Position numbers and translations under genes: made by a program. Below, piece by piece: positions 1 through 64,000 of a stretch of DNA of 64,000 bases; positions within the stretch are counted from its first letter, which is position 1, and every line of letters begins with the position of its first letter. The stretch spans positions 1 to 64,000 of the IMG/VR virus record IMGVR_UViG_3300033153_005694. One strand, given 5' to 3'. The stretch is from a virus. The notes beneath the pieces were generated by a model. The model did no database searches, was not told where the DNA came from, and saw only the letters and a list, made by a program, of their open reading frames with translations.

Positions 1-1
1 A

Positions 2-1249
2 GATAAAAGTGAACTTTTAAAGGCAGTGTTGAAGGTTAAGAGAAAAACTGATAGTGAAATAGAGTTGGAGAATGTTGATGGCATAGAACTGAATTTAAAA
101 GGATATGGAGCAAGTACAAATATTAGAGGGGTTAGGTATAAAGGAGCTAGACCAGATATAATAATCCTAGACGATATTACCACAAATGAAGCAATTACTT
201 CAGAGACTATCCAGAATACGATTAATAATAACTTTTACAAGTCGGTAATTCCTGCGCTGCATCCAACTAGATATAAGATATTTTTTATCGGTACACCGAT
301 TAGTGAGAGAGATATTATCCACCAACTGAGCGATAACCCAGAATGGGTGGTGCATAAGTTTCCGATATGTGATAAGTATCCGTGTAAAAAAGAAGAGTTT
401 GCTGGAAATTGGCCAGATAGATTTCCGTATAGTGCGGTAAAGAGTAAGTATGATATGTATAAAGCTGCAGGTAAGGCTCAGGATTTTTATCAAGAGTACA
501 TGTTGGAGATTACTGACTTGTCAACGTTGCTAGTTGATGAGGGGGATGTACAGTGGTTTGATCCAGACCTAGTTAGTAAGAATAAAGGTGCGTATAACCT
601 GTATATAAGTACTGACTTTGCAACTAGTACAAAGAAGAGTGCTGACTTTAGCACGATAGGTATATGGGCTGTAAGTAGTAATAGTGATTGGTTGCTGGTT
701 GATGGGCAGTGTAAACGGCAGAGTATGCAAGAGAATATTGATGATCTGTTTAGATATGTACAGAAATGGAAACCATTGAGTGTTGGGATTGAGAGTAGTG
801 GGCAACAAGGTGGGTTTCTGAGTATAATGCAAGAAATGATGATGAAAAGAAATATATGGTTTAGCTTTGCTAAGAAGCCAGGAAGTAAAGAGCCAGGAAT
901 ACGCCCGGTTAAGGATAAGGTACATAGGTTTGTGACTGGTGTACAGCCTAAGTTTAAACAGAATAAAGTGTGGTTGCCTAGGCCTGAATTGACTAAGAGT
1001 AGGAATCCGAAGTTATATGAGTTGGTTGAGGAAATGGTACATGAACTAGGTAAATTTACGTTGGCTGGTGGTGTGTCGGGCTTAAAGCATGATGATGCGA
1101 TAGATTTGCTGAATCAGTTGAGTGAAATGGAGATATACGTACCTAGTGAGGATGCTGTGCAGGAGGCTACTACACCTAAGATGGGGAGTATGTGGGATGA
1201 TTGGGATGACGATGATGAAGAAGAAGGTTCAGGAAGTACTATCTTCTAA
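2..1249 (+). CDS. terL: Terminase large subunit, N4-like (5' truncated by window)
   Basis: Frame is open from nt 2. RG..RPDIIILDD Walker B, IGTP motif, nuclease motifs STDFATS..ADFS and HDDAIDLL, acidic C-tail. Confidence 0.92.
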   Translation, partial: DKSELLKAVLKVKRKTDSEIELENVDGIELNLKGYGASTNIRGVRYKGARPDIIILDDITTNEAITSETIQNTINNNFYKSVIPALHPTRYKIFFIGTPISERDIIHQLSDNPEWVVHKFPICDKYPCKKEEFAGNWPDRFPYSAVKSKYDMYKAAGKAQDFYQEYMLEITDLSTLLVDEGDVQWFDPDLVSKNKGAYNLYISTDFATSTKKSADFSTIGIWAVSSNSDWLLVDGQCKRQSMQENIDDLFRYVQKWKPLSVGIESSGQQGGFLSIMQEMMMKRNIWFSFAKKPGSKEPGIRPVKDKVHRFVTGVQPKFKQNKVWLPRPELTKSRNPKLYELVEEMVHELGKFTLAGGVSGLKHDDAIDLLNQLSEMEIYVPSEDAVQEATTPKMGSMWDDWDDDDEEEGSGSTIF

Positions 1250-1257
1250 AGCAGATC

Positions 1258-1279
1258 TTAAGAATAGTTAGGGTATAAT
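1258..1279 (+). promoter_or_regulatory. sigma70-type promoter TTAAG-N11-TATAAT
   Basis: ttaag aatagttaggg tataat, upstream of an AGGAG RBS. The same spacing recurs at 7 other + strand sites. Confidence 0.7.
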
Positions 1280-1298
1280 GATGTAAATAGGAGAAAAT

Positions 1299-1955
1299 AT
1301 GAAGTTATCTTTAATTATATCCCAAGCTAGAAGTGGTGAATTGAAATCGTTATCTATAAAAGATAAGACAGATGCAGTAATAGTTAATTATGTTAATTTA
1401 GCATTAGTTGCCTTATATGGTAGATTCTCGTTAAGTTCAAAAGAAGCTATAATTACTTTGCAAGATGGTAAAGGGTTGTATAAGTTAGACGGTACTGATG
1501 CTGATGTTGAAGTAGATGGAGCTACTATATCGGAAGATGATGTAATTAAGATACTGAATGCTTTCAATGAGGACGGAGAAGTAGGTATAAATAATGAATA
1601 TGATGATTATGGCATATATACTCCGTCGTATGATTCAGTACAAATACCATCTGCGGTATCTGGTAATTATATAAGTATAATATATAAGGCTAATCCAGTG
1701 TTGATAGAGTATGAAGAAGGGGTTACGGATCCGACAACTGTTAATGTTAGATTACCAATGTCTTTGCTAGAGCCTTTACTACATTATGTAGGATATAGGG
1801 CACATGGCTCTGTTGATGGGAATATTGATAGTGAAAATAATACACATTTAATGAGATATGAAGCAAGCTGTAATAAGGTAGAACAACTAGGTTTGGTTCC
1901 TTCTGATAGTTTAGAAATTGACACAAATACAAGTACAAGGAGCTTATTAGTATGA
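1299..1955 (+). CDS. Head-tail adaptor/virion protein (N4 gp67-like)
   Basis: Directly after terL with RBS. N-terminal helix pattern and LP..LLEPLLHYVGYR motif are typical of adaptor proteins. Confidence 0.6.
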   Translation: MKLSLIISQARSGELKSLSIKDKTDAVIVNYVNLALVALYGRFSLSSKEAIITLQDGKGLYKLDGTDADVEVDGATISEDDVIKILNAFNEDGEVGINNEYDDYGIYTPSYDSVQIPSAVSGNYISIIYKANPVLIEYEEGVTDPTTVNVRLPMSLLEPLLHYVGYRAHGSVDGNIDSENNTHLMRYEASCNKVEQLGLVPSDSLEIDTNTSTRSLLV

Positions 1956-4900
1956 GAAGATCTAGTTTAGACTCAGTTAGTGTTGCTATTAATAGAGAAA
2001 TTGATAGTAAGTATGATGTAATAAAGGATGTTAGCGAACATCTAACAGCGATAGAGTCGGTAGCTACTGAAGATTTAGCTGCATTGACGGATGCGCTGAA
2101 TGTAGCTAAAGACTTTACAGGAATTACTGTGGTATCTGGAAGTCCTGCAAGTTGGGATGCCGAGAATAAGATTCTAACAGTACCTACAGTTAAAGGTGAT
2201 ACTGGAGATACTGGAGCACAAGGATTACAAGGTATTAAAGGGGATACTGGAGAAAAAGGTATACAAGGTGAGCGAGGAGTTCAAGGATCTGAAGGACCTC
2301 AAGGTGAGACAGGTGAAGATGGAGCACAAGGTATACGAGGTGTACAAGGTGTGAGTGTTCATCACTTAAAAGGAACTAATACTACAGAAAGTAATGGTGA
2401 CTTTGATACTCCAGGATATATTGATACGTATACACTGTATGGTGATGCTGCTGAAACTATAAATTTAGGTAGTTTTAATATCCGAAATGGTAGTACTGCA
2501 GGTATGTACGCAGATAAGTATGATAATAATAGGGATGGTGTTGTTAACGACTCAGATAGAGTTGGTGGTAAGACACTAGATACTTTAGAGACGGAGAGAA
2601 ATGCAGCAATTGCAGCAGCTCAATTAGCATTGGGTACAAACTACTCTGTTACTGACCATACGGCGAAAGATGCGCTTATAGGATTAGTTATAGGAGATAA
2701 AGTATTTGTAGCTGATGACGGTGATACGAAATGGGCTCATTATCTAGTGATTGATGTTACGGATGGGCTAGGTTCAACTAGTACGTACGAAGTGATAATG
2801 GACGAAGATACATATTTGAATGCGAATACTGCAGCGAGTATAAAAATTGCGTATGAAAGTAACGCTGATACAAATGCGTTTATAGATGCTGAAAAAGCTA
2901 AGTTAGCAAATACGGAAACAAGTGATGAACTAGATATTAGAGATATTGCAAGTAAAGATAGGACTAACCATACTGGAACACAGTTAGCTAATACTATTAG
3001 CGATTTGGATGCAACGATTGGTGGGCATATTGACGTAATAGCAAATACAGCAGATAGGCATGTACATAGTAATAAGGCTGTTTTAGATGGTACTACTGCT
3101 AGCTATACAGTTGCTGAGGAGACTAAGCTTAGTACTGCAATATCTGCTATTAGTTCAGATACACTAACTAATAAAGTTATAGATGACTATACAAACTTTG
3201 TTCATGCTGATGCTACTCACTTTAAAATAATATCTTCAGAGACACTAGTTGCTGGAGATGTACTTCAATATGTATCATATGATATTGCTACAGGAACAAC
3301 TAGAGTTATTAAAAGAAATGCAATAATGAATATTGCTATTGGTATAATGAAAGAAGGATTAGCTTCTGAAACTATTGGATTAGCAGCAAGTACAGGTAAA
3401 CTAAAAAACCTTAATACTTCTATATTTGATGTAGGAGATATGCTATATCCTGATGCTTCCGGAGGACTGGTTAATGTTAAGCCTGAAGGCATAGCTCAAC
3501 CAATAGCTTATGTATTAGAATCAGATGTTGATGACGGAGTATTATTAGTTAATGTATCTCAAGCAGATGAATTACCAGTACAATCAGGCAATGCAAATAA
3601 ATTCTTAAAGACTAATGGTACAACTACAGTATGGGAAACACCTTCAAGTACGGCCGGTAGAGGAGTTAGCTACTTCTTAGGTAATACAGTAGTAACAGGT
3701 AATAACTATAACTTAAGTACAACTCCTGAGGGTGGAGTAGAACAAACTATACTAACTACAACTAATAGTACAATACAGCCAACATTTATGGAAAGATATG
3801 TGTCAGAACCAATTGGTGGAACTACTATAGATGGTGGTATATGGACATTTAATACTTATGCTAGTGTAGATAGTGATGTAGGTACAAGCGAAATAGTTGC
3901 TAGAGTAAATAAAGCAGTACTGCAAACAGCTACAATAACTTCTACAGGTACAGGGCTGACTAGAACGTTTACTGCAAGTGAAGCAGTATTTGTAGCTGGG
4001 GATGCTAATAGTAGTATACTAGAGGCTACATTAATACAAACTCCAACAGAATGCTTCTGGATAGACACATATATAAGTGCAACAGAAGTTACTGCTACAA
4101 GTATTGATGTAGACTATGTAAATGAGACAGATGTAACATTATGTTTATTTTATAAGTTATTTCAGGTGTCTACTGGAGAGGTTAATGGCGCTGATGCAGT
4201 ACTGTATGAAACACAAACTATACAGCCATCATTTGATATTAATAGTACAGATAAAATACTAGTAGCATACTTTGCAACTACAACAACTAGTGGAGACAAG
4301 GTATTAACATTATATAAGAATGGTACAGAACATTATTCAAACTTAATATCTCCTTTAGTATACAGACATGATGACTTACCAGGACTAAATGATGGAGAGT
4401 ATAGGCATCTTGGAAGTGATCAGTATGATAAGCTAACAAGTGGTTCACAAAGTGCGGATACACTGCATGAGCATAGTGCTTCAGGTATTACTAATGTACC
4501 AAGTGGTAATTTAGAAGCTACTACAGTACAGGGTGCATTGAATGAATTGCAAAGTGAAATAGATCTGAATACAACTGATAGACATAATCATACTAATAAG
4601 ACTATACTAGATAATAGTACAGCTAGCTACACAACTGCAGAAGAAACTAAAGTAGGACACATAAGTGTAACACAAGCGGTAGACCTAGATAGTGTAGAAA
4701 TAAGTGCAGCTAAAAGTGAAGCAGTAAACGGTACAGCAACTAATGTTAGATATGACAAGATATTAGGTTCACTAGATATAGTAGAGATGGTATACGATGG
4801 TAATGACAATCTAGTTACAGTTAGATATACTGGGGATAACGATTCAAGTGTGTATTACAGAGATGTATTGACATATGATACAGATGGATTAGATCTAGTT

Positions 4901-5002
4901 AAACACTTTCACAATACGAGTGACTTGGTTACAGAAAGTGCTAGTACGGATTTAGCATATACAGCAGGTGCATTAACTAGCACAACATACACAGAAGGAT
5001 AG
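1952..5002 (+). CDS. Tail fibre protein with collagen-like repeats
   Basis: 1016 aa, Thr/Gly/Asp-rich, G-X-Y run, RTNHTGTQLANTISD fibre motif, internal repeat. Confidence 0.8.
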   Translation: MRRSSLDSVSVAINREIDSKYDVIKDVSEHLTAIESVATEDLAALTDALNVAKDFTGITVVSGSPASWDAENKILTVPTVKGDTGDTGAQGLQGIKGDTGEKGIQGERGVQGSEGPQGETGEDGAQGIRGVQGVSVHHLKGTNTTESNGDFDTPGYIDTYTLYGDAAETINLGSFNIRNGSTAGMYADKYDNNRDGVVNDSDRVGGKTLDTLETERNAAIAAAQLALGTNYSVTDHTAKDALIGLVIGDKVFVADDGDTKWAHYLVIDVTDGLGSTSTYEVIMDEDTYLNANTAASIKIAYESNADTNAFIDAEKAKLANTETSDELDIRDIASKDRTNHTGTQLANTISDLDATIGGHIDVIANTADRHVHSNKAVLDGTTASYTVAEETKLSTAISAISSDTLTNKVIDDYTNFVHADATHFKIISSETLVAGDVLQYVSYDIATGTTRVIKRNAIMNIAIGIMKEGLASETIGLAASTGKLKNLNTSIFDVGDMLYPDASGGLVNVKPEGIAQPIAYVLESDVDDGVLLVNVSQADELPVQSGNANKFLKTNGTTTVWETPSSTAGRGVSYFLGNTVVTGNNYNLSTTPEGGVEQTILTTTNSTIQPTFMERYVSEPIGGTTIDGGIWTFNTYASVDSDVGTSEIVARVNKAVLQTATITSTGTGLTRTFTASEAVFVAGDANSSILEATLIQTPTECFWIDTYISATEVTATSIDVDYVNETDVTLCLFYKLFQVSTGEVNGADAVLYETQTIQPSFDINSTDKILVAYFATTTTSGDKVLTLYKNGTEHYSNLISPLVYRHDDLPGLNDGEYRHLGSDQYDKLTSGSQSADTLHEHSASGITNVPSGNLEATTVQGALNELQSEIDLNTTDRHNHTNKTILDNSTASYTTAEETKVGHISVTQAVDLDSVEISAAKSEAVNGTATNVRYDKILGSLDIVEMVYDGNDNLVTVRYTGDNDSSVYYRDVLTYDTDGLDLVKHFHNTSDLVTESASTDLAYTAGALTSTTYTEG
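2194..2350 (+). repeat. Collagen-like Gly-X-Y repeat
   Basis: GDTGDTGAQGLQGIKGDTGEKGIQGERGVQGSEGPQGETGEDGAQGIRGVQG. Confidence 0.9.
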
Positions 5003-5005
5003 AAT

Positions 5006-5422
5006 ATGGATGTAATAAGTTATAGTTTAGCGGCTAAGGCGTTCACAGAAGCGGATGCAAAGATACAGCAGTATGTTACTGATGAAGCAGGAATGCCTAC
5101 AGTAGCAGATTTGCAAAATGGGGATGAGTGGTTAAATACCGATACAGGTAGGACTATGATAGTATTCAATGGAGTATTTGTAGAGAAACCGAGCACACCT
5201 GCAGCAGTAGTTGGCGTACAAGATAAGCTAGATTTAAAAGCTAACAGTGTAGACTTTAATCAAGTAGATAATACAAGTGATGCTGATAAGCCAGTAAGTA
5301 TAGCACAGCAAACAGCTTTAGACTTAAAAGCTAATCAATCAACAACTTATACTAAAACAGAAATAGATACTAAAGTAGATTATATAGGAACAGTTGCAGC
5401 TTTTGAAGCTCAACTATCATAA
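5006..5422 (+). CDS. Tail fibre-associated protein
   Basis: VDNTSDADKPVS.AQQ.ALDLKA fibre coiled-coil motif. Confidence 0.65.
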   Translation: MDVISYSLAAKAFTEADAKIQQYVTDEAGMPTVADLQNGDEWLNTDTGRTMIVFNGVFVEKPSTPAAVVGVQDKLDLKANSVDFNQVDNTSDADKPVSIAQQTALDLKANQSTTYTKTEIDTKVDYIGTVAAFEAQLS

Positions 5423-5431
5423 GGAGATAAT

Positions 5432-7162
5432 ATGGCAGCAAATGAAGTTGTAGAACGAATAGCTACAGAATTTAATACGGTAAGGTCAGAGATAGATGCT
5501 CTAACTACAATAGCTACATCTACAAGCAATGTATTGTTAAACCAATCTTCTTTAGAAATTGCTAATACAGCGGTAACTAAGAACTTTGCAAGTAAAACAT
5601 ATACAGGTACAGGAGCTAGTCAAGATGTTGTAACTAATATTAGTTCTGTTGACTTTACAGTATCTAGTAATGGTTCAGGTTATTGGCACGATAGAGCTAC
5701 TGGAGATTGTACAGTTAAGAATGATGCTGGCACTGTTATTGATAGTGGTAGTTGTGTTGTTAATGTTAGTAAGGTTCATATTAAAAGCAGAAGCAATGTT
5801 ACTTCGCATGAGACTGTGGATGGAATAAGAGGTCAAGGACAATATATAAGCACAAATAGTACAGTAGCTGAAGCTTTTTATGATGGATTGGTTACCTTTA
5901 ACAATACTGGATTTACTTTAGAATCTTCTACAATTCATACGAATGAAAATACATACACTTATATAGCATACCAAACACTATACACTCACATATCATGGGG
6001 AACTACTAATCAAGGTAAAAAGTATATAGAAGCTTATAATCCTATTACTAGAGAAACAATGATTATGTATGAGGGTAGTGGTAATGTAGGACATGAGATA
6101 CCACATAGTTTAGGTGTTAAGTTGGATTTTACAGTTATTAAAGGATTGGATTCAGCTACTACTTGGCAAGCATTGATGATTGGAAAATATGGTTATCTAG
6201 ATACAGATGTAGCATTTAATGATTCTGGTATAGTGTTTACAAATGATGGTGTTAATATATCTAACTCTGCTGTTAACAACACAACAGATGAATCTTATAT
6301 CCTCTACGGTAAAGCTAAATCAGAAACATGGACAATAGTACCATATACAGGTACTGGAGCTAGTGGTAACTTTATAGAGACTGTTGATGTTAATGGTGTT
6401 GCTAGGAAACCTAGGAGAGTTGTTATTAAGGCTACAAGTATTGCTGGTGATTGGCATGTATTTGATAGTGAGAGAGCAGAAGATGCTAGAATAAAAATAA
6501 ATACTTCTGATGCAGAAACAACAGCAGACTATACTGATGGATTTAATTCAAATGGTTTTACATTAACATCTAATGGTGGTGCAAATGAAGCTGATGTCCA
6601 GTTTATAGCTCTAGTAGAGTTCGACACAAACTCAGACGGTGGAGATAGTTACTTTCCTTTACCAACAGATGACTCAAATCTAAATGTAACAGCAGGTAAC
6701 TTTACGTTTACAGATGGCTTAGATGCCAATGGGTTCGTTAGAAGCTCAGAGTCTATCACTGGAAGTATTGACTTTACGGGTTGTAGTGATGGTCTTAAAT
6801 GGGTATATAAGGTAAAAGGCGGAGATTATGGTTTCTTAGATGTTAAACCTAGTTTTAGTGGAGAAGATAATGGAGATAACTATTATTTTAATACAGAAGA
6901 CGGTTTAATGTATGATATTACTGACACAGAACTAACAACTCCAATATCATTCCTACCTAATCCAATTCTTGTTGCCTCAGAAACACCAATGGATATTAGA
7001 GAAGATGATGAGTTGTTGACTAATGTTATGGATAGTTTAGAGGTTAGTGGTAATGTTAAAATGGATACACTTAATATTAAAAATTTACCAACTGCTGACC
7101 CTTTAATAGTTGGAGAACTATGGAATGATAGTAATACCATAAAAGTAAGTACAGGAGCATAA
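5432..7162 (+). CDS. Tail fibre/receptor-binding protein
   Basis: Repeated YTGTGA / YEGSG / IPHSLG..IK beta modules, RBS AGGAG. Confidence 0.7.
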   Translation: MAANEVVERIATEFNTVRSEIDALTTIATSTSNVLLNQSSLEIANTAVTKNFASKTYTGTGASQDVVTNISSVDFTVSSNGSGYWHDRATGDCTVKNDAGTVIDSGSCVVNVSKVHIKSRSNVTSHETVDGIRGQGQYISTNSTVAEAFYDGLVTFNNTGFTLESSTIHTNENTYTYIAYQTLYTHISWGTTNQGKKYIEAYNPITRETMIMYEGSGNVGHEIPHSLGVKLDFTVIKGLDSATTWQALMIGKYGYLDTDVAFNDSGIVFTNDGVNISNSAVNNTTDESYILYGKAKSETWTIVPYTGTGASGNFIETVDVNGVARKPRRVVIKATSIAGDWHVFDSERAEDARIKINTSDAETTADYTDGFNSNGFTLTSNGGANEADVQFIALVEFDTNSDGGDSYFPLPTDDSNLNVTAGNFTFTDGLDANGFVRSSESITGSIDFTGCSDGLKWVYKVKGGDYGFLDVKPSFSGEDNGDNYYFNTEDGLMYDITDTELTTPISFLPNPILVASETPMDIREDDELLTNVMDSLEVSGNVKMDTLNIKNLPTADPLIVGELWNDSNTIKVSTGA

Positions 7163-7163
7163 T

Positions 7164-7646
7164 ATGAATTTAAAAAGATATAGAATATTAGAAGATGGAA
7201 GCCATAGTTTTCATACTTTTATAAAGGGTCAAAGATTTAACATTGATATATGGCTAGAAGATAATCATAGTCAAAGAGGTGTTATAGGTCAAGATGAAGA
7301 TAATAATGATATTTATGGAGATTATTATAAATATTATAATGAAGATTTAACACCTAACTTAGAAAAGACAATGCTAGAAGATAAGGCTAACACTCTACAC
7401 GCTATGGAAACAGCTATACAAGAATATGTAGATAATCAAGCTAAAGAGTTAGGTTATGATGATATGAATAGTACGGCTAAGTACCTAAGACCAAGTTCAC
7501 CATACTATAATGAAGCAATTAAATTAGGTGATTGGTGTGATGCTGTATGGGCTGAAGCTTTTACTGCTCAAAATGAAATAGAGAGTGGGGCTATCGAAAT
7601 GTTAACAGTTTCGGAACTTCTTAGTAGATTACCTGATTACCAATAA
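7164..7646 (+). CDS. Tail fibre assembly chaperone-like protein
   Basis: AKELGYDD..STAKY....YYNEA..LGDWCDAVW..LSRLP pattern, follows a fibre gene. Confidence 0.6.
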   Translation: MNLKRYRILEDGSHSFHTFIKGQRFNIDIWLEDNHSQRGVIGQDEDNNDIYGDYYKYYNEDLTPNLEKTMLEDKANTLHAMETAIQEYVDNQAKELGYDDMNSTAKYLRPSSPYYNEAIKLGDWCDAVWAEAFTAQNEIESGAIEMLTVSELLSRLPDYQ

Positions 7647-7658
7647 AATAATCTTAAG

Positions 7659-7680
7659 TTAAGCTAAACTAAGGTATAAT
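7659..7680 (+). promoter_or_regulatory. Promoter TTAAG-N11-TATAAT
   Basis: ttaag ctaaactaagg tataat. Confidence 0.7.
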
Positions 7681-7705
7681 GATGAATATAAATAAAGGAG
7701 AATAA

Positions 7706-8386
7706 ATGAGTTTCTCATTTCCAATAAGTCCCGAAGATGGACAAATACATAGTACTGGTGAAGATATAAATTACGTATACCGAGCAGACATAGGTTCGTG
7801 GGAGCTGTATACTGAAAAGTATGGCGTAGTTAAGGCTAAGTTTCGATATACTACTACAGAAGGGCAGACAGTAATTACTGGTGCAGATACTGATGGTAAG
7901 ATACTAGAGTATACTGTAGGCTATTTAACAGTAATTAGAAATGGAATTACATTGGTGGAGTCACTAGATTATACTGCAACTAATGGAACTAGTATTACGT
8001 TAGTAGTTGGAGCGGATGTTGATGATATAGTAGTAGTTGAAGCACATGGTTCGTTTACGATTGCGGATCACTACACAAAAAATGAAGCAGATGATCTACT
8101 AGATTTAAAGGCAGATGCAAGTGATATATCAAATATAGATAATACAAGTGATGCTAATAAGCCAGTAAGTACAGCTCAACAAAATGCTTTAGATTTGGTA
8201 GATACTAAGAATCTACAAACTATCGAAGCAAACTCTACAGCATATGGATATACTAAAAGAGTAGATAAAGCTGATAGATGGCTAGAGACAGATATGCCTA
8301 ATGTTATAGTAGACATAGGATTAGGCAGTGTTAGATTCAGTGATGGATTGATAGACCTAGATACACTAGCAGAGGATATAGTATGA
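7706..8386 (+). CDS. Tail fibre protein, N-terminal part (probable split gene, part 1)
   Basis: TEGQT..LEYTVG.L.V.RNG..L....DYTATNGTSITL motif and DNTSDANKPVS repeat. Confidence 0.7.
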   Translation: MSFSFPISPEDGQIHSTGEDINYVYRADIGSWELYTEKYGVVKAKFRYTTTEGQTVITGADTDGKILEYTVGYLTVIRNGITLVESLDYTATNGTSITLVVGADVDDIVVVEAHGSFTIADHYTKNEADDLLDLKADASDISNIDNTSDANKPVSTAQQNALDLVDTKNLQTIEANSTAYGYTKRVDKADRWLETDMPNVIVDIGLGSVRFSDGLIDLDTLAEDIV

Positions 8387-9144
8387 TAAAGCAGGAAGAG
8401 TTAAAAAAGTATATAGCATATGATAAAGATACTGGAATATTTTATAGCACTACTAATGAGATAAAGCAATATTCAATAGGTTCAGTACTTGGAAAAGTTA
8501 CTAATAAAGGTTACGTAAAGATAAACCTAAAAGGTAAGACGTATGTTGCACATAAACTAGCATATTTATACGAGAGTGGGGAATATCCAGTTGAGAGGGT
8601 ATATCACAGAAATGGTAATAAACTTGATAATAGATTTGATAATCTAAAATGCTCTAATGAGTACGATGAAGTAACACAAGAATACCTAAAAAGAAAATAT
8701 ATATATGACTGTGATAGTGGAACGTTTGCTGATAAAGAAACTGGAGAACTTAGAGGTGGAATCGACAAAGATGGATATTGTAGAGTAAAACTAGAAGGAC
8801 AGGATTATAAAGTACACAGATTAGCTTGGTTATATGTATACGGAGAGTGGCCAATTGATATAGTAGATCATATTGACCATAACAGGTCAAATAATGCAAT
8901 AAGTAATCTTCGAGTAGTTACAGCAAAAGAAAATGCTCAAAATAGAAAATTACAGTCAAGAAATAACACTGGAGATACTGGAGTTCATTGGGGCACTCAA
9001 GCAAAGAAATGGATTGCAGCTATTGGTGTAGACGGTAAAAAGATACATTTAGGGTATTTTATAGAATATAGTGAAGCAGTAAACGCTAGGAAACTAGCAG
9101 AAATAGCATATGGATTCCATGAGAATCACGGAAAGGATTTATAA
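8383..9144 (+). mobile_element. Free-standing HNH homing endonuclease (two HNH_3 units + AP2-like domain)
   Basis: HRLAWLYVYGEWP..VDHIDHNRSNNAISNLR; C-terminal TGVHW..KKWIAAI..LGYF..AVNARK. Confidence 0.92.
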
Positions 9145-10631
9145 TGAGAGGATTAAGATGCACTCTACCACTAGCACCATTTGCTTCAGGTGCCACAGAT
9201 GAACTACTGGATGATAGTGTTAATGGAGTTACTACACAAGCAGACCATAGTAAAGGTGATATAGTTGTAACTGGTAATGAGTTGGTTGATAATGGTACAT
9301 TTGATACAGATACTACAGGGTGGACATTGACAGATGGTACTCTTTCTCATAGTACAGATAAAGCTCTTGCTACATATACAACATCATCGCAAACCTTAAG
9401 ACAAGACTTAAATCTTATAACTAACCTCAGTTATGTTATTAGTTTTACAATCCATCCGAATTCTAGTGTTGGAGCAGCTAAAGTTAATATATTTGGTGGT
9501 GATTTTCAATACTTCAGTCCTGAAGTTGGTGTAGATACTAATGTAACGCTAGTTTGTGTTGCTGGTAGTGGAATAGAAGAAATTGCAATAACAACATATA
9601 TGACTTCTGGCTCATATACTATTGACAATATCTCAGTAACCCTAGTAGACACATCATACCAAGCAATAGCAGATACAACAGCTAATGACTTACTTACAAA
9701 TACAGATAAGTTTCAAGTTATAGATTATGTAACAAGACAAGATGTAATACTACTAACTAAGACAGGATATAAGACTGTTACAGGTATTCATACATTTGAT
9801 GATACAGTAAGTAATGATGATATTGCTAGTGCTTATGATTGGAGCAAGCTAGGTAATGGATTATATAATGATGGTACAGAAGAGGTTATAATTAGTGGTA
9901 TAGTAGCTAGGGATAATGCTGGTGCTTATCATCCAGTTTATAATGGATTTGGTACAGTAGCTTTTACAAATACATCACAAGAAACAAACCATTGGTACAT
10001 TACAGACTTTAACATATATAATGTATATGATACCTTTAATCCATCAAATACTAGAACTATTGGTGGAGAGCATGGAGGAGGTAGCTTGTTGTATCCTACT
10101 TATGGGAATAAAGCTTATGATGGTGGTTGGAAAGGAGTTAGACCAGATGGTAAATTCTATGATAAAATCTACTACGAATCTAACGGAGGATTAATATTCC
10201 TACCTACATATAGTAAAGAAGTAAGTAAAGTAGATTTACTTAATGACGAGATGAATAAGTTAGTTAGTGGTGATACTGATATGAGTTTGGAGATGGGGGT
10301 GGAGACTGTATATGCTACATCTGTAGATACTACAATACACTATGAAAATCCTGCTAATACTTTATTTAAAATAAATACAGCTCTTCCAACTAGTATATCT
10401 ACTTCAGAGCAAGATGGAATACTTCAATTCTCAAGGAATGGGTCTCCATATAAAATGAATTGTAGGTTTTATAGAAGTGCTGCCGATGGTACTCTTGTAG
10501 TATCATATATTGGTAGTGATATTTATACGGTAGACGATACTATAGAATGGTGGTCTATTACAATTAAATCTCCATCACTCCTAACACAAGGCAAAGCACT
10601 ATCTACAGATGTGATAGTTGGAAATGTGTAA
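9144..10631 (+). CDS. Tail fibre/RBP middle part with carbohydrate-binding-like module (probable split gene, part 2)
   Basis: NELVDNGTFDTDTTGW..IDNISV CBM-like segment; RDNAGAYHP..N.FGT and RPDGKFYD motifs. Confidence 0.65.
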   Translation: MRGLRCTLPLAPFASGATDELLDDSVNGVTTQADHSKGDIVVTGNELVDNGTFDTDTTGWTLTDGTLSHSTDKALATYTTSSQTLRQDLNLITNLSYVISFTIHPNSSVGAAKVNIFGGDFQYFSPEVGVDTNVTLVCVAGSGIEEIAITTYMTSGSYTIDNISVTLVDTSYQAIADTTANDLLTNTDKFQVIDYVTRQDVILLTKTGYKTVTGIHTFDDTVSNDDIASAYDWSKLGNGLYNDGTEEVIISGIVARDNAGAYHPVYNGFGTVAFTNTSQETNHWYITDFNIYNVYDTFNPSNTRTIGGEHGGGSLLYPTYGNKAYDGGWKGVRPDGKFYDKIYYESNGGLIFLPTYSKEVSKVDLLNDEMNKLVSGDTDMSLEMGVETVYATSVDTTIHYENPANTLFKINTALPTSISTSEQDGILQFSRNGSPYKMNCRFYRSAADGTLVVSYIGSDIYTVDDTIEWWSITIKSPSLLTQGKALSTDVIVGNV

Positions 10632-11309
10632 ATGAGTATAGGTAATGATACGATAATGATAAAAGCAATAGGAAGTTCAATTCCTATGCTTAAAGCTAAT
10701 AACTATGCCTATAAGTGGAAAGAAATGGTGGAAGTAAGTGTATATGATTTACCAGAGAAATCGTCAATTAGGATTAGTCGCGTATGTGATAAGTGTGGTG
10801 ATGAAAAACTAATAATTAGAGCTAAACTTGGAGACTTAGAAGGTGAACACTTATGTGAATATTGTTCAAGAAGTTTGAGTGGCGAAGATTGCCCTGCATA
10901 TAAAGGCGGTTTACCGAAATGTGTAGACTGCGATAATAGAGTAACTAAAGCAGAATATATACGATGTAGAGATTGCTCTGATATACTAAGAGGTGGAAGT
11001 AACCACTACAAATGGATAGAAGACAGAACCAAACTACACAAAAGAAGTGGAAGCCAAATGGAAAAATGGGGAAATGCTGTTAAACTAAGAGATAGTAATA
11101 AGTGTGTATTATGTAGTGCGGATGATAAACCATTAGAAGCACACCATTTAGTAGGATTTAGTACAGATAAGTCAGTAGGGTATGATGTGAGTAATGGAGT
11201 ATGTTTATGTAACGAGTGTCATAGAGACTTTCATATTGAGTTTGGATATGGATATAATACTGCAGAACAGTTTGAAGAATACATAATAAATATAGAAAAG
11301 GATAAATAA
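10632..11309 (+). mobile_element. Free-standing HNH endonuclease with Zn-finger repeats
   Basis: Several CxxC pairs; RDSNKCVLC..LEAHH..NGVCLCNECHRDFH. Confidence 0.9.
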
Positions 11310-12445
11310 TGGCATTAGCAATACCAAACGATTGGGCAGCACATTTAGCTGGAGGAAAACCCATACCAATGAACTTCTTGTTGGTTGGACAAGATGGGAC
11401 AAGTTATGTAGATGCTTCTACTGATATGATTATGTCTAACAAAGTGACAGAGCCTTATAACAGGCAGTATAGTTCAGATAATGGTGATACATGGAATAAT
11501 ATTGCTATCTCTATGGATTTGGTAGCTAACTCTGATTATACAGAAAGCACAGGAAAAGTTTTTATTGTAAACTACACATCACACAACACACCACTAACAC
11601 AATCTACACCTAAACCAGTAAAGCTAGTACAAGACAAAGTAATAGCTAGTAACTCACATAGTTGGTATAAAGGTGCTGGATTAGTTAATGCTGTTACAGG
11701 TAAAGTAAGTGTTGGTAATGGTGATAATGGGTTAGAGAGTCGTAGTTTAGAGAATGCTGAGATAGGAATATCAGATATTGGAGAGCTAAAAACTGGAAGT
11801 ACCTATACAGTTTTACTTGGAGAAACGGTCACATATCAAGGTGGTGGTGTAAATGGTACAGTTGGTTCTGTCTATGAAAGATTAAATAGCGATTGGGTTT
11901 CTCACACATTAGCGGGATTCTATGGTGATGATAACACAAGATGGAAATTGATAGCTAATGCTAGTATTCCACAACACCCAACACTATCACTAGACAATGC
12001 AGATTCACCAGCTTCTAAAGTATTCGGTACATTAGCAGTAGATGATAATGGAGAGTATTTAGTTCAGGTTATAGGTGAAGAGATGATATGGGATTATGGT
12101 GCTGATAATGGTGGAGAGTTTAGTGCTAAGGATAGTTCGATAAGCAATAGCTATTCCCCTGATATTACATATAGATTTACTACTGGTGATTTAGCAGGGT
12201 TAATATTAACTACTCAGTATAATTTGATTTCTGTTGTAATAGATGCTGACTATTCTTTAGTAAAAGGTAATGTTATAAGAGATAGTGATGGAGCAGTAGC
12301 TTTTAAATCTTGGGATGGTAATGGATTTGGAGATGATAATACATTTGAACAACTAACCAATGGTAATATCACTGATTTAAATGGGAATACAGTACAAACC
12401 AAAGTGTTAACACAAAGAACAGGAGTATTTAAAGATGACAACTAA
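11309..12445 (+). CDS. Tail fibre/RBP C-terminal part (probable split gene, part 3)
   Basis: Beta-rich. HPTLSL..DSPASKV and GFGDDNTF..TDLNGNTV motifs. Precedes a chaperone gene. Confidence 0.6.
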   Translation: MALAIPNDWAAHLAGGKPIPMNFLLVGQDGTSYVDASTDMIMSNKVTEPYNRQYSSDNGDTWNNIAISMDLVANSDYTESTGKVFIVNYTSHNTPLTQSTPKPVKLVQDKVIASNSHSWYKGAGLVNAVTGKVSVGNGDNGLESRSLENAEIGISDIGELKTGSTYTVLLGETVTYQGGGVNGTVGSVYERLNSDWVSHTLAGFYGDDNTRWKLIANASIPQHPTLSLDNADSPASKVFGTLAVDDNGEYLVQVIGEEMIWDYGADNGGEFSAKDSSISNSYSPDITYRFTTGDLAGLILTTQYNLISVVIDADYSLVKGNVIRDSDGAVAFKSWDGNGFGDDNTFEQLTNGNITDLNGNTVQTKVLTQRTGVFKDDN

Positions 12446-13181
12446 GATAGAAAAAGCATTAAACTCAGGAAAGATTAAAGGGGCGAAAGCTCTTTTATCT
12501 AATTACTATTTAGCAGAAGACGAATCTAAATGGTTAAACGATAAACAATCAGAGTATGAGTTAATATATCCTCCATATAGAGATATGACTAATGAAGAGA
12601 AATTAGCTAACGATACAGTAGAGGATGAAGTTATTGTAAGAGAAGAAGATTATGTATATCCTCAAATAGCTATAGATTATTCAGAAGATGAAAGCTATGT
12701 AACTTTTAATGAATGGATAAATGAAACAATAATTACTCAGGAATATGTAGAAGCTACTTACGATGAAGAGGGTATGGTAATTACAGCAGAAGTTCCAGAG
12801 ATAACTGAGTTAGTTAGACCATATACTCCAGTAAGTGTTACAGATAGAGTAGATGGGTATTTAGCTCCTTATAATTTACAAATTGCTAAAGATGCTAAGC
12901 AAGTAGAATTAGACACATTAATTGTAGAAGCTAATACTGTACCATTTGATGGAAATATACAATCGATAGGTTATATGTCTTCAGTATTGGCTCTTGCTAA
13001 CTTTAAAATGATACAAGCAGTAAGTGCTGGTGTATCTATGGCAGATGCTTATGATGGTATATATAAAACTATTGTTCAGTGGAAAAATGCTAATGATAGT
13101 ATTAGTGATGTACAATTAGAAACTGTAGCGGAAGCCTTAGAAAAAGCAATGATGGCTATTGCTACTATAAAGACTACGTAA
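12435..13181 (+). CDS. Tail fibre assembly protein (DUF4376-like C-terminus)
   Basis: PFDGN..S..M..QWKNAND...V.LE..EALEKAM. Confidence 0.55.
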   Translation: MTTKIEKALNSGKIKGAKALLSNYYLAEDESKWLNDKQSEYELIYPPYRDMTNEEKLANDTVEDEVIVREEDYVYPQIAIDYSEDESYVTFNEWINETIITQEYVEATYDEEGMVITAEVPEITELVRPYTPVSVTDRVDGYLAPYNLQIAKDAKQVELDTLIVEANTVPFDGNIQSIGYMSSVLALANFKMIQAVSAGVSMADAYDGIYKTIVQWKNANDSISDVQLETVAEALEKAMMAIATIKTT

Positions 13182-13246
13182 TGAAGTATTTAGAATATAT
13201 AGGAATACTACTATTTATGATCTTTAGGAAGATCTTCTTAAGGTAG
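13181..13246 (+). pseudogene. N-terminal remnant resembling the start of 14308..14973
   Basis: MKYLEYIGILLFMIFRKIFLR* versus MKYIRYILIGIWTIIRKII. Confidence 0.6.
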
Positions 13247-13259
13247 AATAGTGTATAAT
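13238..13259 (+). promoter_or_regulatory. Promoter TTAAG-N11-TATAAT at the left edge of an endonuclease cassette
   Basis: ttaag gtagaatagtg tataat. Confidence 0.7.
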
Positions 13260-13290
13260 ATTACTGTAATCAATAAGAAGGAATAGTAGT

Positions 13291-13407
13291 ATGAAAACAC
13301 TAAAAGTAAATATAAGTATATGGAGAAGGTTGAAGCAATTAGCTTTAGATAATGATAGTACGATAGGTAAAGAAATAGAAAGGATGCTAGATGGAGATAC
13401 AAAATGA
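13291..13407 (+). CDS. Small ribbon-helix-helix-like protein (38 aa)
   Basis: Manual translation MKTLKVNISIWRRLKQLALDNDSTIGKEIERMLDGDTK; AAGGA RBS. Confidence 0.55.
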   Translation: MKTLKVNISIWRRLKQLALDNDSTIGKEIERMLDGDTK

Positions 13408-14311
13408 TACACCAGTAGTATACCTAACTATGTACCTTGGAGATTTAATGCCTAAATGGTATATAGGCTCTAGTAAACTATCTAAAATAAGAAATGGGTA
13501 TAATGGCTCAGTTCAAAGTAAGAAGTATAAAAGTACATGGAATACTGAAAGAAAAGCTAATAAGAAGCTATTCCATACACGAGTACTTAGTTGCCATAAC
13601 TCTGTAGCAGAAGCTCTTAAAGAGGAACTTAGATTACAGGTAAAACATAATGTCGTACTAAACTCTAACTATATTAATCTAGCTTTAGCGCAAAAAGATG
13701 GTTACTTTGGCTATTCTGAACAAGGTATATTTCATACTAGACTAAAGGCCACTGGAAAAATTGTATGTATTAGTTCTGATGAATATAGCAAAAATAAAGA
13801 ATTATATACTACTCCGTCTAGTAATGTAGTATACTGTACTGATCGCAAAGGAAGTAGTGCTGCTATAACTAAAGAAGAATATGCACTTGGCGGCTTTAGA
13901 CACAACAGTTATAATACCGTAACTGTACTAGGTAAAGACGATAACTACATAAAAGTTAGTAAAGAAGAGTTTAGTAATAATGCTAATTTGAAAGGTGTTG
14001 CTTCAGGCTCTATTACAGTGTATGATACTATACTTAAAGAAAATAGGAGAGTAAGCAAGAAAGTGTTCTCTGAGAGTTGTACTTTAGTTGCAGTATCAAA
14101 AGACTTAGTATCAGTTATTGATACAAATACCGGTAAGAGCATAAAGGTAACAACTGCTGAGTTTAAGGCGAATACTAATTACGTAGGAGTAAATAAAGGT
14201 AGGAAATTAAAGATGAAGTCTCGTAAATGTCCACATTGTGGAAAAGAAGGTAAAGGTGGTGCTATGACTCAATGGCATTTTGATAACTGTAGATATAAGG
14301 AAGTTAGATGA
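13391..14311 (+). mobile_element. GIY-YIG (Seg-like) homing endonuclease
   Basis: VVYLT..WYIGSS..YNGS..E..LQ..YIN; repeated V.D..G...KVS.EEF units; CPHCGKEG..M.QWHFDNC. Confidence 0.85.
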
Positions 14312-14973
14312 AATATATAAGATACATACTTATAGGTATATGGACTATAATTAGAAAAATTATAGGTGTGCCAGTAACACTTATTGTTGCTCCTTTTAGG
14401 GGTTGGGCTAATAATGTGGTATTTAATTATGCATTACAAAATAAAGATGTTTATATAAAAAGACTAAGTGAAAGGCCTATTACGTTAAACCAAATTAGTG
14501 GTAATTGGGATATTGGTCCTTATCATGGTACGGATGGTGGCTATATCAGATATAGAAAAATTAGTAAAATAGAGTACATAATCGCCTATTGGTGTGTGTT
14601 TGGCTGGATGGATCAGGATAGTAACTATGACACATTTTGTAATACGTACAATCAAACTATCATAGATGGGGAAAGAATGACTTGGCTTCCTCAATATATA
14701 ATTGATAGACTAACTGAAGATAATGAAGTCTGCAGAAATACAATATATGGTAATACATTTGATTTAGGGGACAAAAGGGCAGACTATTCCGTGTTTAGGT
14801 TCTGGTCAGTATTACTGTGGTCTATCAGGAATACAGCCTACGGATTTAAGTATATGCAATTTGAAACTGATAAGCCTAGAAGTGAATGGTTCTGGTTAGA
14901 TATAAGCAAACTAGGTGGAACTGGATTTGGTAATAGACCTAAAGATGGAAGGCTAGAGTTTGGCTGGTTCTAA
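14308..14973 (+). CDS. Membrane-associated hypothetical protein
   Basis: Hydrophobic N-terminus, W..D.D and W..RNTAYGF motifs; translationally coupled. Confidence 0.6.
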   Translation: MKYIRYILIGIWTIIRKIIGVPVTLIVAPFRGWANNVVFNYALQNKDVYIKRLSERPITLNQISGNWDIGPYHGTDGGYIRYRKISKIEYIIAYWCVFGWMDQDSNYDTFCNTYNQTIIDGERMTWLPQYIIDRLTEDNEVCRNTIYGNTFDLGDKRADYSVFRFWSVLLWSIRNTAYGFKYMQFETDKPRSEWFWLDISKLGGTGFGNRPKDGRLEFGWF

Positions 14974-14974
14974 A

Positions 14975-15067
14975 ATAGATTGGTGTACAGGATGGTGGGA
15001 TACCTATTTAGGAGTAGATATCTCCGATTGTTGTAAAGATGATAAAGCAACACTTAAGCATATATAA
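14975..15067 (+). pseudogene. N-terminal remnant of the PLA2-like gene found at 15740
   Basis: IDWCTGWWDTYLGVDISDCCK versus DYCTGFPDTYLGVSIKECCR; shared gatacctatttagg. Confidence 0.7.
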
Positions 15068-15102
15068 GGTATAGTACTTATATTAAATGATAAGGAATAA
15101 GT

Positions 15103-15747
15103 ATGAGAAATAGTTATACAGAGGAAGCGGACCACTACAAGATAGAGTTGGTACAAAAAGGGATAAGTATTGGAGCTATGTTAATAGATAAGGAAGACTT
15201 TGAGTTAGTGCCTAAGAACTCATGGCATTTAAGTGTTAGAGGCTATCCTGCGGCTAGGGTTGATAATAAGTTAGTTACAATACACCAACTAGTAGTGAAC
15301 GGACAGTCTAAAACAATAGATCATATAAGTCGAGATAAACTAGATAATAGGAAGGTTAATTTGAGATTTGCTACTCAACAATTAAATGCTAATAATGTTA
15401 CAGGTAGAAAAGGGTATCACAAGAATAGAGGTAAATGGGTTACCCAATTACGTCTAAATGGCAAGGCTGTACACTTAGGTAGGTTCAATACTGAACAAGA
15501 AGCAAAAGATATGTATGATGCTGCTCATAAATATAGAGTAGACTGTATAGAGAAAAATATACCGATAGACTTAAATAAAATTAAGAAAAGAGAACATGAT
15601 AAGTATGCATCAACAGGGTTTACAGGGCAAAAATATATAGTTGAGTATAATGACAAGTTTAGAGTTAAGAATAAAGATAATAGAATAGAGAAGCTTTGTG
15701 ATACTATCGAAGAAGCAATAAAATTAAGGAATGAATTATATGATTAA
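15103..15747 (+). mobile_element. HNH/AP2 homing endonuclease
   Basis: IDKEDFELV..W..IHQLV..IDHISRDKLDNRKVNLR; KW..HLGRFNTEQEA. Own promoter at 15054-15075. Confidence 0.9.
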
Positions 15748-15972
15748 AGATTACGATAAAAATAAAGACTACTGTACAGGATTCCCTGATACCTATTTAG
15801 GTGTCAGTATAAAGGAGTGCTGTAGGCAGAGCATGATGAAACATTAAGCACAGGTAAATTCTATAGTTGCTTAAAGAAGAAACTAGGTTGGTTTCATGCT
15901 GGATATATAACCGCAGGTGGTACAATAGGTGCCTGGGTAAAATATCCAATAAAAATGATTAAAAGGATATAA
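15740..15972 (+). pseudogene. Small phospholipase A2-like protein, frameshifted near 15830
   Basis: DYCTGFPD..ECCRQ / HDETLSTGKFYSCL..GAWVKYP. Two extra nt (cag ag cat) break the CCxxHD motif. Confidence 0.55.
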
Positions 15973-15974
15973 AG

Positions 15975-16415
15975 ATGTGGATGGAGTTATTACCGTTAAT
16001 CGGTGGAGGTGTGTTTGGTGCTATTACTAAGTTGTTTAGTATGAGCATGAAGTATAAAGCTGAGCAAAGCAGGTTGATGATGGCGTTGGCTACTCAAAGA
16101 CAAGATGCCATCAATGAAGTGAATAAACTAGATAATAAGGAAAGTTTTAGCTTTGCTAAAAGAATGATAGCATTTAGCATTACGGGAATAGTAGTAGCTG
16201 CATTTGCAGGTGCATACCTGAATCCTGATGTACCTATACACGTAATGACAGAAATTAAGACTGGCGGTAGTTACCTGTTTGGACTAGTAGATACGACTGC
16301 AACTGAGCAAGTATGGACTGAGTTGAAGGGTGCGGTGGTATTGCCTGAAGTAGTGAACTCGTTTAAAGTGATTATAGGCGCGTATTTTGGTGCATCAATA
16401 GCAAGTAGTAGATGA
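15975..16415 (+). CDS. Holin-like membrane protein
   Basis: Multiple TM segments, IIGAYFG C-terminus, lysis-cassette context. Confidence 0.6.
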   Translation: MWMELLPLIGGGVFGAITKLFSMSMKYKAEQSRLMMALATQRQDAINEVNKLDNKESFSFAKRMIAFSITGIVVAAFAGAYLNPDVPIHVMTEIKTGGSYLFGLVDTTATEQVWTELKGAVVLPEVVNSFKVIIGAYFGASIASSR

Positions 16416-16606
16416 TGGATAAGGATATTATACGATTAAAATTTAGGGTTACTGCTTTAATGGTTTTAGTAGTATCTCTGCTGTTAGCGATAGCACTAGA
16501 TATGCTTAGTATAGATGCTACGACATTTATAAGCGTATTTCAGGCAAGTATTGTTCCGTTGAGCGGACTAATTGTAGCAGACTATGCAACAAAGCCTACA
16601 AAATAA
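16412..16606 (+). CDS. Small 2-TM protein (holin-like)
   Basis: Two hydrophobic helices, ATGA coupling. Confidence 0.55.
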   Translation: MMDKDIIRLKFRVTALMVLVVSLLLAIALDMLSIDATTFISVFQASIVPLSGLIVADYATKPTK

Positions 16607-16618
16607 AGGAAATAGTTA

Positions 16619-16978
16619 GTGGAGAACGAAATAAGAAAAGAGATACAATCTATTCGAGAAGATAGAGCTACAGATTCACAGAGGATTAAGAATATTGAAG
16701 ATGGGTTGAAACCAATATTGAAAGAATTCAAAGAAGCTATAAAAGACGTAATTATATTACAGAATGAGCAAGAAAGAATTAAGAATGTAGATTTGGCTAA
16801 GCAGATTGCGGATGAGGCGGCTACGTTGTATAGGGATATCTACGAACCTATTATAGAAGAACTTGTAGATAGTAAGATAAATACGTTTCATACAGAAGTT
16901 CGATGGAAGATGATACTTACGGTTGGCTCAATTATAGGCCCTCTGGGTCTAGTAGTACTAGGTTGGATACTGCCATGA
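16619..16978 (+). CDS. Coiled-coil protein with C-terminal TM anchor
   Basis: Charged heptad N-terminus, hydrophobic C-terminus, AAGGA RBS. Confidence 0.6.
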   Translation: MENEIRKEIQSIREDRATDSQRIKNIEDGLKPILKEFKEAIKDVIILQNEQERIKNVDLAKQIADEAATLYRDIYEPIIEELVDSKINTFHTEVRWKMILTVGSIIGPLGLVVLGWILP

Positions 16979-17430
16979 AAGATAATACTCTTCTAGTAGT
17001 AGAAGATGATATAGTAATAAATGAACTGTATGTAACGATATTTGGTAGACTATTTAAAGAAGTTGTAGTTGCATATAATGGACGAGAAGCAATAGAAAAG
17101 TTAGAGAAGTATCAAATAGACGTAGTATTGACGGATATTAATATGCCAGATGGTACAGGACAAGACGTAGTAGAGTATGTAGCTAAACAAGAAGTAAAAC
17201 GGCCCATTGTGATAATTACTGCGCATGATAAACTACGAAAGATGTATGATGAAAGTGAATGTGTAGTCGTACACAGGAAACCTGCAGATTTGCAAGTTAT
17301 CATTAAAGATCTAGAGAGACTGCTAGATAAAAGACATGCCTGTACAAATACGAAAGTATACGAGAAATTAGAACAATTAACAAAAAAAGTAGATGCGTTC
17401 CTAGATTTGCTACATTCCAAAGAAGTGTAG
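16975..17430 (+). CDS. Stand-alone response regulator receiver (CheY-like) domain protein
   Basis: LVVEDD, VLTDINMP (phospho-Asp), IITAH, RKP. Likely start is ATG 16975 (ATGA overlap). Confidence 0.9.
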   Translation: MKDNTLLVVEDDIVINELYVTIFGRLFKEVVVAYNGREAIEKLEKYQIDVVLTDINMPDGTGQDVVEYVAKQEVKRPIVIITAHDKLRKMYDESECVVVHRKPADLQVIIKDLERLLDKRHACTNTKVYEKLEQLTKKVDAFLDLLHSKEV

Positions 17431-17527
17431 TATAGGTACCACGTTGCTTATAGGTATTGTATTAAGTATATATATGGCGCTTTTAGTAGTGGCTTACTAC
17501 TCAGCAAAGAAAAAGTAAAGGAAAAAT

Positions 17528-17935
17528 ATGGGAAAATTTGTATTCGGTAAAAGAAGTAACGAGAAGTTAAGTGGGGTAGAACCAGAAGTTAAAGAACTGT
17601 GTGAGCTAGCATTGAAGTTTACGAAGATAGACTTTGGGGTAATTGATGGGTTACGGACTGCAGAAGAGCAACAAACGCTGTATAAGCAAGGAAAAACAGA
17701 ACTAGATGGATTCAGTAGAAAGTCATGCCATCAATCTGGTAAGGCTGTAGATGTGATACCCATAAGTAAAGAGTACGATATATGGAATGTAGATAATCCT
17801 CATGTAGCGTATCTATGGTTAGAGGTATATAGGGCCTTTATGCGGGCTAGTAAGAAGCTAGGTCTTCAGCTAGAGTTTGGTGTAGGGTATAATATTAGCG
17901 GTGGCAGAGATTATCCACATATAAGCGTACTATAA
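17528..17935 (+). CDS. Endolysin, peptidase M15 (L-Ala-D-Glu peptidase type)
   Basis: DFGVIDGLRTAEEQ..L...G, KSCHQSGKAVD, DYPHI zinc-ligand motifs. Confidence 0.88.
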   Translation: MGKFVFGKRSNEKLSGVEPEVKELCELALKFTKIDFGVIDGLRTAEEQQTLYKQGKTELDGFSRKSCHQSGKAVDVIPISKEYDIWNVDNPHVAYLWLEVYRAFMRASKKLGLQLEFGVGYNISGGRDYPHISVL

Positions 17936-17997
17936 AGCTTAGCTTAAGGGAAAATTAGCTAGAATGTGGTATATACATAAATATCTAAAGGTAACAG

Positions 17998-19962
17998 ATG
18001 AAAATTAATAAGAAAGAATTGCTGACGAGTTTACAGGCAGATCTAAAAGCTAGTGAAACACTACAGAAGGAATGGCTAGCTAAAAGAAATGAATGGATTA
18101 GTGAGACATATGGTAAGCCCTATGGTAATGAAGAAAAAAATAAAAGCTCGATTGTATCGAAAGATATAAAAAAGCAATTGGAATGGATGTTGCCTGGGAT
18201 TACTGACCCTTTTCTAAGCACACCAGATGTAATCAAATGTAATCCTGTTACCTGGGAAGATAGAGATGCAGCTAAACAAAGTGAGTTGTTGCTGAATTCA
18301 CAGTTCTGTAGAAAGTTTAACAGGTATAACTTTATCATGAAAGCAACTAGAGTGCTTGCTACTGAGGGTACTGTAGTGATACAGACTGGATGGGATTACG
18401 AAGATGAAGAAGTTGAAACTATGGCTGAAACTGTGTCAGTTGATGAACTAGGTAATCAGTATGTAGAGTTGGTTGAAACTACAGAAACTAAAGTGTTACG
18501 GAATCAACCTACAGCGAAAGTATGTCGAAATGAAGATATATTCATCGATCCAACGTGTCAGGATGATATGGATAAATGTCAGTTCGTTATTTATCGATAT
18601 GAGACTGACTTGAGTACGCTGAGAGCTGATGGTAGGTATAAGAATCTAGGTAAATTAGCGAAGTCAGAAGAAGGTGAAGATATAGACTATGATTCGGAAG
18701 ATGATACAGAGTTTAGATTTAAAGATGCACCTAGAAAGAAAATGGTAGTGTATGAATATTGGGGTAACTATGATGTGGATGATGATGGTGAAGTTGAAGC
18801 TATTATATGTGCATGGGTAGGAGATACAATAATTAGATTAGAGAGTAATCCGTACCCAGATGAAAAACCACCGTTTATCGTAGTACCGTTCAATGCAATA
18901 CCTTTCCAAATGTTTGGGGAAGCACTAGCTGAAAATATTGGGGATAACCAGAAAGTTAAAACTGCTATTACAAGAGGAATACTAGACAGTATGACAAGTA
19001 GTAATAATGGGCAAATAGGTGTGAGAAAAGGTTCGCTAGATCCGAGAAATAAAAAGCTAATGTTAGCGGGTAGAAACTTTGAGTATAACGGTACGCCTAA
19101 CGACTTTTGGCAAGGAAGCTATAACAATATACCAGGAAGTGCATTTGATCTGTTAGCAGTAATGAATAACGAGATTGAAAGTCAGACAGGTACAAAGAGT
19201 TTTAGTGGTGGAATTACAGGTAGCGCACTAGGTAGTACAGCAACTGGAGCTAGAGGTGCACTAGACGCAACTGCAACTAGACGACTAAACTTGGTTAGAA
19301 ATATAGCTGAGAATATGCTGAAACCGCTGTTTAGAAAGTGGATGTCGTATAATAATGAGTTTCTAGAGGATGAGGAAGTAATTCGATATACGAATGAAGA
19401 CTTTGTCGAGATAAGAAGAGATGACCTAGATGGAAGACTAGATATAGATATTAGTATCAGTACAGCAGAAGATAATGCAGCGAAGAGTTCAGAGTTGAGT
19501 TTCCTATTGCAGACACTAGGTAATAACCTTCCAATGGAAATGACTCAGCTGATAATGGGTGAAATAGCTAAATTAAGTAGAATGCCAGATTTAGAGAAAA
19601 GTATTAAAGAGTATCAGCCTAAGCCGGACCCTGCAGCAGAACAAGCTAAGCAGATTGAGATGGAAAGACTGATGTTAGAAAATGAGAAAATTAAAGCAGA
19701 GATTGCTGATAGATATGCAAGAGCTGGTGAGAATGAAATTGATAGACAGCTTAAACAAGCTAAAGTAAATAGTGAAATGGCAAAAGCTAGAAAGACTAAT
19801 AGCGATGCAGATAGAGTAGATTTAGACTTCGTTGATAGAGATAACGGATTTAGAGAACAGTATGAAGCTAGTGAGAAAGAGAAAGACAGAAAGCACCAGA
19901 TAATGATGGCAGAGTTCCAGCAAAGAGCTGGTGATACCAATATCGGATTAGTTAGACAATAA
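17998..19962 (+). CDS. Portal protein (N4 gp59-like)
   Basis: VSKDIKKQLEW, IFIDPTC..D, VYEYWG, IIRLESNPYPD..PPF motifs. Confidence 0.9.
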   Translation: MKINKKELLTSLQADLKASETLQKEWLAKRNEWISETYGKPYGNEEKNKSSIVSKDIKKQLEWMLPGITDPFLSTPDVIKCNPVTWEDRDAAKQSELLLNSQFCRKFNRYNFIMKATRVLATEGTVVIQTGWDYEDEEVETMAETVSVDELGNQYVELVETTETKVLRNQPTAKVCRNEDIFIDPTCQDDMDKCQFVIYRYETDLSTLRADGRYKNLGKLAKSEEGEDIDYDSEDDTEFRFKDAPRKKMVVYEYWGNYDVDDDGEVEAIICAWVGDTIIRLESNPYPDEKPPFIVVPFNAIPFQMFGEALAENIGDNQKVKTAITRGILDSMTSSNNGQIGVRKGSLDPRNKKLMLAGRNFEYNGTPNDFWQGSYNNIPGSAFDLLAVMNNEIESQTGTKSFSGGITGSALGSTATGARGALDATATRRLNLVRNIAENMLKPLFRKWMSYNNEFLEDEEVIRYTNEDFVEIRRDDLDGRLDIDISISTAEDNAAKSSELSFLLQTLGNNLPMEMTQLIMGEIAKLSRMPDLEKSIKEYQPKPDPAAEQAKQIEMERLMLENEKIKAEIADRYARAGENEIDRQLKQAKVNSEMAKARKTNSDADRVDLDFVDRDNGFREQYEASEKEKDRKHQIMMAEFQQRAGDTNIGLVRQ

Positions 19963-19977
19963 AAATAGGAGAAATAG

Positions 19978-20304
19978 ATGAACCCATACTTAAACGAGAA
20001 TACAACAATAACAGAGGCAGTAAGTGACCAAGAATTAGGTAAACAAGCTAGGATGAGGCAAATAGCTGAGCAAGGATATACAAAAGGTATACAAGACAAC
20101 AAGCTAGCTAGTCAGGCTGCATATGAGCAAGGATTGGCTGATCAAGCTAGGAAGCTAGCAGAATTACGACAATTTGAAGGCATGCAAGCAATGACTCCTG
20201 AACAACTAGCTGAACAAGAGTATTATAGAAGACTAGATTCGTTGCCAGGGGGATTTCAAGATCCAATGCCTGACCAAGGACTAGGTGATCACTATGGCAG
20301 ATAA
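19978..20304 (+). CDS. Hypothetical protein
   Basis: AGGAG RBS, helical and Gln-rich. Confidence 0.6.
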   Translation: MNPYLNENTTITEAVSDQELGKQARMRQIAEQGYTKGIQDNKLASQAAYEQGLADQARKLAELRQFEGMQAMTPEQLAEQEYYRRLDSLPGGFQDPMPDQGLGDHYGR

Positions 20305-20476
20305 ATCAAAGATTAAAATTAAACCTGAAAATATAGGGAAATTTAATAAGTGGTGTAAAAGTCATGGGCATAAGTCTGTGACTAGGAAGTGTGAAGAAGA
20401 AGGATTAGCTAGCAAGAGTGCTGCAGTTCGGAAGATGAGTCAGTTTTCAAAAAATAGTAGAAAGTGGGGTAACTAG
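20294..20476 (+). CDS. Small basic protein (possible DNA-binding virion protein)
   Basis: IKIKPENIGKF..C..C..GLASKS.AVRK..QF.KN.RKW. Confidence 0.6.
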   Translation: MADKSKIKIKPENIGKFNKWCKSHGHKSVTRKCEEEGLASKSAAVRKMSQFSKNSRKWGN

Positions 20477-20704
20477 ATGAATGAGCAAGAAGGACTAGCA
20501 GGAATGCAACAAGGACCACAAGTGAATGTAGGTATGTTAGAGCAAGTGATACAGATGTTGATGGCAGGAACTACAGAAGCACAGTTGTTGCAGATGGGCG
20601 TACCACAAGAAGTGATTGAAGCAGCAATAGCAGAGTTGGGTATACAACAACAGCAACAAGTGTCTCAAGATGTGGGTTTAGCTGCTGCACAAGGTCTAGT
20701 ATAA
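20477..20704 (+). CDS. Hypothetical Gln-rich protein
   Basis: ORF abuts the upstream stop codon. Confidence 0.55.
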   Translation: MNEQEGLAGMQQGPQVNVGMLEQVIQMLMAGTTEAQLLQMGVPQEVIEAAIAELGIQQQQQVSQDVGLAAAQGLV

Positions 20705-20711
20705 GCCAGGT

Positions 20712-20733
20712 TTAAGAGTAGTAGTGTTATAAT
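20712..20733 (+). promoter_or_regulatory. Promoter TTAAG-N11-TATAAT for the head operon
   Basis: ttaag agtagtagtgt tataat. Confidence 0.7.
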
Positions 20734-20811
20734 AACGGTATAGAAAAAGTATGACCAAAGAATAGATGTCTCAAAAAGCTAATTTATAAATCAAAAACTA
20801 GGAGGATTCAT

Positions 20812-21144
20812 ATGAGTATGAATAACCAAATCCAGAATGATGGAATGAATGACGAGCAACTTGTTGAAGTAGAGAACCAGTATTGGGTAGATATGCATAT
20901 ATCGCTTGAGAAATTGAAAAAGAATAAGGATTTCAAGAAAGTAGTCTTGGAAGGGTACTTTAAGGATAAAGCAATTAATGGTGTTAGCTTACTGGCTACG
21001 GACTACGTTAAACAGAATGGGTTAAGATCCGATGTGATGGAAAGTTTGATTGCTATTAGTAATCTAGAAGATTACTTTATCACGATTGATAACTTAGGTT
21101 CACCAACTCCAATGGACGACGAAGAGTCTGACGACGAGGAGTAG
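20812..21144 (+). CDS. N4 gp58-like protein
   Basis: LEKLKKNKDFKKVVLEGYFKD.A motif; lies between portal and scaffold. Confidence 0.7.
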   Translation: MSMNNQIQNDGMNDEQLVEVENQYWVDMHISLEKLKKNKDFKKVVLEGYFKDKAINGVSLLATDYVKQNGLRSDVMESLIAISNLEDYFITIDNLGSPTPMDDEESDDEE

Positions 21145-21147
21145 TAG

Positions 21148-22353
21148 ATGGATGAACTAACTCAAAATGAAGAAGAGCTATACGATCTAGATGATGAAGC
21201 AATGGAGGCAGCGTTTAAGGAAGCGAAAGCAGAATTAGCCTCTCCAGATACTCAGATAGAAGAAGATAACCAAGAAGTAGAAGAAGTAGAAGAAGTTGTT
21301 GAAAAAGAGACTATCGAAGATAACGATGAAGAAGGAATAGAAGAAGATCTGGAACACCCCGACGAGGACTCCGATGATAACAGTGATGAAAATGAAGTGA
21401 AAAAAGAGCCTGATGAGGATTCAGAAGATGAAGAGGGTAAGCTTGACGGAGAGCCTGAAGCAACTGAAGAACAAACCGAAGAAGATAAAAAAGAAGCTAA
21501 AGATGAATTACAACCAATAGAGAAATTACAGTTTAAGGCCAATGGTCAAGATTTCGAGTTTACAGTAGATGAGATGAAAGAACAGTTTGGAAGAGTATTC
21601 GGACAAGCTATGAATTATACTCAGAAGATGCAACAAATGAAACCGGATAGGAAGAAATTAGATGCAATACAGCAAGCTGGATTGAGTGACGAAGATGTAA
21701 ACTTAGCAATTGAACTATTGAAGGGTGATAAAGATGCGATTACTTCACTGATAAAGAGAACAGGTATAGATACCCTCGATTTAGACGTAGAGAATAGCAA
21801 GGACTATCAACCGCAAGATTATGGTCGGAATGAGACTGAACTTGCACTGAAAGATATAGAGGATGAGATTAGTCGAGATCCTGAATATAAGATTACACAT
21901 AACGTGCTTACAAAGCAGTGGGATGATAAGTCATGGAATGAAATGGCTAGTGATCCAAGTTTGATTAAGTTGCTGCATGTGGATGTTAAAAGTGGGATGT
22001 ATGATAAGATTAACCCTATAGCACAGAAGTTGAAGGTATATGGGAATGGTAGTAAGTCAGACCTAGATTACTATAAAGAAGCTGCTGGGCAATATTTTGC
22101 AGAGCAAGATAAAGTACGGGCAGAAGAGGCTAAGGTAGAAGAGCTAAAGTTAACTAGAGAGCAGGAAGAACAAAAACTTGCTGGTGTTAAAGCTAAACAA
22201 GAACAGAGACAAACTACCAAAGCAGCTGCTGTAAAACGAAAGGCTGCAGCCCCAAGTAAGAGTAAGGCTGGAACAAAGAAAACTATAGATTATCTAGATG
22301 AATCAGATGAAGCATTTGAAGAATGGTATAGTAAACTGCAAGATTCATTGTAA
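21148..22353 (+). CDS. Scaffold-like protein (N4 gp57-like)
   Basis: Very acidic N-half, FKANG..NYTQKMQ motif; directly precedes the capsid gene. Confidence 0.75.
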   Translation: MDELTQNEEELYDLDDEAMEAAFKEAKAELASPDTQIEEDNQEVEEVEEVVEKETIEDNDEEGIEEDLEHPDEDSDDNSDENEVKKEPDEDSEDEEGKLDGEPEATEEQTEEDKKEAKDELQPIEKLQFKANGQDFEFTVDEMKEQFGRVFGQAMNYTQKMQQMKPDRKKLDAIQQAGLSDEDVNLAIELLKGDKDAITSLIKRTGIDTLDLDVENSKDYQPQDYGRNETELALKDIEDEISRDPEYKITHNVLTKQWDDKSWNEMASDPSLIKLLHVDVKSGMYDKINPIAQKLKVYGNGSKSDLDYYKEAAGQYFAEQDKVRAEEAKVEELKLTREQEEQKLAGVKAKQEQRQTTKAAAVKRKAAAPSKSKAGTKKTIDYLDESDEAFEEWYSKLQDSL

Positions 22354-22385
22354 TCTTGTGGTGGCATAAATTAGGAGAATAAGTT

Positions 22386-23723
22386 ATGGCAACAAACGTA
22401 TATGGAAATGGTACTAATAGTACTGCTGGTGTGAATACAATTACGCATTATTACGACAGAGCAGGTATTAGAGCTGCAAATAGAGTAAATGTGTATGGAC
22501 AATGGGCAGATAAAAAATCTCAGCCTACAAAAATGGGTAAGACATTTAAGGTTTCAAAATTCTTACATATGTATGACAGAGCACAAAATGATGGTGACTT
22601 TGCAGGTAAAGGTTACTTAACAGCTAGATCAGCTGCAGATGTATCAGCTGCTCTAACAGGTGCTACATTATCAGAAGGTGCTGGTGCGGTTAACAAGAAA
22701 AGTATCTCTAAAGTAACTGTTGAAGCTACATTAGCTAGATATGGCGAAATGATTGACTATACAGATGAAGTAGAGTTGTTCTCAGAAGACTCAATGCAAG
22801 TTAAGTATAGAGAAGAACTAGGTGAATTGGCTAACTCTAGAGAAGAGGATTTAATTCAATTAGATATGTTAGGTACAGGTACAGTACTGTATTCAGGTAC
22901 AGCTACGTCTAAAATTGGTGTTGATACTAAGATCTCTTACGACCTAGTGAGAAAAGGTGTTAGAAAACTAGTTAGAAACAGAGCTAAGAAAAATACAAGT
23001 ATTGTTACAGGATCGACTAAAGTAGGTACTGCTCCAGTTGCTAAAGCATACTATGGTATTATCGGTGCTGACGTTAAATCTGATTTAGAGTCAATTACTA
23101 GAGGTACAGACGGTGCTAAAGAATTTACATACCAACCAGCTCATAAATATGCAGGTGCTGCAAGTTTAGCTGAAGGCGAAGTAGGTGCAATGCATGAAGT
23201 TAGATTTATCGAAGCTGAAGGTGCTGTTGTATATAGAGGTGAAGGTTCTGGTGTTATTAGCGATACTCAAGAAACTGCTGCTACAACTATAGTTAGTTCT
23301 GCTGTACAAAATACAGGCGCTGCTGCTACAACTACTTACACTACTGGGAATGATAATTCTGCTGAGAGATTTGCTGCAATTTTAGCAGCTAGAGGGTCTG
23401 TTGTGTACGTTGATGCTTCTGATAGTAATAATATCAAAGAAGCTACTGTAATTGGTGATACTGATATTGGTGGAACTGGTTCTGATGTACTTATTAATGA
23501 GTACTTTGATGCGTATCCTATTCTTTTCCCAACTGAAGGTTCATTTGCAACTGTTGGTCTAAAAGGTAAAGGTAAGATTAAATTTAACTCTAAAGCACCA
23601 GATGCTGTTGAATTATCTAACCCATATGGGACACAAGGTTTCTTCTCATATAACTTCTGGTACGCTGGATTGATTTTACAAGAAGAAAAACTATTAAAAA
23701 TCTTAGTTGCTGCTTCAGTATAA
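22386..23723 (+). CDS. Major capsid protein (N4 gp56 family)
   Basis: L.EGAG.VN, RYG..DYT, LVRNRA.K.T, KYA....GEVG, NPYG..GF.S motifs. Confidence 0.92.
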   Translation: MATNVYGNGTNSTAGVNTITHYYDRAGIRAANRVNVYGQWADKKSQPTKMGKTFKVSKFLHMYDRAQNDGDFAGKGYLTARSAADVSAALTGATLSEGAGAVNKKSISKVTVEATLARYGEMIDYTDEVELFSEDSMQVKYREELGELANSREEDLIQLDMLGTGTVLYSGTATSKIGVDTKISYDLVRKGVRKLVRNRAKKNTSIVTGSTKVGTAPVAKAYYGIIGADVKSDLESITRGTDGAKEFTYQPAHKYAGAASLAEGEVGAMHEVRFIEAEGAVVYRGEGSGVISDTQETAATTIVSSAVQNTGAAATTTYTTGNDNSAERFAAILAARGSVVYVDASDSNNIKEATVIGDTDIGGTGSDVLINEYFDAYPILFPTEGSFATVGLKGKGKIKFNSKAPDAVELSNPYGTQGFFSYNFWYAGLILQEEKLLKILVAASV

Positions 23724-23734
23724 TAAGATAAGGT

Positions 23735-23752
23735 GAGGGGGGTGACCCTCTC
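23735..23752 (+). terminator. Possible stem-loop after the capsid gene
   Basis: gaggg..ccctc inverted repeat; lacks a clear U-tract. Confidence 0.35.
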
Positions 23753-23786
23753 GGCACACTAAACAACCAAATAAGGATTTAGAAAA

Positions 23787-24296
23787 ATGAGTTTACAAGA
23801 ATTAAAAGTAGAAGCTAAAGAACTAGGTATTGATTTTAGCGCTAATATTGGAGAGAAGAAACTTCAAGCAAAGATTGATGAGTTTTATGAGTTACAAGAG
23901 ACTTCAGGTGCTGAGATTGAAGCAGCTGTAGAAGCAAATGAAGCAGAAAAGGCAAACCAAGAAGAGACTAATGAGAAGCCTGCTGTAACTGGTAAAAAAG
24001 GTAAGAGAACACTGCAAGATAGAGCAGCTCAAGCAAAAAAAGAAGCAACGGCAACTAGAGTTGTTACTATTATTGATAATGATCAGAGGGTTAATAACCA
24101 GACTACAACATGTACTATAAATTGTAGTAATGAGTATTTCGACCTAGGTACAAGGATTACCCCATTAAATGAACCTGTCGAATTAGAACAAGGATTTATT
24201 AATTCGTTGAGAGAAGTAAAGATTCCTCAGCATATTAAAGATCCAGCTACAGGATTGAGTAGAATTACTATGAGAAATAGATATACGATATCGTAG
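23787..24296 (+). CDS. N4 gp55-like protein
   Basis: LK.EAKELGI.FS.NIG..KL..KI N-terminus; follows the capsid gene. Confidence 0.7.
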   Translation: MSLQELKVEAKELGIDFSANIGEKKLQAKIDEFYELQETSGAEIEAAVEANEAEKANQEETNEKPAVTGKKGKRTLQDRAAQAKKEATATRVVTIIDNDQRVNNQTTTCTINCSNEYFDLGTRITPLNEPVELEQGFINSLREVKIPQHIKDPATGLSRITMRNRYTIS

Positions 24297-24300
24297 TTAT

Positions 24301-24327
24301 ATAAACTCTTCTTAAGGAAGAGTTTAT
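24301..24327. terminator. 11-bp hairpin, probable terminator
   Basis: ataaactcttc ttaag gaagagtttat. Confidence 0.6.
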
Positions 24328-24367
24328 TATGATTATGGTATAATGAGAAAAATATATAGGAGAAAAT

Positions 24368-24739
24368 ATGAGTTGTAATATTGATAAGTTTGTTTTAACA
24401 AAAGGACTAGATAACGATTTTGTATTAACAATAAAACAAACAGGTACAACTCTTCCTATGGAAATAGATGAGGTTAATGATACTTTTGCTGCGAAGCTGA
24501 TTAATCTAGAAACAGAAGCAACTGTATTGACTACTGAAATAGTGATTACTGTAAGTGATGCTTTAGGTGGTAAGATTAATCTGCAGTTTACTCAAGCAGA
24601 TATAGATGCGTTAGATGCTGAACGAGGAGAAAAGGTAGATCGCTATTACTTGAAGCCTACGTATAAGCTATTGCTAGATTGTAGTACTACAAATAATGGT
24701 GACTTTATAGCGAAAATACCTCTGGTATATGTGGAATAG
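24368..24739 (+). CDS. Virion structural protein (Ig/BppU-like)
   Basis: Beta-rich, DALGGKI.L.FT..D pattern. Confidence 0.5.
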   Translation: MSCNIDKFVLTKGLDNDFVLTIKQTGTTLPMEIDEVNDTFAAKLINLETEATVLTTEIVITVSDALGGKINLQFTQADIDALDAERGEKVDRYYLKPTYKLLLDCSTTNNGDFIAKIPLVYVE

Positions 24740-24743
24740 CTAG

Positions 24744-26195
24744 ATGAGTGATATCGTAGTTAGTGAGACAGAACTAGAATTAGAAAAGCATGAGATTACA
24801 AAACAAGCAGACCTAGATGTCTGTGTGGTTGATGATGAGACTTTAGAGATAACAGCGGCTAAGAAAGAGTATTCGATTGTTGGAGATGCTCTTTACGCAA
24901 GTGTAAGTGCAGAAGATGCTCCTCAATGGTTAACTAGTATAATTGACAGTGTTGTTGGGGGTATTGTTAATACTAAGGTTGCTGAGTTAGATGAGGCAAT
25001 AGCTTCGATTAATCAATCACTAAGTGAATTAGCGGTAGCTAAGAATCAATATGCAGAATTGATTAACATAGAAGAAACTATAGATAGTGTAATAACTAGT
25101 AAGTTAGAGACGTTAAATGCTACAGTTGGGACTAATGCTGCTAATATAGTAGATTTAGATGTAACAAAGGCTACACCTACAGAAGCGTTAGCGATTAGTA
25201 CTGAACATTTAAATTCTGAGATTGATAGTGGAGAAATAGCTAGTTTAGTTACGGGTTTAGAGACTACAATAGCTACTGGAGATAGTACTAATGCTGCTAG
25301 TATAAGTGCTTTGAATAGTACGTATAACAATAACTATGCTACGGTAAGTGAGGTACTATCGTCAACTGCGGATGAGTTTGGTGTAGAAGCTAATGCGATA
25401 GTAGACCTAGGTGGTACACTAGTTGATGATGGTGGAACTATACGGGCTACAGGTGGAGCTATTGATACATTAAAGACAGAAATAGAAGATGGTACGGTAG
25501 TATTATCAGATGTAACAGAGTTACAAGGATACTTAAATGATCCAGATGCTCCATGGCAAGGTGGTAGTTCAACATTGAGTCAGAAGTTAGCTATAACTGA
25601 AGATAACGTAGAAGCTAAGTTTGAGTATGCTTCGACTGTACGTATGGGAGGATCTAACTATACTAGTGCATTCGGTATGACAAATTCAGCTGGGACTGCT
25701 CCAGGAAGTGAATTCTGGATTAATGCAGATAAGTTTAAGTTTACTAATGATGGTAAGACTGGAAGTAATGCTGCATTTAGTATAGATGCTAGTGGAGCAA
25801 CTCCTCAGGTGACGTTTAATGGAGTAGTCAGTTTTACTAATGTAGATGGAGCTCCTACTCATACGAGTGGAAGCAGTAATCCAGTAAGTACATCACAACC
25901 AATAGGGTCTACTTATCATCAAACTACTGTAGATAGTTTATGGACGTATACAAGTAGCGGTTGGGTAGAAGGTGGGGATCCAGATGCTATTACTGCTGCT
26001 GATCTTGGTTCTGGTGGTACTACGGTTATTGATGGTGGTAGGATTAGTACAGGTACAATAGATGCAACTAACGTTAATGTTACAAATTTAGATGCTACTG
26101 AGTTAACTACGGGTGTAATATATAATGCTGGCGGAAGTGCCGGAAGCTACACAATGAAAATTGATTTAAATGCAGGTGAGATACATATAAAATGA
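24744..26195 (+). CDS. Tail tip/fibre protein (DUF1983-like C-terminus)
   Basis: Coiled coil followed by SEFWINADKFKF and TVIDGGRISTG. Confidence 0.65.
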   Translation: MSDIVVSETELELEKHEITKQADLDVCVVDDETLEITAAKKEYSIVGDALYASVSAEDAPQWLTSIIDSVVGGIVNTKVAELDEAIASINQSLSELAVAKNQYAELINIEETIDSVITSKLETLNATVGTNAANIVDLDVTKATPTEALAISTEHLNSEIDSGEIASLVTGLETTIATGDSTNAASISALNSTYNNNYATVSEVLSSTADEFGVEANAIVDLGGTLVDDGGTIRATGGAIDTLKTEIEDGTVVLSDVTELQGYLNDPDAPWQGGSSTLSQKLAITEDNVEAKFEYASTVRMGGSNYTSAFGMTNSAGTAPGSEFWINADKFKFTNDGKTGSNAAFSIDASGATPQVTFNGVVSFTNVDGAPTHTSGSSNPVSTSQPIGSTYHQTTVDSLWTYTSSGWVEGGDPDAITAADLGSGGTTVIDGGRISTGTIDATNVNVTNLDATELTTGVIYNAGGSAGSYTMKIDLNAGEIHIK

Positions 26196-27331
26196 GTTTA
26201 TTTATAGGTAAAGATAATTCAAGTGATAACATTATGCACATAACTAAAGATGAAACAAGTTTAGCTGGTATGAAGAATGGTTCTATATCTTCAACTATTT
26301 TTCATAGTGATTTTGAATACTTAATACACTGTGAGTATGAAGCATTAGACTATCAATTTAAACCAGCTTACGATGTCGATTACAATTCTGGCTACCCTTC
26401 CGCCACTATAATAGATTTTGGAGAAGAATTTGCAGATAAAGTAGCCGATGGCCATACATTTCTTATAGAAGTAGGTTCTGAAATTTATTTTCAAATAGCA
26501 GGAGACTGGAGACTACATGATCAAGTAGACCTCGAAAGAGAAATATATCCAACTGAATGGTACGCTAGTGTCTCTGATGGGCAGAATAGTAGTAGATCTT
26601 TTACACCTACAGATACTAAGAAGTGTGTATTAATATGGTATACGTCATCTTCTGATACTCAATTTAAAGCTTACGTACTTAACCTTAATACCACTACTGC
26701 AGAACTTATATATCCATCATTTACATCTGATGAAGTAGTTGTAAATTCAAATGAACTTACAGTTAGAGGTATAGATTTACCTAATTTACGGTACGTGTCT
26801 ACTGAGGTCATAAATGGTGTAGACCTAGAAAGATCTACGCATAATCTAAATTTACAGTTTATTAACTCTGTACCTAGTTCAGGTAGTATAACATTACAAT
26901 CTGAAGCAGAAGGAAATACTAAAGTAAAAAAAGGAACTAAAACTATATTTACTACCGAATTTGGTATTAACAAACTACGTCTTGATGGAGTTGAATACAA
27001 TAACTTTACTAACTATAGGGTATATGGTGACCAAACAAGGTTAGCAGAAATTGGTTCAGGTTTAAGCACAGGTGACATTATTTTAGTTGGCTGTACTGAA
27101 GAACTGAATGCTGGGCAGGATTATTTATATTATCCTGTTTTATTTAAGTACCAAGAAAACTATTCAGTAATGGTTTATAAAGATACTTCTAAAGCTAATT
27201 CTGAAAGATATTGGTGGTTTACAACCTTTAACGGTAAAGTGTACTTAAAAATACAGTTTACCCATACCCTTGGTAGTAATACTTATATAGCATGGCATTC
27301 TATTAGAACTGCTGCTTTTAAGTTTAAATAA
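26192..27331 (+). CDS. Putative tail-tip/receptor-binding protein
   Basis: Coupled to the previous gene; IFHSDF.Y motif; aromatic and beta-rich. Confidence 0.5.
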   Translation: MSLFIGKDNSSDNIMHITKDETSLAGMKNGSISSTIFHSDFEYLIHCEYEALDYQFKPAYDVDYNSGYPSATIIDFGEEFADKVADGHTFLIEVGSEIYFQIAGDWRLHDQVDLEREIYPTEWYASVSDGQNSSRSFTPTDTKKCVLIWYTSSSDTQFKAYVLNLNTTTAELIYPSFTSDEVVVNSNELTVRGIDLPNLRYVSTEVINGVDLERSTHNLNLQFINSVPSSGSITLQSEAEGNTKVKKGTKTIFTTEFGINKLRLDGVEYNNFTNYRVYGDQTRLAEIGSGLSTGDIILVGCTEELNAGQDYLYYPVLFKYQENYSVMVYKDTSKANSERYWWFTTFNGKVYLKIQFTHTLGSNTYIAWHSIRTAAFKFK

Positions 27332-27372
27332 TTTAAAGTAATAACCAATAAAATAAAATAAAAGGAAAATAA

Positions 27373-27909
27373 ATGGCAACTATATCAAATGGGTACTTGT
27401 ATTGGATACACCTTCCAGAACATACAGATATAAATACACAAGGGTACGTTGGAATTACTAATAATATACAGGAAAGGTTTCGTATACATAGAAATTCCTA
27501 TACGGATAATTGTAAGTGTATAAGCAGAGCCATAAAAAAGTACGGTAATTCTTTAGTATATGACGTAATTTTTACGGGCCCATATGAAGGATGTTTACAG
27601 TTAGAGAACTACTTCCGACCAGCTTTAAATACTGGGTGGAATATAGCGATCGGAGATGGAAAAACAACTTTAGGCCTGAAATGTCATAGTAATTGTATAA
27701 AAGCATTAAAGAAAGCAAATTCTAAAAGTGCGAATATATATAAATATAAGACTAATATTCTTATAGCCGAAAATGTAATAGTGGCAGAATGGGCTAGAAA
27801 TAATGGTTGTATTAAATCATGCTTATGTAGAACAGCTAATCAGGCAGAAGGACGTAAGCAGCATAAAGGGTATTATATAAAATACAATAATAATAAGGAA
27901 AATAAATGA
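27373..27909 (+). mobile_element. GIY-YIG homing endonuclease
   Basis: YLYWI..GYVGITNN..RF..H..AIKKYG..E...RP..GWN; NUMOD-like C-terminus. Confidence 0.88.
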
Positions 27910-28757
27910 CAATATCAATAACAAGTGAGTTAGACGTACTAAATAAGTACCAACAATTAATAGATCAATCACTAGGTGGATCTTCAATATATATCAGAAC
28001 TAAGGAAACTATCCAAGCGCTGTTTGACAATGGGGACATTAAAGATGATGATAAAGCTGCGGTGATATCGCAGGTATTGAGTGCATTAAATACTAGTTTA
28101 GTAAATACGAGTATGACTACTGCACTGCAATGGGCTTCAGGTGAAAAAGATATAGCACTTAAGAAGCTGGAATTAGAGAAGACACTAGATATACTAGATA
28201 AAGAACTAGCCCTTAAAGCAGCACAAGCAGATAAGATGGTAAGTGATGACTTGCTAGCTCAAGCAAGCAATTTGAGACAGAATGGTGCTGCAACAGTAAT
28301 AGACGGTAAAGTAGTTGCGTTAAGTGATGAAGGTAAAGTATGGACTGATATGCAGTTAATAGAGCAGAATACTGAGAATGCTATAGCCGAAGAGAGTTTA
28401 ATTACAGCTAAAGAAACTGAAGTGAATGCTGGGATACATAAGATAGTTGCAGATACATATGTAAACTATGGAGTATATAGTGGATATAACATAACTAACA
28501 CAGGTGTGACAGGTATAACTGATATAACACCGGTAGGATATGATACATTGAGTGACCTACAAGCTGTGATAGCTAAAGAGCAAGCTAAAGGATATGCATA
28601 TAATGCTTGGAGTAACGCGGCAAGTGGGCTAGGTAGCACAATTGGTGTAGCATTAACGAGTGAGACAGACATCTTTACAGGTGATGGTGAAGGGTTATTG
28701 GCTAGTTGGAAGACTACAGTTGATAACCTAAGAGATGTAACAGCTCCTACATTTTAA
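27906..28757 (+). CDS. Virion structural protein (N4 gp54-like position)
   Basis: Helical, no enzyme motifs, synteny before the ejection proteins. Confidence 0.55.
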   Translation: MTISITSELDVLNKYQQLIDQSLGGSSIYIRTKETIQALFDNGDIKDDDKAAVISQVLSALNTSLVNTSMTTALQWASGEKDIALKKLELEKTLDILDKELALKAAQADKMVSDDLLAQASNLRQNGAATVIDGKVVALSDEGKVWTDMQLIEQNTENAIAEESLITAKETEVNAGIHKIVADTYVNYGVYSGYNITNTGVTGITDITPVGYDTLSDLQAVIAKEQAKGYAYNAWSNAASGLGSTIGVALTSETDIFTGDGEGLLASWKTTVDNLRDVTAPTF

Positions 28758-28765
28758 AGAGTAAT

Positions 28766-30469
28766 GTGAAGAAGCCACAGATAGACATATACCCTACGCA
28801 AGTGCAGGACCACTTGAATGAGGTAGGGTTTAAAAATAAATTCTTAAGGTATTGGGGACATGATGGCAGTATACTAACCGAAAAGCATTACTACTACCCT
28901 AATATAAGCGAAAATGATAAAAAGCTATTTAAGTTATTAGGTGTATATAAAGATTTAAAAGCTGCGCAAGGGCAGATGGAGGGAATAGATAAAGCTTGGA
29001 TGTACTTAAATCCAAGTAAAGAAGGGGTAGTAGATTTAACCGAAGAAACACTAGTACAAGAGCTTGACTTCGATATTAATAGTGGGACATATACTTTAAA
29101 TATTACCTATAGTCCAACTCTAAAGAGAGTAGGTAATAATGCATACTACGGAAAAATGTATGTAGATACAGAAGATACTTTAGGGCTATTTAGTGAAGTT
29201 TATAAGAATCCTGATGGAACAATTAATGTTGATACTCTTGGGAATTATATAACGGCTAATTATGACGAAGTACTTAGTTCGTGTGTTGTAGAAGGTACTG
29301 AGCAGATAGATGATGAGACTGATGATACTGAGGCTGAGCTAATAAACTTAGTCACTATGTTTGTGTTAGGTGGGTCTGATGCATTTGTAGCTACTATAGA
29401 GGATATAAGCTATACTACAGTAAGTAAAACGTATGCATCAACTAGGTTATCTGCAGATGGAGATACCCAAGAAAAAATAGTGTACCCTTATTTAGAGCAA
29501 GCATTAAGTTTAGAGATTAATATAGAAAATATAGGTATAGTCACTGATACTGATCCCTTAGTAGCTAAAATTATAGAGTACAAGGATAAGCAACAAACAA
29601 TAAAAGATGCTGCCGCGGCTGATAAAGCTACTAATGGGCTATTGGGAGATATTTTATATAAGCAAAACCTAGTTAATAATAGTTTATGGACTGATAGTAG
29701 GCTTAATGTAGCTGCTTTTAGTAGTAATACCCTCAAGACTAAAGACTTAATTAAATTGGTAACTACTTCGCTAGATTCTGGTTATCGGAAGAAGAAGACA
29801 AAATGGTGGAAGAAAGTACTTACAATGATAGTATTTGTTTTAGTAATGGTTTATACTCCGTCTCTAGGGAAAGTCTTAGGGCTTCTTACTTCAACTTCAA
29901 GTGCAATAGCAGTAGCAGCAACCGGTGTAACGCTTGCTACATTAGCAGTAAGTCTTCTTAGTGTCGGAATGTCTGCATGGGGTGATGAAGCTGGGGCAAC
30001 TTTTGCTGGAAAGTTTGCCAAAAATGTTAGTGTATTAAGTACCTTTCTAGGAGTAACTGCTATGATATCAAGTATGGCTAATAATGTGCTTCAATATGGA
30101 GTGAAAGGAGTAATACAAACTGCTTTTAAAAAGTATACAACCGATTTAAGCCTTACCCAAGGATTAAAAATGGTTACTATGGTCGCTAATGCTTGGATGA
30201 AAAAAGACTTAAAAAAAGATATAAATAAGATGCAAGCGCTTGAAGCCCAAAATGCTGAGTATGCTAGGGCTGAGGAAGAGAATAATACAAGACATTTGGC
30301 GATGTTGTTTGCTAAAGGATATGCAGATGTACTAAATAAGGACTGTAACGATGATCAGTATGACTATCCGTATGAGGATTGGGGTACAAATATGCATATA
30401 GGGAATATACAGCGAACAAGTTGGCGATGGGAAAGAACCGGAGCTAAAGATGGTTTAAGGATAACTTAG
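28766..30469 (+). CDS. Virion/ejection protein with TM segments
   Basis: KKKTKWW followed by hydrophobic helices. Confidence 0.55.
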   Translation: MKKPQIDIYPTQVQDHLNEVGFKNKFLRYWGHDGSILTEKHYYYPNISENDKKLFKLLGVYKDLKAAQGQMEGIDKAWMYLNPSKEGVVDLTEETLVQELDFDINSGTYTLNITYSPTLKRVGNNAYYGKMYVDTEDTLGLFSEVYKNPDGTINVDTLGNYITANYDEVLSSCVVEGTEQIDDETDDTEAELINLVTMFVLGGSDAFVATIEDISYTTVSKTYASTRLSADGDTQEKIVYPYLEQALSLEINIENIGIVTDTDPLVAKIIEYKDKQQTIKDAAAADKATNGLLGDILYKQNLVNNSLWTDSRLNVAAFSSNTLKTKDLIKLVTTSLDSGYRKKKTKWWKKVLTMIVFVLVMVYTPSLGKVLGLLTSTSSAIAVAATGVTLATLAVSLLSVGMSAWGDEAGATFAGKFAKNVSVLSTFLGVTAMISSMANNVLQYGVKGVIQTAFKKYTTDLSLTQGLKMVTMVANAWMKKDLKKDINKMQALEAQNAEYARAEEENNTRHLAMLFAKGYADVLNKDCNDDQYDYPYEDWGTNMHIGNIQRTSWRWERTGAKDGLRIT

Positions 30470-30506
30470 TTATAATAAGTAAAAGTAGAATAAATAGGAG
30501 AATAAG

Positions 30507-30920
30507 ATGGAATGTGGTTTAAATAATCAAGGTCAATTTGTATGTGAAGGTTTAGGTGCGAGTGCATATGGAGCAACTATTAACAGTCCAATAGTGTCTG
30601 ATAATAGCTCAATAGTACCTAAAGGTGATATTGGGAATGTAGGTCCTACACAAGTTACGGCGGATATCATGAAAGATTATATTCCTGGTGTAAGTGGAGG
30701 TGGTTGGTTTACGCAGAATAAAGGTATGATAGACGCAGGATTAGGATTAGGGCAACTAGGACTAGGTTATCTAGGATATCAAAGCCAGAAGAAACAAATA
30801 GCAAGTAATATAGCGGATGCTGAACAGCGAAGAAGATTGAATGAAGAAGCTGCACAAAACAAAAGAAATATACAAGCTAAAGCACAGAGTGTCTTTGGCG
30901 GTACGCCGTATACTGCATAA
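30507..30920 (+). CDS. Small ejection-type virion protein
   Basis: GLGLGQLGLGYLG glycine zipper then coiled coil. Promoter at 30455-30476. Confidence 0.55.
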   Translation: MECGLNNQGQFVCEGLGASAYGATINSPIVSDNSSIVPKGDIGNVGPTQVTADIMKDYIPGVSGGGWFTQNKGMIDAGLGLGQLGLGYLGYQSQKKQIASNIADAEQRRRLNEEAAQNKRNIQAKAQSVFGGTPYTA

Positions 30921-30929
30921 AGGTAAAAT

Positions 30930-32546
30930 ATGACTAAATATGCAAAGTATGGTAATATTTCAGTAACAGACCCAACTAAGGGTATGCAAGCTGCAGTAGG
31001 CAGTATAATGGATAGAAGGCTAAAAGAAGATATACTAGCTAAAGAGGAAGCTCGACGAGCAGTGGAAGCTGAAAGAGCTGAAAGAGGCTTACAGCTAAGA
31101 GAAGCAGCAGCAGAACGAGAAGCAGGTAAATATAAAACTGCACTAGCTGAGAAAAAAGCTTTGCAGGAGTACGTAACAGGATATACGCCGTATGGCGAGG
31201 AAGCAGGTGGTCGAAAAGGTATGGAGCTAGTAGATAAGGCTGTGCTGGGTAAGATTGAAGAGATGGATAGACCATTGACTTACGAAGAAGCAGCAGATGT
31301 ACAAACGTTTTACGAGAAACAAGTACCCTGGAAAGAAGAAGCATTAAGTAGTGTTTCAAAGAATTTGTTAGCAAGAGGAGTTGATCCAAAGACAGCGTTA
31401 GTAACAGCGGCAACTTTGACAGAAGGATTAAAAAGTAAAGAAGAGGCAAGAAAAGAAGAAGTTGCAACTACGAAATTACTGAACGAGAGAGCAGATAAAG
31501 CAGCGAAAGTTGAAAGAGAAATTGCAAGGTTGATGAAGACTGCTGCAGGAAAAGGTAAAGCAGGAAGAAAAGGCAATGGAACAACGGCTCTGGATATATC
31601 AAGTTTGGTTGAAAAACAAGATCTTGGGTGGTATGATACAGATAAAGCACAAACTGCTGTAGATGAAGCGTTAGAAATCGCAGATGCTAAGTCAGTGAAG
31701 AAAGCAATTGGGTATGGAATTACACATGGGTACTTTGCGAAAGGCTTTGATCCAGTTAAGTTTCGAGCAGCAGTAAATATGTTTGAAGAAAAAGGGGTTG
31801 AAGGCACTACTGGGACACCAAGCCTAGGAACACTAGATAAATTTAGACCAAGAAGCTTTCAGCCTGAACCTATTAAAGATATGACAGCTGAAGAAAAACT
31901 AGCTGAGGCTAGAAAAGAAGTAAGGTGGCTAGGTGAAGAAGAAAAAGCAAAACCGGCTGCAAAAGTACCTGCAAAACTAGCTCCTCCAGCTAAAGAAGTA
32001 GACGAGAAAAAAACTGCAGAAGTTAAAGTAGGTGATGTATCAGATGCTAGTAAGGCATTTGAAAAGTATAAAGGACCTAGTTTGTTTGGTAAAGATACTC
32101 AAGCATTGACAATACCTGCAAAATGGGGTACTAGAAAAATGCCGGTACAGACAGAAACAGAAAGACTACAAGTTGAGAAAGCACTAGGTGATGCTCCTAT
32201 AGAAGATGTATCATTAGCGTTAGTGCCTGCTGGTGCCGGAGCAAAAGTTGCAGGAAAAGCAGTAACTAGTGCTACTGGTAAAGCGTTCGGTAAGATACTA
32301 GATAAACTTACAGGTACGTTACGTGGTGGCACTTTTACGACAAAAGCTGCTAGTGGTAGAGTACTAAGTGGTGGTAGTGCTAGCGCTGCTAAGAAAGCAT
32401 TTAATAAACAACTAACTGATGAGATTGCTGTAATGGCAAGTAAGGCTAGATTGGATGTTGGTGATGTTAGTAGACTAGAAGCTATTGCTAAACGAATACC
32501 TGCTCTTAAAAAAGATATAGATATGCTCATAAATACAATGAAGTAA
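30930..32546 (+). CDS. Ejection/internal virion protein
   Basis: Ala/Lys/Glu-rich, Cys-free, directly before the vRNAP gene. Confidence 0.55.
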   Translation: MTKYAKYGNISVTDPTKGMQAAVGSIMDRRLKEDILAKEEARRAVEAERAERGLQLREAAAEREAGKYKTALAEKKALQEYVTGYTPYGEEAGGRKGMELVDKAVLGKIEEMDRPLTYEEAADVQTFYEKQVPWKEEALSSVSKNLLARGVDPKTALVTAATLTEGLKSKEEARKEEVATTKLLNERADKAAKVEREIARLMKTAAGKGKAGRKGNGTTALDISSLVEKQDLGWYDTDKAQTAVDEALEIADAKSVKKAIGYGITHGYFAKGFDPVKFRAAVNMFEEKGVEGTTGTPSLGTLDKFRPRSFQPEPIKDMTAEEKLAEARKEVRWLGEEEKAKPAAKVPAKLAPPAKEVDEKKTAEVKVGDVSDASKAFEKYKGPSLFGKDTQALTIPAKWGTRKMPVQTETERLQVEKALGDAPIEDVSLALVPAGAGAKVAGKAVTSATGKAFGKILDKLTGTLRGGTFTTKAASGRVLSGGSASAAKKAFNKQLTDEIAVMASKARLDVGDVSRLEAIAKRIPALKKDIDMLINTMK

Positions 32547-32578
32547 CTAGGAATATAGTCTAAGTAAATAAACAAACT

Positions 32579-32600
32579 TTAAGTGTATATTGGCTATAAT
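32579..32600 (+). promoter_or_regulatory. Promoter TTAAG-N11-TATAAT upstream of vRNAP
   Basis: ttaag tgtatattggc tataat. Confidence 0.7.
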
Positions 32601-32628
32601 AGAGGAAATATACGCTTAAGGAATACAA

Positions 32629-35600
32629 ATGCCTATTGAAATTGAATACTCTTCACTACTAAAAGGTGAAGTACCCGCTACAAGCAAAATAGAATCACTA
32701 CAAAAACGTAAATACGATAAGCTAGAACGACTAGCACCTGAAGCTGCAAATATACAAACTGCAGAACAACTACAACAATCACTATCAGATATCGCAGATC
32801 AGCAAATATATACAAGACCAGATGGAAGTAAATACCAAATAGACTACATGATCGACCCTGTAACAGGATTAAGTCAAGGCCAACAAGAAGTAGACTACAC
32901 AAAAATAAGTAGATATGGTACACCAGATACTAGAAATCTGTACATCGATACTTCACCAGAAGGTGCTTACAAGCTAGGATTAGCTAGAAGTGATAAAGGC
33001 TTTATGGGTAGGTATACTCCAGGAGAAGACTACGGATGGGCACCAGGACCAAAAGGAGTAACTCCAGAAAATGGTGCATTGATGGATATAGAATTGCCAC
33101 ATGATGTAGCTACTCAGTTTGAATATGACGTACATACTAATGTAGGACAAATACGAAGTAGGGCTGCTGGACCAAGTATTGCGGAAATTACGGCTGCTAG
33201 ACCAGAATTTGGTAGTGGGGTAAGCGAATATACTAAACCAACAGCTCCAATGTGGAATATAGGATATGTAGCTCCAGAAGGACAACTTCCAGAAGATACA
33301 TATATGCCAAAGAAATTACGAGAAGTAGAAAAGAAGAAGACATTTAAAGACTACCTTACAGAAGAAGAAGCTAGGAGCGGAGAAAGAGCAGCAGGCGGAG
33401 AAGAATTGGTAAGTGGACTAACAAAGTCACTAGGTACTGCCTTTACAAAAGAACTAGCGGTAGATACAGCTGATTGGATAGGGGATGCTACAGGATTCTG
33501 GGACATAGGCTCAGAAGACGAAAAAACTAAAATGGTAAATGAGTGGTTTAACTACGATCCAAGGAATTTAGAAGAAGCACATAAAAAAGTAAGTGTGTTG
33601 AATAACAAGATATGGGATGAAGCTAAAAAAGGAAATATAGCTTGGAAAGAACTAGGCGAGGCTATAGTAACTGCTGTAAAAGAGCCAGAATTACTAGGAA
33701 GTTCACTAGGTACAATAGCAGCATGGGTAGTACCAGGAGCATGGTTGACTAAAGGTAAAAAGTTTGCCGATGCTGCAGGTATGGCAGGTAAAGCTAGCCA
33801 TGCATTAAAAGCACAAAGTGGACAAATAACAGCTGCGATAGGAAATGTAAATGACCAGTATGAAGAATTCGTAAAGAATAACAATGATGTAGAGTTACAA
33901 GGTATAGAAAAAGCGGAATGGTTTGCAACTAGATTTGGGGTACAGATGTTGAATCAGAACCTAGATGCGATTACAGCTACAAGTATAATAAAGTCACCAG
34001 CAATGTTTAACGCTGCAAAGCAGTCGATAGCAGGATTGACAGAGAAGCAATTTGGCAAGTTTTTAGCGGGTGTGGGAAAAGTAGTAGGTACCACTGTAGT
34101 GAATATGCCGAAAGAAGCAGTTCAAGAGTATACTCAAAGAATGATGGAATTGACAAATGAAAGATTTGGAGCAGAGAAGTTTAAAGACTTAGATACGTTC
34201 GGTAAGTTCTTGCTAGATGAAGGTGTAATGAAAGAGGGAACACTAGATGCATTGATGGGAGCTGCAGGAGCGGTACAGTTTCAGGCAATAGGTGCAGTAC
34301 CACAAGCGTTAAGAGGCGCAAAAGAAGTAGTAGCAGATGCGGTAGGCGGTGAAGTAGATCCAGATGTACAACGAATGCCTACAGGCGTAGCTGGTAGACG
34401 AAGAGTATTCAACTCAGATGAAGCGATGGATTATGTCGAGAATGAGAAGAGTAGAGATGTGTTTACAAAGTCTATAACAGACTACACAGTGGATCTGTAC
34501 TTCCTTCCAGAGGAACAAGCAAGTAGCCAGTATGCAGGAATAAAAGATGTAAAAGAAAGAAATAAGCGAATACTAGATGACACAGTAGAAAAGATAGCGA
34601 AAGTAAACGGACTAGAAACAAATGCTGAAAAAGAGTATATATACCAACAAGTTGCAGATAAGCTGAAAAAAGAGTTTGTCAAGGCTTCAGAAAAAGGTGA
34701 TGGAAAAGTAGAAGAGAAAGATGAGTTCTACAGTGGGCTACTGACAGCGAGTGATGATAACAAGTATGTGCGAAGAGAAGTAGACGATGCATATAGAGAA
34801 GAATTGCTTAGTAATATGGTTGAGTTTAAAAAAGAACTAGATAGAAGAGGCGTAGAAGTAAAGGATATAGAGCTAAATCCAGAAGAGCAGAAGAAAGTGT
34901 TGAAAGTACTAGATAGAATGAAAAGACTAGGTTCTGAGGAACTAGAAGACGAAGCTCGAATAATAGCGGAAGCACTAAAGCTAGCTGAAGCACAAGATAA
35001 GAAAACTGTAGCAGATGTAAGACGAGAGATTGAAGTAACTGGATTCTTGAAAGGCGGAAAGAACTACAAAGGTTTAAAAGACCATACGGTAGATATTGAA
35101 GGTGATATCGTAAGCGGTAAAGATAGTGTAGCAAATGTTGAAATGTTGCAAAAATTTGCAGAGTCAAGAGGGGCAAATGAAGTACAACTGTTTTACACAG
35201 ATGCTAAAGGTAATAGAGTACAGAGAAATCCGGTAACGATACACAGATTTATACAAGACCGACAAGAAGATACACAAAAAATAGCGGATACAGTAAATAA
35301 ATTGCTGGCTGTTGAAAATATATCACCGAAGATAAAAGAGCAATTAGAAACAGTACAGAAAACAGTAAATGATAATCTGCAAGAAGTTGAAAAGCTATCA
35401 AAGATAGACGATAAAGAACTAGTTGAAACGCTAATAGAGATGCCACAGAATATAGCAAGTAAAGGACTGGTAAAGATACCAAAAGCTAAGGTTAAAGCTG
35501 AAGAAGTAGTAGCTGAAGAGATGCCGGTAGATGAGTATGCAGATATAGATGTAACAGAGACGGTAATAGAATTACCAGTGGAAGAAATAGTAGTTGAGAA

Positions 35601-38600
35601 ACCTAAAGTTAAACCGGTAAAAGTAGCTAAAGAAAAAATTGAAGAAGTAAAAGTAGAGCCTAAAAAAGAAGTAAAGATTGAAGAGAAGAAAGTTGAGCCT
35701 AAAGTTAAGAGAGAACTAGATATTCCAACAGTTTACGAAGCGATAGTGAAAACTAAAAGTGCATATAAAGATGAAATAGAAGCACAGATAAGAGAACAAC
35801 TAGATGGTACAGATAAAAAGTTACCGGTATGGGAACTTTATAGAAGTGAAGGTATACCAGGATCTACACCAAAGAAGATAGAACAGCTGATAAATGAGAT
35901 TGTAGCAAGTGAACCGAGATATATAGAAGAAGTAGATGCATATATAGAGGGTAAAGAAGAGTATTACAAAGCTGCAAAAGATGATGGAACAGATACGATA
36001 AGAGCAAATATAAAAGCACTAGAGTACTACGAAACTAGATTAGATGGTGAAATACAAAAGAAAGTTACAAAAGTAAAACAAAAAGAACAACAAAAACTAA
36101 AAACAAAGGTTAAAGAAAAAGTAGCTGCAGGAGTCGACTCGTTGCGAGTAAGAATAATGGATAAACTGAATAAAGTGAAAGAACTGTTTAGACCAAATAC
36201 AGATAAGCAACGAAGTGTAGCAAGTCAGCTAGCAGCTGGGATAACAGAAGCTAGATTGATGGAGATGATGCCTGCAGTGATTCGAAAAGCAGGAGATAAA
36301 GGTAAAGATAAAGTACGACAAGCGGTGGTAACATTACAAAGATTTACAAAAGAAAAAAGTAGTACACCATTACCTAGTCAAACGCTAGCCGCGTTGAAGA
36401 ATAAAATAAAAGTAGAAAAAGGTGATAACTACATATTGGACGAATGGTTCAGCAAGCTTACAGAGAAGCAAGATAAAGAAGTAGAGAAATGGTTCAGAGT
36501 TGCTGTGAATGTGTCTGCAGTGATTGGAATGGGTAAGATGCTGGATGCTAGAAAGCTAAGTAGCAGTGAACTAGATGACTATGTGACAGGAGCATTCGGT
36601 GTATATGAAGGTACAGATGTACATAGTGAGTTGAAGAAGAAAGTGAAGAAAGGTGAGATAGTACCGATATCAACATATAGAAAAGAATTAGGTCAAAGAT
36701 TGCTTAAAGAACTAGAATTGAAGTTTGATATTGCAGAATTAACAGGGCAAGATAAACAAGATGTGACAATGGCAATAGGTCAACTAGTGATGGAAAGAAT
36801 GAAGCGAGTTGCAAAAGCTGAGAGTCGGTATGGAGTAGAAGGTAAACAAGTAGGAATAAGCACAGAAGCTGGAACAGTAGAAGTAGCAGATAGTATCGAT
36901 AACCCAAAAGGCGATAAGATCATCAGAACTGTGTTAGAGTTTAAACTGTCAAGTGAAGCAGAAAGAGAACTAGATGTAGCAGCGAGTGTGCTAGAGTATG
37001 CTGGAACACAAGATCACGGAAATATAAAAGATGTGCCTACAGAGTACAAGTATGATAAGAAGATACGGAACAGTGAGATAACTATGCCGCGAGAAGCTGT
37101 GAAGTACTTGAATAAACAGAATAAAAAATCATGGAAGTTCAACAAAGATTGGCAAGAGCTGTATAAAACTGTAGAGGAACGAGCAAAGAAAGAAGGCAGA
37201 ACAGTAAACGAGTTGATGTACGAGTTAATGCTAGATAATGAGCAAGAATTGATAGCGAATACACCAGCGATGGAAATAGAAAGTGTGATGGCTAAACTAG
37301 AAGCTGATAAGCTAGATGTAGACAGAATGTTGATGGCATACGACATAGCAGGTGAAGGTGAGTTCTACCTAGATTGGGATTTCACGATAAGCGGAAGATA
37401 TATGATAAGTAACAGAATGTTGAATCCACAGAATAGTAAGATAAGTAGGTTTATCGTAGATATGCAAGGCCAAAGAAGTGTGCTAGAGAAAATAGATGGG
37501 AAGTATGATGAAGATGCGCTGCATATGATAAAAGTAGCAGCAGCACAAGCATTGGGTATTGGAGTAGATAAAACGGTAGATGAAAAGGCAATTGAAGAAC
37601 TAGGTAAGAATTGGTTTGTGATAGCTAAAGATGGCAAAGTAACGTATGCAGATAACAGAAATGCAAGAATACTAAAGAAAGCTGCAGAACTGCAAGAAGT
37701 GAATGCGATAGCTGCAATGAAGTTGTTGAATCAAACAGGTGTGATGCATACAGATGAGAAGATGCACGTGTACCAGATGTTGAAGGCGTTAAGAGAACTA
37801 GATAAAGGCAGCGATAAGACAGAGCATAACCTAGCATTAGAGATGGATGGAATTACGAATGGTATGATGTTGACATTGCTAGATATGGGTTGGAATGAGT
37901 GGATTCAAAGTATGCTGGAAAAAGGTGGAATATATGACGTAGATAGCGAGTACGAGAACCATGGACAGTTTAAAGTTGCAGGTGGACAAGATATCTACGA
38001 AGTACCAGTGGACATGTTGAAGAAAAAACTAGAATTAGGTGATGAAGAAACTGCAGAGTTGATTGAGCAAGCTGGATGGAGGAACTTTTTGAAGCCACTA
38101 GTGATGGTATTCATGTACGGCGCTGGGATAAATAATATTCGAAGAAAAGCGGCTGAAGAGTTGGCGATGTTGCATGTGAAGAATGCAAAAGATGTAGGTA
38201 AGATTAAAGGATTGATGGCAGAAGCTGTAGGGTATATGAACTCGAGTAGAGAGACCACAAAGTATACGTCAGCTGCTAAAGTAGAATTTAAACAGTATAA
38301 AAACGGAGTGATGCGAAGTATACCAGACGGAAAAGTAAAAGATGTGTATTTAAGCCCATACCAGATGTATATATTGAGTACGTACTTAGATGAAGCTGTG
38401 ATAGGGAATTACATAGAAAATAGCTTTGAGACAGAGTTTAAACCAGTGGTAGAGTATAGACAAACGCTAAAAACAGTTGAGACAATGAACTACTGGGTGT
38501 TTAAACAGCAGTTAGAGAAGAAGTTGAAAGGTAAGAATGTTGCAGAGTTGACGGCTGAACAGTTAGAAGAAGTGTTGATGGAAATGATAGATGAAAATAC

Positions 38601-39369
38601 GTTCTATGGAGCAAATGACGCGAATAATGGAGTGCAAGATTACACAAAGATGGGAGATACACATGCGAATAACAAGGTACATGTAGCCGGGTTTGGAGGA
38701 TATGCAACGAATATTGACGTACGACGAAAAGAAGTGAATAGTGCGGTTAAGGATTTCATCAGCAATATTGGTGCAGTAGGTGTAACAGCTATACATAACA
38801 AAGATGGTAGAGCAATGAATGAAGGACATATCAAAGATGTGTTGAATATCTTCGATGCACTGATGATGGGTACAGATGTAGAAGTGAATGGGGAGCAATC
38901 TGTAGCGATGAATAAATCGATGGTAGATGTGAGTAGACAGCACGATATATTCGGAAAAGCTGTAGAAAAGTTAGTAGGAAATCTAGATAAAGTTAGCTTC
39001 GAAGAGATGAGTGAAGCTGATGTAGAGTCGCTACAAGATGACTTAAAAAGAGCATACGGGATTACAGGTGATGAAGATCTAGATAACATGACAGCGAAAG
39101 TGATGGAGATTATCGAGAAGGTAAGAGAAGATAGAAAGACACTAGGTAAAACTAGATTAAAAGTAAATCACTACTACGTGAGTGACAAAATGGGTCAGTA
39201 TAAAGAAGAGCAAGCTGGAGAAACTACGGGTATAGTAGAAGAACTAGGTGTACTAGAAGATAAGATGAATGAGATGTTTACAGCAGAAGTAAAAGTAGAT
39301 GAAGCTGCTGTTAAGCCGGAAGATGGTATAATAGCGAATATAGCAAATAATATCGAGGAATGTGTATGA
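32629..39369 (+). CDS. Virion-encapsidated RNA polymerase (N4-like), N-terminal and polymerase domains
   Basis: T7/N4-type motifs: SGRYM..NPQNSK, EMDGITNG (A), R..LKP..M..MYGAG (B), NIFDA (C). Confidence 0.88.
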   Translation: MPIEIEYSSLLKGEVPATSKIESLQKRKYDKLERLAPEAANIQTAEQLQQSLSDIADQQIYTRPDGSKYQIDYMIDPVTGLSQGQQEVDYTKISRYGTPDTRNLYIDTSPEGAYKLGLARSDKGFMGRYTPGEDYGWAPGPKGVTPENGALMDIELPHDVATQFEYDVHTNVGQIRSRAAGPSIAEITAARPEFGSGVSEYTKPTAPMWNIGYVAPEGQLPEDTYMPKKLREVEKKKTFKDYLTEEEARSGERAAGGEELVSGLTKSLGTAFTKELAVDTADWIGDATGFWDIGSEDEKTKMVNEWFNYDPRNLEEAHKKVSVLNNKIWDEAKKGNIAWKELGEAIVTAVKEPELLGSSLGTIAAWVVPGAWLTKGKKFADAAGMAGKASHALKAQSGQITAAIGNVNDQYEEFVKNNNDVELQGIEKAEWFATRFGVQMLNQNLDAITATSIIKSPAMFNAAKQSIAGLTEKQFGKFLAGVGKVVGTTVVNMPKEAVQEYTQRMMELTNERFGAEKFKDLDTFGKFLLDEGVMKEGTLDALMGAAGAVQFQAIGAVPQALRGAKEVVADAVGGEVDPDVQRMPTGVAGRRRVFNSDEAMDYVENEKSRDVFTKSITDYTVDLYFLPEEQASSQYAGIKDVKERNKRILDDTVEKIAKVNGLETNAEKEYIYQQVADKLKKEFVKASEKGDGKVEEKDEFYSGLLTASDDNKYVRREVDDAYREELLSNMVEFKKELDRRGVEVKDIELNPEEQKKVLKVLDRMKRLGSEELEDEARIIAEALKLAEAQDKKTVADVRREIEVTGFLKGGKNYKGLKDHTVDIEGDIVSGKDSVANVEMLQKFAESRGANEVQLFYTDAKGNRVQRNPVTIHRFIQDRQEDTQKIADTVNKLLAVENISPKIKEQLETVQKTVNDNLQEVEKLSKIDDKELVETLIEMPQNIASKGLVKIPKAKVKAEEVVAEEMPVDEYADIDVTETVIELPVEEIVVEKPKVKPVKVAKEKIEEVKVEPKKEVKIEEKKVEPKVKRELDIPTVYEAIVKTKSAYKDEIEAQIREQLDGTDKKLPVWELYRSEGIPGSTPKKIEQLINEIVASEPRYIEEVDAYIEGKEEYYKAAKDDGTDTIRANIKALEYYETRLDGEIQKKVTKVKQKEQQKLKTKVKEKVAAGVDSLRVRIMDKLNKVKELFRPNTDKQRSVASQLAAGITEARLMEMMPAVIRKAGDKGKDKVRQAVVTLQRFTKEKSSTPLPSQTLAALKNKIKVEKGDNYILDEWFSKLTEKQDKEVEKWFRVAVNVSAVIGMGKMLDARKLSSSELDDYVTGAFGVYEGTDVHSELKKKVKKGEIVPISTYRKELGQRLLKELELKFDIAELTGQDKQDVTMAIGQLVMERMKRVAKAESRYGVEGKQVGISTEAGTVEVADSIDNPKGDKIIRTVLEFKLSSEAERELDVAASVLEYAGTQDHGNIKDVPTEYKYDKKIRNSEITMPREAVKYLNKQNKKSWKFNKDWQELYKTVEERAKKEGRTVNELMYELMLDNEQELIANTPAMEIESVMAKLEADKLDVDRMLMAYDIAGEGEFYLDWDFTISGRYMISNRMLNPQNSKISRFIVDMQGQRSVLEKIDGKYDEDALHMIKVAAAQALGIGVDKTVDEKAIEELGKNWFVIAKDGKVTYADNRNARILKKAAELQEVNAIAAMKLLNQTGVMHTDEKMHVYQMLKALRELDKGSDKTEHNLALEMDGITNGMMLTLLDMGWNEWIQSMLEKGGIYDVDSEYENHGQFKVAGGQDIYEVPVDMLKKKLELGDEETAELIEQAGWRNFLKPLVMVFMYGAGINNIRRKAAEELAMLHVKNAKDVGKIKGLMAEAVGYMNSSRETTKYTSAAKVEFKQYKNGVMRSIPDGKVKDVYLSPYQMYILSTYLDEAVIGNYIENSFETEFKPVVEYRQTLKTVETMNYWVFKQQLEKKLKGKNVAELTAEQLEEVLMEMIDENTFYGANDANNGVQDYTKMGDTHANNKVHVAGFGGYATNIDVRRKEVNSAVKDFISNIGAVGVTAIHNKDGRAMNEGHIKDVLNIFDALMMGTDVEVNGEQSVAMNKSMVDVSRQHDIFGKAVEKLVGNLDKVSFEEMSEADVESLQDDLKRAYGITGDEDLDNMTAKVMEIIEKVREDRKTLGKTRLKVNHYYVSDKMGQYKEEQAGETTGIVEELGVLEDKMNEMFTAEVKVDEAAVKPEDGIIANIANNIEECV

Positions 39370-42300
39370 GTTGTAAATCAGAAAATATAGCAAAGAATGT
39401 AGATGAGTATGGAATCGGTGATGTCCACGAAGCTGCGAAGTATGTAAATGACAATAGACGCAGAAATGCGTCGATAGCAAGAGCAAGTAAAACGGGGAAG
39501 TATGCTGATCCAGAGAAAAGAGTAGACTTTAAGATTGATAAAGATAAAGGGCTAGTTGGAAAATGGTTAGGACGAGAAAGCGTAGATGGATACAGCTTTG
39601 AAGAAAGTGTGAAGATTGAAAATGTTGAAAGACTAGATGCTGAGCATGTACGGCTGAATGGCGAGATTACAATAAACCTAGATAAGAATATGACAAATGA
39701 TGGTATGTATATAACAGAGATATATGGTAGTGAAGCAGATGTAACAGAAGATGAGGATACGGTAAGTATACGAGACTTCACAGGAACACTTGAAGAAAAC
39801 CTAGATGAAGTGTTCAACGCAGTGACAGAAGAAGATGGCGAGATGTTAAGCGATGACCACCATGACCACCTGGTGGGTGTGCTGGAGATGTACCAAGATA
39901 AGATGAAAGAAACTGGTAAAGAAGTAAAACTAGATGGACAACTGCTAGAAGAAATAACACTTACCGGAAAGAATACGAGAGGACACGCAAATCCAGAAGA
40001 TGGTAAGTTTGCGATAATTAAGGGTAATAAGAAGTACGTAACAGCTACAGAAATACTAGCACATGAATTACAGCATGTATTGATAAGTAAGGCGATAGCT
40101 AAGAACCCAAAGATTAAAAGAGATATACGGCAGTTAAGAGAATTGATGAAGGAAAAACTAGATTACAAGATATTCCTAGACGGTATAGAAAATGTAACAC
40201 AAGAAGATATCGACTACGCTAAAGAGACATATAGGTATGCACTTGATAATACGAGGGCACCAGAAGATGAGTTCCTAGCATTTGCAACAACAAATGAGAA
40301 GATGATTAAAGCGCTTAAAGAACAGAAAGATATAAAAATAAACCTGTTTAAAGAGTTAAGTAAAAAGGAACTAGCAAAAGTAGGTAAGATGCGAAAGTTG
40401 CTAGAGCGGATAATCAAAGCGATAAATAAAGCATACTCATCGATAAAAGTAGAGGGTAAAGATACACATGAATTGGCTGTAGACTTGATGGCAAAAGCAT
40501 TAGAAGTGGCTGCAAATGAAGGTAAACAACAAGATAAAGGTGTATTTGGCAAGATAAATAACTTACTGGCTAAAGGCGATGCGCAAATAAGAAAGTTTAC
40601 GGATAGCATAGAGCAAGAAGAGATGACATTGGCTGACCATATTCGAAGAAGAGATAAAAAAGGACTAGATAAAGCCATTGACAGCATGTGGCGAATAAGA
40701 GGGTTGAATAAAGCTAGAAGTTTCGTATTACAACACAACATATTCAGTAGTTTGACACGGAATAGCAAGAATGAAGATGTAGGGAAGTTCTACGACATGT
40801 TTAGACAGAGTAAGAAGTTAGTAGATAGTACAGTAACGCATTTAAAGAGTGTGACATTCGATACGCTGTTGACTGAGTATAAACTAGATGAAATGGATGT
40901 TAGACTACGAAGAGCTACTAAAAGAATACTGATAGATGCAGATACAATGGCAATAGGAACGCTAGATGAGGTTGAGGAGTACTTGAAGGATAACAAGAAA
41001 CTAGATCAGGATATCATCGCAGAGAGTGTGGGATTGAAAGATGAGACAGTATTGGCAGCAAAAGAGCTAGGTGCGATGATAGTGGATAATAGCGCGTATA
41101 CGCACAATGGGTACACAAATGCAAAGCAAATAGCAAGGTTGCTAGAAGGTAAGGAAGATGAGCAAACAGTACAGAAGATAGATAAATTAGCCAGTATGAT
41201 GGCACTGTATGTGAGTTCGGATATTGATAAGGCACTAACAGTAAAGGCACTAGTTGAGAATAGGACTGGGATTGAGGCTGCTATAAATCTGCATTTGAAG
41301 CATGAAGAAAGGTTGCTAGAGAAAGCGTATGCTGGAATGAAAGAGTACGCTACAAAGGGTGCTAAGCAAGAACATTACAAGGGAAATAAAAAATACTACC
41401 TAGTGGATGAAAAAGAGATGAAAGATCTAGTGAAGGCTGGACTGCAGAATGTAGGAAAGCATAACGAGTTGAGTAGGATACTAGGTGAAGATAGATATAT
41501 AGTAATCGGTGATAGTATAGATACGACATATACAGAAGGTTTGATGAGTGTTGTACAGCTGAAGAATGAAGGCGAAAGTTTAAGACGGATATTGCTTGAA
41601 ACTGGAAAGTATACGAATGAAGAAATTGAAGAAGTGATTGATAGAGAAGCTGGAAGTAAAAGAGTAGGAGTGGGGACATTTCTGGTACCCGAAAGAAGTG
41701 GGACCGGTGAGATATACGACTATAGACTGCGAATGACACAAGAGCATAAAGAGAAGTATCTAGATCTAGATAATGATCTGGTTCACACAGTAAGCCATAC
41801 AGTGGCGAACCTGACACATAAAGAAGAAGCGATGGTGAGTAATAGAACATCGGTTAAGTATTTGAACAGCTTTTACGAGAAACATGGTAAGGATGACGAG
41901 TTTACGTTTATCGCAGTAAATAAAGATTCGACTGGTAGATTTAAAGAGTATTGGGATTTGATACCCGCGTATTTGAAGAGAGATATTGAAGGAAGTAGTA
42001 AAGATAAGACACTGTACATCGAAGAAAGTATGTTGGTAGACTACTTTGGATATAAAGATGTGAGTATGAAAGATATGCCGTGGGTAAAAGATAGTAGAAA
42101 ACGGCAAATGCTTGCAGTTAAGTTAGAAAGAACAGCGCAAGAACTAGTTCAGAGATGGAAAAAAGTTGTGGTAACAATGACTGGAACTACGATAAAAGGA
42201 AATATGGGCTCGAATATGTTAGTGACAATGCAGCATATAGGAATGGATCCCGTGTTTAAAAGTATGTGGGAAGAATTGAGTCAATATCAAGAAGATGTGA

Positions 42301-43079
42301 AGAAAAAGACACAATTAGAGGTAAGAAGAGATGCTGGTGAAAAGATACCAGAGTATAAGATAAAAAGTTTAGAAGCAAGCATAAAAGCTAGTGCTGTGTA
42401 TAGCTTGATGGAAGATGGACAATATACAGCATTGCTGGAAGATATCGATACAAGCCTGTTCGATGAGAAAGGACCACTAGCTGAAAAGATTGATAAATTG
42501 CTTGACAAGATTAAGAAAGAGGATAAGAGAGCTGGAGTAAAAGAAGTGATGGAAGAGCTGTATTTGACGAATGATTCGAGAGCTCAACAGCAGTTGATAA
42601 AATTGACACTATACCCGGATATGTTGAATAGAGTGATGATTTACAATGACGCGATGGAGAAGTTAGAGAACAGTAAAAAGGAAGTAATAGAAAAGTTTGG
42701 GGGAGATAAGACGAAGTGGGAGAAGCATAAAGCAAAAGTAACGAGAGAAACGATGCGATATGTAGATGGGCTATTTGTCAATTACGCATACTTAGATAAT
42801 AAGTATATAAAGTATGCGAATGATATGGGATTTGTAGCGTTTACAAAATTCTTCTTCAGAACTATACCTGCGATGCTTAAGATGGCAGCTAAGAAACCAT
42901 TAACGATGTTCATGACAGAAAGTATGCAGAAAGTTATAGGAGTGGATCCTGAGACACCTATGGATCAAATGTATAATCCGATAGATACAATGCTAAGGAA
43001 GTTGATGATATGGGATGAACCCGTGAATATGATGGATACGTTGCTGATGCCAGCAATTACAAGACCGCTAGAAGTTTAG
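39366..43079 (+). CDS. Large virion protein, probable separated C-terminal part of vRNAP, with zincin-like HExxH
   Basis: ATGA overlap with vRNAP; EILAHELQH..DEFLAF; FVNY..G...FTKFFFR C-terminal motifs. Confidence 0.7.
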   Translation: MSCKSENIAKNVDEYGIGDVHEAAKYVNDNRRRNASIARASKTGKYADPEKRVDFKIDKDKGLVGKWLGRESVDGYSFEESVKIENVERLDAEHVRLNGEITINLDKNMTNDGMYITEIYGSEADVTEDEDTVSIRDFTGTLEENLDEVFNAVTEEDGEMLSDDHHDHLVGVLEMYQDKMKETGKEVKLDGQLLEEITLTGKNTRGHANPEDGKFAIIKGNKKYVTATEILAHELQHVLISKAIAKNPKIKRDIRQLRELMKEKLDYKIFLDGIENVTQEDIDYAKETYRYALDNTRAPEDEFLAFATTNEKMIKALKEQKDIKINLFKELSKKELAKVGKMRKLLERIIKAINKAYSSIKVEGKDTHELAVDLMAKALEVAANEGKQQDKGVFGKINNLLAKGDAQIRKFTDSIEQEEMTLADHIRRRDKKGLDKAIDSMWRIRGLNKARSFVLQHNIFSSLTRNSKNEDVGKFYDMFRQSKKLVDSTVTHLKSVTFDTLLTEYKLDEMDVRLRRATKRILIDADTMAIGTLDEVEEYLKDNKKLDQDIIAESVGLKDETVLAAKELGAMIVDNSAYTHNGYTNAKQIARLLEGKEDEQTVQKIDKLASMMALYVSSDIDKALTVKALVENRTGIEAAINLHLKHEERLLEKAYAGMKEYATKGAKQEHYKGNKKYYLVDEKEMKDLVKAGLQNVGKHNELSRILGEDRYIVIGDSIDTTYTEGLMSVVQLKNEGESLRRILLETGKYTNEEIEEVIDREAGSKRVGVGTFLVPERSGTGEIYDYRLRMTQEHKEKYLDLDNDLVHTVSHTVANLTHKEEAMVSNRTSVKYLNSFYEKHGKDDEFTFIAVNKDSTGRFKEYWDLIPAYLKRDIEGSSKDKTLYIEESMLVDYFGYKDVSMKDMPWVKDSRKRQMLAVKLERTAQELVQRWKKVVVTMTGTTIKGNMGSNMLVTMQHIGMDPVFKSMWEELSQYQEDVKKKTQLEVRRDAGEKIPEYKIKSLEASIKASAVYSLMEDGQYTALLEDIDTSLFDEKGPLAEKIDKLLDKIKKEDKRAGVKEVMEELYLTNDSRAQQQLIKLTLYPDMLNRVMIYNDAMEKLENSKKEVIEKFGGDKTKWEKHKAKVTRETMRYVDGLFVNYAYLDNKYIKYANDMGFVAFTKFFFRTIPAMLKMAAKKPLTMFMTESMQKVIGVDPETPMDQMYNPIDTMLRKLMIWDEPVNMMDTLLMPAITRPLEV

Positions 43080-43087
43080 CCGGTCTT
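43061..43087. terminator. Hairpin at the convergence of the + and - transcription units
   Basis: aagaccgcta gaagtt tagccggtctt imperfect inverted repeat. Confidence 0.5.
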
Positions 43088-43145
43088 CAAAGTGTTCAAA
43101 AGCAAGTAAGATGAGAATGAATAGAAAAAATGCTAACCATTCCAT
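43068..43145 (-). CDS. 25-aa membrane peptide
   Basis: Manual translation MEWLAFFLFILILLAFEHFEDRLNF. Confidence 0.4.
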   Translation of the reverse strand: MEWLAFFLFILILLAFEHFEDRLNF

Positions 43146-43303
43146 GATCTGCCTTTGAATTTGAAAAATTGCTGTATGCCTTTGAAAAGGAATATAACAC
43201 CAATAGCTAAGAAAACTAGGTAGAAGAAGTAAGCTCCAATAACTAAGCTAAGCATGATTGCTAGAATGGCTATAGTGTAGAGTAGTGATTTAAGACTTAG
43301 CAT
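43133..43303 (-). CDS. Small membrane protein (56 aa)
   Basis: Manual translation MLSLKSLLYTIAILAIMLSLVIGAYFFYLVFLAIGVIFLFKG.. Confidence 0.5.
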   Translation of the reverse strand: MLSLKSLLYTIAILAIMLSLVIGAYFFYLVFLAIGVIFLFKGIQQFFKFKGRSWNG

Positions 43304-43520
43304 GTGAAAACCTTACGGGGTTGATAAGCAGGTATAAAGAAACTAGAGCTGAACCGATTGTACCAATGATTAGCGTAGCTGTGCTAGCGCTAAAGATTAA
43401 AGCTACAAGAACTAAAAGAGAAGCATCTAAAGCAGCGTCTAATGGGCGGTTGTGCTGAAATTTCCACAATACGACGAGAATATTAAAAGATAGGGCAATA
43501 CCCATTAGCATGTATATCAC
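43290..43520 (-). CDS. Small 3-TM membrane protein
   Basis: Hydrophobic, in operon. Confidence 0.6.
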   Translation of the reverse strand: MIYMLMGIALSFNILVVLWKFQHNRPLDAALDASLLVLVALIFSASTATLIIGTIGSALVSLYLLINPVRFSHAKS

Positions 43521-43522
43521 GA

Positions 43523-43978
43523 TTACTCCTTTGAAGCTCTTTCATCGAGGATTGCTTGAAGCCTAGGTTCTGGGTTAGGGAAGTTAGCAGGCTTGATAAG
43601 CTTGCCATATGAGTCCTTGGGACAACCTAGTTTAACTTGATTTGCATCCATAACGACGTTAAGGGCAGCAGTGATTTGCTGTGGTGTAAGATCTAGTTTA
43701 GTCATAGAACCAATAGCGAAAACTACTGCATCGCAAGCTTTGTCGAGTCTATCAACATCAGACAGTACTGTCTTTTGTCCATAACACTCATTGATTATTC
43801 CTCTACTAATTTCTCTAGCAGATGGAGCACATCTAAGATTTGAAGCTATATCTTCAAGAAAAAACCCTTCAAGAGCTTCCTCGATTTGAAATGAGGACTC
43901 AAGAAAGTCATCGTAACCTGCAGAAACTAGGTCTGCTGCATGGTTGAATTGATGGATACGCTTGATCGGGTTAAGCAT
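43523..43978 (-). CDS. MazG/PRA-PH-like NTP pyrophosphohydrolase
   Basis: IEEALE, DKACDAVVFAIG, VMDAN..K..GKLIKP. Confidence 0.75.
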   Translation of the reverse strand: MLNPIKRIHQFNHAADLVSAGYDDFLESSFQIEEALEGFFLEDIASNLRCAPSAREISRGIINECYGQKTVLSDVDRLDKACDAVVFAIGSMTKLDLTPQQITAALNVVMDANQVKLGCPKDSYGKLIKPANFPNPEPRLQAILDERASKE

Positions 43979-44363
43979 TGTATTTGCCTAAAATGCTGTC
44001 TAAAAGAATAATTGCTTTAGCCTCATCTAGTGAAGGTATAGATCTGTGTCTAAGGTGTAGTTCTAGTCTACTAGTGATGACTTGTTCGATAAGAGATAAA
44101 GTAGATTCTGGTTGTATAGGCTCGTCTGGTAAGCATACTTCAGTAGGTGTTTCGTCGATATCAAGAGTATTAAGATCTAGTTTCTCAAGCTCTTCAAGAA
44201 TATCGAAAATTGTGGTTTGTCGTTGTATCATAGGTTGCCTTTGTAGGTTGCGGATTTGGTACGTGTTCAACTGCTTACCGAAGGCAGTGGTGGGGGCGAT
44301 ACTCCACATAACGCGACAAGTACGGTTAAGATAAATGTTCTTCGAAAAGGTATTGGTGATCAC
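43971..44363 (-). CDS. Hypothetical protein
   Basis: Fills operon gap; start uncertain. Confidence 0.45.
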   Translation of the reverse strand: MITNTFSKNIYLNRTCRVMWSIAPTTAFGKQLNTYQIRNLQRQPMIQRQTTIFDILEELEKLDLNTLDIDETPTEVCLPDEPIQPESTLSLIEQVITSRLELHLRHRSIPSLDEAKAIILLDSILGKYNA

Positions 44364-44676
44364 TAGGCAATGAGTCGAATATAGCTTGCGCTAAATCGCG
44401 AATTTCCCAAAGTGCTGCTTTCGAAGAACGGAGGGCTAAGAAGTTTTGGAGTGAACGTGCGTTGATAGTCCACATTAGCTCGGTTTTGTAGGCCTCACAT
44501 AGGTTATATTTACTAATATCACCAGCTGTTCCTGATTTTACGTTTTGTCTCATTAGTTCAAGAGAAATAATAGATTGATAATCTGTTAAATCATGGCCTG
44601 TAAGTACTAAGTATTTACTCGCTCGTTCAACAGTTTTTGCTGATATAGGTCCGAACTGTCCCTGTAATTCACGTAT
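44326..44676 (-). CDS. thyX: ThyX C-terminal fragment (possible ATA start)
   Basis: Frame open from 44688: IRELQGQFGPISAKTVERASKYLVLTG..TINARSLQNFLALRSSKAALWEIR. Confidence 0.8.
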   Translation of the reverse strand: MRELQGQFGPISAKTVERASKYLVLTGHDLTDYQSIISLELMRQNVKSGTAGDISKYNLCEAYKTELMWTINARSLQNFLALRSSKAALWEIRDLAQAIFDSLPSDHQYLFEEHLS

Positions 44677-45257
44677 TATAATATTTCCTTATATCGTTTC
44701 TTTGCATTGTAATAAGCTGTTCGTGAATATCCAAATGAGGTATACGCTTCAGCAACTTTAGCTCCTGTAGCTATTAAGGCTACTACGTCTTTATATTGTT
44801 TTGCCGATATTGCTATTTTGTCTTTACCAGCATTTTCTTGGTTAGTAATAAAAACACAGTTATCTGGTGTGTAGTTTAGGTTAGCTTTTGAACGATCAAT
44901 AGTTAGGTTGTCAGTATAACCACTAGATAGTGCCCAAGTTTTAAAGACTAGATAATCATCCCATTCGTCACAGATAGTGATACCTCTGCCGCCATATAAC
45001 GGATACTTAGGGTCATTAGGATTATTACATCTAGCTCTCATATTAGTCCAAGTTCGGTATAATCTAGTATATCTATCACCATGTATTGTTACTTTCGCTG
45101 TTTGGGATTCTCTAGCACATGATGGGCATTGCTCTTGAACTTTTCCTTGGTGTTTCATCCGTTCAATAAGCTTACTGCATGTAGGGCATTTAAACTCTGC
45201 CCACATATAGCCTCTTTTACCACTATTTCTAACTTCCAACTCTCGTATTAATTCCAT
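44676..45257 (-). mobile_element. HNH-type endonuclease inserted in thyX
   Basis: RLYRTW.NMRARC..YGGRGITICDEW..LTIDR..NYTPDNC; own RBS and promoter-like sequence. Confidence 0.88.
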
Positions 45258-45302
45258 AATACTCCTTTATATTTGTATACTGTTATTTTAACATAATACA
45301 GC

Positions 45303-45629
45303 TTAAAAAGAGATAAAAGGTTCTTCATTTTTAAGTTCTTTAGAAGTAGTATATCTAGTAGACTTTACAGAGGGACTTGCCATACGGTGGCGAGCTAGTT
45401 CTTGAAGTAAAGCTCGAGATACACCTTTGATCTCAAAATTGTAGGATAAGTGTTCGAGAGTTGAAGAGTGCTTGAATTTGTTGCCGACTCTGTGGATAAG
45501 ATCTCGGTCGTTAGGGCCGATATTATCGTCAGTATTGCAAGTGTCGGATTTGCCTTCAGAGGCCCAACACTTGCGGATGGCTTTAGCTGCGATTGGGAGA
45601 GGTGTGTGATGGTGTAAAGTAACTTCCAT
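45303..45629 (-). CDS. thyX: ThyX N-terminal fragment (FAD-dependent thymidylate synthase)
   Basis: HSSTLEH..GVSRALLQELARHRMASPSVKSTRY signature. Confidence 0.92.
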   Translation of the reverse strand: MEVTLHHHTPLPIAAKAIRKCWASEGKSDTCNTDDNIGPNDRDLIHRVGNKFKHSSTLEHLSYNFEIKGVSRALLQELARHRMASPSVKSTRYTTSKELKNEEPFISF

Positions 45630-45757
45630 CAGCCTCTCCTCAAAATGTCTTCGAGTTTGATGATGATTCTCTCGAGGAACTTGTAGTCTTCAGCTGTTTG
45701 GCAGTATTGAAGTTCAAGTCTGAGGGTTTCAAGATAGTGTTTTAAGCATGCTTTCAT
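45629..45757 (-). CDS. Hypothetical 42-aa protein
   Basis: Manual translation MKACLKHYLETLRLE..; coupled at both ends. Confidence 0.45.
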   Translation of the reverse strand: MKACLKHYLETLRLELQYCQTAEDYKFLERIIIKLEDILRRG

Positions 45758-47133
45758 AGCGGTTCCTTGCTGTAGATTTTTTCGGCCCATTCAGCGATAG
45801 GTGAACGTACGATTTTGGTTAACGGTACAACGTGTAGACGAATGATGTCTTGCGGTTTAGTGGCCTGATTTAAGAGGACAGATAAGCCGTTGTTATATTT
45901 GGTAATGTATGCGTTATCGATTTGTCGATTAGAACCGATGATGATGATCTTGCAGTTCTTGCCGAATCTAGTTAGCATCTTCTGGAGTGATGCTTGAGAT
46001 TGGTTTTGGACTTCGTCGATGATTGCAATAGTATTGTTGAATGTTCTGCCACGCATACCAAGACCTGTCATGGCTTGAATATTGTAGTATTCCTGTAATT
46101 CCTCGACTTTGGCTGAGACGAATTGCTCGAACTCTTGGCCTTTGAGCTTTGACTTCTTATGACGTTCACGTATGATGAAGTCCAAAGTGTCGTAGAGAGG
46201 ATGCAGGTAAACTAGGTTTTTGTCGTCGGCAGAACCTGGTAAGAATCCAATCTGTTCGATATCTTCGACATCGTCGATAGATGCTCGAATGTATGTGATG
46301 GACTCGTACGAGTTGTTTTGTCGAACAAGTTTCATAGCGTTGGAAATTGCAGTTGCCGTTTTGCCGGTACCTGCAGGAGCTTCAGCTAAAACTAGAGTAG
46401 TAGTTAAGTCTTGAATTGCTGCCGATAAGAACATCTGGCCCGAGTTAATGGGGTTGAGGTCTTGTGCGCGTAAATCTGACTCTTGCTTTTTACCGATAAC
46501 GTCGATGAGGAAATTGGGCTTGATGGTAGCAAGCTTCTCATAACCTAGTGATTCACAAGTGAATCGGTAGTTGAAGTTTTCAGGCTTGTGGTCTGGATTG
46601 ACTGAGTATATGTTAGAATTTGACAGTAGTCCGAATTGTTCGGGTGTTACTTCGATAGAACGTATAAAGTCAGGATCAGTATCGTCGACAAGTTTGATGT
46701 CGGATACTTGTAGGCCAAGAGATTGCGCTCTAATACCACACATAACGTCGTTGGTGTAGAAAACTGTGTCGTGAAGCTTTGCATAGATTTTCGCTATATG
46801 GATAATCTTACGATCGTTGATGATGCTGTGATGGGCGCTAGAGTAGTCTGGATATTCAGAACATGCTACGATATGTATGGTAATGTTGTCTACTACTCTG
46901 CGAGTAACAGTGTAGTCACCTGTAGTAGAGGAACCTAGATGAGTTGCTCTAGTTAATAAGCGACCAAATGCACGAGCTTGATAGCCAAGAGATCCTGATT
47001 CGGATTTCTTGCCGTCTAGTTCATCGAGGACTGTCTCCGGAAGTACTATAGTGGTATCCGAAGATTTGCCGAGAGTTAAAAGGTTGGTATGATCTAGGAG
47101 TAGGATGTTGGTGTCTAAGATTTTATAGATCAT
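45754..47133 (-). CDS. phoH: PIN-PhoH family protein
   Basis: LDTNILL PIN domain; APAGTGKT; GFLPGS; MRGRTF..IIDEVQN..LTRFG. Confidence 0.93.
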   Translation of the reverse strand: MIYKILDTNILLLDHTNLLTLGKSSDTTIVLPETVLDELDGKKSESGSLGYQARAFGRLLTRATHLGSSTTGDYTVTRRVVDNITIHIVACSEYPDYSSAHHSIINDRKIIHIAKIYAKLHDTVFYTNDVMCGIRAQSLGLQVSDIKLVDDTDPDFIRSIEVTPEQFGLLSNSNIYSVNPDHKPENFNYRFTCESLGYEKLATIKPNFLIDVIGKKQESDLRAQDLNPINSGQMFLSAAIQDLTTTLVLAEAPAGTGKTATAISNAMKLVRQNNSYESITYIRASIDDVEDIEQIGFLPGSADDKNLVYLHPLYDTLDFIIRERHKKSKLKGQEFEQFVSAKVEELQEYYNIQAMTGLGMRGRTFNNTIAIIDEVQNQSQASLQKMLTRFGKNCKIIIIGSNRQIDNAYITKYNNGLSVLLNQATKPQDIIRLHVVPLTKIVRSPIAEWAEKIYSKEPL

Positions 47134-47744
47134 TACGAATTCCTCTTAAGTTTATCCTTCTTCGGTGCTTTAGTAGAAGTTGCCTTCTGGTGGTAAGTAC
47201 CCTTGAATCTAGATAAGACTTCGTCTTTACCCATCCACATGTCTTTACCGTCGATTACCTCCTGCATTTCATCGCCTGATAAGAAACCTAGATAGATGTC
47301 TCTGAATGCTTCAGAAAGAGATGCATCTACGAATTCTTGACGAGCTTTCATCTCGTGGCCTTTACCCATCATACCACCACTGTAGTTGTGGATCATGAAA
47401 GATGTGTGGTTAGCTACGACTAAGTCGTCACAGGCTAAAGCAATAACAGTTCCAGCTGATGCAACTGTACCAGATAGGTGAGCTACTGTATTGGCTTGAG
47501 ATGATTTGATAGCACTGATTATCATAAAGGCTGAATCGATAATACCACCTGGTGTGTTTAAATGGATATGAAATGTTTCGGCTTTAGATGCGTTCTTTAG
47601 TAGGTAGCAAAGCTCGTTGTACATTGATGGCTCTTCGATGCCGTCTGTTAGGTAGACTTCGGTGATGTTCTTGTTGACTAAGATTGGAACGTCTAGATCC
47701 CAAATTCTAGTTACTTCTTTCGGTAATGCGAAATCGATATTCAT
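47133..47744 (-). CDS. ClpP-like serine protease
   Basis: LNTPGG, VASAGT (Ser), FMIHN (His). Confidence 0.85.
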   Translation of the reverse strand: MNIDFALPKEVTRIWDLDVPILVNKNITEVYLTDGIEEPSMYNELCYLLKNASKAETFHIHLNTPGGIIDSAFMIISAIKSSQANTVAHLSGTVASAGTVIALACDDLVVANHTSFMIHNYSGGMMGKGHEMKARQEFVDASLSEAFRDIYLGFLSGDEMQEVIDGKDMWMGKDEVLSRFKGTYHQKATSTKAPKKDKLKRNS

Positions 47745-47853
47745 ATATTATCCTTGTATTTGGTGGTTATATAAAACCAGAATGATTGTAAGAGGAAATT
47801 TCCCCATACACCTGTAGCGATAAGAATTTCGAAGTATGAAACACTAAGTTCCA

Positions 47854-48435
47854 TTATGTATTTTTACCATTAAGTATATCTACAACTAGTTGGGAGTAGC
47901 CAGCGATATCTCGCCATGAATCATCGTAGTATGGATCACCATTAGCAATACGAGCTAGCTTATGACAAATCATTGTAAGAGCTTCTTGCATATATGGCTC
48001 CATATCATCATAATCAGAGTTACTTTTAATAACCGATAGCAGCGTTTGAGATATACGCGCGTGATCTGAAAATGCTCCGTAGCGACTACCTCGTTCAGTT
48101 AAAGTGTCTGCAATAGATACGTTAGTAGATTCACCGGCATCATTAGTTAGTTCTGGCATATCTGGATGGCCTATTGGAGAAAAGTTGTGATTACTAGGAT
48201 TATCTACGCCGTAGCCGCACTCAAGACAATTGCCCGCAGAATCTACAGAATGGTCTTTATCACCATCATTACATATAGGACAAATTTCAACTGAATAATC
48301 AGACTTGCTAATATTAGATTCAGCTAAAGCTTGTTCGACTGTAGGTTTAGGTCGTTCCATATCTGCAGCATAGCCAACAGTTACAAATGAGTTACTACGA
48401 TTTATTTCGTTTAGAATTGCTTCTGGACTGCTCAT
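47854..48435 (-). CDS. Zn-ribbon + DUF6378-like protein
   Basis: CPIC..CLECG; TLTERGSRYG.F..KLARI..DSWRDIAGY. Confidence 0.65.
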   Translation of the reverse strand: MSSPEAILNEINRSNSFVTVGYAADMERPKPTVEQALAESNISKSDYSVEICPICNDGDKDHSVDSAGNCLECGYGVDNPSNHNFSPIGHPDMPELTNDAGESTNVSIADTLTERGSRYGAFSDHARISQTLLSVIKSNSDYDDMEPYMQEALTMICHKLARIANGDPYYDDSWRDIAGYSQLVVDILNGKNT

Positions 48436-48863
48436 TTAGATTCCTTTGTAAACGTAATTATACGTTGGTTGGTAGTAGGAGTACCTATACCACCTAATTC
48501 TGCTATATACCTGCCTACTTTAATATAGTGTAGGGGTGGTAGTAGAGATGGAGGGACTTCTTCATAGTCTAAGCCCGTATATAAGGCTAGTTTGAGGTTG
48601 TTAGATTGTACTACTTCGAATAGTTCAAGTAACTCACCTGGATTCCACTCTCCTCCGTAGAAGAGTACACAAGATATGTGTTTGTTCTTCGATATGAGAG
48701 CTTGTAAGATCTCTGGAGTGAGCTGGGAACCAAAGGTTGGATTAAATGTTTCAGATGAGTGACAGCCTTTACAACCTAATTGGCAGCCACTGATTGAGAG
48801 AGCTAGTGCAATCTCATCAGGGACTTCTTGAAGAACTATTTGTGGATAACTATAGTAAAGCAT
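48432..48863 (-). CDS. nrdG: Anaerobic RNR activase (radical SAM)
   Basis: QEVPDEIAL..SGCQLGCKGCHS; near nrdD. Confidence 0.9.
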   Translation of the reverse strand: MLYYSYPQIVLQEVPDEIALALSISGCQLGCKGCHSSETFNPTFGSQLTPEILQALISKNKHISCVLFYGGEWNPGELLELFEVVQSNNLKLALYTGLDYEEVPPSLLPPLHYIKVGRYIAELGGIGTPTTNQRIITFTKESK

Positions 48864-49266
48864 TACTAGCTTTCTCCGCTATAAAGCCTTCAACTACTGC
48901 GTATAAATACAAGCCTCTAATGGAGATTTTTAGAAGGCCGCTACCGCGATCTGCTAGGTATAGTTCTCTCCCTAGTATTTCTTCAATCCTAGTAAAAGTA
49001 CTTATGAATTCTTTGAAGTTATTGTAGACATGTACAATATTATAGATGCCATACTGAGCCACTGGGTCTACCCCTATTTCGTCCATATCTTGAGCATATA
49101 GTAATTGCCCATCTGTTATAAAAACATAAGGACAGTCTGTGTGCCTAAATACGTAGTTAGTAGGGTTATCATGGAATATCTCTTTAACTAAGCTTTTATC
49201 TAATTCTTTTTGAGTTATGGGATCAGTAAGGTAGATTTGTGTTCTGTCTGTCACTAAATTATCCAT
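48850..49266 (-). CDS. Hypothetical protein
   Basis: In operon with RBS. Confidence 0.6.
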   Translation of the reverse strand: MDNLVTDRTQIYLTDPITQKELDKSLVKEIFHDNPTNYVFRHTDCPYVFITDGQLLYAQDMDEIGVDPVAQYGIYNIVHVYNNFKEFISTFTRIEEILGRELYLADRGSGLLKISIRGLYLYAVVEGFIAEKASNALL

Positions 49267-49269
49267 ATT

Positions 49270-49464
49270 TTACTTTCCTTTCAGCACGTAAAGTGTACTA
49301 AGCCTATGTTTACAGAACCTATCAAAGTCAGTTATAGCAGATGTTAGGTTTGTATATCTAGCTTTTGATAGTGGCCATATAGAGATACAGAAAAAGTAAT
49401 GTCTTTTCTCTGTATCATATATAATTGCGGGTTGTTTATGGTATCTAGCAGATACTTTAAACAT
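49270..49464 (-). CDS. Hypothetical protein
   Basis: In operon. Confidence 0.5.
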   Translation of the reverse strand: MFKVSARYHKQPAIIYDTEKRHYFFCISIWPLSKARYTNLTSAITDFDRFCKHRLSTLYVLKGK

Positions 49465-49465
49465 A

Positions 49466-51250
49466 TTAACTACTTACGTTATAATGCCTAAGATCAGCTT
49501 CTTTCTGACGTTCAGAACTAAAGCTAGATACTTTCTTAAGGTACCCAATTACTCTAGTAGCATGATCCACATTTCCTGATCCACAGTTCTCACAGTTGTA
49601 ACGAGTTTGTTTGTCAATATGTCCACAATCTCGGCAAATTGTAATCTTAATATTGAAACAGAAATACTCACAACCTTCTTGAACACTTACATCAATAAGT
49701 TTCTTAAAGCCTTCTTTAGAAGCATAACCTTCTAAATTACAGTGGTAAGCGGATCCACCATCGAGGAATTGACTAGTGTCATTACCGTGAAGTGCGAATT
49801 TGTCTAAGACTGAGATATCGTTATCTTCTACCTTGTAAAGGTAAGAATTGTAACATTCTCTAGGTACTACGTAACCATCGGCCTTATCCCATTTAGAGAA
49901 CTTAACGCCTAGATTTTCAGCTGGTACAAATTCAGTATTGAATTTGACGTTGTATTTCTTAGCATTGACTTTGTTTAAGTCACTGATCTCTTTAAGTAGG
50001 GTTGATGTCCATTGCTTATATTCGTCGTTATTGTCGATAGTCATACCTAGATACTCTGCTGCTTCTAGTACACCATTAACTCCAATAGTTAGATATTGCT
50101 TATCAGTAGTAATGTAGTTATTGGTATATACTGGTAACATACCTGCATCGATGTAATCATCGAATAGGTCTTTGAAAGCTAGTTGGTACTTGTGAATTTT
50201 CTCAACTTGTTCAGTCATAGATCTACCGTCTTGGATTAGTCGATTAACGTTAATTGTGATAACGTTCATAGATCCTGTCGCAACTCCGCCTGCTCCTAAC
50301 GAGTAAGAGAAATCGTTGATACCATCAGAGATGTCGTTCTTTAGTCTACAGCATGAGCTGAGGGCATGAGCATTTTCGCTAGAGAATGAGAAGAATGCGT
50401 TACCCTCTGCATATTCGTTAGCAATAAAGTCTAGGTATTCAGCGTCTACGTAAGAGTTTCCATCTGTTAGTGCAGCTGAGGTAACTACTGGGAATGTAAG
50501 TAATGCTTTAGTTCGTTCTTTATTGAACCATTGCATAAAGTATCTTTGTAGTTTATCTAGTGATTCATATCCAGGCTTATCACCGTCTGGGAACGAGAAG
50601 TTACCGAACATAGCGTCAAAGTATGGTTTATCGTAGATTGAGATGTTCCAGAATACTGATTGGAAACCTCTGGCTGCTGCTGGCTGGTTTAGGGCATATA
50701 CAACGTGTTGTAGTTGGTTTGCAATGATGTCTGTGTGAGTATTTAAGTAATCATCACCATAGTCTTTACGAGCGAAGTAGTCGAAGTACATTAACCATTC
50801 AACTGTTGCTACTGCCCCAGCAAATTGTGAACTGATTGCAAAAACTAGGTTTACGAATGTACCACAGAAACTAGATAGATGTTTAGGTGGTTCTGAGTCT
50901 CCTCCGAAACCTTTAAGACCGTCTAATAAGAATGGGTACATTGATATAGATACGCAATAAGGTGCTAACGATGTTTCGTCGTGTGTGTAGATTTCATGTG
51001 CCTCTAGTTGTCTGTTGTATTCAGCTGCTAGATCTGCATCGAATCGCTTTGTGATGTAGTCCATGATTAATGAACGGTTAACTTGGATGTTGATATCCTT
51101 GTGGATTTCAGCTCCCATAGTAGCGATGTTTTTGCTTGATACGTTTGCATTAGCATCCAGCTTAGATCCATCTGCAGCGTTTTGAGCATGAATATAGTTG
51201 TTTATAAAGGCTTTCTTTGCCTCGATTTGTGTGTCGGTTAGTCTAACCAT
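49466..51250 (-). CDS. nrdD: Class III (anaerobic) ribonucleotide reductase
   Basis: IYTHD..PYCV, FTFPV-like, SSCCRL, VPAEN, CxxC..CxxC, TRVIGYL glycyl-radical loop. Confidence 0.95.
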   Translation of the reverse strand: MVRLTDTQIEAKKAFINNYIHAQNAADGSKLDANANVSSKNIATMGAEIHKDINIQVNRSLIMDYITKRFDADLAAEYNRQLEAHEIYTHDETSLAPYCVSISMYPFLLDGLKGFGGDSEPPKHLSSFCGTFVNLVFAISSQFAGAVATVEWLMYFDYFARKDYGDDYLNTHTDIIANQLQHVVYALNQPAAARGFQSVFWNISIYDKPYFDAMFGNFSFPDGDKPGYESLDKLQRYFMQWFNKERTKALLTFPVVTSAALTDGNSYVDAEYLDFIANEYAEGNAFFSFSSENAHALSSCCRLKNDISDGINDFSYSLGAGGVATGSMNVITINVNRLIQDGRSMTEQVEKIHKYQLAFKDLFDDYIDAGMLPVYTNNYITTDKQYLTIGVNGVLEAAEYLGMTIDNNDEYKQWTSTLLKEISDLNKVNAKKYNVKFNTEFVPAENLGVKFSKWDKADGYVVPRECYNSYLYKVEDNDISVLDKFALHGNDTSQFLDGGSAYHCNLEGYASKEGFKKLIDVSVQEGCEYFCFNIKITICRDCGHIDKQTRYNCENCGSGNVDHATRVIGYLKKVSSFSSERQKEADLRHYNVSS

Positions 51251-51277
51251 AGTGTGTCCTTTTGTGTATGAATTATA

Positions 51278-51296
51278 GCTCTTTTTTCAAGAGAGC
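51278..51296 (-). terminator. Hairpin upstream of nrdD
   Basis: gctctttt..aagagagc inverted repeat. Confidence 0.3.
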
Positions 51297-51367
51297 GAAC
51301 CTAAAGTATATCTAAATTTAGATTAAAGATAGGTTAAGTGGTAAGACTTATCTAGTAATTTTGACCA

Positions 51368-51526
51368 TTAAGTTCTCCAAGCTAGGTAAATAAGAGGTAA
51401 AGCTGCTATAGTTGGTATGATAGAGCCTGTAATTAGTCCTATAGTAAATAGTGGCATTGCAGTGCAGTCATAGAAGCTGTATTTTTTCGTAGAAAAATAT
51501 GTGTCTAATTTGTGGATAAATTTTAT
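51368..51526 (-). CDS. Small membrane protein with ATA in the start position
   Basis: AAGGAG RBS then ATA AAA TTT ATC..; 52-aa open frame with hydrophobic C-half. Confidence 0.35.
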   Translation of the reverse strand: MKFIHKLDTYFSTKKYSFYDCTAMPLFTIGLITGSIIPTIAALPLIYLAWRT

Positions 51527-51925
51527 GGAATCTCCTTTGTAGGGATTAGAGTAACTTCACATCTAGGATTGACTTTGTCTTGGGAAATCACTTTCCAAGT
51601 TGTACCTAGATGAAACTTAGTGTTGTCTTGTTCTACTATGTTGTGCTCTTGTAAAGCATCGAGTACGAATTTTTCCACCATGGAAGCGATATTTGAACCG
51701 TCGCAAGATGGGTTTTTGTAATACAGATGAATTTCAAGAGTGTATGAGCTGGAAATAACATTACCGGTTAGTTGCTGTTTAACAAGCTCGTGGTAATGGG
51801 TTTTGACTTCATTCTTCTCATGGTAGTGAGAATTACCGGTACCAATTCATACCAACTAAGAACGTTTTATCGTCTTTAGTCTTGTAGGTTTTGGTGTAAT
51901 AGATAGGGAGTATTAAATTACTCAT
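51523..51925 (-). pseudogene. RusA-like Holliday junction resolvase, +1 frameshift near 51837
   Basis: MSNLILPIYY..GMNWYR / NSHYHEKN..CDGSNIASMVEKFVLDALQE..IVEQDN..NPRCEV; extra base in tac cgg taat. Confidence 0.7.
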
Positions 51926-52431
51926 GAAGAGGGCTCCTCCTTTATAGATTGTATAGGTATGTTGAGATTATGCTCAAGTATATAACTATTTCTGACAAGT
52001 AAGGCGGTATATTCTGTATTATAATAGCCAAGGTGTGTTTCTCTACCTTTACTAATAGATAGGAATACTGCCCATTTACCATTTCGTTTATAAAAACGTA
52101 TACCTTTATAGTTACCTATTTGCTTACTTGAAGGTACTTTCCTGTTTAGTGAATTATCCCTAGGAGTAACAAACCTACAATTAGAAGGCTCATAGTTACC
52201 ATCGGAGTCTTTACGATCGATTTGCAAGTTTTCCTGGTGTCCATTAGCCAATGCCCAACTTTTAAAAATTGGGTAGTCTTCCCATTCAGTACATACAGAG
52301 ATGCCTTTATGCTTATAGTACTGTGCAGAATCTACACAGTCATACTTACATCTAGCTCTCATGTTATACCATAGGAGATATAGCTTTGTTTTATTTCCCT
52401 TGTTAGCATCGTTATGTATACGTTTACCCAT
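51922..52431 (-). mobile_element. HNH/AP2 endonuclease
   Basis: LY..W.NMRARC..GISVC.EW..QIDRKDSDGNYEPSNCRF; related to 44676..45257. Confidence 0.88.
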
Positions 52432-52506
52432 AGTAATCCCTTATCATATTAATATATGTAATTATATACCAATTCAACTTAGATATTACTTAAGTAGATA
52501 GGGAGA

Positions 52507-52800
52507 TTAAGCACCGGCTATCTTCAGCTTAAGTGCCGCTGATGGTTTAAATTTGATAACTTGCTTAGCTGGAGTGCTGTATGTTGTGCCTGTTGAGGGT
52601 GATATACCAGACTGTGCAGCTTGAGTTGCAGGTTTAAAACCACCGAATGCTTGACCTAGATATACTTCGCTGCCTTCAGAAATGTGGTTTGAAATAACTG
52701 TTAAAAGTTCGTCCAGTACTTCAGTAGCTGCTGCTTTTGAACCTAGTCTGTTGTGGTTTGCTAGTGTGTCAATGATGTCTAATTTTGAGATTTGTGCCAT
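52507..52800 (-). CDS. HU/IHF-family DNA-binding protein
   Basis: FGGFK..G.SP.TG....PAK.VIKFKPS.ALK; AGGAGG RBS. Confidence 0.88.
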   Translation of the reverse strand: MAQISKLDIIDTLANHNRLGSKAAATEVLDELLTVISNHISEGSEVYLGQAFGGFKPATQAAQSGISPSTGTTYSTPAKQVIKFKPSAALKLKIAGA

Positions 52801-52821
52801 AATGGCCTCCTGTAGTATTAA

Positions 52822-52920
52822 AATGGTGGGCTTACACCAAGAACGACCGCGATACGCAATCTTCTCGGAATTAAACTTGCAGTGTGTGCTGCAGAGGTAT
52901 CCGCTTGGCTGCCAAGGGGC
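52822..52920 (-). ncRNA. Candidate structured RNA in the HU leader
   Basis: GC-rich intergenic segment with nested stems GCCAAG/CUUGGU, GCGGAUAC/GUAUCGC, UGCAG/CUGCA. Confidence 0.4.
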
Positions 52921-53177
52921 TAGATAAAATATTCTGGGTAGCGCTCTTTGTATATAGGATCTATATATGTAGGACTATCTTCAGTAAAATAGTATTTTAT
53001 AGCTGCAGATTTATAATCTTCTAAAGAATTTACAGAGTAGTTTGATAAAAGAATAAAAGCTATAAGTGATTTACAGTCTTTCTCAAAAGTACTTAAAATA
53101 AAAGCAAAACCTTGGGCTGTGTAGTCTGTAGGACATCCTTGTGTTAATAAGGATAGAAGTAACGTTGTAGAATTCAT
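52920..53177 (-). CDS. Hypothetical protein with C-terminal YPEYFI tag
   Basis: Ends KERYPEYFI*. Confidence 0.7.
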   Translation of the reverse strand: MNSTTLLLSLLTQGCPTDYTAQGFAFILSTFEKDCKSLIAFILLSNYSVNSLEDYKSAAIKYYFTEDSPTYIDPIYKERYPEYFI

Positions 53178-53185
53178 AGTAGTTT

Positions 53186-53752
53186 CTAGTGTTTAACAAA
53201 ATTAATACCATTATATTGAGCTAGTTTAGTCATACAGTATCTGCAAGATGTTCCACATTCGACGTTTGAGCCTGCGGTGACTGGACAAGTGAATATAGAA
53301 GGATCTAGGTTTTCCACTTTGTCGTAGTTTAGTGAGCCGTGCATTAGTGAGTCGATGATGATTACATTTGGCATGCTCATTAAAGATGAAAAGTTGAAGT
53401 CACGTAAGCGTTTAGTAAAGGTATAGAATATGAAATTTGGGAGTAAACGGGCAATAGTGGACCACTTGTCGACGTAGGCTTGAGAGTGAAATTCGCCTGA
53501 CTCGTGTATACGAACTGTATGGCAAGGTCTGCGGTAGGATTTGAGTTCAGAGACTACGAGTTCAACGAATTCGTCAGTTTTGGAGATGTCTAAGCGAGCT
53601 TGACGATAAGGGACTACGGTTTTTGGAAAACGCTTTTGAGCTTTCAAAGCATAGCAACCTGGACATGTACGACCACATACAGACTTGTCAACGAGAATGT
53701 TGAAGATGTATTGGTCTTTAAGTTTGCTGTTTTGGAATTTGAATAGTTTCAT
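53186..53752 (-). CDS. GP88-like protein (radical-SAM related)
   Basis: CGRTCPGCYA, VRIHESGEF, FYTFTK, CPV..CGTSCRYC. Confidence 0.7.
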   Translation of the reverse strand: MKLFKFQNSKLKDQYIFNILVDKSVCGRTCPGCYALKAQKRFPKTVVPYRQARLDISKTDEFVELVVSELKSYRRPCHTVRIHESGEFHSQAYVDKWSTIARLLPNFIFYTFTKRLRDFNFSSLMSMPNVIIIDSLMHGSLNYDKVENLDPSIFTCPVTAGSNVECGTSCRYCMTKLAQYNGINFVKH

Positions 53753-53994
53753 ATAAACATCTCCGGATGATACTCTTTATAGTTGTGGTATTTGTGGGAT
53801 TCCTCAGCATAACCTGTAGTAGCGAAAAATTGCTTAAGATAAGTTTCAGTACCGATTTTGGATTTGGAAATAGGTAGGATATTGCCATAATCTGAGATGA
53901 CTAGGTAAGTTTTGTCGGTTTCGTCGATTACTGTAAGGTTGCCGGATTTACGTCCGTCTTTGGTATAAATAATGTCGTTAATTTTGAATTTCAT
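53749..53994 (-). CDS. Hypothetical protein with C-terminal HPEMFI tag
   Basis: SH3/KOW-like KINDIIYTKDGR; ends KEYHPEMFI*. Confidence 0.7.
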   Translation of the reverse strand: MKFKINDIIYTKDGRKSGNLTVIDETDKTYLVISDYGNILPISKSKIGTETYLKQFFATTGYAEESHKYHNYKEYHPEMFI

Positions 53995-54191
53995 ATAAGT
54001 AACTCCGGGAATTTGTTAGTGGTATCAGATGCTAGTACGTCTTGCTCTGCTGTAATCTGCTATAAGTAGTATCTAAAAATATCTAGATTACTGGTTTGGT
54101 AAGAAGTATAGCCTGCTGTGTTGGATTGAGTACCTATGGTATAGGTAATTGAATCATCGACGTTTAGCGGGACTCCAAATAAACCTGTCAT
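53991..54191 (-). pseudogene. Tagged small gene with internal TAG (54060-54062)
   Basis: MTGLFGVPLNVDDSITY..RYYL*QITAE..NKFPELLI*; ATGA overlaps at both ends. Confidence 0.6.
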
Positions 54192-56008
54192 GGTATGTCC
54201 TTCAAGGCTTGGGTGATGTGGGCTAATGAAGCGTCGTTAGGCAATTCAACTAGATTAGCCCAGTTTGGACCAATATCTAGATTTGCAGCATTGTGGACTA
54301 TTTGATCAGGCATAAAATCTTTAGTCATCACTGGAATGAGATTGTCGTTAAGCCACTTGATGATTTGTGGATCATTACGGACTTCAAAATAGATGCTATC
54401 GTAGATAGTTGAAGTAACGATGATGTCGTCTTGCAAGTTTGCATCGTCGATGAGTTGGTGCATCTTGTTGATGGTTAAAGCTGTAAGGATTGACCAGAAT
54501 TGGCAAGTTGCATTATTGAGAGTACGAATATCACGATCTGGAGAATCTGACTTAATATAGAAACCAAGACCTAGATGTATTTGGCCGTGTTGTCGTGCTG
54601 TAGGTAAAACGTAGTTCTCTCGATATTCGGTGATACCTGGATATAGGGTATTGTGGTAGTTGTTAAAGATTGCTTCGGCTGCTGGTAGTGAAATTTTGAG
54701 CGATGATGCAACTTTCGGTGGAAATGCACCATAAGATAAACCAAATGTAGCACCTTTACCTTTTTGTCGGATTGCATCGAGAGATTTGTTTGAGTGTCGC
54801 AGTTTGTCGAAGGCTTTAACGTCGATGACTGTATCGCCGGTTATCGGCATTTGTGCTGCAACTTCATCAGGGAAATAACCGTAAGCGTTTAAGCAGTGGC
54901 CATCTAGTCCTTCAAGGAATACATTGCATTTGTTAGTGTCACGGGATAGTGAAGCAATGACTCGGTCTTCCAAAGCTGAGTAATCGGCTGTAGCGATGAT
55001 GAAGCCTGGAGGTGCTGTAAAGCATTGCTTGATGGGTTTGGCAAATATCGAGCCTGTTGAAGGCATATTTAGCATGTTTGGATTGGATGATGTATAGCGA
55101 CCTGACTTAGCGCCTAAAAGTTTATAGGAGCCGTATAGGCGGTCGTTTACGGTGTAGCGATAAAATGCTTCGATGAAGTTGTTACGGACTATAGCGGCAA
55201 AGGAATGATCGATAAAGCACTGTGTGAAGTGCTTGATATCGGGATCACTGGTTTCGGAATTAACCCGTTCGACTTGATCACGATTCCAAGAAGGTAAACC
55301 TGTGTCTTTGGAAGTAGCTTCGGACTTGATACCTAGCATGTTGAAAAGTTCGGTCTTTTGCTTCGGAGAAGCAGGATTGAACTGTGGAATATCAACGGGT
55401 GGACTAGCTATCTTCTCGAGATATTTCGAATTATAAATGTCGGCTTTGTGCTGCGATAAAAGTTCGATGGCTTTAATAGCAATAGAATGGGTGGGGGATA
55501 ATTCACCTTTAAGAAATCGCTGTAAAAGAGGACGATTGAGTGAAAAAGTCTTGACAAGCTTGGCTGGCCATTTAGCGATACCGGTTGGTAGAAGTTCACT
55601 AGGTTGTGTAATACCTTGCTGTATAGCGAAGATGTGCATGAAATATGAACGATGGTTCATATCGTTGAATTTGAATGGCTTGATAAAGTCGGATGGTTGT
55701 TTAAGCTTGGATTGTTGGTCTGTGATGTAATCTTTGATTTTAGATTTGTGGGTCTTTGCAATGTAGCGCTGGATGATGGGGTTAGACGCTAGCTCTTCCG
55801 CGACTTTGGCTAACTGTGCATCGAGAACAGTCTCGAGTTGTTCGACTCTGTCGAGATCGATGTGGAGACCATTTCCCATAAGCCTTACACTATCTCGGAT
55901 AAGATGTTTAGCGGTGGTTTGGTAGAATTCATCGATTGATGGAGATACAGTGCGAGGTTCAGGAGCTGGGAGTAAACTCCAAGGTGAATAGTGAGCTGAG
56001 GTGGTCAT
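54188..56008 (-). CDS. Family A DNA polymerase, polymerase domain
   Basis: SGRYTSSNPNM.N, ADYSALEDR (A), RQKGKGATFGLSYG (B, Phe762 type), TIYDSI (C). Confidence 0.93.
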   Translation of the reverse strand: MTTSAHYSPWSLLPAPEPRTVSPSIDEFYQTTAKHLIRDSVRLMGNGLHIDLDRVEQLETVLDAQLAKVAEELASNPIIQRYIAKTHKSKIKDYITDQQSKLKQPSDFIKPFKFNDMNHRSYFMHIFAIQQGITQPSELLPTGIAKWPAKLVKTFSLNRPLLQRFLKGELSPTHSIAIKAIELLSQHKADIYNSKYLEKIASPPVDIPQFNPASPKQKTELFNMLGIKSEATSKDTGLPSWNRDQVERVNSETSDPDIKHFTQCFIDHSFAAIVRNNFIEAFYRYTVNDRLYGSYKLLGAKSGRYTSSNPNMLNMPSTGSIFAKPIKQCFTAPPGFIIATADYSALEDRVIASLSRDTNKCNVFLEGLDGHCLNAYGYFPDEVAAQMPITGDTVIDVKAFDKLRHSNKSLDAIRQKGKGATFGLSYGAFPPKVASSLKISLPAAEAIFNNYHNTLYPGITEYRENYVLPTARQHGQIHLGLGFYIKSDSPDRDIRTLNNATCQFWSILTALTINKMHQLIDDANLQDDIIVTSTIYDSIYFEVRNDPQIIKWLNDNLIPVMTKDFMPDQIVHNAANLDIGPNWANLVELPNDASLAHITQALKDIP

Positions 56009-56016
56009 AGGATTCC

Positions 56017-56304
56017 TTAGATAAAATATTCAGGGTATTGATTGGGGTTTTGGAGAACAAAGATAGGAAGGGCTGAATTAAAAATTTGCTTATGTCTAGT
56101 TGATGGCCATCTGCCTTTAGAGTCTGGGCCTTGATGAGTAGCAGGATATTTGTAGTAAAATAAAGGTTTACGACCATCCCAGCAAGTATCTAAGCGAGTA
56201 TCGTAGGTCTCTAGTACATGCTTTTTATCCAGCGGTATTTGGGTATATAGCCAATCTAGGTCTTCGAGACTAGTGATCTGGATGGTGTATTTGTTGATAT
56301 CCAT
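56017..56304 (-). CDS. Hypothetical protein with C-terminal YPEYFI tag
   Basis: Ends NQYPEYFI*. Confidence 0.7.
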   Translation of the reverse strand: MDINKYTIQITSLEDLDWLYTQIPLDKKHVLETYDTRLDTCWDGRKPLFYYKYPATHQGPDSKGRWPSTRHKQIFNSALPIFVLQNPNQYPEYFI

Positions 56305-56306
56305 AA

Positions 56307-56591
56307 CTAGATGAATAATTCAGGCCATTCGGTGCTGTTATAGGCTAATTGCTCGTTAATGACTACATACTCATAAGGATTACAGGCCAAACGTTTAGGT
56401 TCAGGTCTAGAGTGAGTTTGCGGATCACGCATATACCAACCCTCAACCCATGGGTCTCTGATAAGAACGTAGATGTTCTCCTTTGTGACTTTGTCTACAG
56501 TTGTAATAGTGTCGTTATAGCGTGAGCCGTAGCCTTTAACTAGGATAGTATCGCCTATTTTGATTGGACGGCCTAAGATGTCTTGAAGCAT
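56307..56591 (-). CDS. Hypothetical protein with C-terminal WPELFI tag
   Basis: DILGRPIKIGDTI KOW-like start; ends TEWPELFI*. Confidence 0.7.
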   Translation of the reverse strand: MLQDILGRPIKIGDTILVKGYGSRYNDTITTVDKVTKENIYVLIRDPWVEGWYMRDPQTHSRPEPKRLACNPYEYVVINEQLAYNSTEWPELFI

Positions 56592-56600
56592 AGAGAGTCC

Positions 56601-56775
56601 TTAAATAAAAAATTCGGGGTATTGGTCTTTGAAATCGTTGAGAGTTGAAAGTGTAAACTTGTGGTCGGATAAGTAATCGTTGAGGTATAGCGATGTACTA
56701 GTAATCGACGTATTTGATGGTTGTAAAAGGTATACTAAGTTTGCGATATATCGTCTTGAGATGTAGAGTTAGCAT
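56601..56775 (-). pseudogene. Frameshifted tagged small gene
   Basis: RBS and ATG at 56775 are in a different frame from the 3' part ending DFKDQYPEFFI*. Confidence 0.55.
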
Positions 56776-57424
56776 TGGATTCCTTTACGTAAGTATTGAT
56801 TGAATCGAATAGTTTGTAAGTTGCACAAGCATCAATTGCTGCATAGTGGTGAACGTGTTCATCGTAAATGGTAGATAAGTCAAAGTTATCGGCGGATATC
56901 GCCCAATTTCCATACCACTTTCCAGCTAGCTCTTTGAGGCCAGTGTTAGCTTTCCAAGTCTCGACATGGTTGAGAATGGTTTTAGCGTAGATTTGCGTGT
57001 CTTCGTAGCTGATTGGCATCTTGCCTGTATGGTAATAAATATGCTTGAAATCGTAGGAAGCATTGTGCCATATTTGCTGCTTTTTGGTGGTAACCAAGAA
57101 GTTAAGAATTAAGTTGGTAATTCGAGGATTATCGAGAATGAATACATAAGCCTCAGAATCGCTAATTGCAATACTACAATGGGTTAAAACAACATGAGAT
57201 GGGTGGTCGAGAGCTGTAGCTCGAAGTTTAGATTCGAGTTCGATACGTCTACGTTTCGGTGGATTAGTATCTAGTTCAGCTTGCATTGAGGCTAGATCTG
57301 CTGGAGTATAGCGAATAGCGGTTTCGAAATCAGCTGCGAATAAGGCAGGTAATGAGCGAAGCCATTGATTTGCGGTATAAGCAGATTTGGTAGATTGGTA
57401 GGTGACTTTGATTGATTGCTGCAT
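56735..57424 (-). CDS. 3'-5' exonuclease domain of family A DNA polymerase (separate gene)
   Basis: ADFET (Exo I), WHNASYD (Exo II), YAAIDA (Exo III). Confidence 0.88.
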   Translation of the reverse strand: MQQSIKVTYQSTKSAYTANQWLRSLPALFAADFETAIRYTPADLASMQAELDTNPPKRRRIELESKLRATALDHPSHVVLTHCSIAISDSEAYVFILDNPRITNLILNFLVTTKKQQIWHNASYDFKHIYYHTGKMPISYEDTQIYAKTILNHVETWKANTGLKELAGKWYGNWAISADNFDLSTIYDEHVHHYAAIDACATYKLFDSINTYVKESNANSTSQDDISQT

Positions 57425-57432
57425 GACGAGTC

Positions 57433-57618
57433 CTAGATAAGCAATTCGGGATATTGCTCTTGAAGTTGAGGTAAAATAATAGTTGGAATATCACTAGACA
57501 ACTCAGTACAGATTTGCCCAATTGAGCAATCTCCACAATTGCTGCCGCTATAGTATATAATGTTGTTTTGTATATAAGTATCAGGATGGGATAATAAAGT
57601 AACATATTTGTCTAACAT
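57433..57618 (-). CDS. Cys-containing small protein with C-terminal YPELLI tag
   Basis: CGDCSIGQIC; ends EQYPELLI*. Confidence 0.65.
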   Translation of the reverse strand: MLDKYVTLLSHPDTYIQNNIIYYSGSNCGDCSIGQICTELSSDIPTIILPQLQEQYPELLI

Positions 57619-57626
57619 AGGTGCTC

Positions 57627-59042
57627 CTATAGGTGAGTTGCGTTATAAAGCTCTTTCGAAGTTCTAGTAACTGCTACATAGTATAAGTTTAAAGATTCGC
57701 GCTCTTGAGGTGAGAGTTGGGATAATGGTAAGCCATGTTTGATTGATTTGATAGAATCTGCGGTAGATTCATTAAGGTCATTAGCGATAGTTACTTCATC
57801 GAATTCAGCACCTTTGCAAGAATGTACAGTTGCAAGTGTGTAAGCTTGGGATGATTGCTCGTGTTTGCGAGCTTCAGCATAAGAATCGAGAATTACAGAT
57901 TTGCCGTGTCGTTGAAGAAGACGGATGGCTTGAACTAGTTGTATATCGTCTTTGTAGAGAGACGCTAGGTATACTATGGGTGATTTGTAAGTGTCTTTAA
58001 GTAGCTGGTCTTCATACCAGTCATCGATATCTGCTTGAATGAACTTGTAGCCAGGATCAGTGATGAAACCTTGATATTTGAGACTGCATAGCATTAAAGG
58101 TAGCTTGAAGATATCTTTAGCCTTGCGGACTAGGCCGTAAGGGATGTTAAGCTGGTTAAGCTCGATCATCTTATGGATAAGTGCAGAGTTAGTACGCGTT
58201 AAGTAAGCTCTAGTTGAGATTGTTGGGTCGACTAAAGGTACACCTTTGAAAGACATAGAAGAATCTAGGTAAGATTGGCAGAAATGCTCGATTTTAGTAG
58301 CGATTGTGTTAGGAACTCTGAAAGATTGTGACATCTGGAATAAAGTGCCTTCGTCTTTGAGAACTTCAAAGCAGTTGATTGTGTAGTTGAATGTGTAGAT
58401 GTTTTGGAATGGGTCACCTACTGCAATTTTGCGAGGTGATGGTAGGAGTTTGAAAATTTCAAGAGTAACCTCGTTAAGGTCACCGGCCTCATCCAGCATA
58501 ATGAAGTCAAAGTTGTCGTAAGCTACCTCGCCTTTGTGAAGTAAAATGTGAAACAGTTTGAGGTAAAAGTCGTGAGTACAATCGATCTTGCCAGAATGCA
58601 TAAGACCTAGGTATTTAGTTGCGATCTTGGTGTATAAAGGTGGAAGCTGGTATTCATCAGCATATTCGGTGTATGTTAGGAATTTAGATAAGCAGAATGC
58701 TTTGATACTATTGATGATTTCCCATTTAGTTTCGTACTTGATTTTCTCAGTAATAGTTTTATAGTTGAAAAAGCCTACAGAAAGTTTAAGAGGGATAACT
58801 GTAGCACGGTAAGCCATTGAGTGAGTTGTCATACAGTGAGTTGAAGATGGGAATTTCCTCTTCGAGTCGTTAGCTACGGATGTATTGTAGGCTAGATAAA
58901 GACCATTGGTATGTGGAATTGCTTTAGCGATAGCTGTAAGCATGGTAGTTTTGCCAGATCCGGCTATTGATGAGATAAGGGTTAGGCCTTCAGTAGCTTG
59001 AATATAGTCGAGGATAGGCTGTTGTTCAGGAGTTAGCTGCAT
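57627..59042 (-). CDS. UvrD/Rep-like SF1 helicase
   Basis: AGSGKTT, LAYN, LDEAGD, VGDPFQNIY, SFR, TVHSCKG.EFD, YVAVTR. Confidence 0.93.
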   Translation of the reverse strand: MQLTPEQQPILDYIQATEGLTLISSIAGSGKTTMLTAIAKAIPHTNGLYLAYNTSVANDSKRKFPSSTHCMTTHSMAYRATVIPLKLSVGFFNYKTITEKIKYETKWEIINSIKAFCLSKFLTYTEYADEYQLPPLYTKIATKYLGLMHSGKIDCTHDFYLKLFHILLHKGEVAYDNFDFIMLDEAGDLNEVTLEIFKLLPSPRKIAVGDPFQNIYTFNYTINCFEVLKDEGTLFQMSQSFRVPNTIATKIEHFCQSYLDSSMSFKGVPLVDPTISTRAYLTRTNSALIHKMIELNQLNIPYGLVRKAKDIFKLPLMLCSLKYQGFITDPGYKFIQADIDDWYEDQLLKDTYKSPIVYLASLYKDDIQLVQAIRLLQRHGKSVILDSYAEARKHEQSSQAYTLATVHSCKGAEFDEVTIANDLNESTADSIKSIKHGLPLSQLSPQERESLNLYYVAVTRTSKELYNATHL

Positions 59043-59050
59043 GTAGGTCC

Positions 59051-59299
59051 TTAAATAAAGTATTCGGGATGAGATTGTAGAGTGAAGCGGTCAACTTCGA
59101 TGATACCGTACTTTTTATGATGTTTAACAAAAGTATCAACACTTGTAAAAGTACCTGTAAGTGGGCTTGTAAGAGGCCTAGATAATGCTGTTGATTTATC
59201 TACACACCAATTAGTCCATGTTCCGGTGACAGGATCAGTAACATAGTAACGAGTAGAATCTGAAGGAGTAAGATCCGCTATAGTCATAAGTAATCGCAT
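59051..59299 (-). CDS. Hypothetical protein with C-terminal HPEYFI tag
   Basis: Ends QSHPEYFI*. Confidence 0.7.
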   Translation of the reverse strand: MRLLMTIADLTPSDSTRYYVTDPVTGTWTNWCVDKSTALSRPLTSPLTGTFTSVDTFVKHHKKYGIIEVDRFTLQSHPEYFI

Positions 59300-59307
59300 A
59301 TAAGTCC

Positions 59308-59622
59308 TTAAAGAAGAAGTTCAGGATATTCCTGTTGTAAGTTGAGATCGCAAAGTGGGCGTTTATTAATGTTGAAATCTGCTGTTAAGACTTCACAAAT
59401 AGTATTTAGTTGTGCGGGTGTCCCATATACTTCGAGTATGTTACGTGATTTAATGATTATATTAGAAGGACTAATGCATGCGTCGTTGTAAATTGAAAGA
59501 CGACCTTGTGTCTTTAAGTGATTTCGATGCTCTTCTAAACACTGTTTAGCCATAAACTTGTGGTAGTAAGAATGCCAGAAGATGATAAAATTTCGGGAAG
59601 TATACTTCCAAGATAAAGACAT
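59308..59622 (-). CDS. Hypothetical protein with C-terminal YPELLL tag
   Basis: Ends QEYPELLL*. Confidence 0.7.
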   Translation of the reverse strand: MSLSWKYTSRNFIIFWHSYYHKFMAKQCLEEHRNHLKTQGRLSIYNDACISPSNIIIKSRNILEVYGTPAQLNTICEVLTADFNINKRPLCDLNLQQEYPELLL

Positions 59623-59624
59623 AA

Positions 59625-60071
59625 TTAAAGGAAAAGTTCAGGATACTCTTCTGCGATAAAAGAAGTATCAGGAATTTTAGTAAGGGTATTACGGATATTA
59701 GCTAGGTTATCAAGTAGTTGCTGTTTGATAGTATTTGTTCTAGACTTGATAGCTAGATTTTTAGCAGCTAAGGCGATGATTGGTGATGTGAAAAGAGAGC
59801 AAGAATAATAGTTTACGTTTTTCACGTCGATATTAGAGTGTATTGTTTTTATTCTCCAACCATTCTTGCCTAAAAGAGTTGCACTAGTTGATTTTTCGAC
59901 GATTTTGTCGTCCTTAATGGTAAATAGTTTGCCGGTAGGAGCAAAACTAAATTGCTTATCTCCCCAACTAGTGGTTTTTTCTTTGACTGTAACCTCGTAA
60001 GTTCGTAAAGATTTGCCTTGTATATTGCCGGTTTGTGTAACAGATGTTGGTTCAATTAAATATGCTATCAT
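59625..60071 (-). CDS. Hypothetical protein with C-terminal YPELFL tag
   Basis: Ends EEYPELFL*. Confidence 0.7.
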   Translation of the reverse strand: MIAYLIEPTSVTQTGNIQGKSLRTYEVTVKEKTTSWGDKQFSFAPTGKLFTIKDDKIVEKSTSATLLGKNGWRIKTIHSNIDVKNVNYYSCSLFTSPIIALAAKNLAIKSRTNTIKQQLLDNLANIRNTLTKIPDTSFIAEEYPELFL

Positions 60072-60080
60072 AAGAGTCCT

Positions 60081-60287
60081 TTAGATTTGAAGTTCAGAGT
60101 GTTGCCTGAATAAAATGTCGAGAAGTTGACCTAGAGTGTCGGCTTCGAAAGTATGTTGGTCGATGGTAATTCCACTTTGAAAGTCGTGGACAGACTTCCA
60201 AACGCTATCGATAGTATTGCTTGCAGTTACCCAATTTTCGGGGTCTGTTAAGGTTTTAGTAGCTATAGAGCTGATAGAAGTTGCCAT
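60081..60287 (-). CDS. Hypothetical protein with degenerate tag HSELQI
   Basis: Ends RQHSELQI*. Confidence 0.6.
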   Translation of the reverse strand: MATSISSIATKTLTDPENWVTASNTIDSVWKSVHDFQSGITIDQHTFEADTLGQLLDILFRQHSELQI

Positions 60288-60311
60288 ATGGGTCCTTTGG
60301 GTAAATAGAAG

Positions 60312-60340
60312 AGAGCCTCCAAGATAAAATCTGGAAGCTC
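60312..60340 (-). terminator. Hairpin/terminator after the phosphoesterase gene
   Basis: Imperfect inverted repeat gagcctccaagat..atctggaagctc followed on the - strand by tcttctattt. Confidence 0.45.
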
Positions 60341-60347
60341 GATCTAG

Positions 60348-60767
60348 TTACGAGATGTTAAATAAATTTCGAGAAATCTCACCGTTATCGATATGATAGG
60401 TAATTGACTTTATGGTACCAGGAGAACGTCGGTATCCATGAGCGTATGCCCAATCATTGAGAGGTGCTAAGTTTCGATGCGATTCAGCTTTGCATAAACG
60501 TGTATCGACTACTGCGTCTTTGTGGGTGTGTCCAAAGTGTGCAAATCGGTGTTTAGTGGAGCTGAATATAGTTTGGCAGTCATGAGCCATGACTTCACCT
60601 GCATGTGCCATCTTCATACCATCACCGTGGGCAAATTGTAGGAGAGTAGTGCCGTGTTGGTGGTATTTGATGTTTGTAGGTGTGTCATCGACTATAACTC
60701 TAGGATTGTCCTTAAAGGCCATACGAATGACCTCACGAACAGCTACTCCAGATGATACGTCGTGATT
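60348..60767 (-). CDS. Metallophosphoesterase exon 2
   Basis: Starts NHD; FAHGD and FGHTH motifs. Confidence 0.85.
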   Translation of the reverse strand, partial: NHDVSSGVAVREVIRMAFKDNPRVIVDDTPTNIKYHQHGTTLLQFAHGDGMKMAHAGEVMAHDCQTIFSSTKHRFAHFGHTHKDAVVDTRLCKAESHRNLAPLNDWAYAHGYRRSPGTIKSITYHIDNGEISRNLFNIS

Positions 60768-61629
60768 CAAGTTTGTTATCGTTAGGCTTTTTATCCTAAC
60801 TTCTATTAGTTTGTTTTGCTAACCATACTATAAGAGAATGATTATGTTTAGAATTATTACAAGTTGGGCAAGCTATAGTAAAATTATCTATCGTATGTGC
60901 TCCGCCTTTTGATAAAGGTTCTATATGGTCTAATTGATAATTATTTCTACAAGACTTCATACAGTATGAACATAATTTAGGTTGTTCTAATAACCATTGA
61001 GTAGTTTCAGCAAAAGTAGCAGCATTTTCATGCTGTACAGTTTCTCTACGTTTATGTCTAGAAGCTCTTTGCCATGCTTTAACTTTTTCAGGATTATTAG
61101 CTTTCATACGTTTATAGTTAGCTTTTACTCTAGCTTTGCCTTCTGGTGTATTTCGTTGCTTATGTAAAGTTTCGTTTATTCTACGTTTATGTAGTATTCT
61201 ACGTTCTTTTTCTTTACGAGCACGTTGTTCTTTTACACCAGGTTTAGATTCTCTTATAGCTTTAATAGCTTTAATACAATCTTTACATTCATTGCGGTAA
61301 GTATTACTATCTTTTCGATAGTAAAACTCAATTAATTCTTTAGTTTGGTTACATTTAGTACAAGTTTTCATGAATTTATTATATCATGATTACCATTAAA
61401 TATAGCTTAAATTTCTAATAGTTCGGCATATTTTTTTACCTTCAACTTAATGGTCAGGTATCGAGGACTCTTGGAAGTATTATAGTCTACTAAGTAGTAT
61501 CAACTTCTATGCTCTGCGCCTGACTAAGTTTTTACACTTAGCCTTCGGACTCGAGTAGGCATTTCAGTCGTTCTCGCTTAATTCCTCGATAATTATAAGG
61601 TACATTTCTGTACCAAACGGCAATTACTT
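60768..61629 (-). ncRNA. Group I intron carrying an HNH gene
   Basis: Exon ends in U with P1 cggu/gccg; P7-like gcagagcauag / uaugccga; terminal G. Splicing restores the GNHD motif. Confidence 0.85.
60796..61371 (-). mobile_element. Intron-encoded HNH endonuclease
   Basis: KTCTKC..CKDC; CSYC..LDHIEPLSKGGAH..N...CPTCNNSK. Confidence 0.92.
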
Positions 61630-62355
61630 ACCGGCTATGTTGTAGAAGTGTACGATTTCGTGTTTCTCAAGTGCCTTGTTAACTGCGTATATTAGGCCTT
61701 CGTAGGCTGCTCGTAGAATTTTGGGATACCTAGAGTCAACTGATAAAATATTACCAGACTTTGGAGTCATATTCTTGAAGTCGTCGACTTCCATTAAATC
61801 TCCGAGATCTACTACGATACCAACTTTAGAGTTTGGAGAACAGTTAAATAGGTAGTCGTATGCAGATTGCAGAGATTTGGAAGCTTTTTCAACATTCCAA
61901 TCAGCCTCAGATTCTTCGTGCCACATAAGGGCTCCGAAGTGCACATCATTGGAGATGTAAACAGTGGCTAGATCTGAATCTAGCTCTTCCTCAGTAGGAG
62001 AACTGTGTTGAGGAAGAGTAGGGATAGATTTGACCATGTCTGAGATTGTAGAACTGAACGCATCAAGAAATTGTTGTTTGTCGACATCTGTCTTGACCCA
62101 TTGTTGCTTGACTTTGCCATCAGGTCCGTAAAGTGTAGATGATCTCTTGAGAATCTCATCATATGAAACAGAGTTTCCACTATCTAGTGGAAGTACTCCT
62201 TTTCGTCGTAGTGTAGCAATATGTTGCTTGATGCGGCTAGGACTGGTTTGCTGTGAGTCGGGTTTCAGTTTTTTGAGCTGCTTTGAGATTTTCTTGGTAT
62301 TAAAATCACATTCATAACAGATATCAGCGAATACGTCAGATTTAATATATGACAT
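61630..62355 (-). CDS. Metallophosphoesterase exon 1
   Basis: ISNDVHFG and DLGDL motifs; ends YNIAG at the splice site. Confidence 0.85.
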
Positions 62356-62409
62356 TGGTATCCTTTCGCGCTAGATTAGGGGCTTACAGTCGGAAGAAAT
62401 GCCCAAGAA

Positions 62410-62661
62410 CTAGAGGGAATATTCAGGATACTGATCGAAGATTTGCTCAAATTTGATAGCTAAAGATTGGCGAGCATCACTATGGTTTAGGAATATGTCG
62501 ATATAAGTGTTATCCGCCGTAGAAAAATAGTCCTTACCCTAAGAGTAACTAACATATCGGCTAAAAGGTATAAGTGAGACCACCAGATAATGAGTAAGAT
62601 TGTCGAGCGAGTTCAGATGGTTTGAAGATTGAATCGAGGTTGGCTTATAGATGTTTCACAT
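62410..62661 (-). pseudogene. Tagged small gene with two in-frame stops
   Basis: M*NIYKP..SYS*GKDY..FDQYPEYSL*; TAATG coupling to the upstream gene. Confidence 0.55.
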
Positions 62662-62891
62662 TAATCCCAGTCTACAGGGGATAGTTCGGGCTCTTTGTTG
62701 GGTTTCTTCCGAAGTGTGTGAATCTGCTTTAGAAGCTTAGTTTGAAAAGTTAGTAGAAGTTTATATTCGGTAGAGTTTTGGCGATATAAGTCTTGAGTGG
62801 ATTTCGCTATTTTCCAAGCTTCGGCAAGTTGAGACGGGGAAGCATCGAAGTTGAAAGCGGTAATTTGAGATTGAAGTTCGTCAAGCGTCAT
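62661..62891 (-). CDS. Hypothetical protein
   Basis: AAGGA RBS. Confidence 0.6.
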   Translation of the reverse strand: MTLDELQSQITAFNFDASPSQLAEAWKIAKSTQDLYRQNSTEYKLLLTFQTKLLKQIHTLRKKPNKEPELSPVDWD

Positions 62892-63083
62892 ATTGGTCCT
62901 TTGCGGTATGATAGAGGCTTCGGCCTCTGGTTATTTGGTAAGTCTTCTAAATGTTATGGAAACTAATGTAAAGATTAATCAGTAGCTGAATGCTGCTTTC
63001 CAAGTGAATGTAAAGGCAAAAGCCCAACAAATAAGCTAGTATAAACCACTAAATATCCCGAAGGATAATAGTAGTTGCTGTAT

Positions 63084-63773
63084 TTATTGCTTGAATAAGC
63101 TTCCGCTTGATGATGGCTTAGCAGCAGTTTTAGGTGTTGGTTTGCTAGATACTGATTTGTCCGATTTCTTCGCTTCATACCAAGCCTCGATATCTGCAGG
63201 AGTTAAGTCATTTTTGTAAGTTATATTGCTAGCATACTTCTCTTGCTCAAGAGCTAGTCTCTTACCAGCTTCAGTCTCATTGATGATTTCTTCGGCAGAT
63301 GCTCCGGCTTCGTTGAAGAATGATTTGATAACCATTTTCTTAGTGATTTGTCCAGCGTTTTTACCTTGGGCAGGTATGTAGTATTCCTCTTGTAGTCTGA
63401 TCTTGATTGGTATATCAGAGAATTGTTGGATTACAGAGAACTCTTGTAGCTTTTTGTCTTTGCCAACTGCGTGCTCTTCAGGTTCGATCTCGAAGTCGTC
63501 GCCATCTGTCATACCTGCTACAATAGCAAGTTTGTTGATAAGCTTAGCACCGATCTCGTTAGTGTTGCCGTCCGTGTTAGTTACGTATGGTCCATAGATT
63601 GTTTGGTCATTACCGTTATAATCTAGGTTGAAGTTAACAGACTCTGCGCCTTTTGCTGATACATCTACTGATGCGAACTTGATAGTTACGTCATAGATAC
63701 CAGATTTGCTGATGTAAGAACCTCCGTTAGATTCTTTGATAGCCTCTGGGTTTGATGTTACTTTAAATTTCAT
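63084..63773 (-). CDS. Putative single-stranded DNA-binding protein
   Basis: YISKSGIYDV.I OB-fold-like N-terminus, flexible tail ending near Phe, replication context. Confidence 0.5.
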   Translation of the reverse strand: MKFKVTSNPEAIKESNGGSYISKSGIYDVTIKFASVDVSAKGAESVNFNLDYNGNDQTIYGPYVTNTDGNTNEIGAKLINKLAIVAGMTDGDDFEIEPEEHAVGKDKKLQEFSVIQQFSDIPIKIRLQEEYYIPAQGKNAGQITKKMVIKSFFNEAGASAEEIINETEAGKRLALEQEKYASNITYKNDLTPADIEAWYEAKKSDKSVSSKPTPKTAAKPSSSGSLFKQ

Positions 63774-63844
63774 ATTGTGTCCTTGTTATTTGGTTTAAAT
63801 TGTAGTTTAGGCTCTGTCTCGGAGATATTGTTTAAGGTTATTGG

Positions 63845-63946
63845 TTAAATTTCTACAAATTGTGGGCGTTTGCCATCTTTAGATGCTGAATGATTACCGA
63901 ATATTTCTAAAGATTTTTTAATTTTACATTTTGTACATTTTTTCAT
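63845..63946 (-). pseudogene. Truncated HNH endonuclease remnant
   Basis: MKKCTKCKIKKSLEIF..SKDGKRPQ*, resembling the 61371 HNH start; own promoter-like sequence upstream. Confidence 0.6.
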
Positions 63947-64000
63947 ACTTTATTATATCAAAATAGTCTTTAAAATAAGACTAAAAGACTATCATGGTCG

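Follow-up and report, generated by a model that had tools for sequence, protein, structure and literature searches.

Facing terminal cysteines and a probable disulfide clasp in the split virion RNA polymerase of an N4-like podophage

A giant virion RNA polymerase encoded by two genes

The window analysed here is a stretch of 64,000 nucleotides (positions 1 to 64,000 of IMG/VR record IMGVR_UViG_3300033153_005694). It derives from an uncultured N4-like podophage, in which two translationally coupled genes, ORF1 and ORF2, encode the giant virion RNA polymerase (vRNAP). The locus contains the following features:

30507..32546, + strand: two ORFs of 137 aa and 538 aa, candidate ejection proteins by position only
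32629..39369, + strand: ORF1, 2246 aa, 'A piece' of the split vRNAP, N-terminal region and RNAP domain
36964..39213, + strand: T7/N4-type single-subunit RNA polymerase domain, spanning roughly residues 1446-2195 of ORF1
39289..39366, + strand: C-terminal tail of ORF1 with Cys2245, residues 2221-2246
39355..39359, + strand: Shine-Dalgarno-like GAGGA, separated by 6 nt from the ATG of ORF2 at 39366, as read from the sequence
39361..39363, + strand: TGT codon of Cys2245, the sole cysteine of ORF1
39366..39369, + strand: ATGA overlap of ORF2 start and ORF1 stop, ORF2 in frame +2 relative to ORF1
39366..43079, + strand: ORF2, 1237 aa, 'C piece', homologous to the C-terminal domain (CTD) of N4 gp50
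39366..39443, + strand: N-terminal tail of ORF2 with Cys3, residues 1-26, pLDDT <50 in an AF2 model
39372..39374, + strand: TGT codon of Cys3, the sole cysteine of ORF2, column kept in 8/8 homologues
39780..40550, + strand: zincin-like subdomain of ORF2, residues 139-395

The ATGA overlap is read as translational coupling of the two genes. Cysteines were counted by script on the window. ORF1 contains a single cysteine, the penultimate residue 2245 (protein end ..NNIEECV*), and ORF2 a single one at residue 3 (protein start MSCK..). Together the proteins comprise 3483 aa. These counts agree with an earlier note on this DNA, which had placed the only cysteines of the 2246-aa protein and of the protein starting at 39366 at these positions and put their total at about 3480 aa. 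In other ORFs of the window the cysteine content ranges from 0 to 6%. An alternative in-frame ATG at 39360 would yield MCMSC.. with two cysteines. Because this ATG has no spacer after GAGGA, and homologues begin with MSC, MGC or MAC, 39366 is the likely start of ORF2.

An AF2 model of ORF1 residues 1400-2246 (mean pLDDT 73.4) was compared with known structures by VIA-align. The best match was the RNAP domain of N4 gp50 (9pnq, residues 1176-2068; Z 19.0, rmsd 4.5, 658 aligned), followed by T7 and mitochondrial RNAPs (Z 11-17). By hmmsearch the A-piece profile matched N4 gp50 1413-1863, and by tblastn ORF1 residues 1457-2201 matched annotated N4-like vRNAP genes in their central part. No Pfam or PHROG match was obtained with the whole ORF1 protein, none in the PDB with a sequence profile for the polymerase domain, and the N-terminal 1400 residues had no detectable match. 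ORF1 has a T7-like polymerase domain, as gp50-type vRNAPs do. Model residue 798 aligned with N4 residue 2070, which places the end of ORF1 near N4 residue 2119; the RNAP-CTD linker of N4 gp50 spans 2102-2123 (PMC13434306). By modelled position, the ORF1 tail (pLDDT <50 at model residues 822-847) corresponds to this linker.

ORF2 is a gp50-type C-terminal domain. Its residues 145-1200 matched positions 2266-3371 of the 3406 positions of PHROG 2206, 'virion RNA polymerase' (E 5e-81), and positions 250-1164 of a profile of ORF2 homologues matched PDB chains of N4 gp50 at 2475-3446 (E 2e-30). BLASTP aligned ORF2 393-1179 with gp50 2651-3443, with an identity of only about 21% over the CTD. In VIA-align comparisons the zincin-like subdomain resembled N4 gp50 2375-2593 (9pnt; Z 11.3) and metalloprotease chains (Z 6.1-6.6). 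It contains the motif HELQH at residues 233-237 (window 40062-40076), in which H233, E234 and H237 show conservation of 90% or more across alignment A4.

The 137-aa and 538-aa ORFs lie directly upstream of ORF1, at the positions of N4 gp52 (150 aa) and gp51 (644 aa); neither had a PHROG match. The 538-aa protein has no cysteine. The 137-aa protein starts with MEC and has cysteines at residues 3 and 13, so the purging of cysteine from the operon of the window is not absolute.

Conservation of the split and of the terminal cysteines

All eight homologues of ORF2 (8/8) are stand-alone proteins with one cysteine at residue 3-5, and they come from independent assemblies. Nine related loci are also split, into two or three ORFs with varying frame relations. 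Judged from these sequences, the gene is truly split and not an artefact of assembly, in line with the earlier note. Together with the window, a census of 10 distinct loci was compiled, covering 27 pieces, 17 junctions and 40,009 residues. Every one of the 34 cysteines in these residues (34/34) sits at a junction-facing end, on both sides of 17/17 junctions, and an 18th junction with a cysteine pair, beyond the 17 counted, was found in locus L008. The pairing of a C-terminal with an N-terminal cysteine, which the earlier note had suggested looking for in related phages, is thus conserved. Across the 10 loci, the distance of the upstream cysteine from the C-terminus is 0-4 residues, and the downstream cysteine is at residue 3-4; middle pieces carry one cysteine at each end, and the N-termini of first pieces and the C-termini of last pieces carry none.

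At the nucleotide level the junctions vary. The frame relation was 0 in four cases, +1 in two and +2 in 11, the gaps ranged from -11 to +17 nt, TGT and TGC codons were both used, and the downstream genes had good SD-ATG starts. As frames, gaps and cysteine codons vary, conservation is at the protein level. In L003 and L005 the pieces share one frame and are divided by single TAA codons. Locus L009 has one junction fewer than L004, and the cysteines of the A end and of the start of the middle piece (M) are absent together. In L014 the middle part is fused to A and has no internal cysteine. The terminal-cysteine rule holds down to 29% identity among the loci (L014) and to 23-26% among other homologues. 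Middle pieces of relatives include an AlkB-like 2OG-Fe(II) oxygenase with DUF7831 and a NADAR-like domain. For a crude control, the same 10 sources supplied 128 further ORFs (cysteine frequency 1.23%); 7/128 had a cysteine in the first 7 residues and 8/128 in the last 5.

A family-wide census covered 154 CTD-bearing proteins with 97 cysteines in total. Within the first 7 residues lay 87 of the 97, and 10 were internal. Such an N-terminal cysteine was present in 85/109 proteins of 1000-3000 aa, while 25/26 proteins of at least 3000 aa had no cysteine. M-G-C and M-A-C were the commonest cysteine-bearing N-termini. Exceptions were 18 cysteine-free proteins of 1000-3000 aa: six carry RNAP and CTD, six look N-terminally shorter than ORF2, and six are others. 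An M-x(1-5)-C start is also present in seven RNAP+CTD proteins of 2377-2525 aa and marks a second break site.

Comparison with known phage systems

The window polymerase resembles the Schitoviridae vRNAPs (N4 gp50, DEV gp71, LUZ7) in its RNAP domain, its homologous CTD, its giant size (3483 versus 3500 aa) and its near-total lack of cysteine. As in N4, where gp50 follows gp52 and gp51, it is placed after two smaller ORFs. N4 gp50 differs in being one chain without cysteine, whereas the window encodes two proteins, broken at the RNAP-CTD linker, with one cysteine each. We counted 0 cysteines in the 3500-aa gp50, as the earlier note had stated for a protein of about 3500 aa, and 0 each in gp51 and gp52; the near-total lack of cysteine in gp50/gp71 and the ejection operon is already in print (PMC3715699; PMC11445570). 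N4 gp50 has been likened to beads on a string that move through a channel about 35 A across (PMC13434306). According to a statement quoted in PMC3821669, encapsidation depends on the C-terminal domain and injection on the N-terminal domain.

A split vRNAP is known from a cultured phage, Alteromonas phage vB_AmaP_AD45-P1 (AltAD45-P1; ORF127/ORF126), where the stop was verified by PCR and a gel of the virion showed two polypeptides, of 270 and 175 kDa (PMC3821669). In its record the upstream piece ends ..ASKHCKQ* and the downstream piece begins MTIC, with no other cysteine from annotated-length starts. It thus shares with the window a split vRNAP with a facing terminal cysteine pair, although it is a distant phage of roughly 104 kb with another genome order. 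The authors saw cysteines in ORF127 and read them as a sign that the protein is not injected, leaving the terminal pair undescribed (PMC3821669); the GenBank record labels the split region 'potential frameshift'.

A bond between such ends has been described in cyanopodophage A4 (Anabaena phage A-4L). According to PMC12002296, cryo-EM of the virion revealed a disulfide between gp27 Cys1715 and gp26 Cys5, and a C-terminal helix of gp27 that docks into gp26. By our count these are the only cysteines of gp27 (1717 aa) and gp26 (1114 aa). The likeness to the window lies in adjacent large ejection-protein genes whose sole cysteines stand at facing termini. A4 differs as a 41.7-kb phage of another family; the term 'RNA polymerase' is absent from PMC12002296, and in hmmsearch the A- and C-piece profiles had no detectable similarity to A-4L gp26-gp29 (best E 0.057). 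By analogy, the window pair may work like gp27-gp26, though without homology to them. In the passages of PMC12002296 consulted, the A4 bond is treated as a local stabiliser, with no general rule for split ejection proteins. Virion disulfides also exist in crAss001 (PMC10172136). We found no paper stating a terminal-cysteine rule for vRNAPs. Split inteins and protein trans-splicing likewise involve two gene products with cysteines at the ends to be joined. A split intein pair was rejected, as cysteines 0-4 residues from the C-terminal end and at residue 3-4 leave no room for intein halves.

A probable disulfide clasp and its alternatives

Sequence patterns and the A4 analogy suggest that the ends of ORF1 and ORF2 are probably joined in the virion by a head-to-tail disulfide, which would restore one ejectable chain. 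Both proteins, like every ejection protein of this family, are purged of cysteine, apart from one in each facing, flexible tail. The tails would dock, and once the particle reaches an oxidising milieu a single inter-chain head-to-tail disulfide would form; the result would be one nearly linear thread, bearing stubs of 1 and 2 residues. In this way the N-terminal injection piece and the C-terminal packaging piece could be packaged jointly and pulled as one through the narrow channel of the tail, like the one-piece enzyme, and the lack of other cysteines would prevent wrong cross-links. Because particles are assembled in a cytoplasm that is reducing, the bond must be a late one, after a presumed non-covalent docking. 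Upon entry into the reducing host cytoplasm, the bond may be reduced and the polymerase freed from the CTD, which is the least supported step. Wrong pairing is possible, given several polymerase copies per capsid and four cysteines in three-piece systems, and an alternative partner is conceivable in the cysteine-bearing 137-aa upstream protein.

Each terminal cysteine might instead serve its own piece, through a bond to another virion protein (portal, tail, gp51/gp52-like), a lipid or a redox sensor function. The prevalence of M-G-C and M-A-C starts and the MEC start of the 137-aa protein, with its second cysteine, are in favour of this. We consider it unlikely: it leaves unexplained the cysteine-free outer termini, the middle pieces with cysteines at both ends and the joint loss of both junction cysteines in L009; the gp51/gp52-position ORFs of relatives have no cysteine; and for a lipid, no signal peptide or lipobox was read before Cys3. 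A bacterial lipoprotein was rejected outright, since in MSCK the cysteine is residue 3 and no signal peptide can precede it.

Quite improbable is a cooperation of the two cysteines without a disulfide, through a bridging metal ion (perhaps with acidic or His side chains) or another covalent link. The pairwise pattern demands only that two ends meet, the C-terminal cysteine of AltAD45-P1 has an adjoining His, and a zincin-like HExxH domain is part of the C piece. A metal would be poorly coordinated by two thiols alone, however; no conserved extra ligand stands beside the cysteines in the 17 junctions, and in the one case with a solved structure, that of A4, the pair forms a disulfide (PMC12002296).

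That the pieces are one polypeptide, separated by an assembly frameshift or joined by programmed frameshifting or readthrough with the cysteine codons in a nucleotide-level signal, is very hard to reconcile with the data. ORF2 does lie in another frame with an ATGA overlap, the pieces of L003 and L005 are parted only by single TAA codons, and the AltAD45-P1 record suggests a frameshift. Against this stand the split in 9/9 related loci with their mixed frames, gaps, codons and SD-ATG starts, the separate calling of 8/8 homologues in independent assemblies, and the PCR-confirmed stop and two polypeptides of AltAD45-P1. By eye, no X XXY YYZ slippery word was found in the last 24 bases before the ORF1 stop. 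A programmed frameshift or readthrough fusion was rejected for the lack of a fixed frame relation at the junctions (0, +1, +2; gaps -11 to +17 nt). Chance gain of cysteines by new termini after gene fission under relaxed selection is scarcely credible: termini are usually poorly conserved, but here all 34 cysteines in 40,009 residues face a junction, the rule persists at 29% (L014) and 23-26% identity and in AltAD45-P1, and only about 5-6% of control ORFs have a terminal cysteine.

Phage biology has yet to explain how a 380-kDa enzyme gets through a channel about 35 A across (PMC13434306). If a disulfide joins the pieces, the split forms suggest that an unbroken, unbranched thread is what matters and that one terminal disulfide can replace a peptide linker. 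The clasp rule is simple and testable, would explain the purging of cysteine from the family, and would recast the earlier annotations 'frameshift' and 'not injected' as mechanism. It also suggests redox control of a step at the outset of infection, and the terminal-cysteine signature could find further proteins injected within the chain, enzyme cargo included. More tentatively, and less likely than not, terminal cysteine pairs could serve podophage ejection proteins in general as a coupling grammar, the separately encoded 'wagons' being clasped by disulfides into one injectable train. If true, this grammar would permit gene fission at several linkers and variable cargo between polymerase and CTD, and the reducing host cytoplasm would uncouple the train, free the polymerase from an autoinhibitory CTD and release the enzyme cargo as soon as infection begins.

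Identity of the two pieces and position of the break

32629-39369, + strand: ORF1, 2246 aa, N-terminal region and RNAP domain of the split virion RNA polymerase (vRNAP), C-terminus NNIEECV-stop
39366 (start ATG): ORF2, 1237 aa, gp50-type C-terminal domain (CTD), N-terminus MSCK
39780-40550: zincin-like domain, ORF2 residues 139-395, with the HExxH motif HELQH at 40062-40076

A script count found a single Cys in ORF1, at residue 2245, and a single Cys in ORF2, at residue 3; the facing terminal cysteines described in the earlier note were correct in every detail. Its statement that the N4 vRNAP is a Cys-free protein of about 3500 aa was also confirmed: coliphage N4 gp50 has 3500 aa, and neither it nor the neighbouring ejection-operon proteins gp51 and gp52 contain Cys. 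The window belongs to a viral contig of 83 kb. The ORF2 start codon and the ORF1 stop share an ATGA overlap at 39366, with a GAGGA word 6 nt upstream of the ATG. An alternative in-frame ATG two codons ahead (39360-39362), the ORF caller's choice, would yield the longer form MCMSC; since it abuts the GAGGA word, it is unlikely to be the start of ORF2. An equivalent upstream ATG, yielding MLMSC, is present in the related loci L004, L006 and L009.

ORF2 matched the PHROG 'virion RNA polymerase' (profile positions 2266-3371 of 3406, E 5e-81), and a profile of ORF2 homologues matched residues 2475-3446 of the solved N4 gp50 chains (E about 1e-30). Pfam gave nothing useful for either ORF, ORF1 had no family match in Pfam and PHROG searches, and PDB sequence searches with ORF1 or ORF2 singly, or with the RNAP-part profile A3, returned no match. 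By tblastn, ORF1 residues 1457-2201 match the middle portion of many genes annotated as vRNAP. Among the PDB comparisons, only fold comparison revealed the RNAP identity of ORF1. In an AF2 model of residues 1400-2246 (pLDDT 73.4, pTM 0.75), model residues 47-796 align with the N4 RNAP domain, gp50 1176-2068 (Z 19.0, rmsd 4.5, 658 aligned), and T7 and mitochondrial RNAPs rank next. Model residue 798 corresponds to gp50 2070 and 49 residues remain, so that ORF1 ends near gp50 2119. This position lies within the N4 RNAP-CTD linker, reported as residues 2102-2123 and invisible in the structure (PMC13434306); thus, the gene is broken at the flexible linker of the one-piece enzyme. Both Cys lie in terminal stretches with pLDDT below 50 (last 26 residues of ORF1, first 26 of ORF2; AF2).

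An AF2 model of the first 440 residues of ORF2 had a mean pLDDT of 65.7. Here, the zincin-like domain aligns with gp50 2375-2593 (Z 11.3, rmsd 4.0, 184 aligned), followed by metalloprotease chains (Z 6.1-6.6). H233, E234 and H237 are conserved to at least 90% in an alignment of 43 CTD pieces, and one close ORF2 homologue has E replacing the first H of HExxH. For gp71-C of Pseudomonas phage DEV, a putative zinc-binding motif is noted in PMC11445570.

Terminal cysteines at junctions and across the CTD family

Searches for related loci that used one protein at a time turned up no close relative; a further search gave L022, an unsplit, Cys-free locus. From 5.8 billion proteins, eight ORF2 homologues were obtained (identity 38-46%, 1220-1567 aa), all with exactly one Cys, at residue 3-5. 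Six viral and ten metagenomic related loci were retrieved. L005 (near-duplicate of L003) and L011 (same as L006) were left out, and L013 and L015-L017 have no junction. The resulting set comprised 10 distinct sources including the window, in which 27 pieces meet at 17 junctions. The polymerase is in three parts in seven phages, with a middle piece of 213-1023 aa between A and C, and in two parts in the other three. Of the 40,009 residues, 34 are Cys, and every one of them sits at an end that faces a junction. On the upstream side, the Cys closes the protein at 14 junctions and is followed by 1, 2 or 4 further residues at the other three, while the downstream Cys is always residue 3 or 4. Middle pieces carry one Cys per end, and none of the 10 sources has a Cys at the first N-terminus or the last C-terminus. 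An 18th junction, from L008, reads ..KEGCAK-stop and then MSCDT. A crude control consisted of 128 further ORFs of these sources; Cys made up 1.23% of their residues, and occurred within the first 7 residues in 7 ORFs and within the last 5 in 8. The proposed gene split is borne out by 17 junctions in 10 sources with varied frames and gaps, and the check for conserved C-terminal/N-terminal Cys pairs found the pair kept at 17 of 17.

The A piece of L009 is 68.5% identical to that of L004, and L009 has one junction fewer. Its last ~48 residues of A and first ~618 of the middle piece are missing, and with them both Cys of that junction; the pair at its other junction is retained. L014, whose identity to ORF2 is 29%, has an A piece fused with parts that form a separate middle piece in L003 and L010, and the only Cys of the fused protein (3205 aa) is its last residue. 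The window has no middle piece, and alignments of ORF1 with the A pieces of relatives reach within 6-60 residues of its end. By sequence comparison, Cys go together with junctions.

When 1.84 billion representatives were scanned in full by HMMER with residues 1-1200 of ORF2, 972 matched at E <= 0.001. The census set of 154 proteins consisted of 150 of these 972, the matches listed, and four of the ORF2 homologues. It holds 281,828 residues and 97 Cys, 87 of them within the first 7 residues; counter to the rule, 10 Cys are internal.

Cysteines in census proteins by length (among the matches listed)
1000-3000 aa (n = 109): only N-terminal Cys 83; N-terminal and another 2; only internal 6; none 18
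At least 3000 aa (n = 26): only N-terminal Cys 1; N-terminal and another 0; only internal 0; none 25

Among the matches listed, the N-terminal Cys is missing from 24 of the 109 proteins of 1000-3000 aa. Of the 18 Cys-free ones, six hold RNAP as well as CTD and may represent short, unsplit forms, another six look N-terminally shorter than ORF2, and the last six fit neither case. Seven listed proteins of 2377-2525 aa that hold RNAP and CTD also have an M-x(1-5)-C start, which marks another site of breakage, located upstream of the polymerase. Removal of the initiator Met by methionine aminopeptidase depends on residue 2; because this is mostly G, A or S among the matches listed, removal is probable here. 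The Cys column of alignment A4 is invariant because the input was chosen for an N-terminal Cys, and it is not evidence. One CTD-bearing protein, P0096 (2882 aa, start MGC), resembles phage Dda/exonuclease V type helicases at residues 391-863 (tblastn E 1e-9 to 1e-10). Judged from these predicted proteins, the terminal-Cys rule is family-wide.

Alternative readings and precedents

Frame relations across the 17 junctions were 0 (4), +1 (2) and +2 (11), gaps ranged from -11 to +17 nt, and Cys codons varied (upstream TGC 10, TGT 7; downstream TGT 12, TGC 5). Such a mixture excludes a frameshift introduced by assembly, a recoding signal common to the junctions, and any cause at the nucleotide level. 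Recoding into one chain was rejected as frames differ between junctions, and a nucleotide-level signal as codons and spacing are mixed. A lipoprotein would need a signal peptide, which is absent, and a split intein has no room. In L003 (7156-7161 and 9790-9795; likewise L005), the polymerase is encoded by three pieces that share one frame, parted only by a single TAA directly before ATG.

The reading favoured here is that facing terminal Cys of adjacent pieces form a head-to-tail disulfide, restoring one ejectable chain. For Alteromonas phage AltAD45-P1, passages of PMC3821669 report a split vRNAP with a PCR-confirmed stop and polypeptides of 270 and 175 kDa; its authors noted the ORF127 cysteines and took them as a sign of non-injection. 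The GenBank record shows a like pair, the upstream piece ending ..ASKHCKQ-stop and the downstream piece starting MTIC. Despite the published stop verification, this record (KF005317; L020:10624-22306) gives the vRNAP pieces no CDS and carries just a misc_feature, 'potential frameshift'. In the cyanopodophage A4 pre-ejectosome, a disulfide between gp27 Cys1715 and gp26 Cys5 is described, with the gp27 C-terminal helix docked in gp26 (PMC12002296). In the A-4L record the genes are adjacent, gp27 (1717 aa) has Cys at 1715 only and gp26 (1114 aa) at 5 only. A4 gp27 and gp26 have no sequence similarity to ORF1 and ORF2; A4 is therefore a mechanistic precedent without being a relative. Disulfides in virions are also documented for crAss001 (PMC10172136).

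Earlier publications cover the lack of Cys, a single split vRNAP, and one disulfide linking neighbouring ejection proteins. Among the papers listed by literature searches, none describes a junction-facing Cys rule or terminal Cys pairs for split vRNAPs; the SI of PMC12002296 and that of PMC11445570 may be relevant to Cys conservation.

Neighbouring proteins and a possible ejection mechanism

17998-19962: portal, 654 aa, 6 Cys
21148-22353: PHROG 'tape measure'-type protein, 401 aa, no Cys
22386-23723: major head protein, 445 aa, no Cys
30507-30920: 137-aa ORF at the N4 gp52 position, starts MEC, Cys at 3 and 13

The 538-aa ORF beside the 137-aa ORF has no Cys, and the ORFs that precede the A piece in L002, L006, L007, L009 and L011 are Cys-free like N4 gp52. 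Two middle pieces of relatives with Cys at both ends have enzyme-like domains (L010:5822-8890, L003:7159-9789). One carries DUF7831 (92.9 bits) and a 2OG-Fe(II) oxygenase (32.8 bits against a cut-off of 31.2), the other a NADAR-like stretch at 26.2 bits, under the cut-off of 35.1. Such pieces may be injected cargo.

Passages of PMC13434306 liken N4 gp50 to beads on a string, threaded N-terminal domain first through a channel of about 35 A, and report that its CTD inhibits the polymerase. Encapsidation needs the C-terminal and injection the N-terminal domain (as quoted in PMC3821669). The ejection operon is purged of Cys, and the explanation given in passages of PMC3715699 and PMC11445570 is that no disulfides form on the way in. 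Once the gene is split, the piece carrying the injection determinant and the one carrying the packaging determinant would be mutually dependent. A single disulfide between two flexible tails would restore one unbranched thread with stubs of few residues, and the absence of other Cys would prevent wrong links. Plausibly, the bond would form after release into an oxidising milieu and be reduced in the cytoplasm.

What the first reader, a model, noticed from the sequence alone, without database searches (positions are those of the whole stretch)
52920..62661. About 12 unrelated small proteins share a C-terminal [YHWF]PE[YLMF][FL][IL]-COOH tag
Seen in sequence: C-termini are YPEYFI (52920), HPEMFI (53749), FPELLI (53991), YPEYFI (56017), WPELFI (56307), YPEFFI (56601), YPELLI (57433), HPEYFI (59051), YPELLL (59308), YPELFL (59625), and degenerate HSELQI (60081) and YPEYSL (62410). 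The motif always ends exactly at the stop codon. The protein bodies (61-148 aa) look unrelated. The Pro codon varies (CCA/CCG/CCT/CCC), Glu varies (GAA/GAG) and the stop varies (TAA/TAG/TGA), so conservation is at the peptide level rather than a DNA repeat. None of the interspersed core enzymes (Pol, exonuclease, helicase, HU) carries it. Inference: a shared terminal docking or sorting signal, such as a degron, a packaging tag or a hub-binding peptide analogous to SSB C-tails, used by a modular set of accessory effectors. I know of no described system with this motif.
Basis: partly seen in the sequence, partly recalled or inferred. Interest (0 to 1): 0.9.

Follow-up and report, generated by a model that had tools for sequence, protein, structure and literature searches.

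The report
Shared C-terminal tag on phage proteins
About two dozen unrelated small proteins of this marine N4-like phage end in the same six-residue tail, an undescribed address label that I found only in phages carrying one particular ATPase and protease-adaptor gene pair, which is probably its reader.

Summary
The window is part of an 83-kb N4-like phage genome whose closest cultured relative is Alteromonas phage AD45. In the whole genome, 18 intact ORFs, 2 variants and 4 disrupted ORFs end in [YHF]-P-E-x-[FL]-[IL]-stop. All lie on the minus strand between 52.9 and 78.1 kb.

The motif is never internal: 152 terminal and 0 internal matches in 806 ORFs of tag-rich phages, and 0 in 631 control ORFs. 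Selection acts on the peptide, because the third base of the Pro codon is random. The protein bodies are unrelated at BLAST and profile level.

The new result is a genomic link. The tag occurs only in phage genomes that encode a DUF2201 protein (HExxH zincin plus vWA with an intact MIDAS), usually together with a MoxR AAA+ ATPase. This holds in N4-like podoviruses, in the cultured T4-like Vibrio phage Va1 and in uncultured low-GC large phages. Ten tag-free relatives lack the pair.

Best reading, at about 40%: the tail is a client tag read by this machine.

This scan found the same tag before on other DNA (e1-4772764). I found no published description.

The parts
52920..53177 (-). Tagged ORF, 85 aa, ends YPEYFI-TAG. 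A 119-nt gap follows, so no downstream gene is coupled to it.
53749..53994 (-). Tagged ORF, 81 aa, ends HPEMFI-TGA. Its stop overlaps the next start (ATGA), and the Pro-Glu codons CCG GAG supply that gene's GGAG ribosome-binding site.
   Evidence: a homologue in L007 also carries the tag (cluster 12)
53991..54191 (-). 43-aa ORF (54060..54191) whose TAG stop is followed in frame by 22 codons ending FPELLI-TGA. This is a nonsense-interrupted tagged gene or a sequence error. The genome encodes no tRNA.
56017..56304 (-). Tagged ORF, 95 aa, ends YPEYFI-TAA. The next start follows after 8 nt (TAAGGA...ATG).
56307..56591 (-). Tagged ORF, 94 aa, ends WPELFI-TAG. It belongs to a conserved family of 11 proteins, all tagged, and has a tagged homologue in Vibrio phage Va1.
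   Evidence: (cluster 2)
56601..56768 (-). 55-codon open frame ending YPEFFI-TAA without ATG, GTG or TTG. It overlaps the exonuclease 3' end in another frame and is probably a disrupted tagged gene.
57433..57618 (-). Tagged ORF, 61 aa, ends YPELLI-TAG.
59051..59299 (-). Tagged ORF, 82 aa, ends HPEYFI-TAA. It lies directly upstream of the helicase gene.
59308..59622 (-). Tagged ORF, 104 aa, ends YPELLL-TAA. It is 36% identical over 56 aa to a tagged ORF of Vibrio phage Va1.
59625..60071 (-). Tagged ORF, 148 aa, ends YPELFL-TAA. It belongs to a conserved family of 5 proteins, all tagged.
   Evidence: (cluster 4)
60081..60287 (-). Variant tail, 68 aa, ends HSELQI-TAA (Ser replaces Pro, Gln replaces Phe/Leu).
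62410..62538 (-). 42-codon open frame ending YPEYSL-TAG without a start codon. An ATG lies upstream in another frame, so this is probably a frameshifted or decayed tagged gene.

Best explanation
The tail is a portable short linear motif with the consensus hydrophobic(-13), hydrophobic(-10), [Y/H/F](-6), P(-5), E(-4), x, [F/L], [I/L]-COOH. It is selected at the protein level and has been appended to many unrelated early/middle accessory proteins. In this genome that is about half of the genes between 52.9 and 78.1 kb. The tail serves as a common handle for one reader.

The most likely reader is the phage's own MoxR-type AAA+ ATPase and its partner. The ATPase lies at contig 74,068-74,970 plus 73,779-74,075. 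The partner lies at 75,261-76,463 and carries an HExxH zincin domain fused to a vWA domain with a complete MIDAS (DxSxS...T...D). Both genes sit inside the block of tagged genes.

Inferred mechanism: the invariant Glu, and/or the free terminal carboxylate that the strictly terminal position implies, completes the MIDAS metal coordination. The two or three terminal hydrophobic residues fill an adjacent groove. The MoxR ring then remodels the captured client, and the zincin domain may clip or degrade it. This would be tag-directed processing or timed clearance of accessory proteins.

What is shown: the peptide-level tag, the unrelated bodies, the strictly terminal position, the co-occurrence with the gene pair, and the intact MIDAS and HExxH motifs. 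What is inferred: binding, the role of Glu, and proteolysis.

The confidence given for this entry is that of the whole statement, reader included.
For: Peptide-level selection. Over 58 tags, the third base of the Pro codon carries 0.06 bits (CCA 22, CCT 14, CCC 11, CCG 11), against 2.0 bits at bases 1 and 2.

Strictly terminal position. 152 terminal and 0 internal matches in 806 ORFs from 20 tag-rich sources; 0 and 0 in 631 ORFs from 22 tag-free sources.

Unrelated bodies. The best all-vs-all BLAST E-value is 5e-4 and is anchored on the tail. hhalign of three conserved families aligns only the last 13-15 columns.

The tag is kept while bodies diverge. The P and E are two of only three invariant columns in an 11-member family. 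Conserved families are tagged in 11 of 11, 9 of 9, 5 of 5 and 4 of 4 members, and in 5 of 5 database homologues of the 288-aa NTase-like family.

Link to the gene pair. Among helicase-related phages, 28 of 30 loci with at least 51% identity carry tags, and 37 of 38 loci at or below 49% carry none. DUF2201_N, or the protein itself, is found in 11 of 12 tag-bearing records of at least 45 kb: G000, G001, G005, G006, G012, G014, G015, G016, G022, AD45-P1 and Va1. The one miss, G013, is a 45%-complete fragment. It is found in 0 of 10 tag-free relatives, 5 of them at least 91% complete. MoxR is also absent in the 5 of those that I tested. The base rate of DUF2201 among phage records is 133 of 50,697.

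Searching from DUF2201 outwards. 22 of 37 IMG/VR loci around DUF2201 homologues hold tagged ORFs within 8 kb, including low-GC contigs of large phages. Cultured T4-like Vibrio phage Va1 has 13 tagged ORFs flanking DUF2201 and 21 of 105 ORFs tagged in its first 50 kb, two of them directly after its MoxR gene.

Shared gene content. Between this genome and the 39-kb G001 stretch, only MoxR, DUF2201, ThyX and one weak match are shared. With 87 kb of Va1, the shared genes are MoxR, DUF2201, NrdD, NrdG, an HD-like protein and three tagged proteins.

Intact motifs in DUF2201. In a 30-sequence alignment the invariant residues are H83, H87, H92 and D274, S276, S278, T332, D356.

Literature, passages read. 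A MIDAS binds a target that supplies the sixth, acidic ligand (PMC13036017). vWA-MoxR systems are linked to a zincin peptidase plus small variable proteins with a conserved C-terminal peptide (PMC7159879).
Against: The link runs in one direction only. 15 of 37 DUF2201 loci have no tag within 8 kb. Several DUF2201-bearing large genomes (G026-G030, G032-G034) have 0 or 1 match to the PExFI-stop pattern. HExxH and MIDAS are equally intact in those.

The N4-like tag-bearing phages form one clade, so their co-occurrence counts as a single evolutionary event. The independent lineages number perhaps two to four. They may share hosts (Vibrio, Alteromonas) and a gene pool, which would equally fit a host-encoded reader.

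In G022 the three pattern matches lie 63-80 kb from DUF2201, and no MoxR match was found. Six short tag-bearing fragments (3-14% complete) show no DUF2201.

In this genome the MoxR gene is split by a frameshift. Tag-poor relatives such as AD45-P1 carry only 3 tags, all far from the pair.
Confidence: 0.4

Rival explanations
1. The tail is read by a host factor of marine gammaproteobacteria. One form is a degron for ClpXP, ClpAP, Lon or FtsH, since nonpolar C-termini destabilise proteins. Another is a peptide that docks on a host hub such as the beta clamp or an SSB-tail pocket. In this reading the DUF2201/MoxR link reflects a shared gene pool among phages of the same hosts.
For: Three terminal hydrophobic residues with an upstream acidic residue resemble known C-terminal degrons and hub-binding tails (recalled, not tested). 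The tag occurs in unrelated phage types whose cultured members infect Alteromonas and Vibrio. DUF2201 is not sufficient for tags.
Against: Alteromonas N4-like phage PT11-V19, which gave no DUF2201 hit, has 0 tags in 98 ORFs. The invariant Pro-Glu is not a feature of the ssrA-type (LAA) or clamp (QL[SD]LF) consensus (recalled). All 10 tag-free relatives lack DUF2201, which a host reader does not predict.
Confidence: 0.3
2. The tail is read by another phage-encoded protein, for example the ClpP-like protease (47133..47744) with its upstream DUF6378 protein, or a replisome protein (SSB, Sak4, helicase or Pol) that binds acidic-aromatic tails as T7 polymerase binds the tails of gp2.5 and gp4.
For: A ClpP-like gene lies in the non-structural region. 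The gene upstream of it belongs to a cluster seen only in tag-bearing loci, 8 positive and 0 negative. Sak4 ends in a similar acidic-aromatic tail, [VA]D[DE][YF]xL, and the conserved tagged families sit in the replication module of tag-poor relatives.
Against: ClpP, SSB, Sak4, helicase, Pol and primase are also present in tag-free relatives. The pre-ClpP gene is missing from tag-rich L002. In the stretches I held, the T4-like and other large tag-bearing phages share none of these replisome genes with this genome.
Confidence: 0.12
3. The conservation is a by-product of an RNA or DNA signal at gene junctions: a translational-coupling element, an A/U-rich enhancer upstream of the TAAGGA ribosome-binding site, or a recombination site for cassette shuffling.
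For: 13 of 22 tags in this genome are followed by a stop, then 7-10 nt, then ATG, with the stop forming part of TAAGGA. With ATGA overlaps, Pro-Glu is mostly coded CCG GAG. GAG is used in 14 of 18 TGA rows but only 2 of 40 TAA/TAG rows (my count from the rows).
Against: Third-codon positions are nearly random. The tag is kept before long gaps (52920, 62410, 64005) and at overlaps alike. Untagged genes use the same 8-nt junction, for example the helicase and the 188-aa gene. The peptide is conserved across GC contents of 20-45%. The codon bias shows only that the tag's synonymous sites are co-opted for the next gene's ribosome-binding site.
Confidence: 0.03
4. The tagged proteins are very divergent paralogues of one fold, and the tail is merely its best-conserved last helix.
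For: A weak amphipathic pattern precedes the tag: hydrophobic residues at -10 in 136 of 183 tags, and also at -13. The median length is small, 90 aa.
Against: Lengths range from 42 to 490 aa. One carrier is an NTase-like 288-aa protein and another a DUF7448 protein. Profile comparisons align only the tail. Homologues of one family in tag-free phages lack the tail (cluster 5).
Confidence: 0.02

Closest known systems
Peptide-processing modules attached to vWA-MoxR conflict systems: a zincin metallopeptidase plus small, fast-diverging 'FxSxx-COOH'-type proteins (Kaur, Burroughs, Iyer and Aravind 2020, PMC7159879; passages read)
   Same: A MoxR AAA+ ATPase, a vWA domain with a MIDAS said to bind an extended peptide, a zincin peptidase, and small variable proteins whose only conserved part is a C-terminal peptide.
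   Different: Those are bacterial (mainly actinobacterial) systems with one or a few precursors, other motifs (FxSxx, RxD, acidic runs), often a radical-SAM/SPASM partner, and a released peptide. Here the setting is a phage, the zincin is fused to the vWA domain, and 20 or more unrelated whole proteins carry the tail. The motif is P-E-x-hydrophobic-hydrophobic at the very end, and cleavage is untested.
MoxR/vWA chaperone pairs with MIDAS-mediated client capture: NorQ-NorD (PMC13036017, passages read); Rea1/Midasin with Ytm1/Rsa4 (cited in that paper)
   Same: A DxSxS-T-D MIDAS whose sixth ligand comes from the client. The AAA+ ring remodels what the vWA partner holds. The partner's C-terminus also contacts the ring.
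   Different: Each of those machines has one dedicated client. No portable tag shared by many clients is known, and they have no fused peptidase.
Hub-binding C-terminal tails: bacterial SSB tail (DDDIPF), T7 gp2.5 and gp4 tails, beta-clamp-binding motifs (recalled, not from a call)
   Same: A short acidic-plus-hydrophobic peptide at the extreme C-terminus that mediates docking.
   Different: With SSB, one tail meets many receptors. Clamp motifs have a Q-L-x-L-F consensus with no invariant Pro-Glu. None of these is spread over half of a phage's accessory proteins.
C-terminal address or degradation tags: ssrA/LAA degron, PTS1 (SKL-COOH), encapsulin cargo-loading peptides (recalled, not from a call)
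   Same: It works like these: a few residues at the very end, on unrelated proteins, read by one receptor.
   Different: The sequence, the organismal setting and (presumably) the receptor differ. No compartment or protease has been shown here.

Membership tests
vWA-MoxR system with zincin peptide-processing module (Kaur et al. 2020) | MoxR-clade AAA+ ATPase encoded in the locus | tested here: met
   phrog_1297 and Pfam AAA_5 / bpMoxR matches for contig 74068..74970. It is 44% identical to the homologues in G001 and Va1. In this genome the gene is split by a frameshift.
vWA-MoxR system with zincin peptide-processing module (Kaur et al. 2020) | vWA domain with MIDAS residues | tested here: met
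   Pfam DUF2201 (VWA-like). D274, S276, S278, T332 and D356 are invariant in 30 sequences.
vWA-MoxR system with zincin peptide-processing module (Kaur et al. 2020) | Zincin (HExxH) metallopeptidase | tested here: met
   Pfam DUF2201_N. H83, H87 and H92 are invariant and E84 is at least 90% conserved. One relative has HNxxH.
vWA-MoxR system with zincin peptide-processing module (Kaur et al. 2020) | Small, rapidly diverging proteins with a conserved C-terminal peptide encoded nearby | tested here: met
   More than 85 BLAST clusters of tagged proteins. Tagged ORFs flank DUF2201 and MoxR.
vWA-MoxR system with zincin peptide-processing module (Kaur et al. 2020) | C-terminal peptide of the FxSxx, RxD or acidic-run type | tested here: not met
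   The motif here is [YHF]PEx[FL][IL].
vWA-MoxR system with zincin peptide-processing module (Kaur et al. 2020) | The peptidase cleaves the precursor and releases the peptide | not testable with these tools
   This needs biochemistry or C-terminal proteomics.
Beta-clamp-binding motif | Consensus Q-L-[S/D]-L-F or Q-L-x-L-x-L (recalled) | tested here: not met
   Position -6 is Y, H or F in 156 of 183 tags and Q in only 2. P and E are invariant by the way the set was chosen, and variants are rare: 11 lack P and 3 lack E.
ssrA-type ClpX degron | C-terminal L-A-A or similar small nonpolar end (recalled) | tested here: not met
   The last two residues are [FL][IL] in most of the 183 tags: F 116 and L 48 at -2, I 124 and L 53 at -1.
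Divergent paralogue family | Detectable similarity of the bodies at profile level | tested here: not met
   hhalign aligns only the last 13-15 columns in 3 of 3 family pairs. BLAST all-vs-all gives nothing beyond the tails.

The most novel reading that the evidence does not exclude
A virus-encoded, tag-directed protein-handling system. A MoxR AAA+ motor with a zincin-vWA adaptor recognises a portable C-terminal P-E-x-hydrophobic-hydrophobic-COOH address, through its MIDAS metal site, on up to half of a phage's accessory proteins, and processes or clears them as one class. The module and the 'language' of its tag have moved between N4-like podoviruses, T4-like Vibrio myoviruses and other large phages. 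New accessory genes join the system simply by acquiring six terminal codons. This would give the widespread but unexplained phage MoxR/vWA gene pair its first function.
Probability: 0.35. Interest if true: 0.9.

Novelty: new variant of a known kind. Interest (0 to 1): 0.78.

Why it matters
Short tails read by one partner are known, for example degrons, clamp-binding and SSB-type tails, and PTS1. I found no description of a phage in which a quarter to a half of the early/middle accessory proteins carry one common C-terminal address, and none of this motif in particular.

The tag marks a whole class of 'dark matter' phage proteins as functionally connected. It gives a simple sequence rule for finding them; most are not even annotated in the GenBank record of Vibrio phage Va1. 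It also links them to the MoxR/vWA-zincin pair, whose role in N4-like and large phages is unknown.

Cultured phages carry the system: Va1 and its relatives, and AD45-P1 to P4. The hypothesis can therefore be tested directly with reporter fusions, MIDAS mutants and pull-downs.

Tried and rejected
DNA-level explanations were tested and rejected. The junction often contains TAAGGA, and codons are biased to CCG GAG at ATGA overlaps, but that is secondary use of synonymous sites.

The paralogue explanation was rejected.

Stop-codon recoding (TAG read as an amino acid) was considered because of the in-frame TAG at 54060. The large genes of the window are intact under table 11, and no tRNA is encoded, so it is a single nonsense change or a sequence error.

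I looked for an alternative shared tail in tag-free helicase relatives and saw none, apart from three paralogues in L043.

ClpP and the pre-ClpP gene were considered as reader. ClpP is also present in tag-free relatives, and the pre-ClpP gene is absent from tag-rich L002.

rIIA-like was considered. Its cluster looked specific to tag-bearing phages, but tag-free phages have a divergent 694-aa counterpart, and several tag-rich loci show no rIIA between primase and nuclease.

A PDZ-type reading (the last and third-last residues hydrophobic) was dropped, because position -3 is variable and -2 is conserved.

Literature. One search searched six motif strings; the hits were dominated by unrelated words and were uninformative. 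One search (N4-like plus conserved C-terminal and related terms) returned 11 papers. One search (AD45 phage name) returned 10. One search (DUF2201, COG3864, PF13203, PF09967) returned 4. One search (phage, MoxR, vWA, C-terminal motif) returned 1. One search (Va1, phiKT1024) returned 3. I saw these as listings and abstract starts only, and none mentions such a tail. Supplements were not consulted.

PDB sequence search with the DUF2201 profile: the best relevant hit was the integrin alpha-X I domain at E = 0.31.

Family PF26128, the precomputed label of the 288-aa tagged family, is not in the local Pfam library, so I do not know its name.

No sequencing run was listed for the stretch, and no RNA holder was listed.

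Nothing was folded, so there is no evidence either way on binding.

Full report
**What the window is.** The 64-kb window is the first 64 kb of a single 83,027-bp contig. Structural genes, including a split virion RNA polymerase, lie on the plus strand up to about 43 kb. Early/middle genes lie on the minus strand from 83 kb down to 43 kb. The DNA polymerase is 59% identical to that of Alteromonas phages vB_AmaP_AD45-P1 to P4, which are N4-like podoviruses of about 100 kb. PHROG and Pfam scans name the following genes: SSB, Sak4-like protein, PD-(D/E)XK nuclease, rIIA-like protein, N4 gp43-type primase, UvrD-type helicase, a separate 3'-5' exonuclease, Pol A, NrdD/NrdG, PhoH, a ClpP-like protease, a MoxR-type AAA+ ATPase and a DUF2201_N+DUF2201 protein.

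**The observation.**
- Nine are complete ORFs of 61-148 aa.
- The frame ending at 53991 continues a 43-aa ORF through an in-frame TAG.
- The frames ending at 56601 and 62410 have no start codon.
- The rest of the contig holds as many again. The genome total is 18 intact 'PE' tags, 2 variants (HSELQI and YYPEFLN) and 4 disrupted frames (53991, 56601, 62410, 74996). All lie on the minus strand between 52,920 and 78,066.
- That is roughly half of the genes in the stretch (my count).
- All 21 six-frame matches to PE[YLMFIV][FLY][ILV] in the genome are followed directly by a stop. 200 shuffles gave a mean of 0.06.

**Peptide or nucleic acid.** I compared 58 tags from this genome and four related loci.
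- The third base of the Pro codon carries 0.06 bits (CCA 22, CCT 14, CCC 11, CCG 11). The first two bases carry 2.0 bits. Leu, Phe, Ile and Tyr also use synonymous codons, and all three stops occur.
- The downstream arrangement varies: 13 of 22 tags in this genome have a stop, then 7-10 nt, then ATG, with the stop inside TAAGGA. Three have ATGA overlaps, two have 2-nt gaps and four have gaps of at least 25 nt.
- Untagged genes use the same 8-nt junction.
- At ATGA overlaps the tag is coded CCG GAG and so supplies GGAG for the next gene. GAG is used in 14 of 18 TGA rows but only 2 of 40 TAA/TAG rows (my count). This is a secondary use of synonymous sites.
- The selection is therefore on the peptide.

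**Are the bodies related.** They are not.
- All-vs-all BLAST of 22 carriers gives nothing better than E = 5e-4, and the alignments are anchored on the tails.
- I built profiles of three conserved carrier families, with 11, 8 and 5 members. hhalign aligns only the last 13-15 columns in all three pairs.
- Known body types differ: one carrier is a 288-aa Pol-beta-like nucleotidyltransferase-like protein and another a DUF7448 protein. Most carriers have no family.

**Anatomy of the tag.** Across 19 non-redundant tag-rich sources, 183 of 701 ORFs end in PE-x-hydrophobic-hydrophobic.
- Position -6 is Y 104, H 37, F 15.
- Position -3 is L 76, Y 37, E 14.
- Position -2 is F 116, L 48.
- Position -1 is I 124, L 53.
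- Positions -10 and -13 are mostly hydrophobic, as in an amphipathic helix leading into the tag.
- Variants without P (11) or without E (3) are rare.
- The motif [YHFW]PE.[FL][IL] is terminal 152 times and internal 0 times in 806 ORFs. It is absent, terminal or internal, from 631 ORFs of tag-free sources, including low-GC ones. This strict end position suggests that the free carboxylate, or the chain end, is part of what is recognised.

**Distribution among relatives.** A helicase profile found 68 IMG/VR loci.
- 28 of the 30 loci with at least 51% helicase identity carry tags. The two without are short, 4.2 and 12 kb.
- 37 of the 38 loci at or below 49% carry none.
- Some lineages are tag-rich, with 15-23 tags per 21 kb and up to 21 of 37 ORFs. 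AD45-like lineages are tag-poor, with 1-6 tags on a few conserved families. The AD45-P1 genome has three.
- Clustering 821 ORFs gave 85 clusters that contain tagged proteins, most of them singletons.
- Conserved families keep the tag in all members. Homologues of one family in tag-free phages lack it.
- The five database homologues of the NTase-like family all end in the tag.

**The link to MoxR and DUF2201.** A DNA pattern for the tag also hit low-GC contigs unrelated to N4-like phages.
- In one of them (G001, 96.8 kb, CheckV 37% complete), 15 tagged ORFs cluster around a MoxR ATPase and a DUF2201_N+DUF2201 protein. These two genes, ThyX and one weak match are the only genes shared with this genome in 39 kb.
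- I then tested presence and absence. The DUF2201 protein, or family PF13203, is found in 11 of 12 tag-bearing records of at least 45 kb. The miss is a 45%-complete fragment.
- It is found in 0 of 10 tag-free helicase relatives, five of them at least 91% complete. MoxR is also absent from the five I tested.
- Six short tag-bearing fragments (3-14% complete) show no DUF2201.
- Only 133 of 50,697 phage records match the protein at all.
- Starting from DUF2201, 22 of 37 IMG/VR loci hold tagged ORFs within 8 kb, and 15 hold none.
- The closest cultured homologue (48.7% identity) is in the T4-like Vibrio phage Va1. There, 13 tagged ORFs flank DUF2201, and 21 of 105 ORFs in the first 50 kb are tagged, including the two genes directly after its MoxR gene.
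- In a DUF2201 tree, tags occur in most branches of a 27-member ingroup. The three-member outgroup has one tag in one locus and none in the other two.
- A per-genome count of the PExFI-stop pattern gave 9, 23, 8, 7 and 3 in five tag-bearing genomes. DUF2201-bearing genomes G014, G026-G030 and G032-G034 gave 0 or 1; of these, G014 and G032 carry tags of other forms that this pattern misses. Seven genomes without DUF2201 gave 1, 0, 0, 0, 0, 0, 0. The reversed control pattern gave 2 matches in all.
- So a tag predicts DUF2201, but DUF2201 does not predict tags.

**What DUF2201 looks like.** In 30 aligned homologues, H83, H87 and H92 (HExxH...H) and D274, S276, S278, T332 and D356 (a complete MIDAS) are invariant. 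No solved structure is detectable by sequence. In this genome the MoxR gene is split by a frameshift at a run of A.

**Mechanism.** From the passages I read, a MIDAS binds its target through a sixth, acidic ligand contributed by the target, and MoxR rings remodel what their vWA partner holds (PMC13036017). vWA-MoxR systems have been predicted to bind extended peptides. They are linked to zincin peptidases that process small variable proteins with a conserved C-terminal peptide (PMC7159879).
- The tag has an invariant Glu, a strictly free end and a hydrophobic finish, and it occurs only beside such a machine. It therefore fits a client tag for that machine.
- A host reader (a degron or a hub) remains a serious rival at about 0.3. 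The independent lineages are few and may share hosts. DUF2201 is not sufficient.
- An Alteromonas N4-like phage without a DUF2201 hit (PT11-V19) has no PE tag in 98 ORFs. This weakly favours a phage reader.

**Relation to earlier notes of this scan.** After I had reached the MoxR/DUF2201 lead, the scan's notes showed that the same P-E-x-x-L tail had been reported on another genome, a T4-like phage and a cultured Vibrio phage (e1-4772764). Another note pointed me to the 2020 paper (e1-5983171). These are leads, not independent evidence. My presence/absence tests and the Va1 analysis were done here.

**Novelty.** None of the searches listed under Tried and rejected found this motif, or any tag-bearing protein class of this kind, in print. 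The general principle, a short tail read by one partner, is known. The motif, its scale, its phage setting and its link to MoxR/vWA-zincin are not. I file it as a new variant of a known kind.

Noticed in passing
window 54060-54062 (minus strand): An in-frame TAG separates a 43-aa ORF from the 22-codon tagged tail. With no suppressor tRNA in the genome, it is either a nonsense mutation or an assembly error.
   Followed up: partly
L006 10779-11970 (contig 73,779-74,970): The MoxR ATPase is split into 300-aa and 98-aa ORFs that overlap by 8 nt at a run of A. Relatives have a single ORF of 385-436 aa. A 95-codon tagged frame without a start (contig 74,996-75,283) lies between MoxR and DUF2201. Together with the other disrupted frames, this suggests either indel errors in the assembly or a decaying genome.
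   Followed up: partly
window 63084-63773 (SSB); L006 2509-3297 (nuclease); L006 1274-1936 (Sak4): There is a second set of shared tails. In tag-bearing relatives, SSB and the PD-(D/E)XK nuclease both end in P-x-L-F-[K/G]-x. Sak4 ends in the acidic-aromatic [VA]D[DE][YF]xL, which resembles the tag without its Pro.
   Followed up: no
L137+L138 (Alteromonas phage PT11-V19, OP751378.1): This N4-like phage has no PE tag, but about nine small early/middle proteins end in an acidic-Trp tail (EKDDGWI, KNDDGWI, ALNDDWI and similar). It also has a MoxR-like AAA_5 ATPase next to a DUF7192 protein. Lineage-specific C-terminal tags may be a general habit of such phages.
   Followed up: partly
window 53186-53752 (minus strand): A 188-aa protein of Pfam family GP88 carries a CxxxCxxC motif near its N-terminus and is flanked by tagged ORFs. 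Its cluster occurs in 5 tag-rich N4-like loci and in none of the 14 tag-free loci. It may be a radical-SAM-like enzyme, but I did not test this.
   Followed up: no
window 60348-62355 (minus strand): A metallophosphoesterase is split into a 243-aa N-half (61624..62355) and a 140-aa C-half (60348..60770), with an HNH endonuclease ORF (60796..61371) between them. Relatives have one ORF of 377-394 aa, and L040 shows the same split. A 41-nt stretch at 60766-60806 is 97.6% identical to uncultured crAss-like phage cr6_1.
   Followed up: no
window 47133-48435 (minus strand): A ClpP-like protease lies in the non-structural region. It is preceded by a DUF6378-domain protein whose cluster is seen only in tag-bearing loci. 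Tag-free relatives have a different small gene at that position.
   Followed up: partly
L129 and L139 (Vibrio phage Va1, MK387337.2): The GenBank record annotates only 135 features in 195 kb, and most of the 34 tagged ORFs I found in 87 kb are unannotated. This cultured phage would be a convenient model for testing the tag.
   Followed up: partly
window 32629-43079 (plus strand): The virion RNA polymerase is in two ORFs (2246 and 1239 aa) that overlap by 10 nt. The AD45-P1 record also notes a potential frameshift in its N4 gp50-like gene.
   Followed up: no
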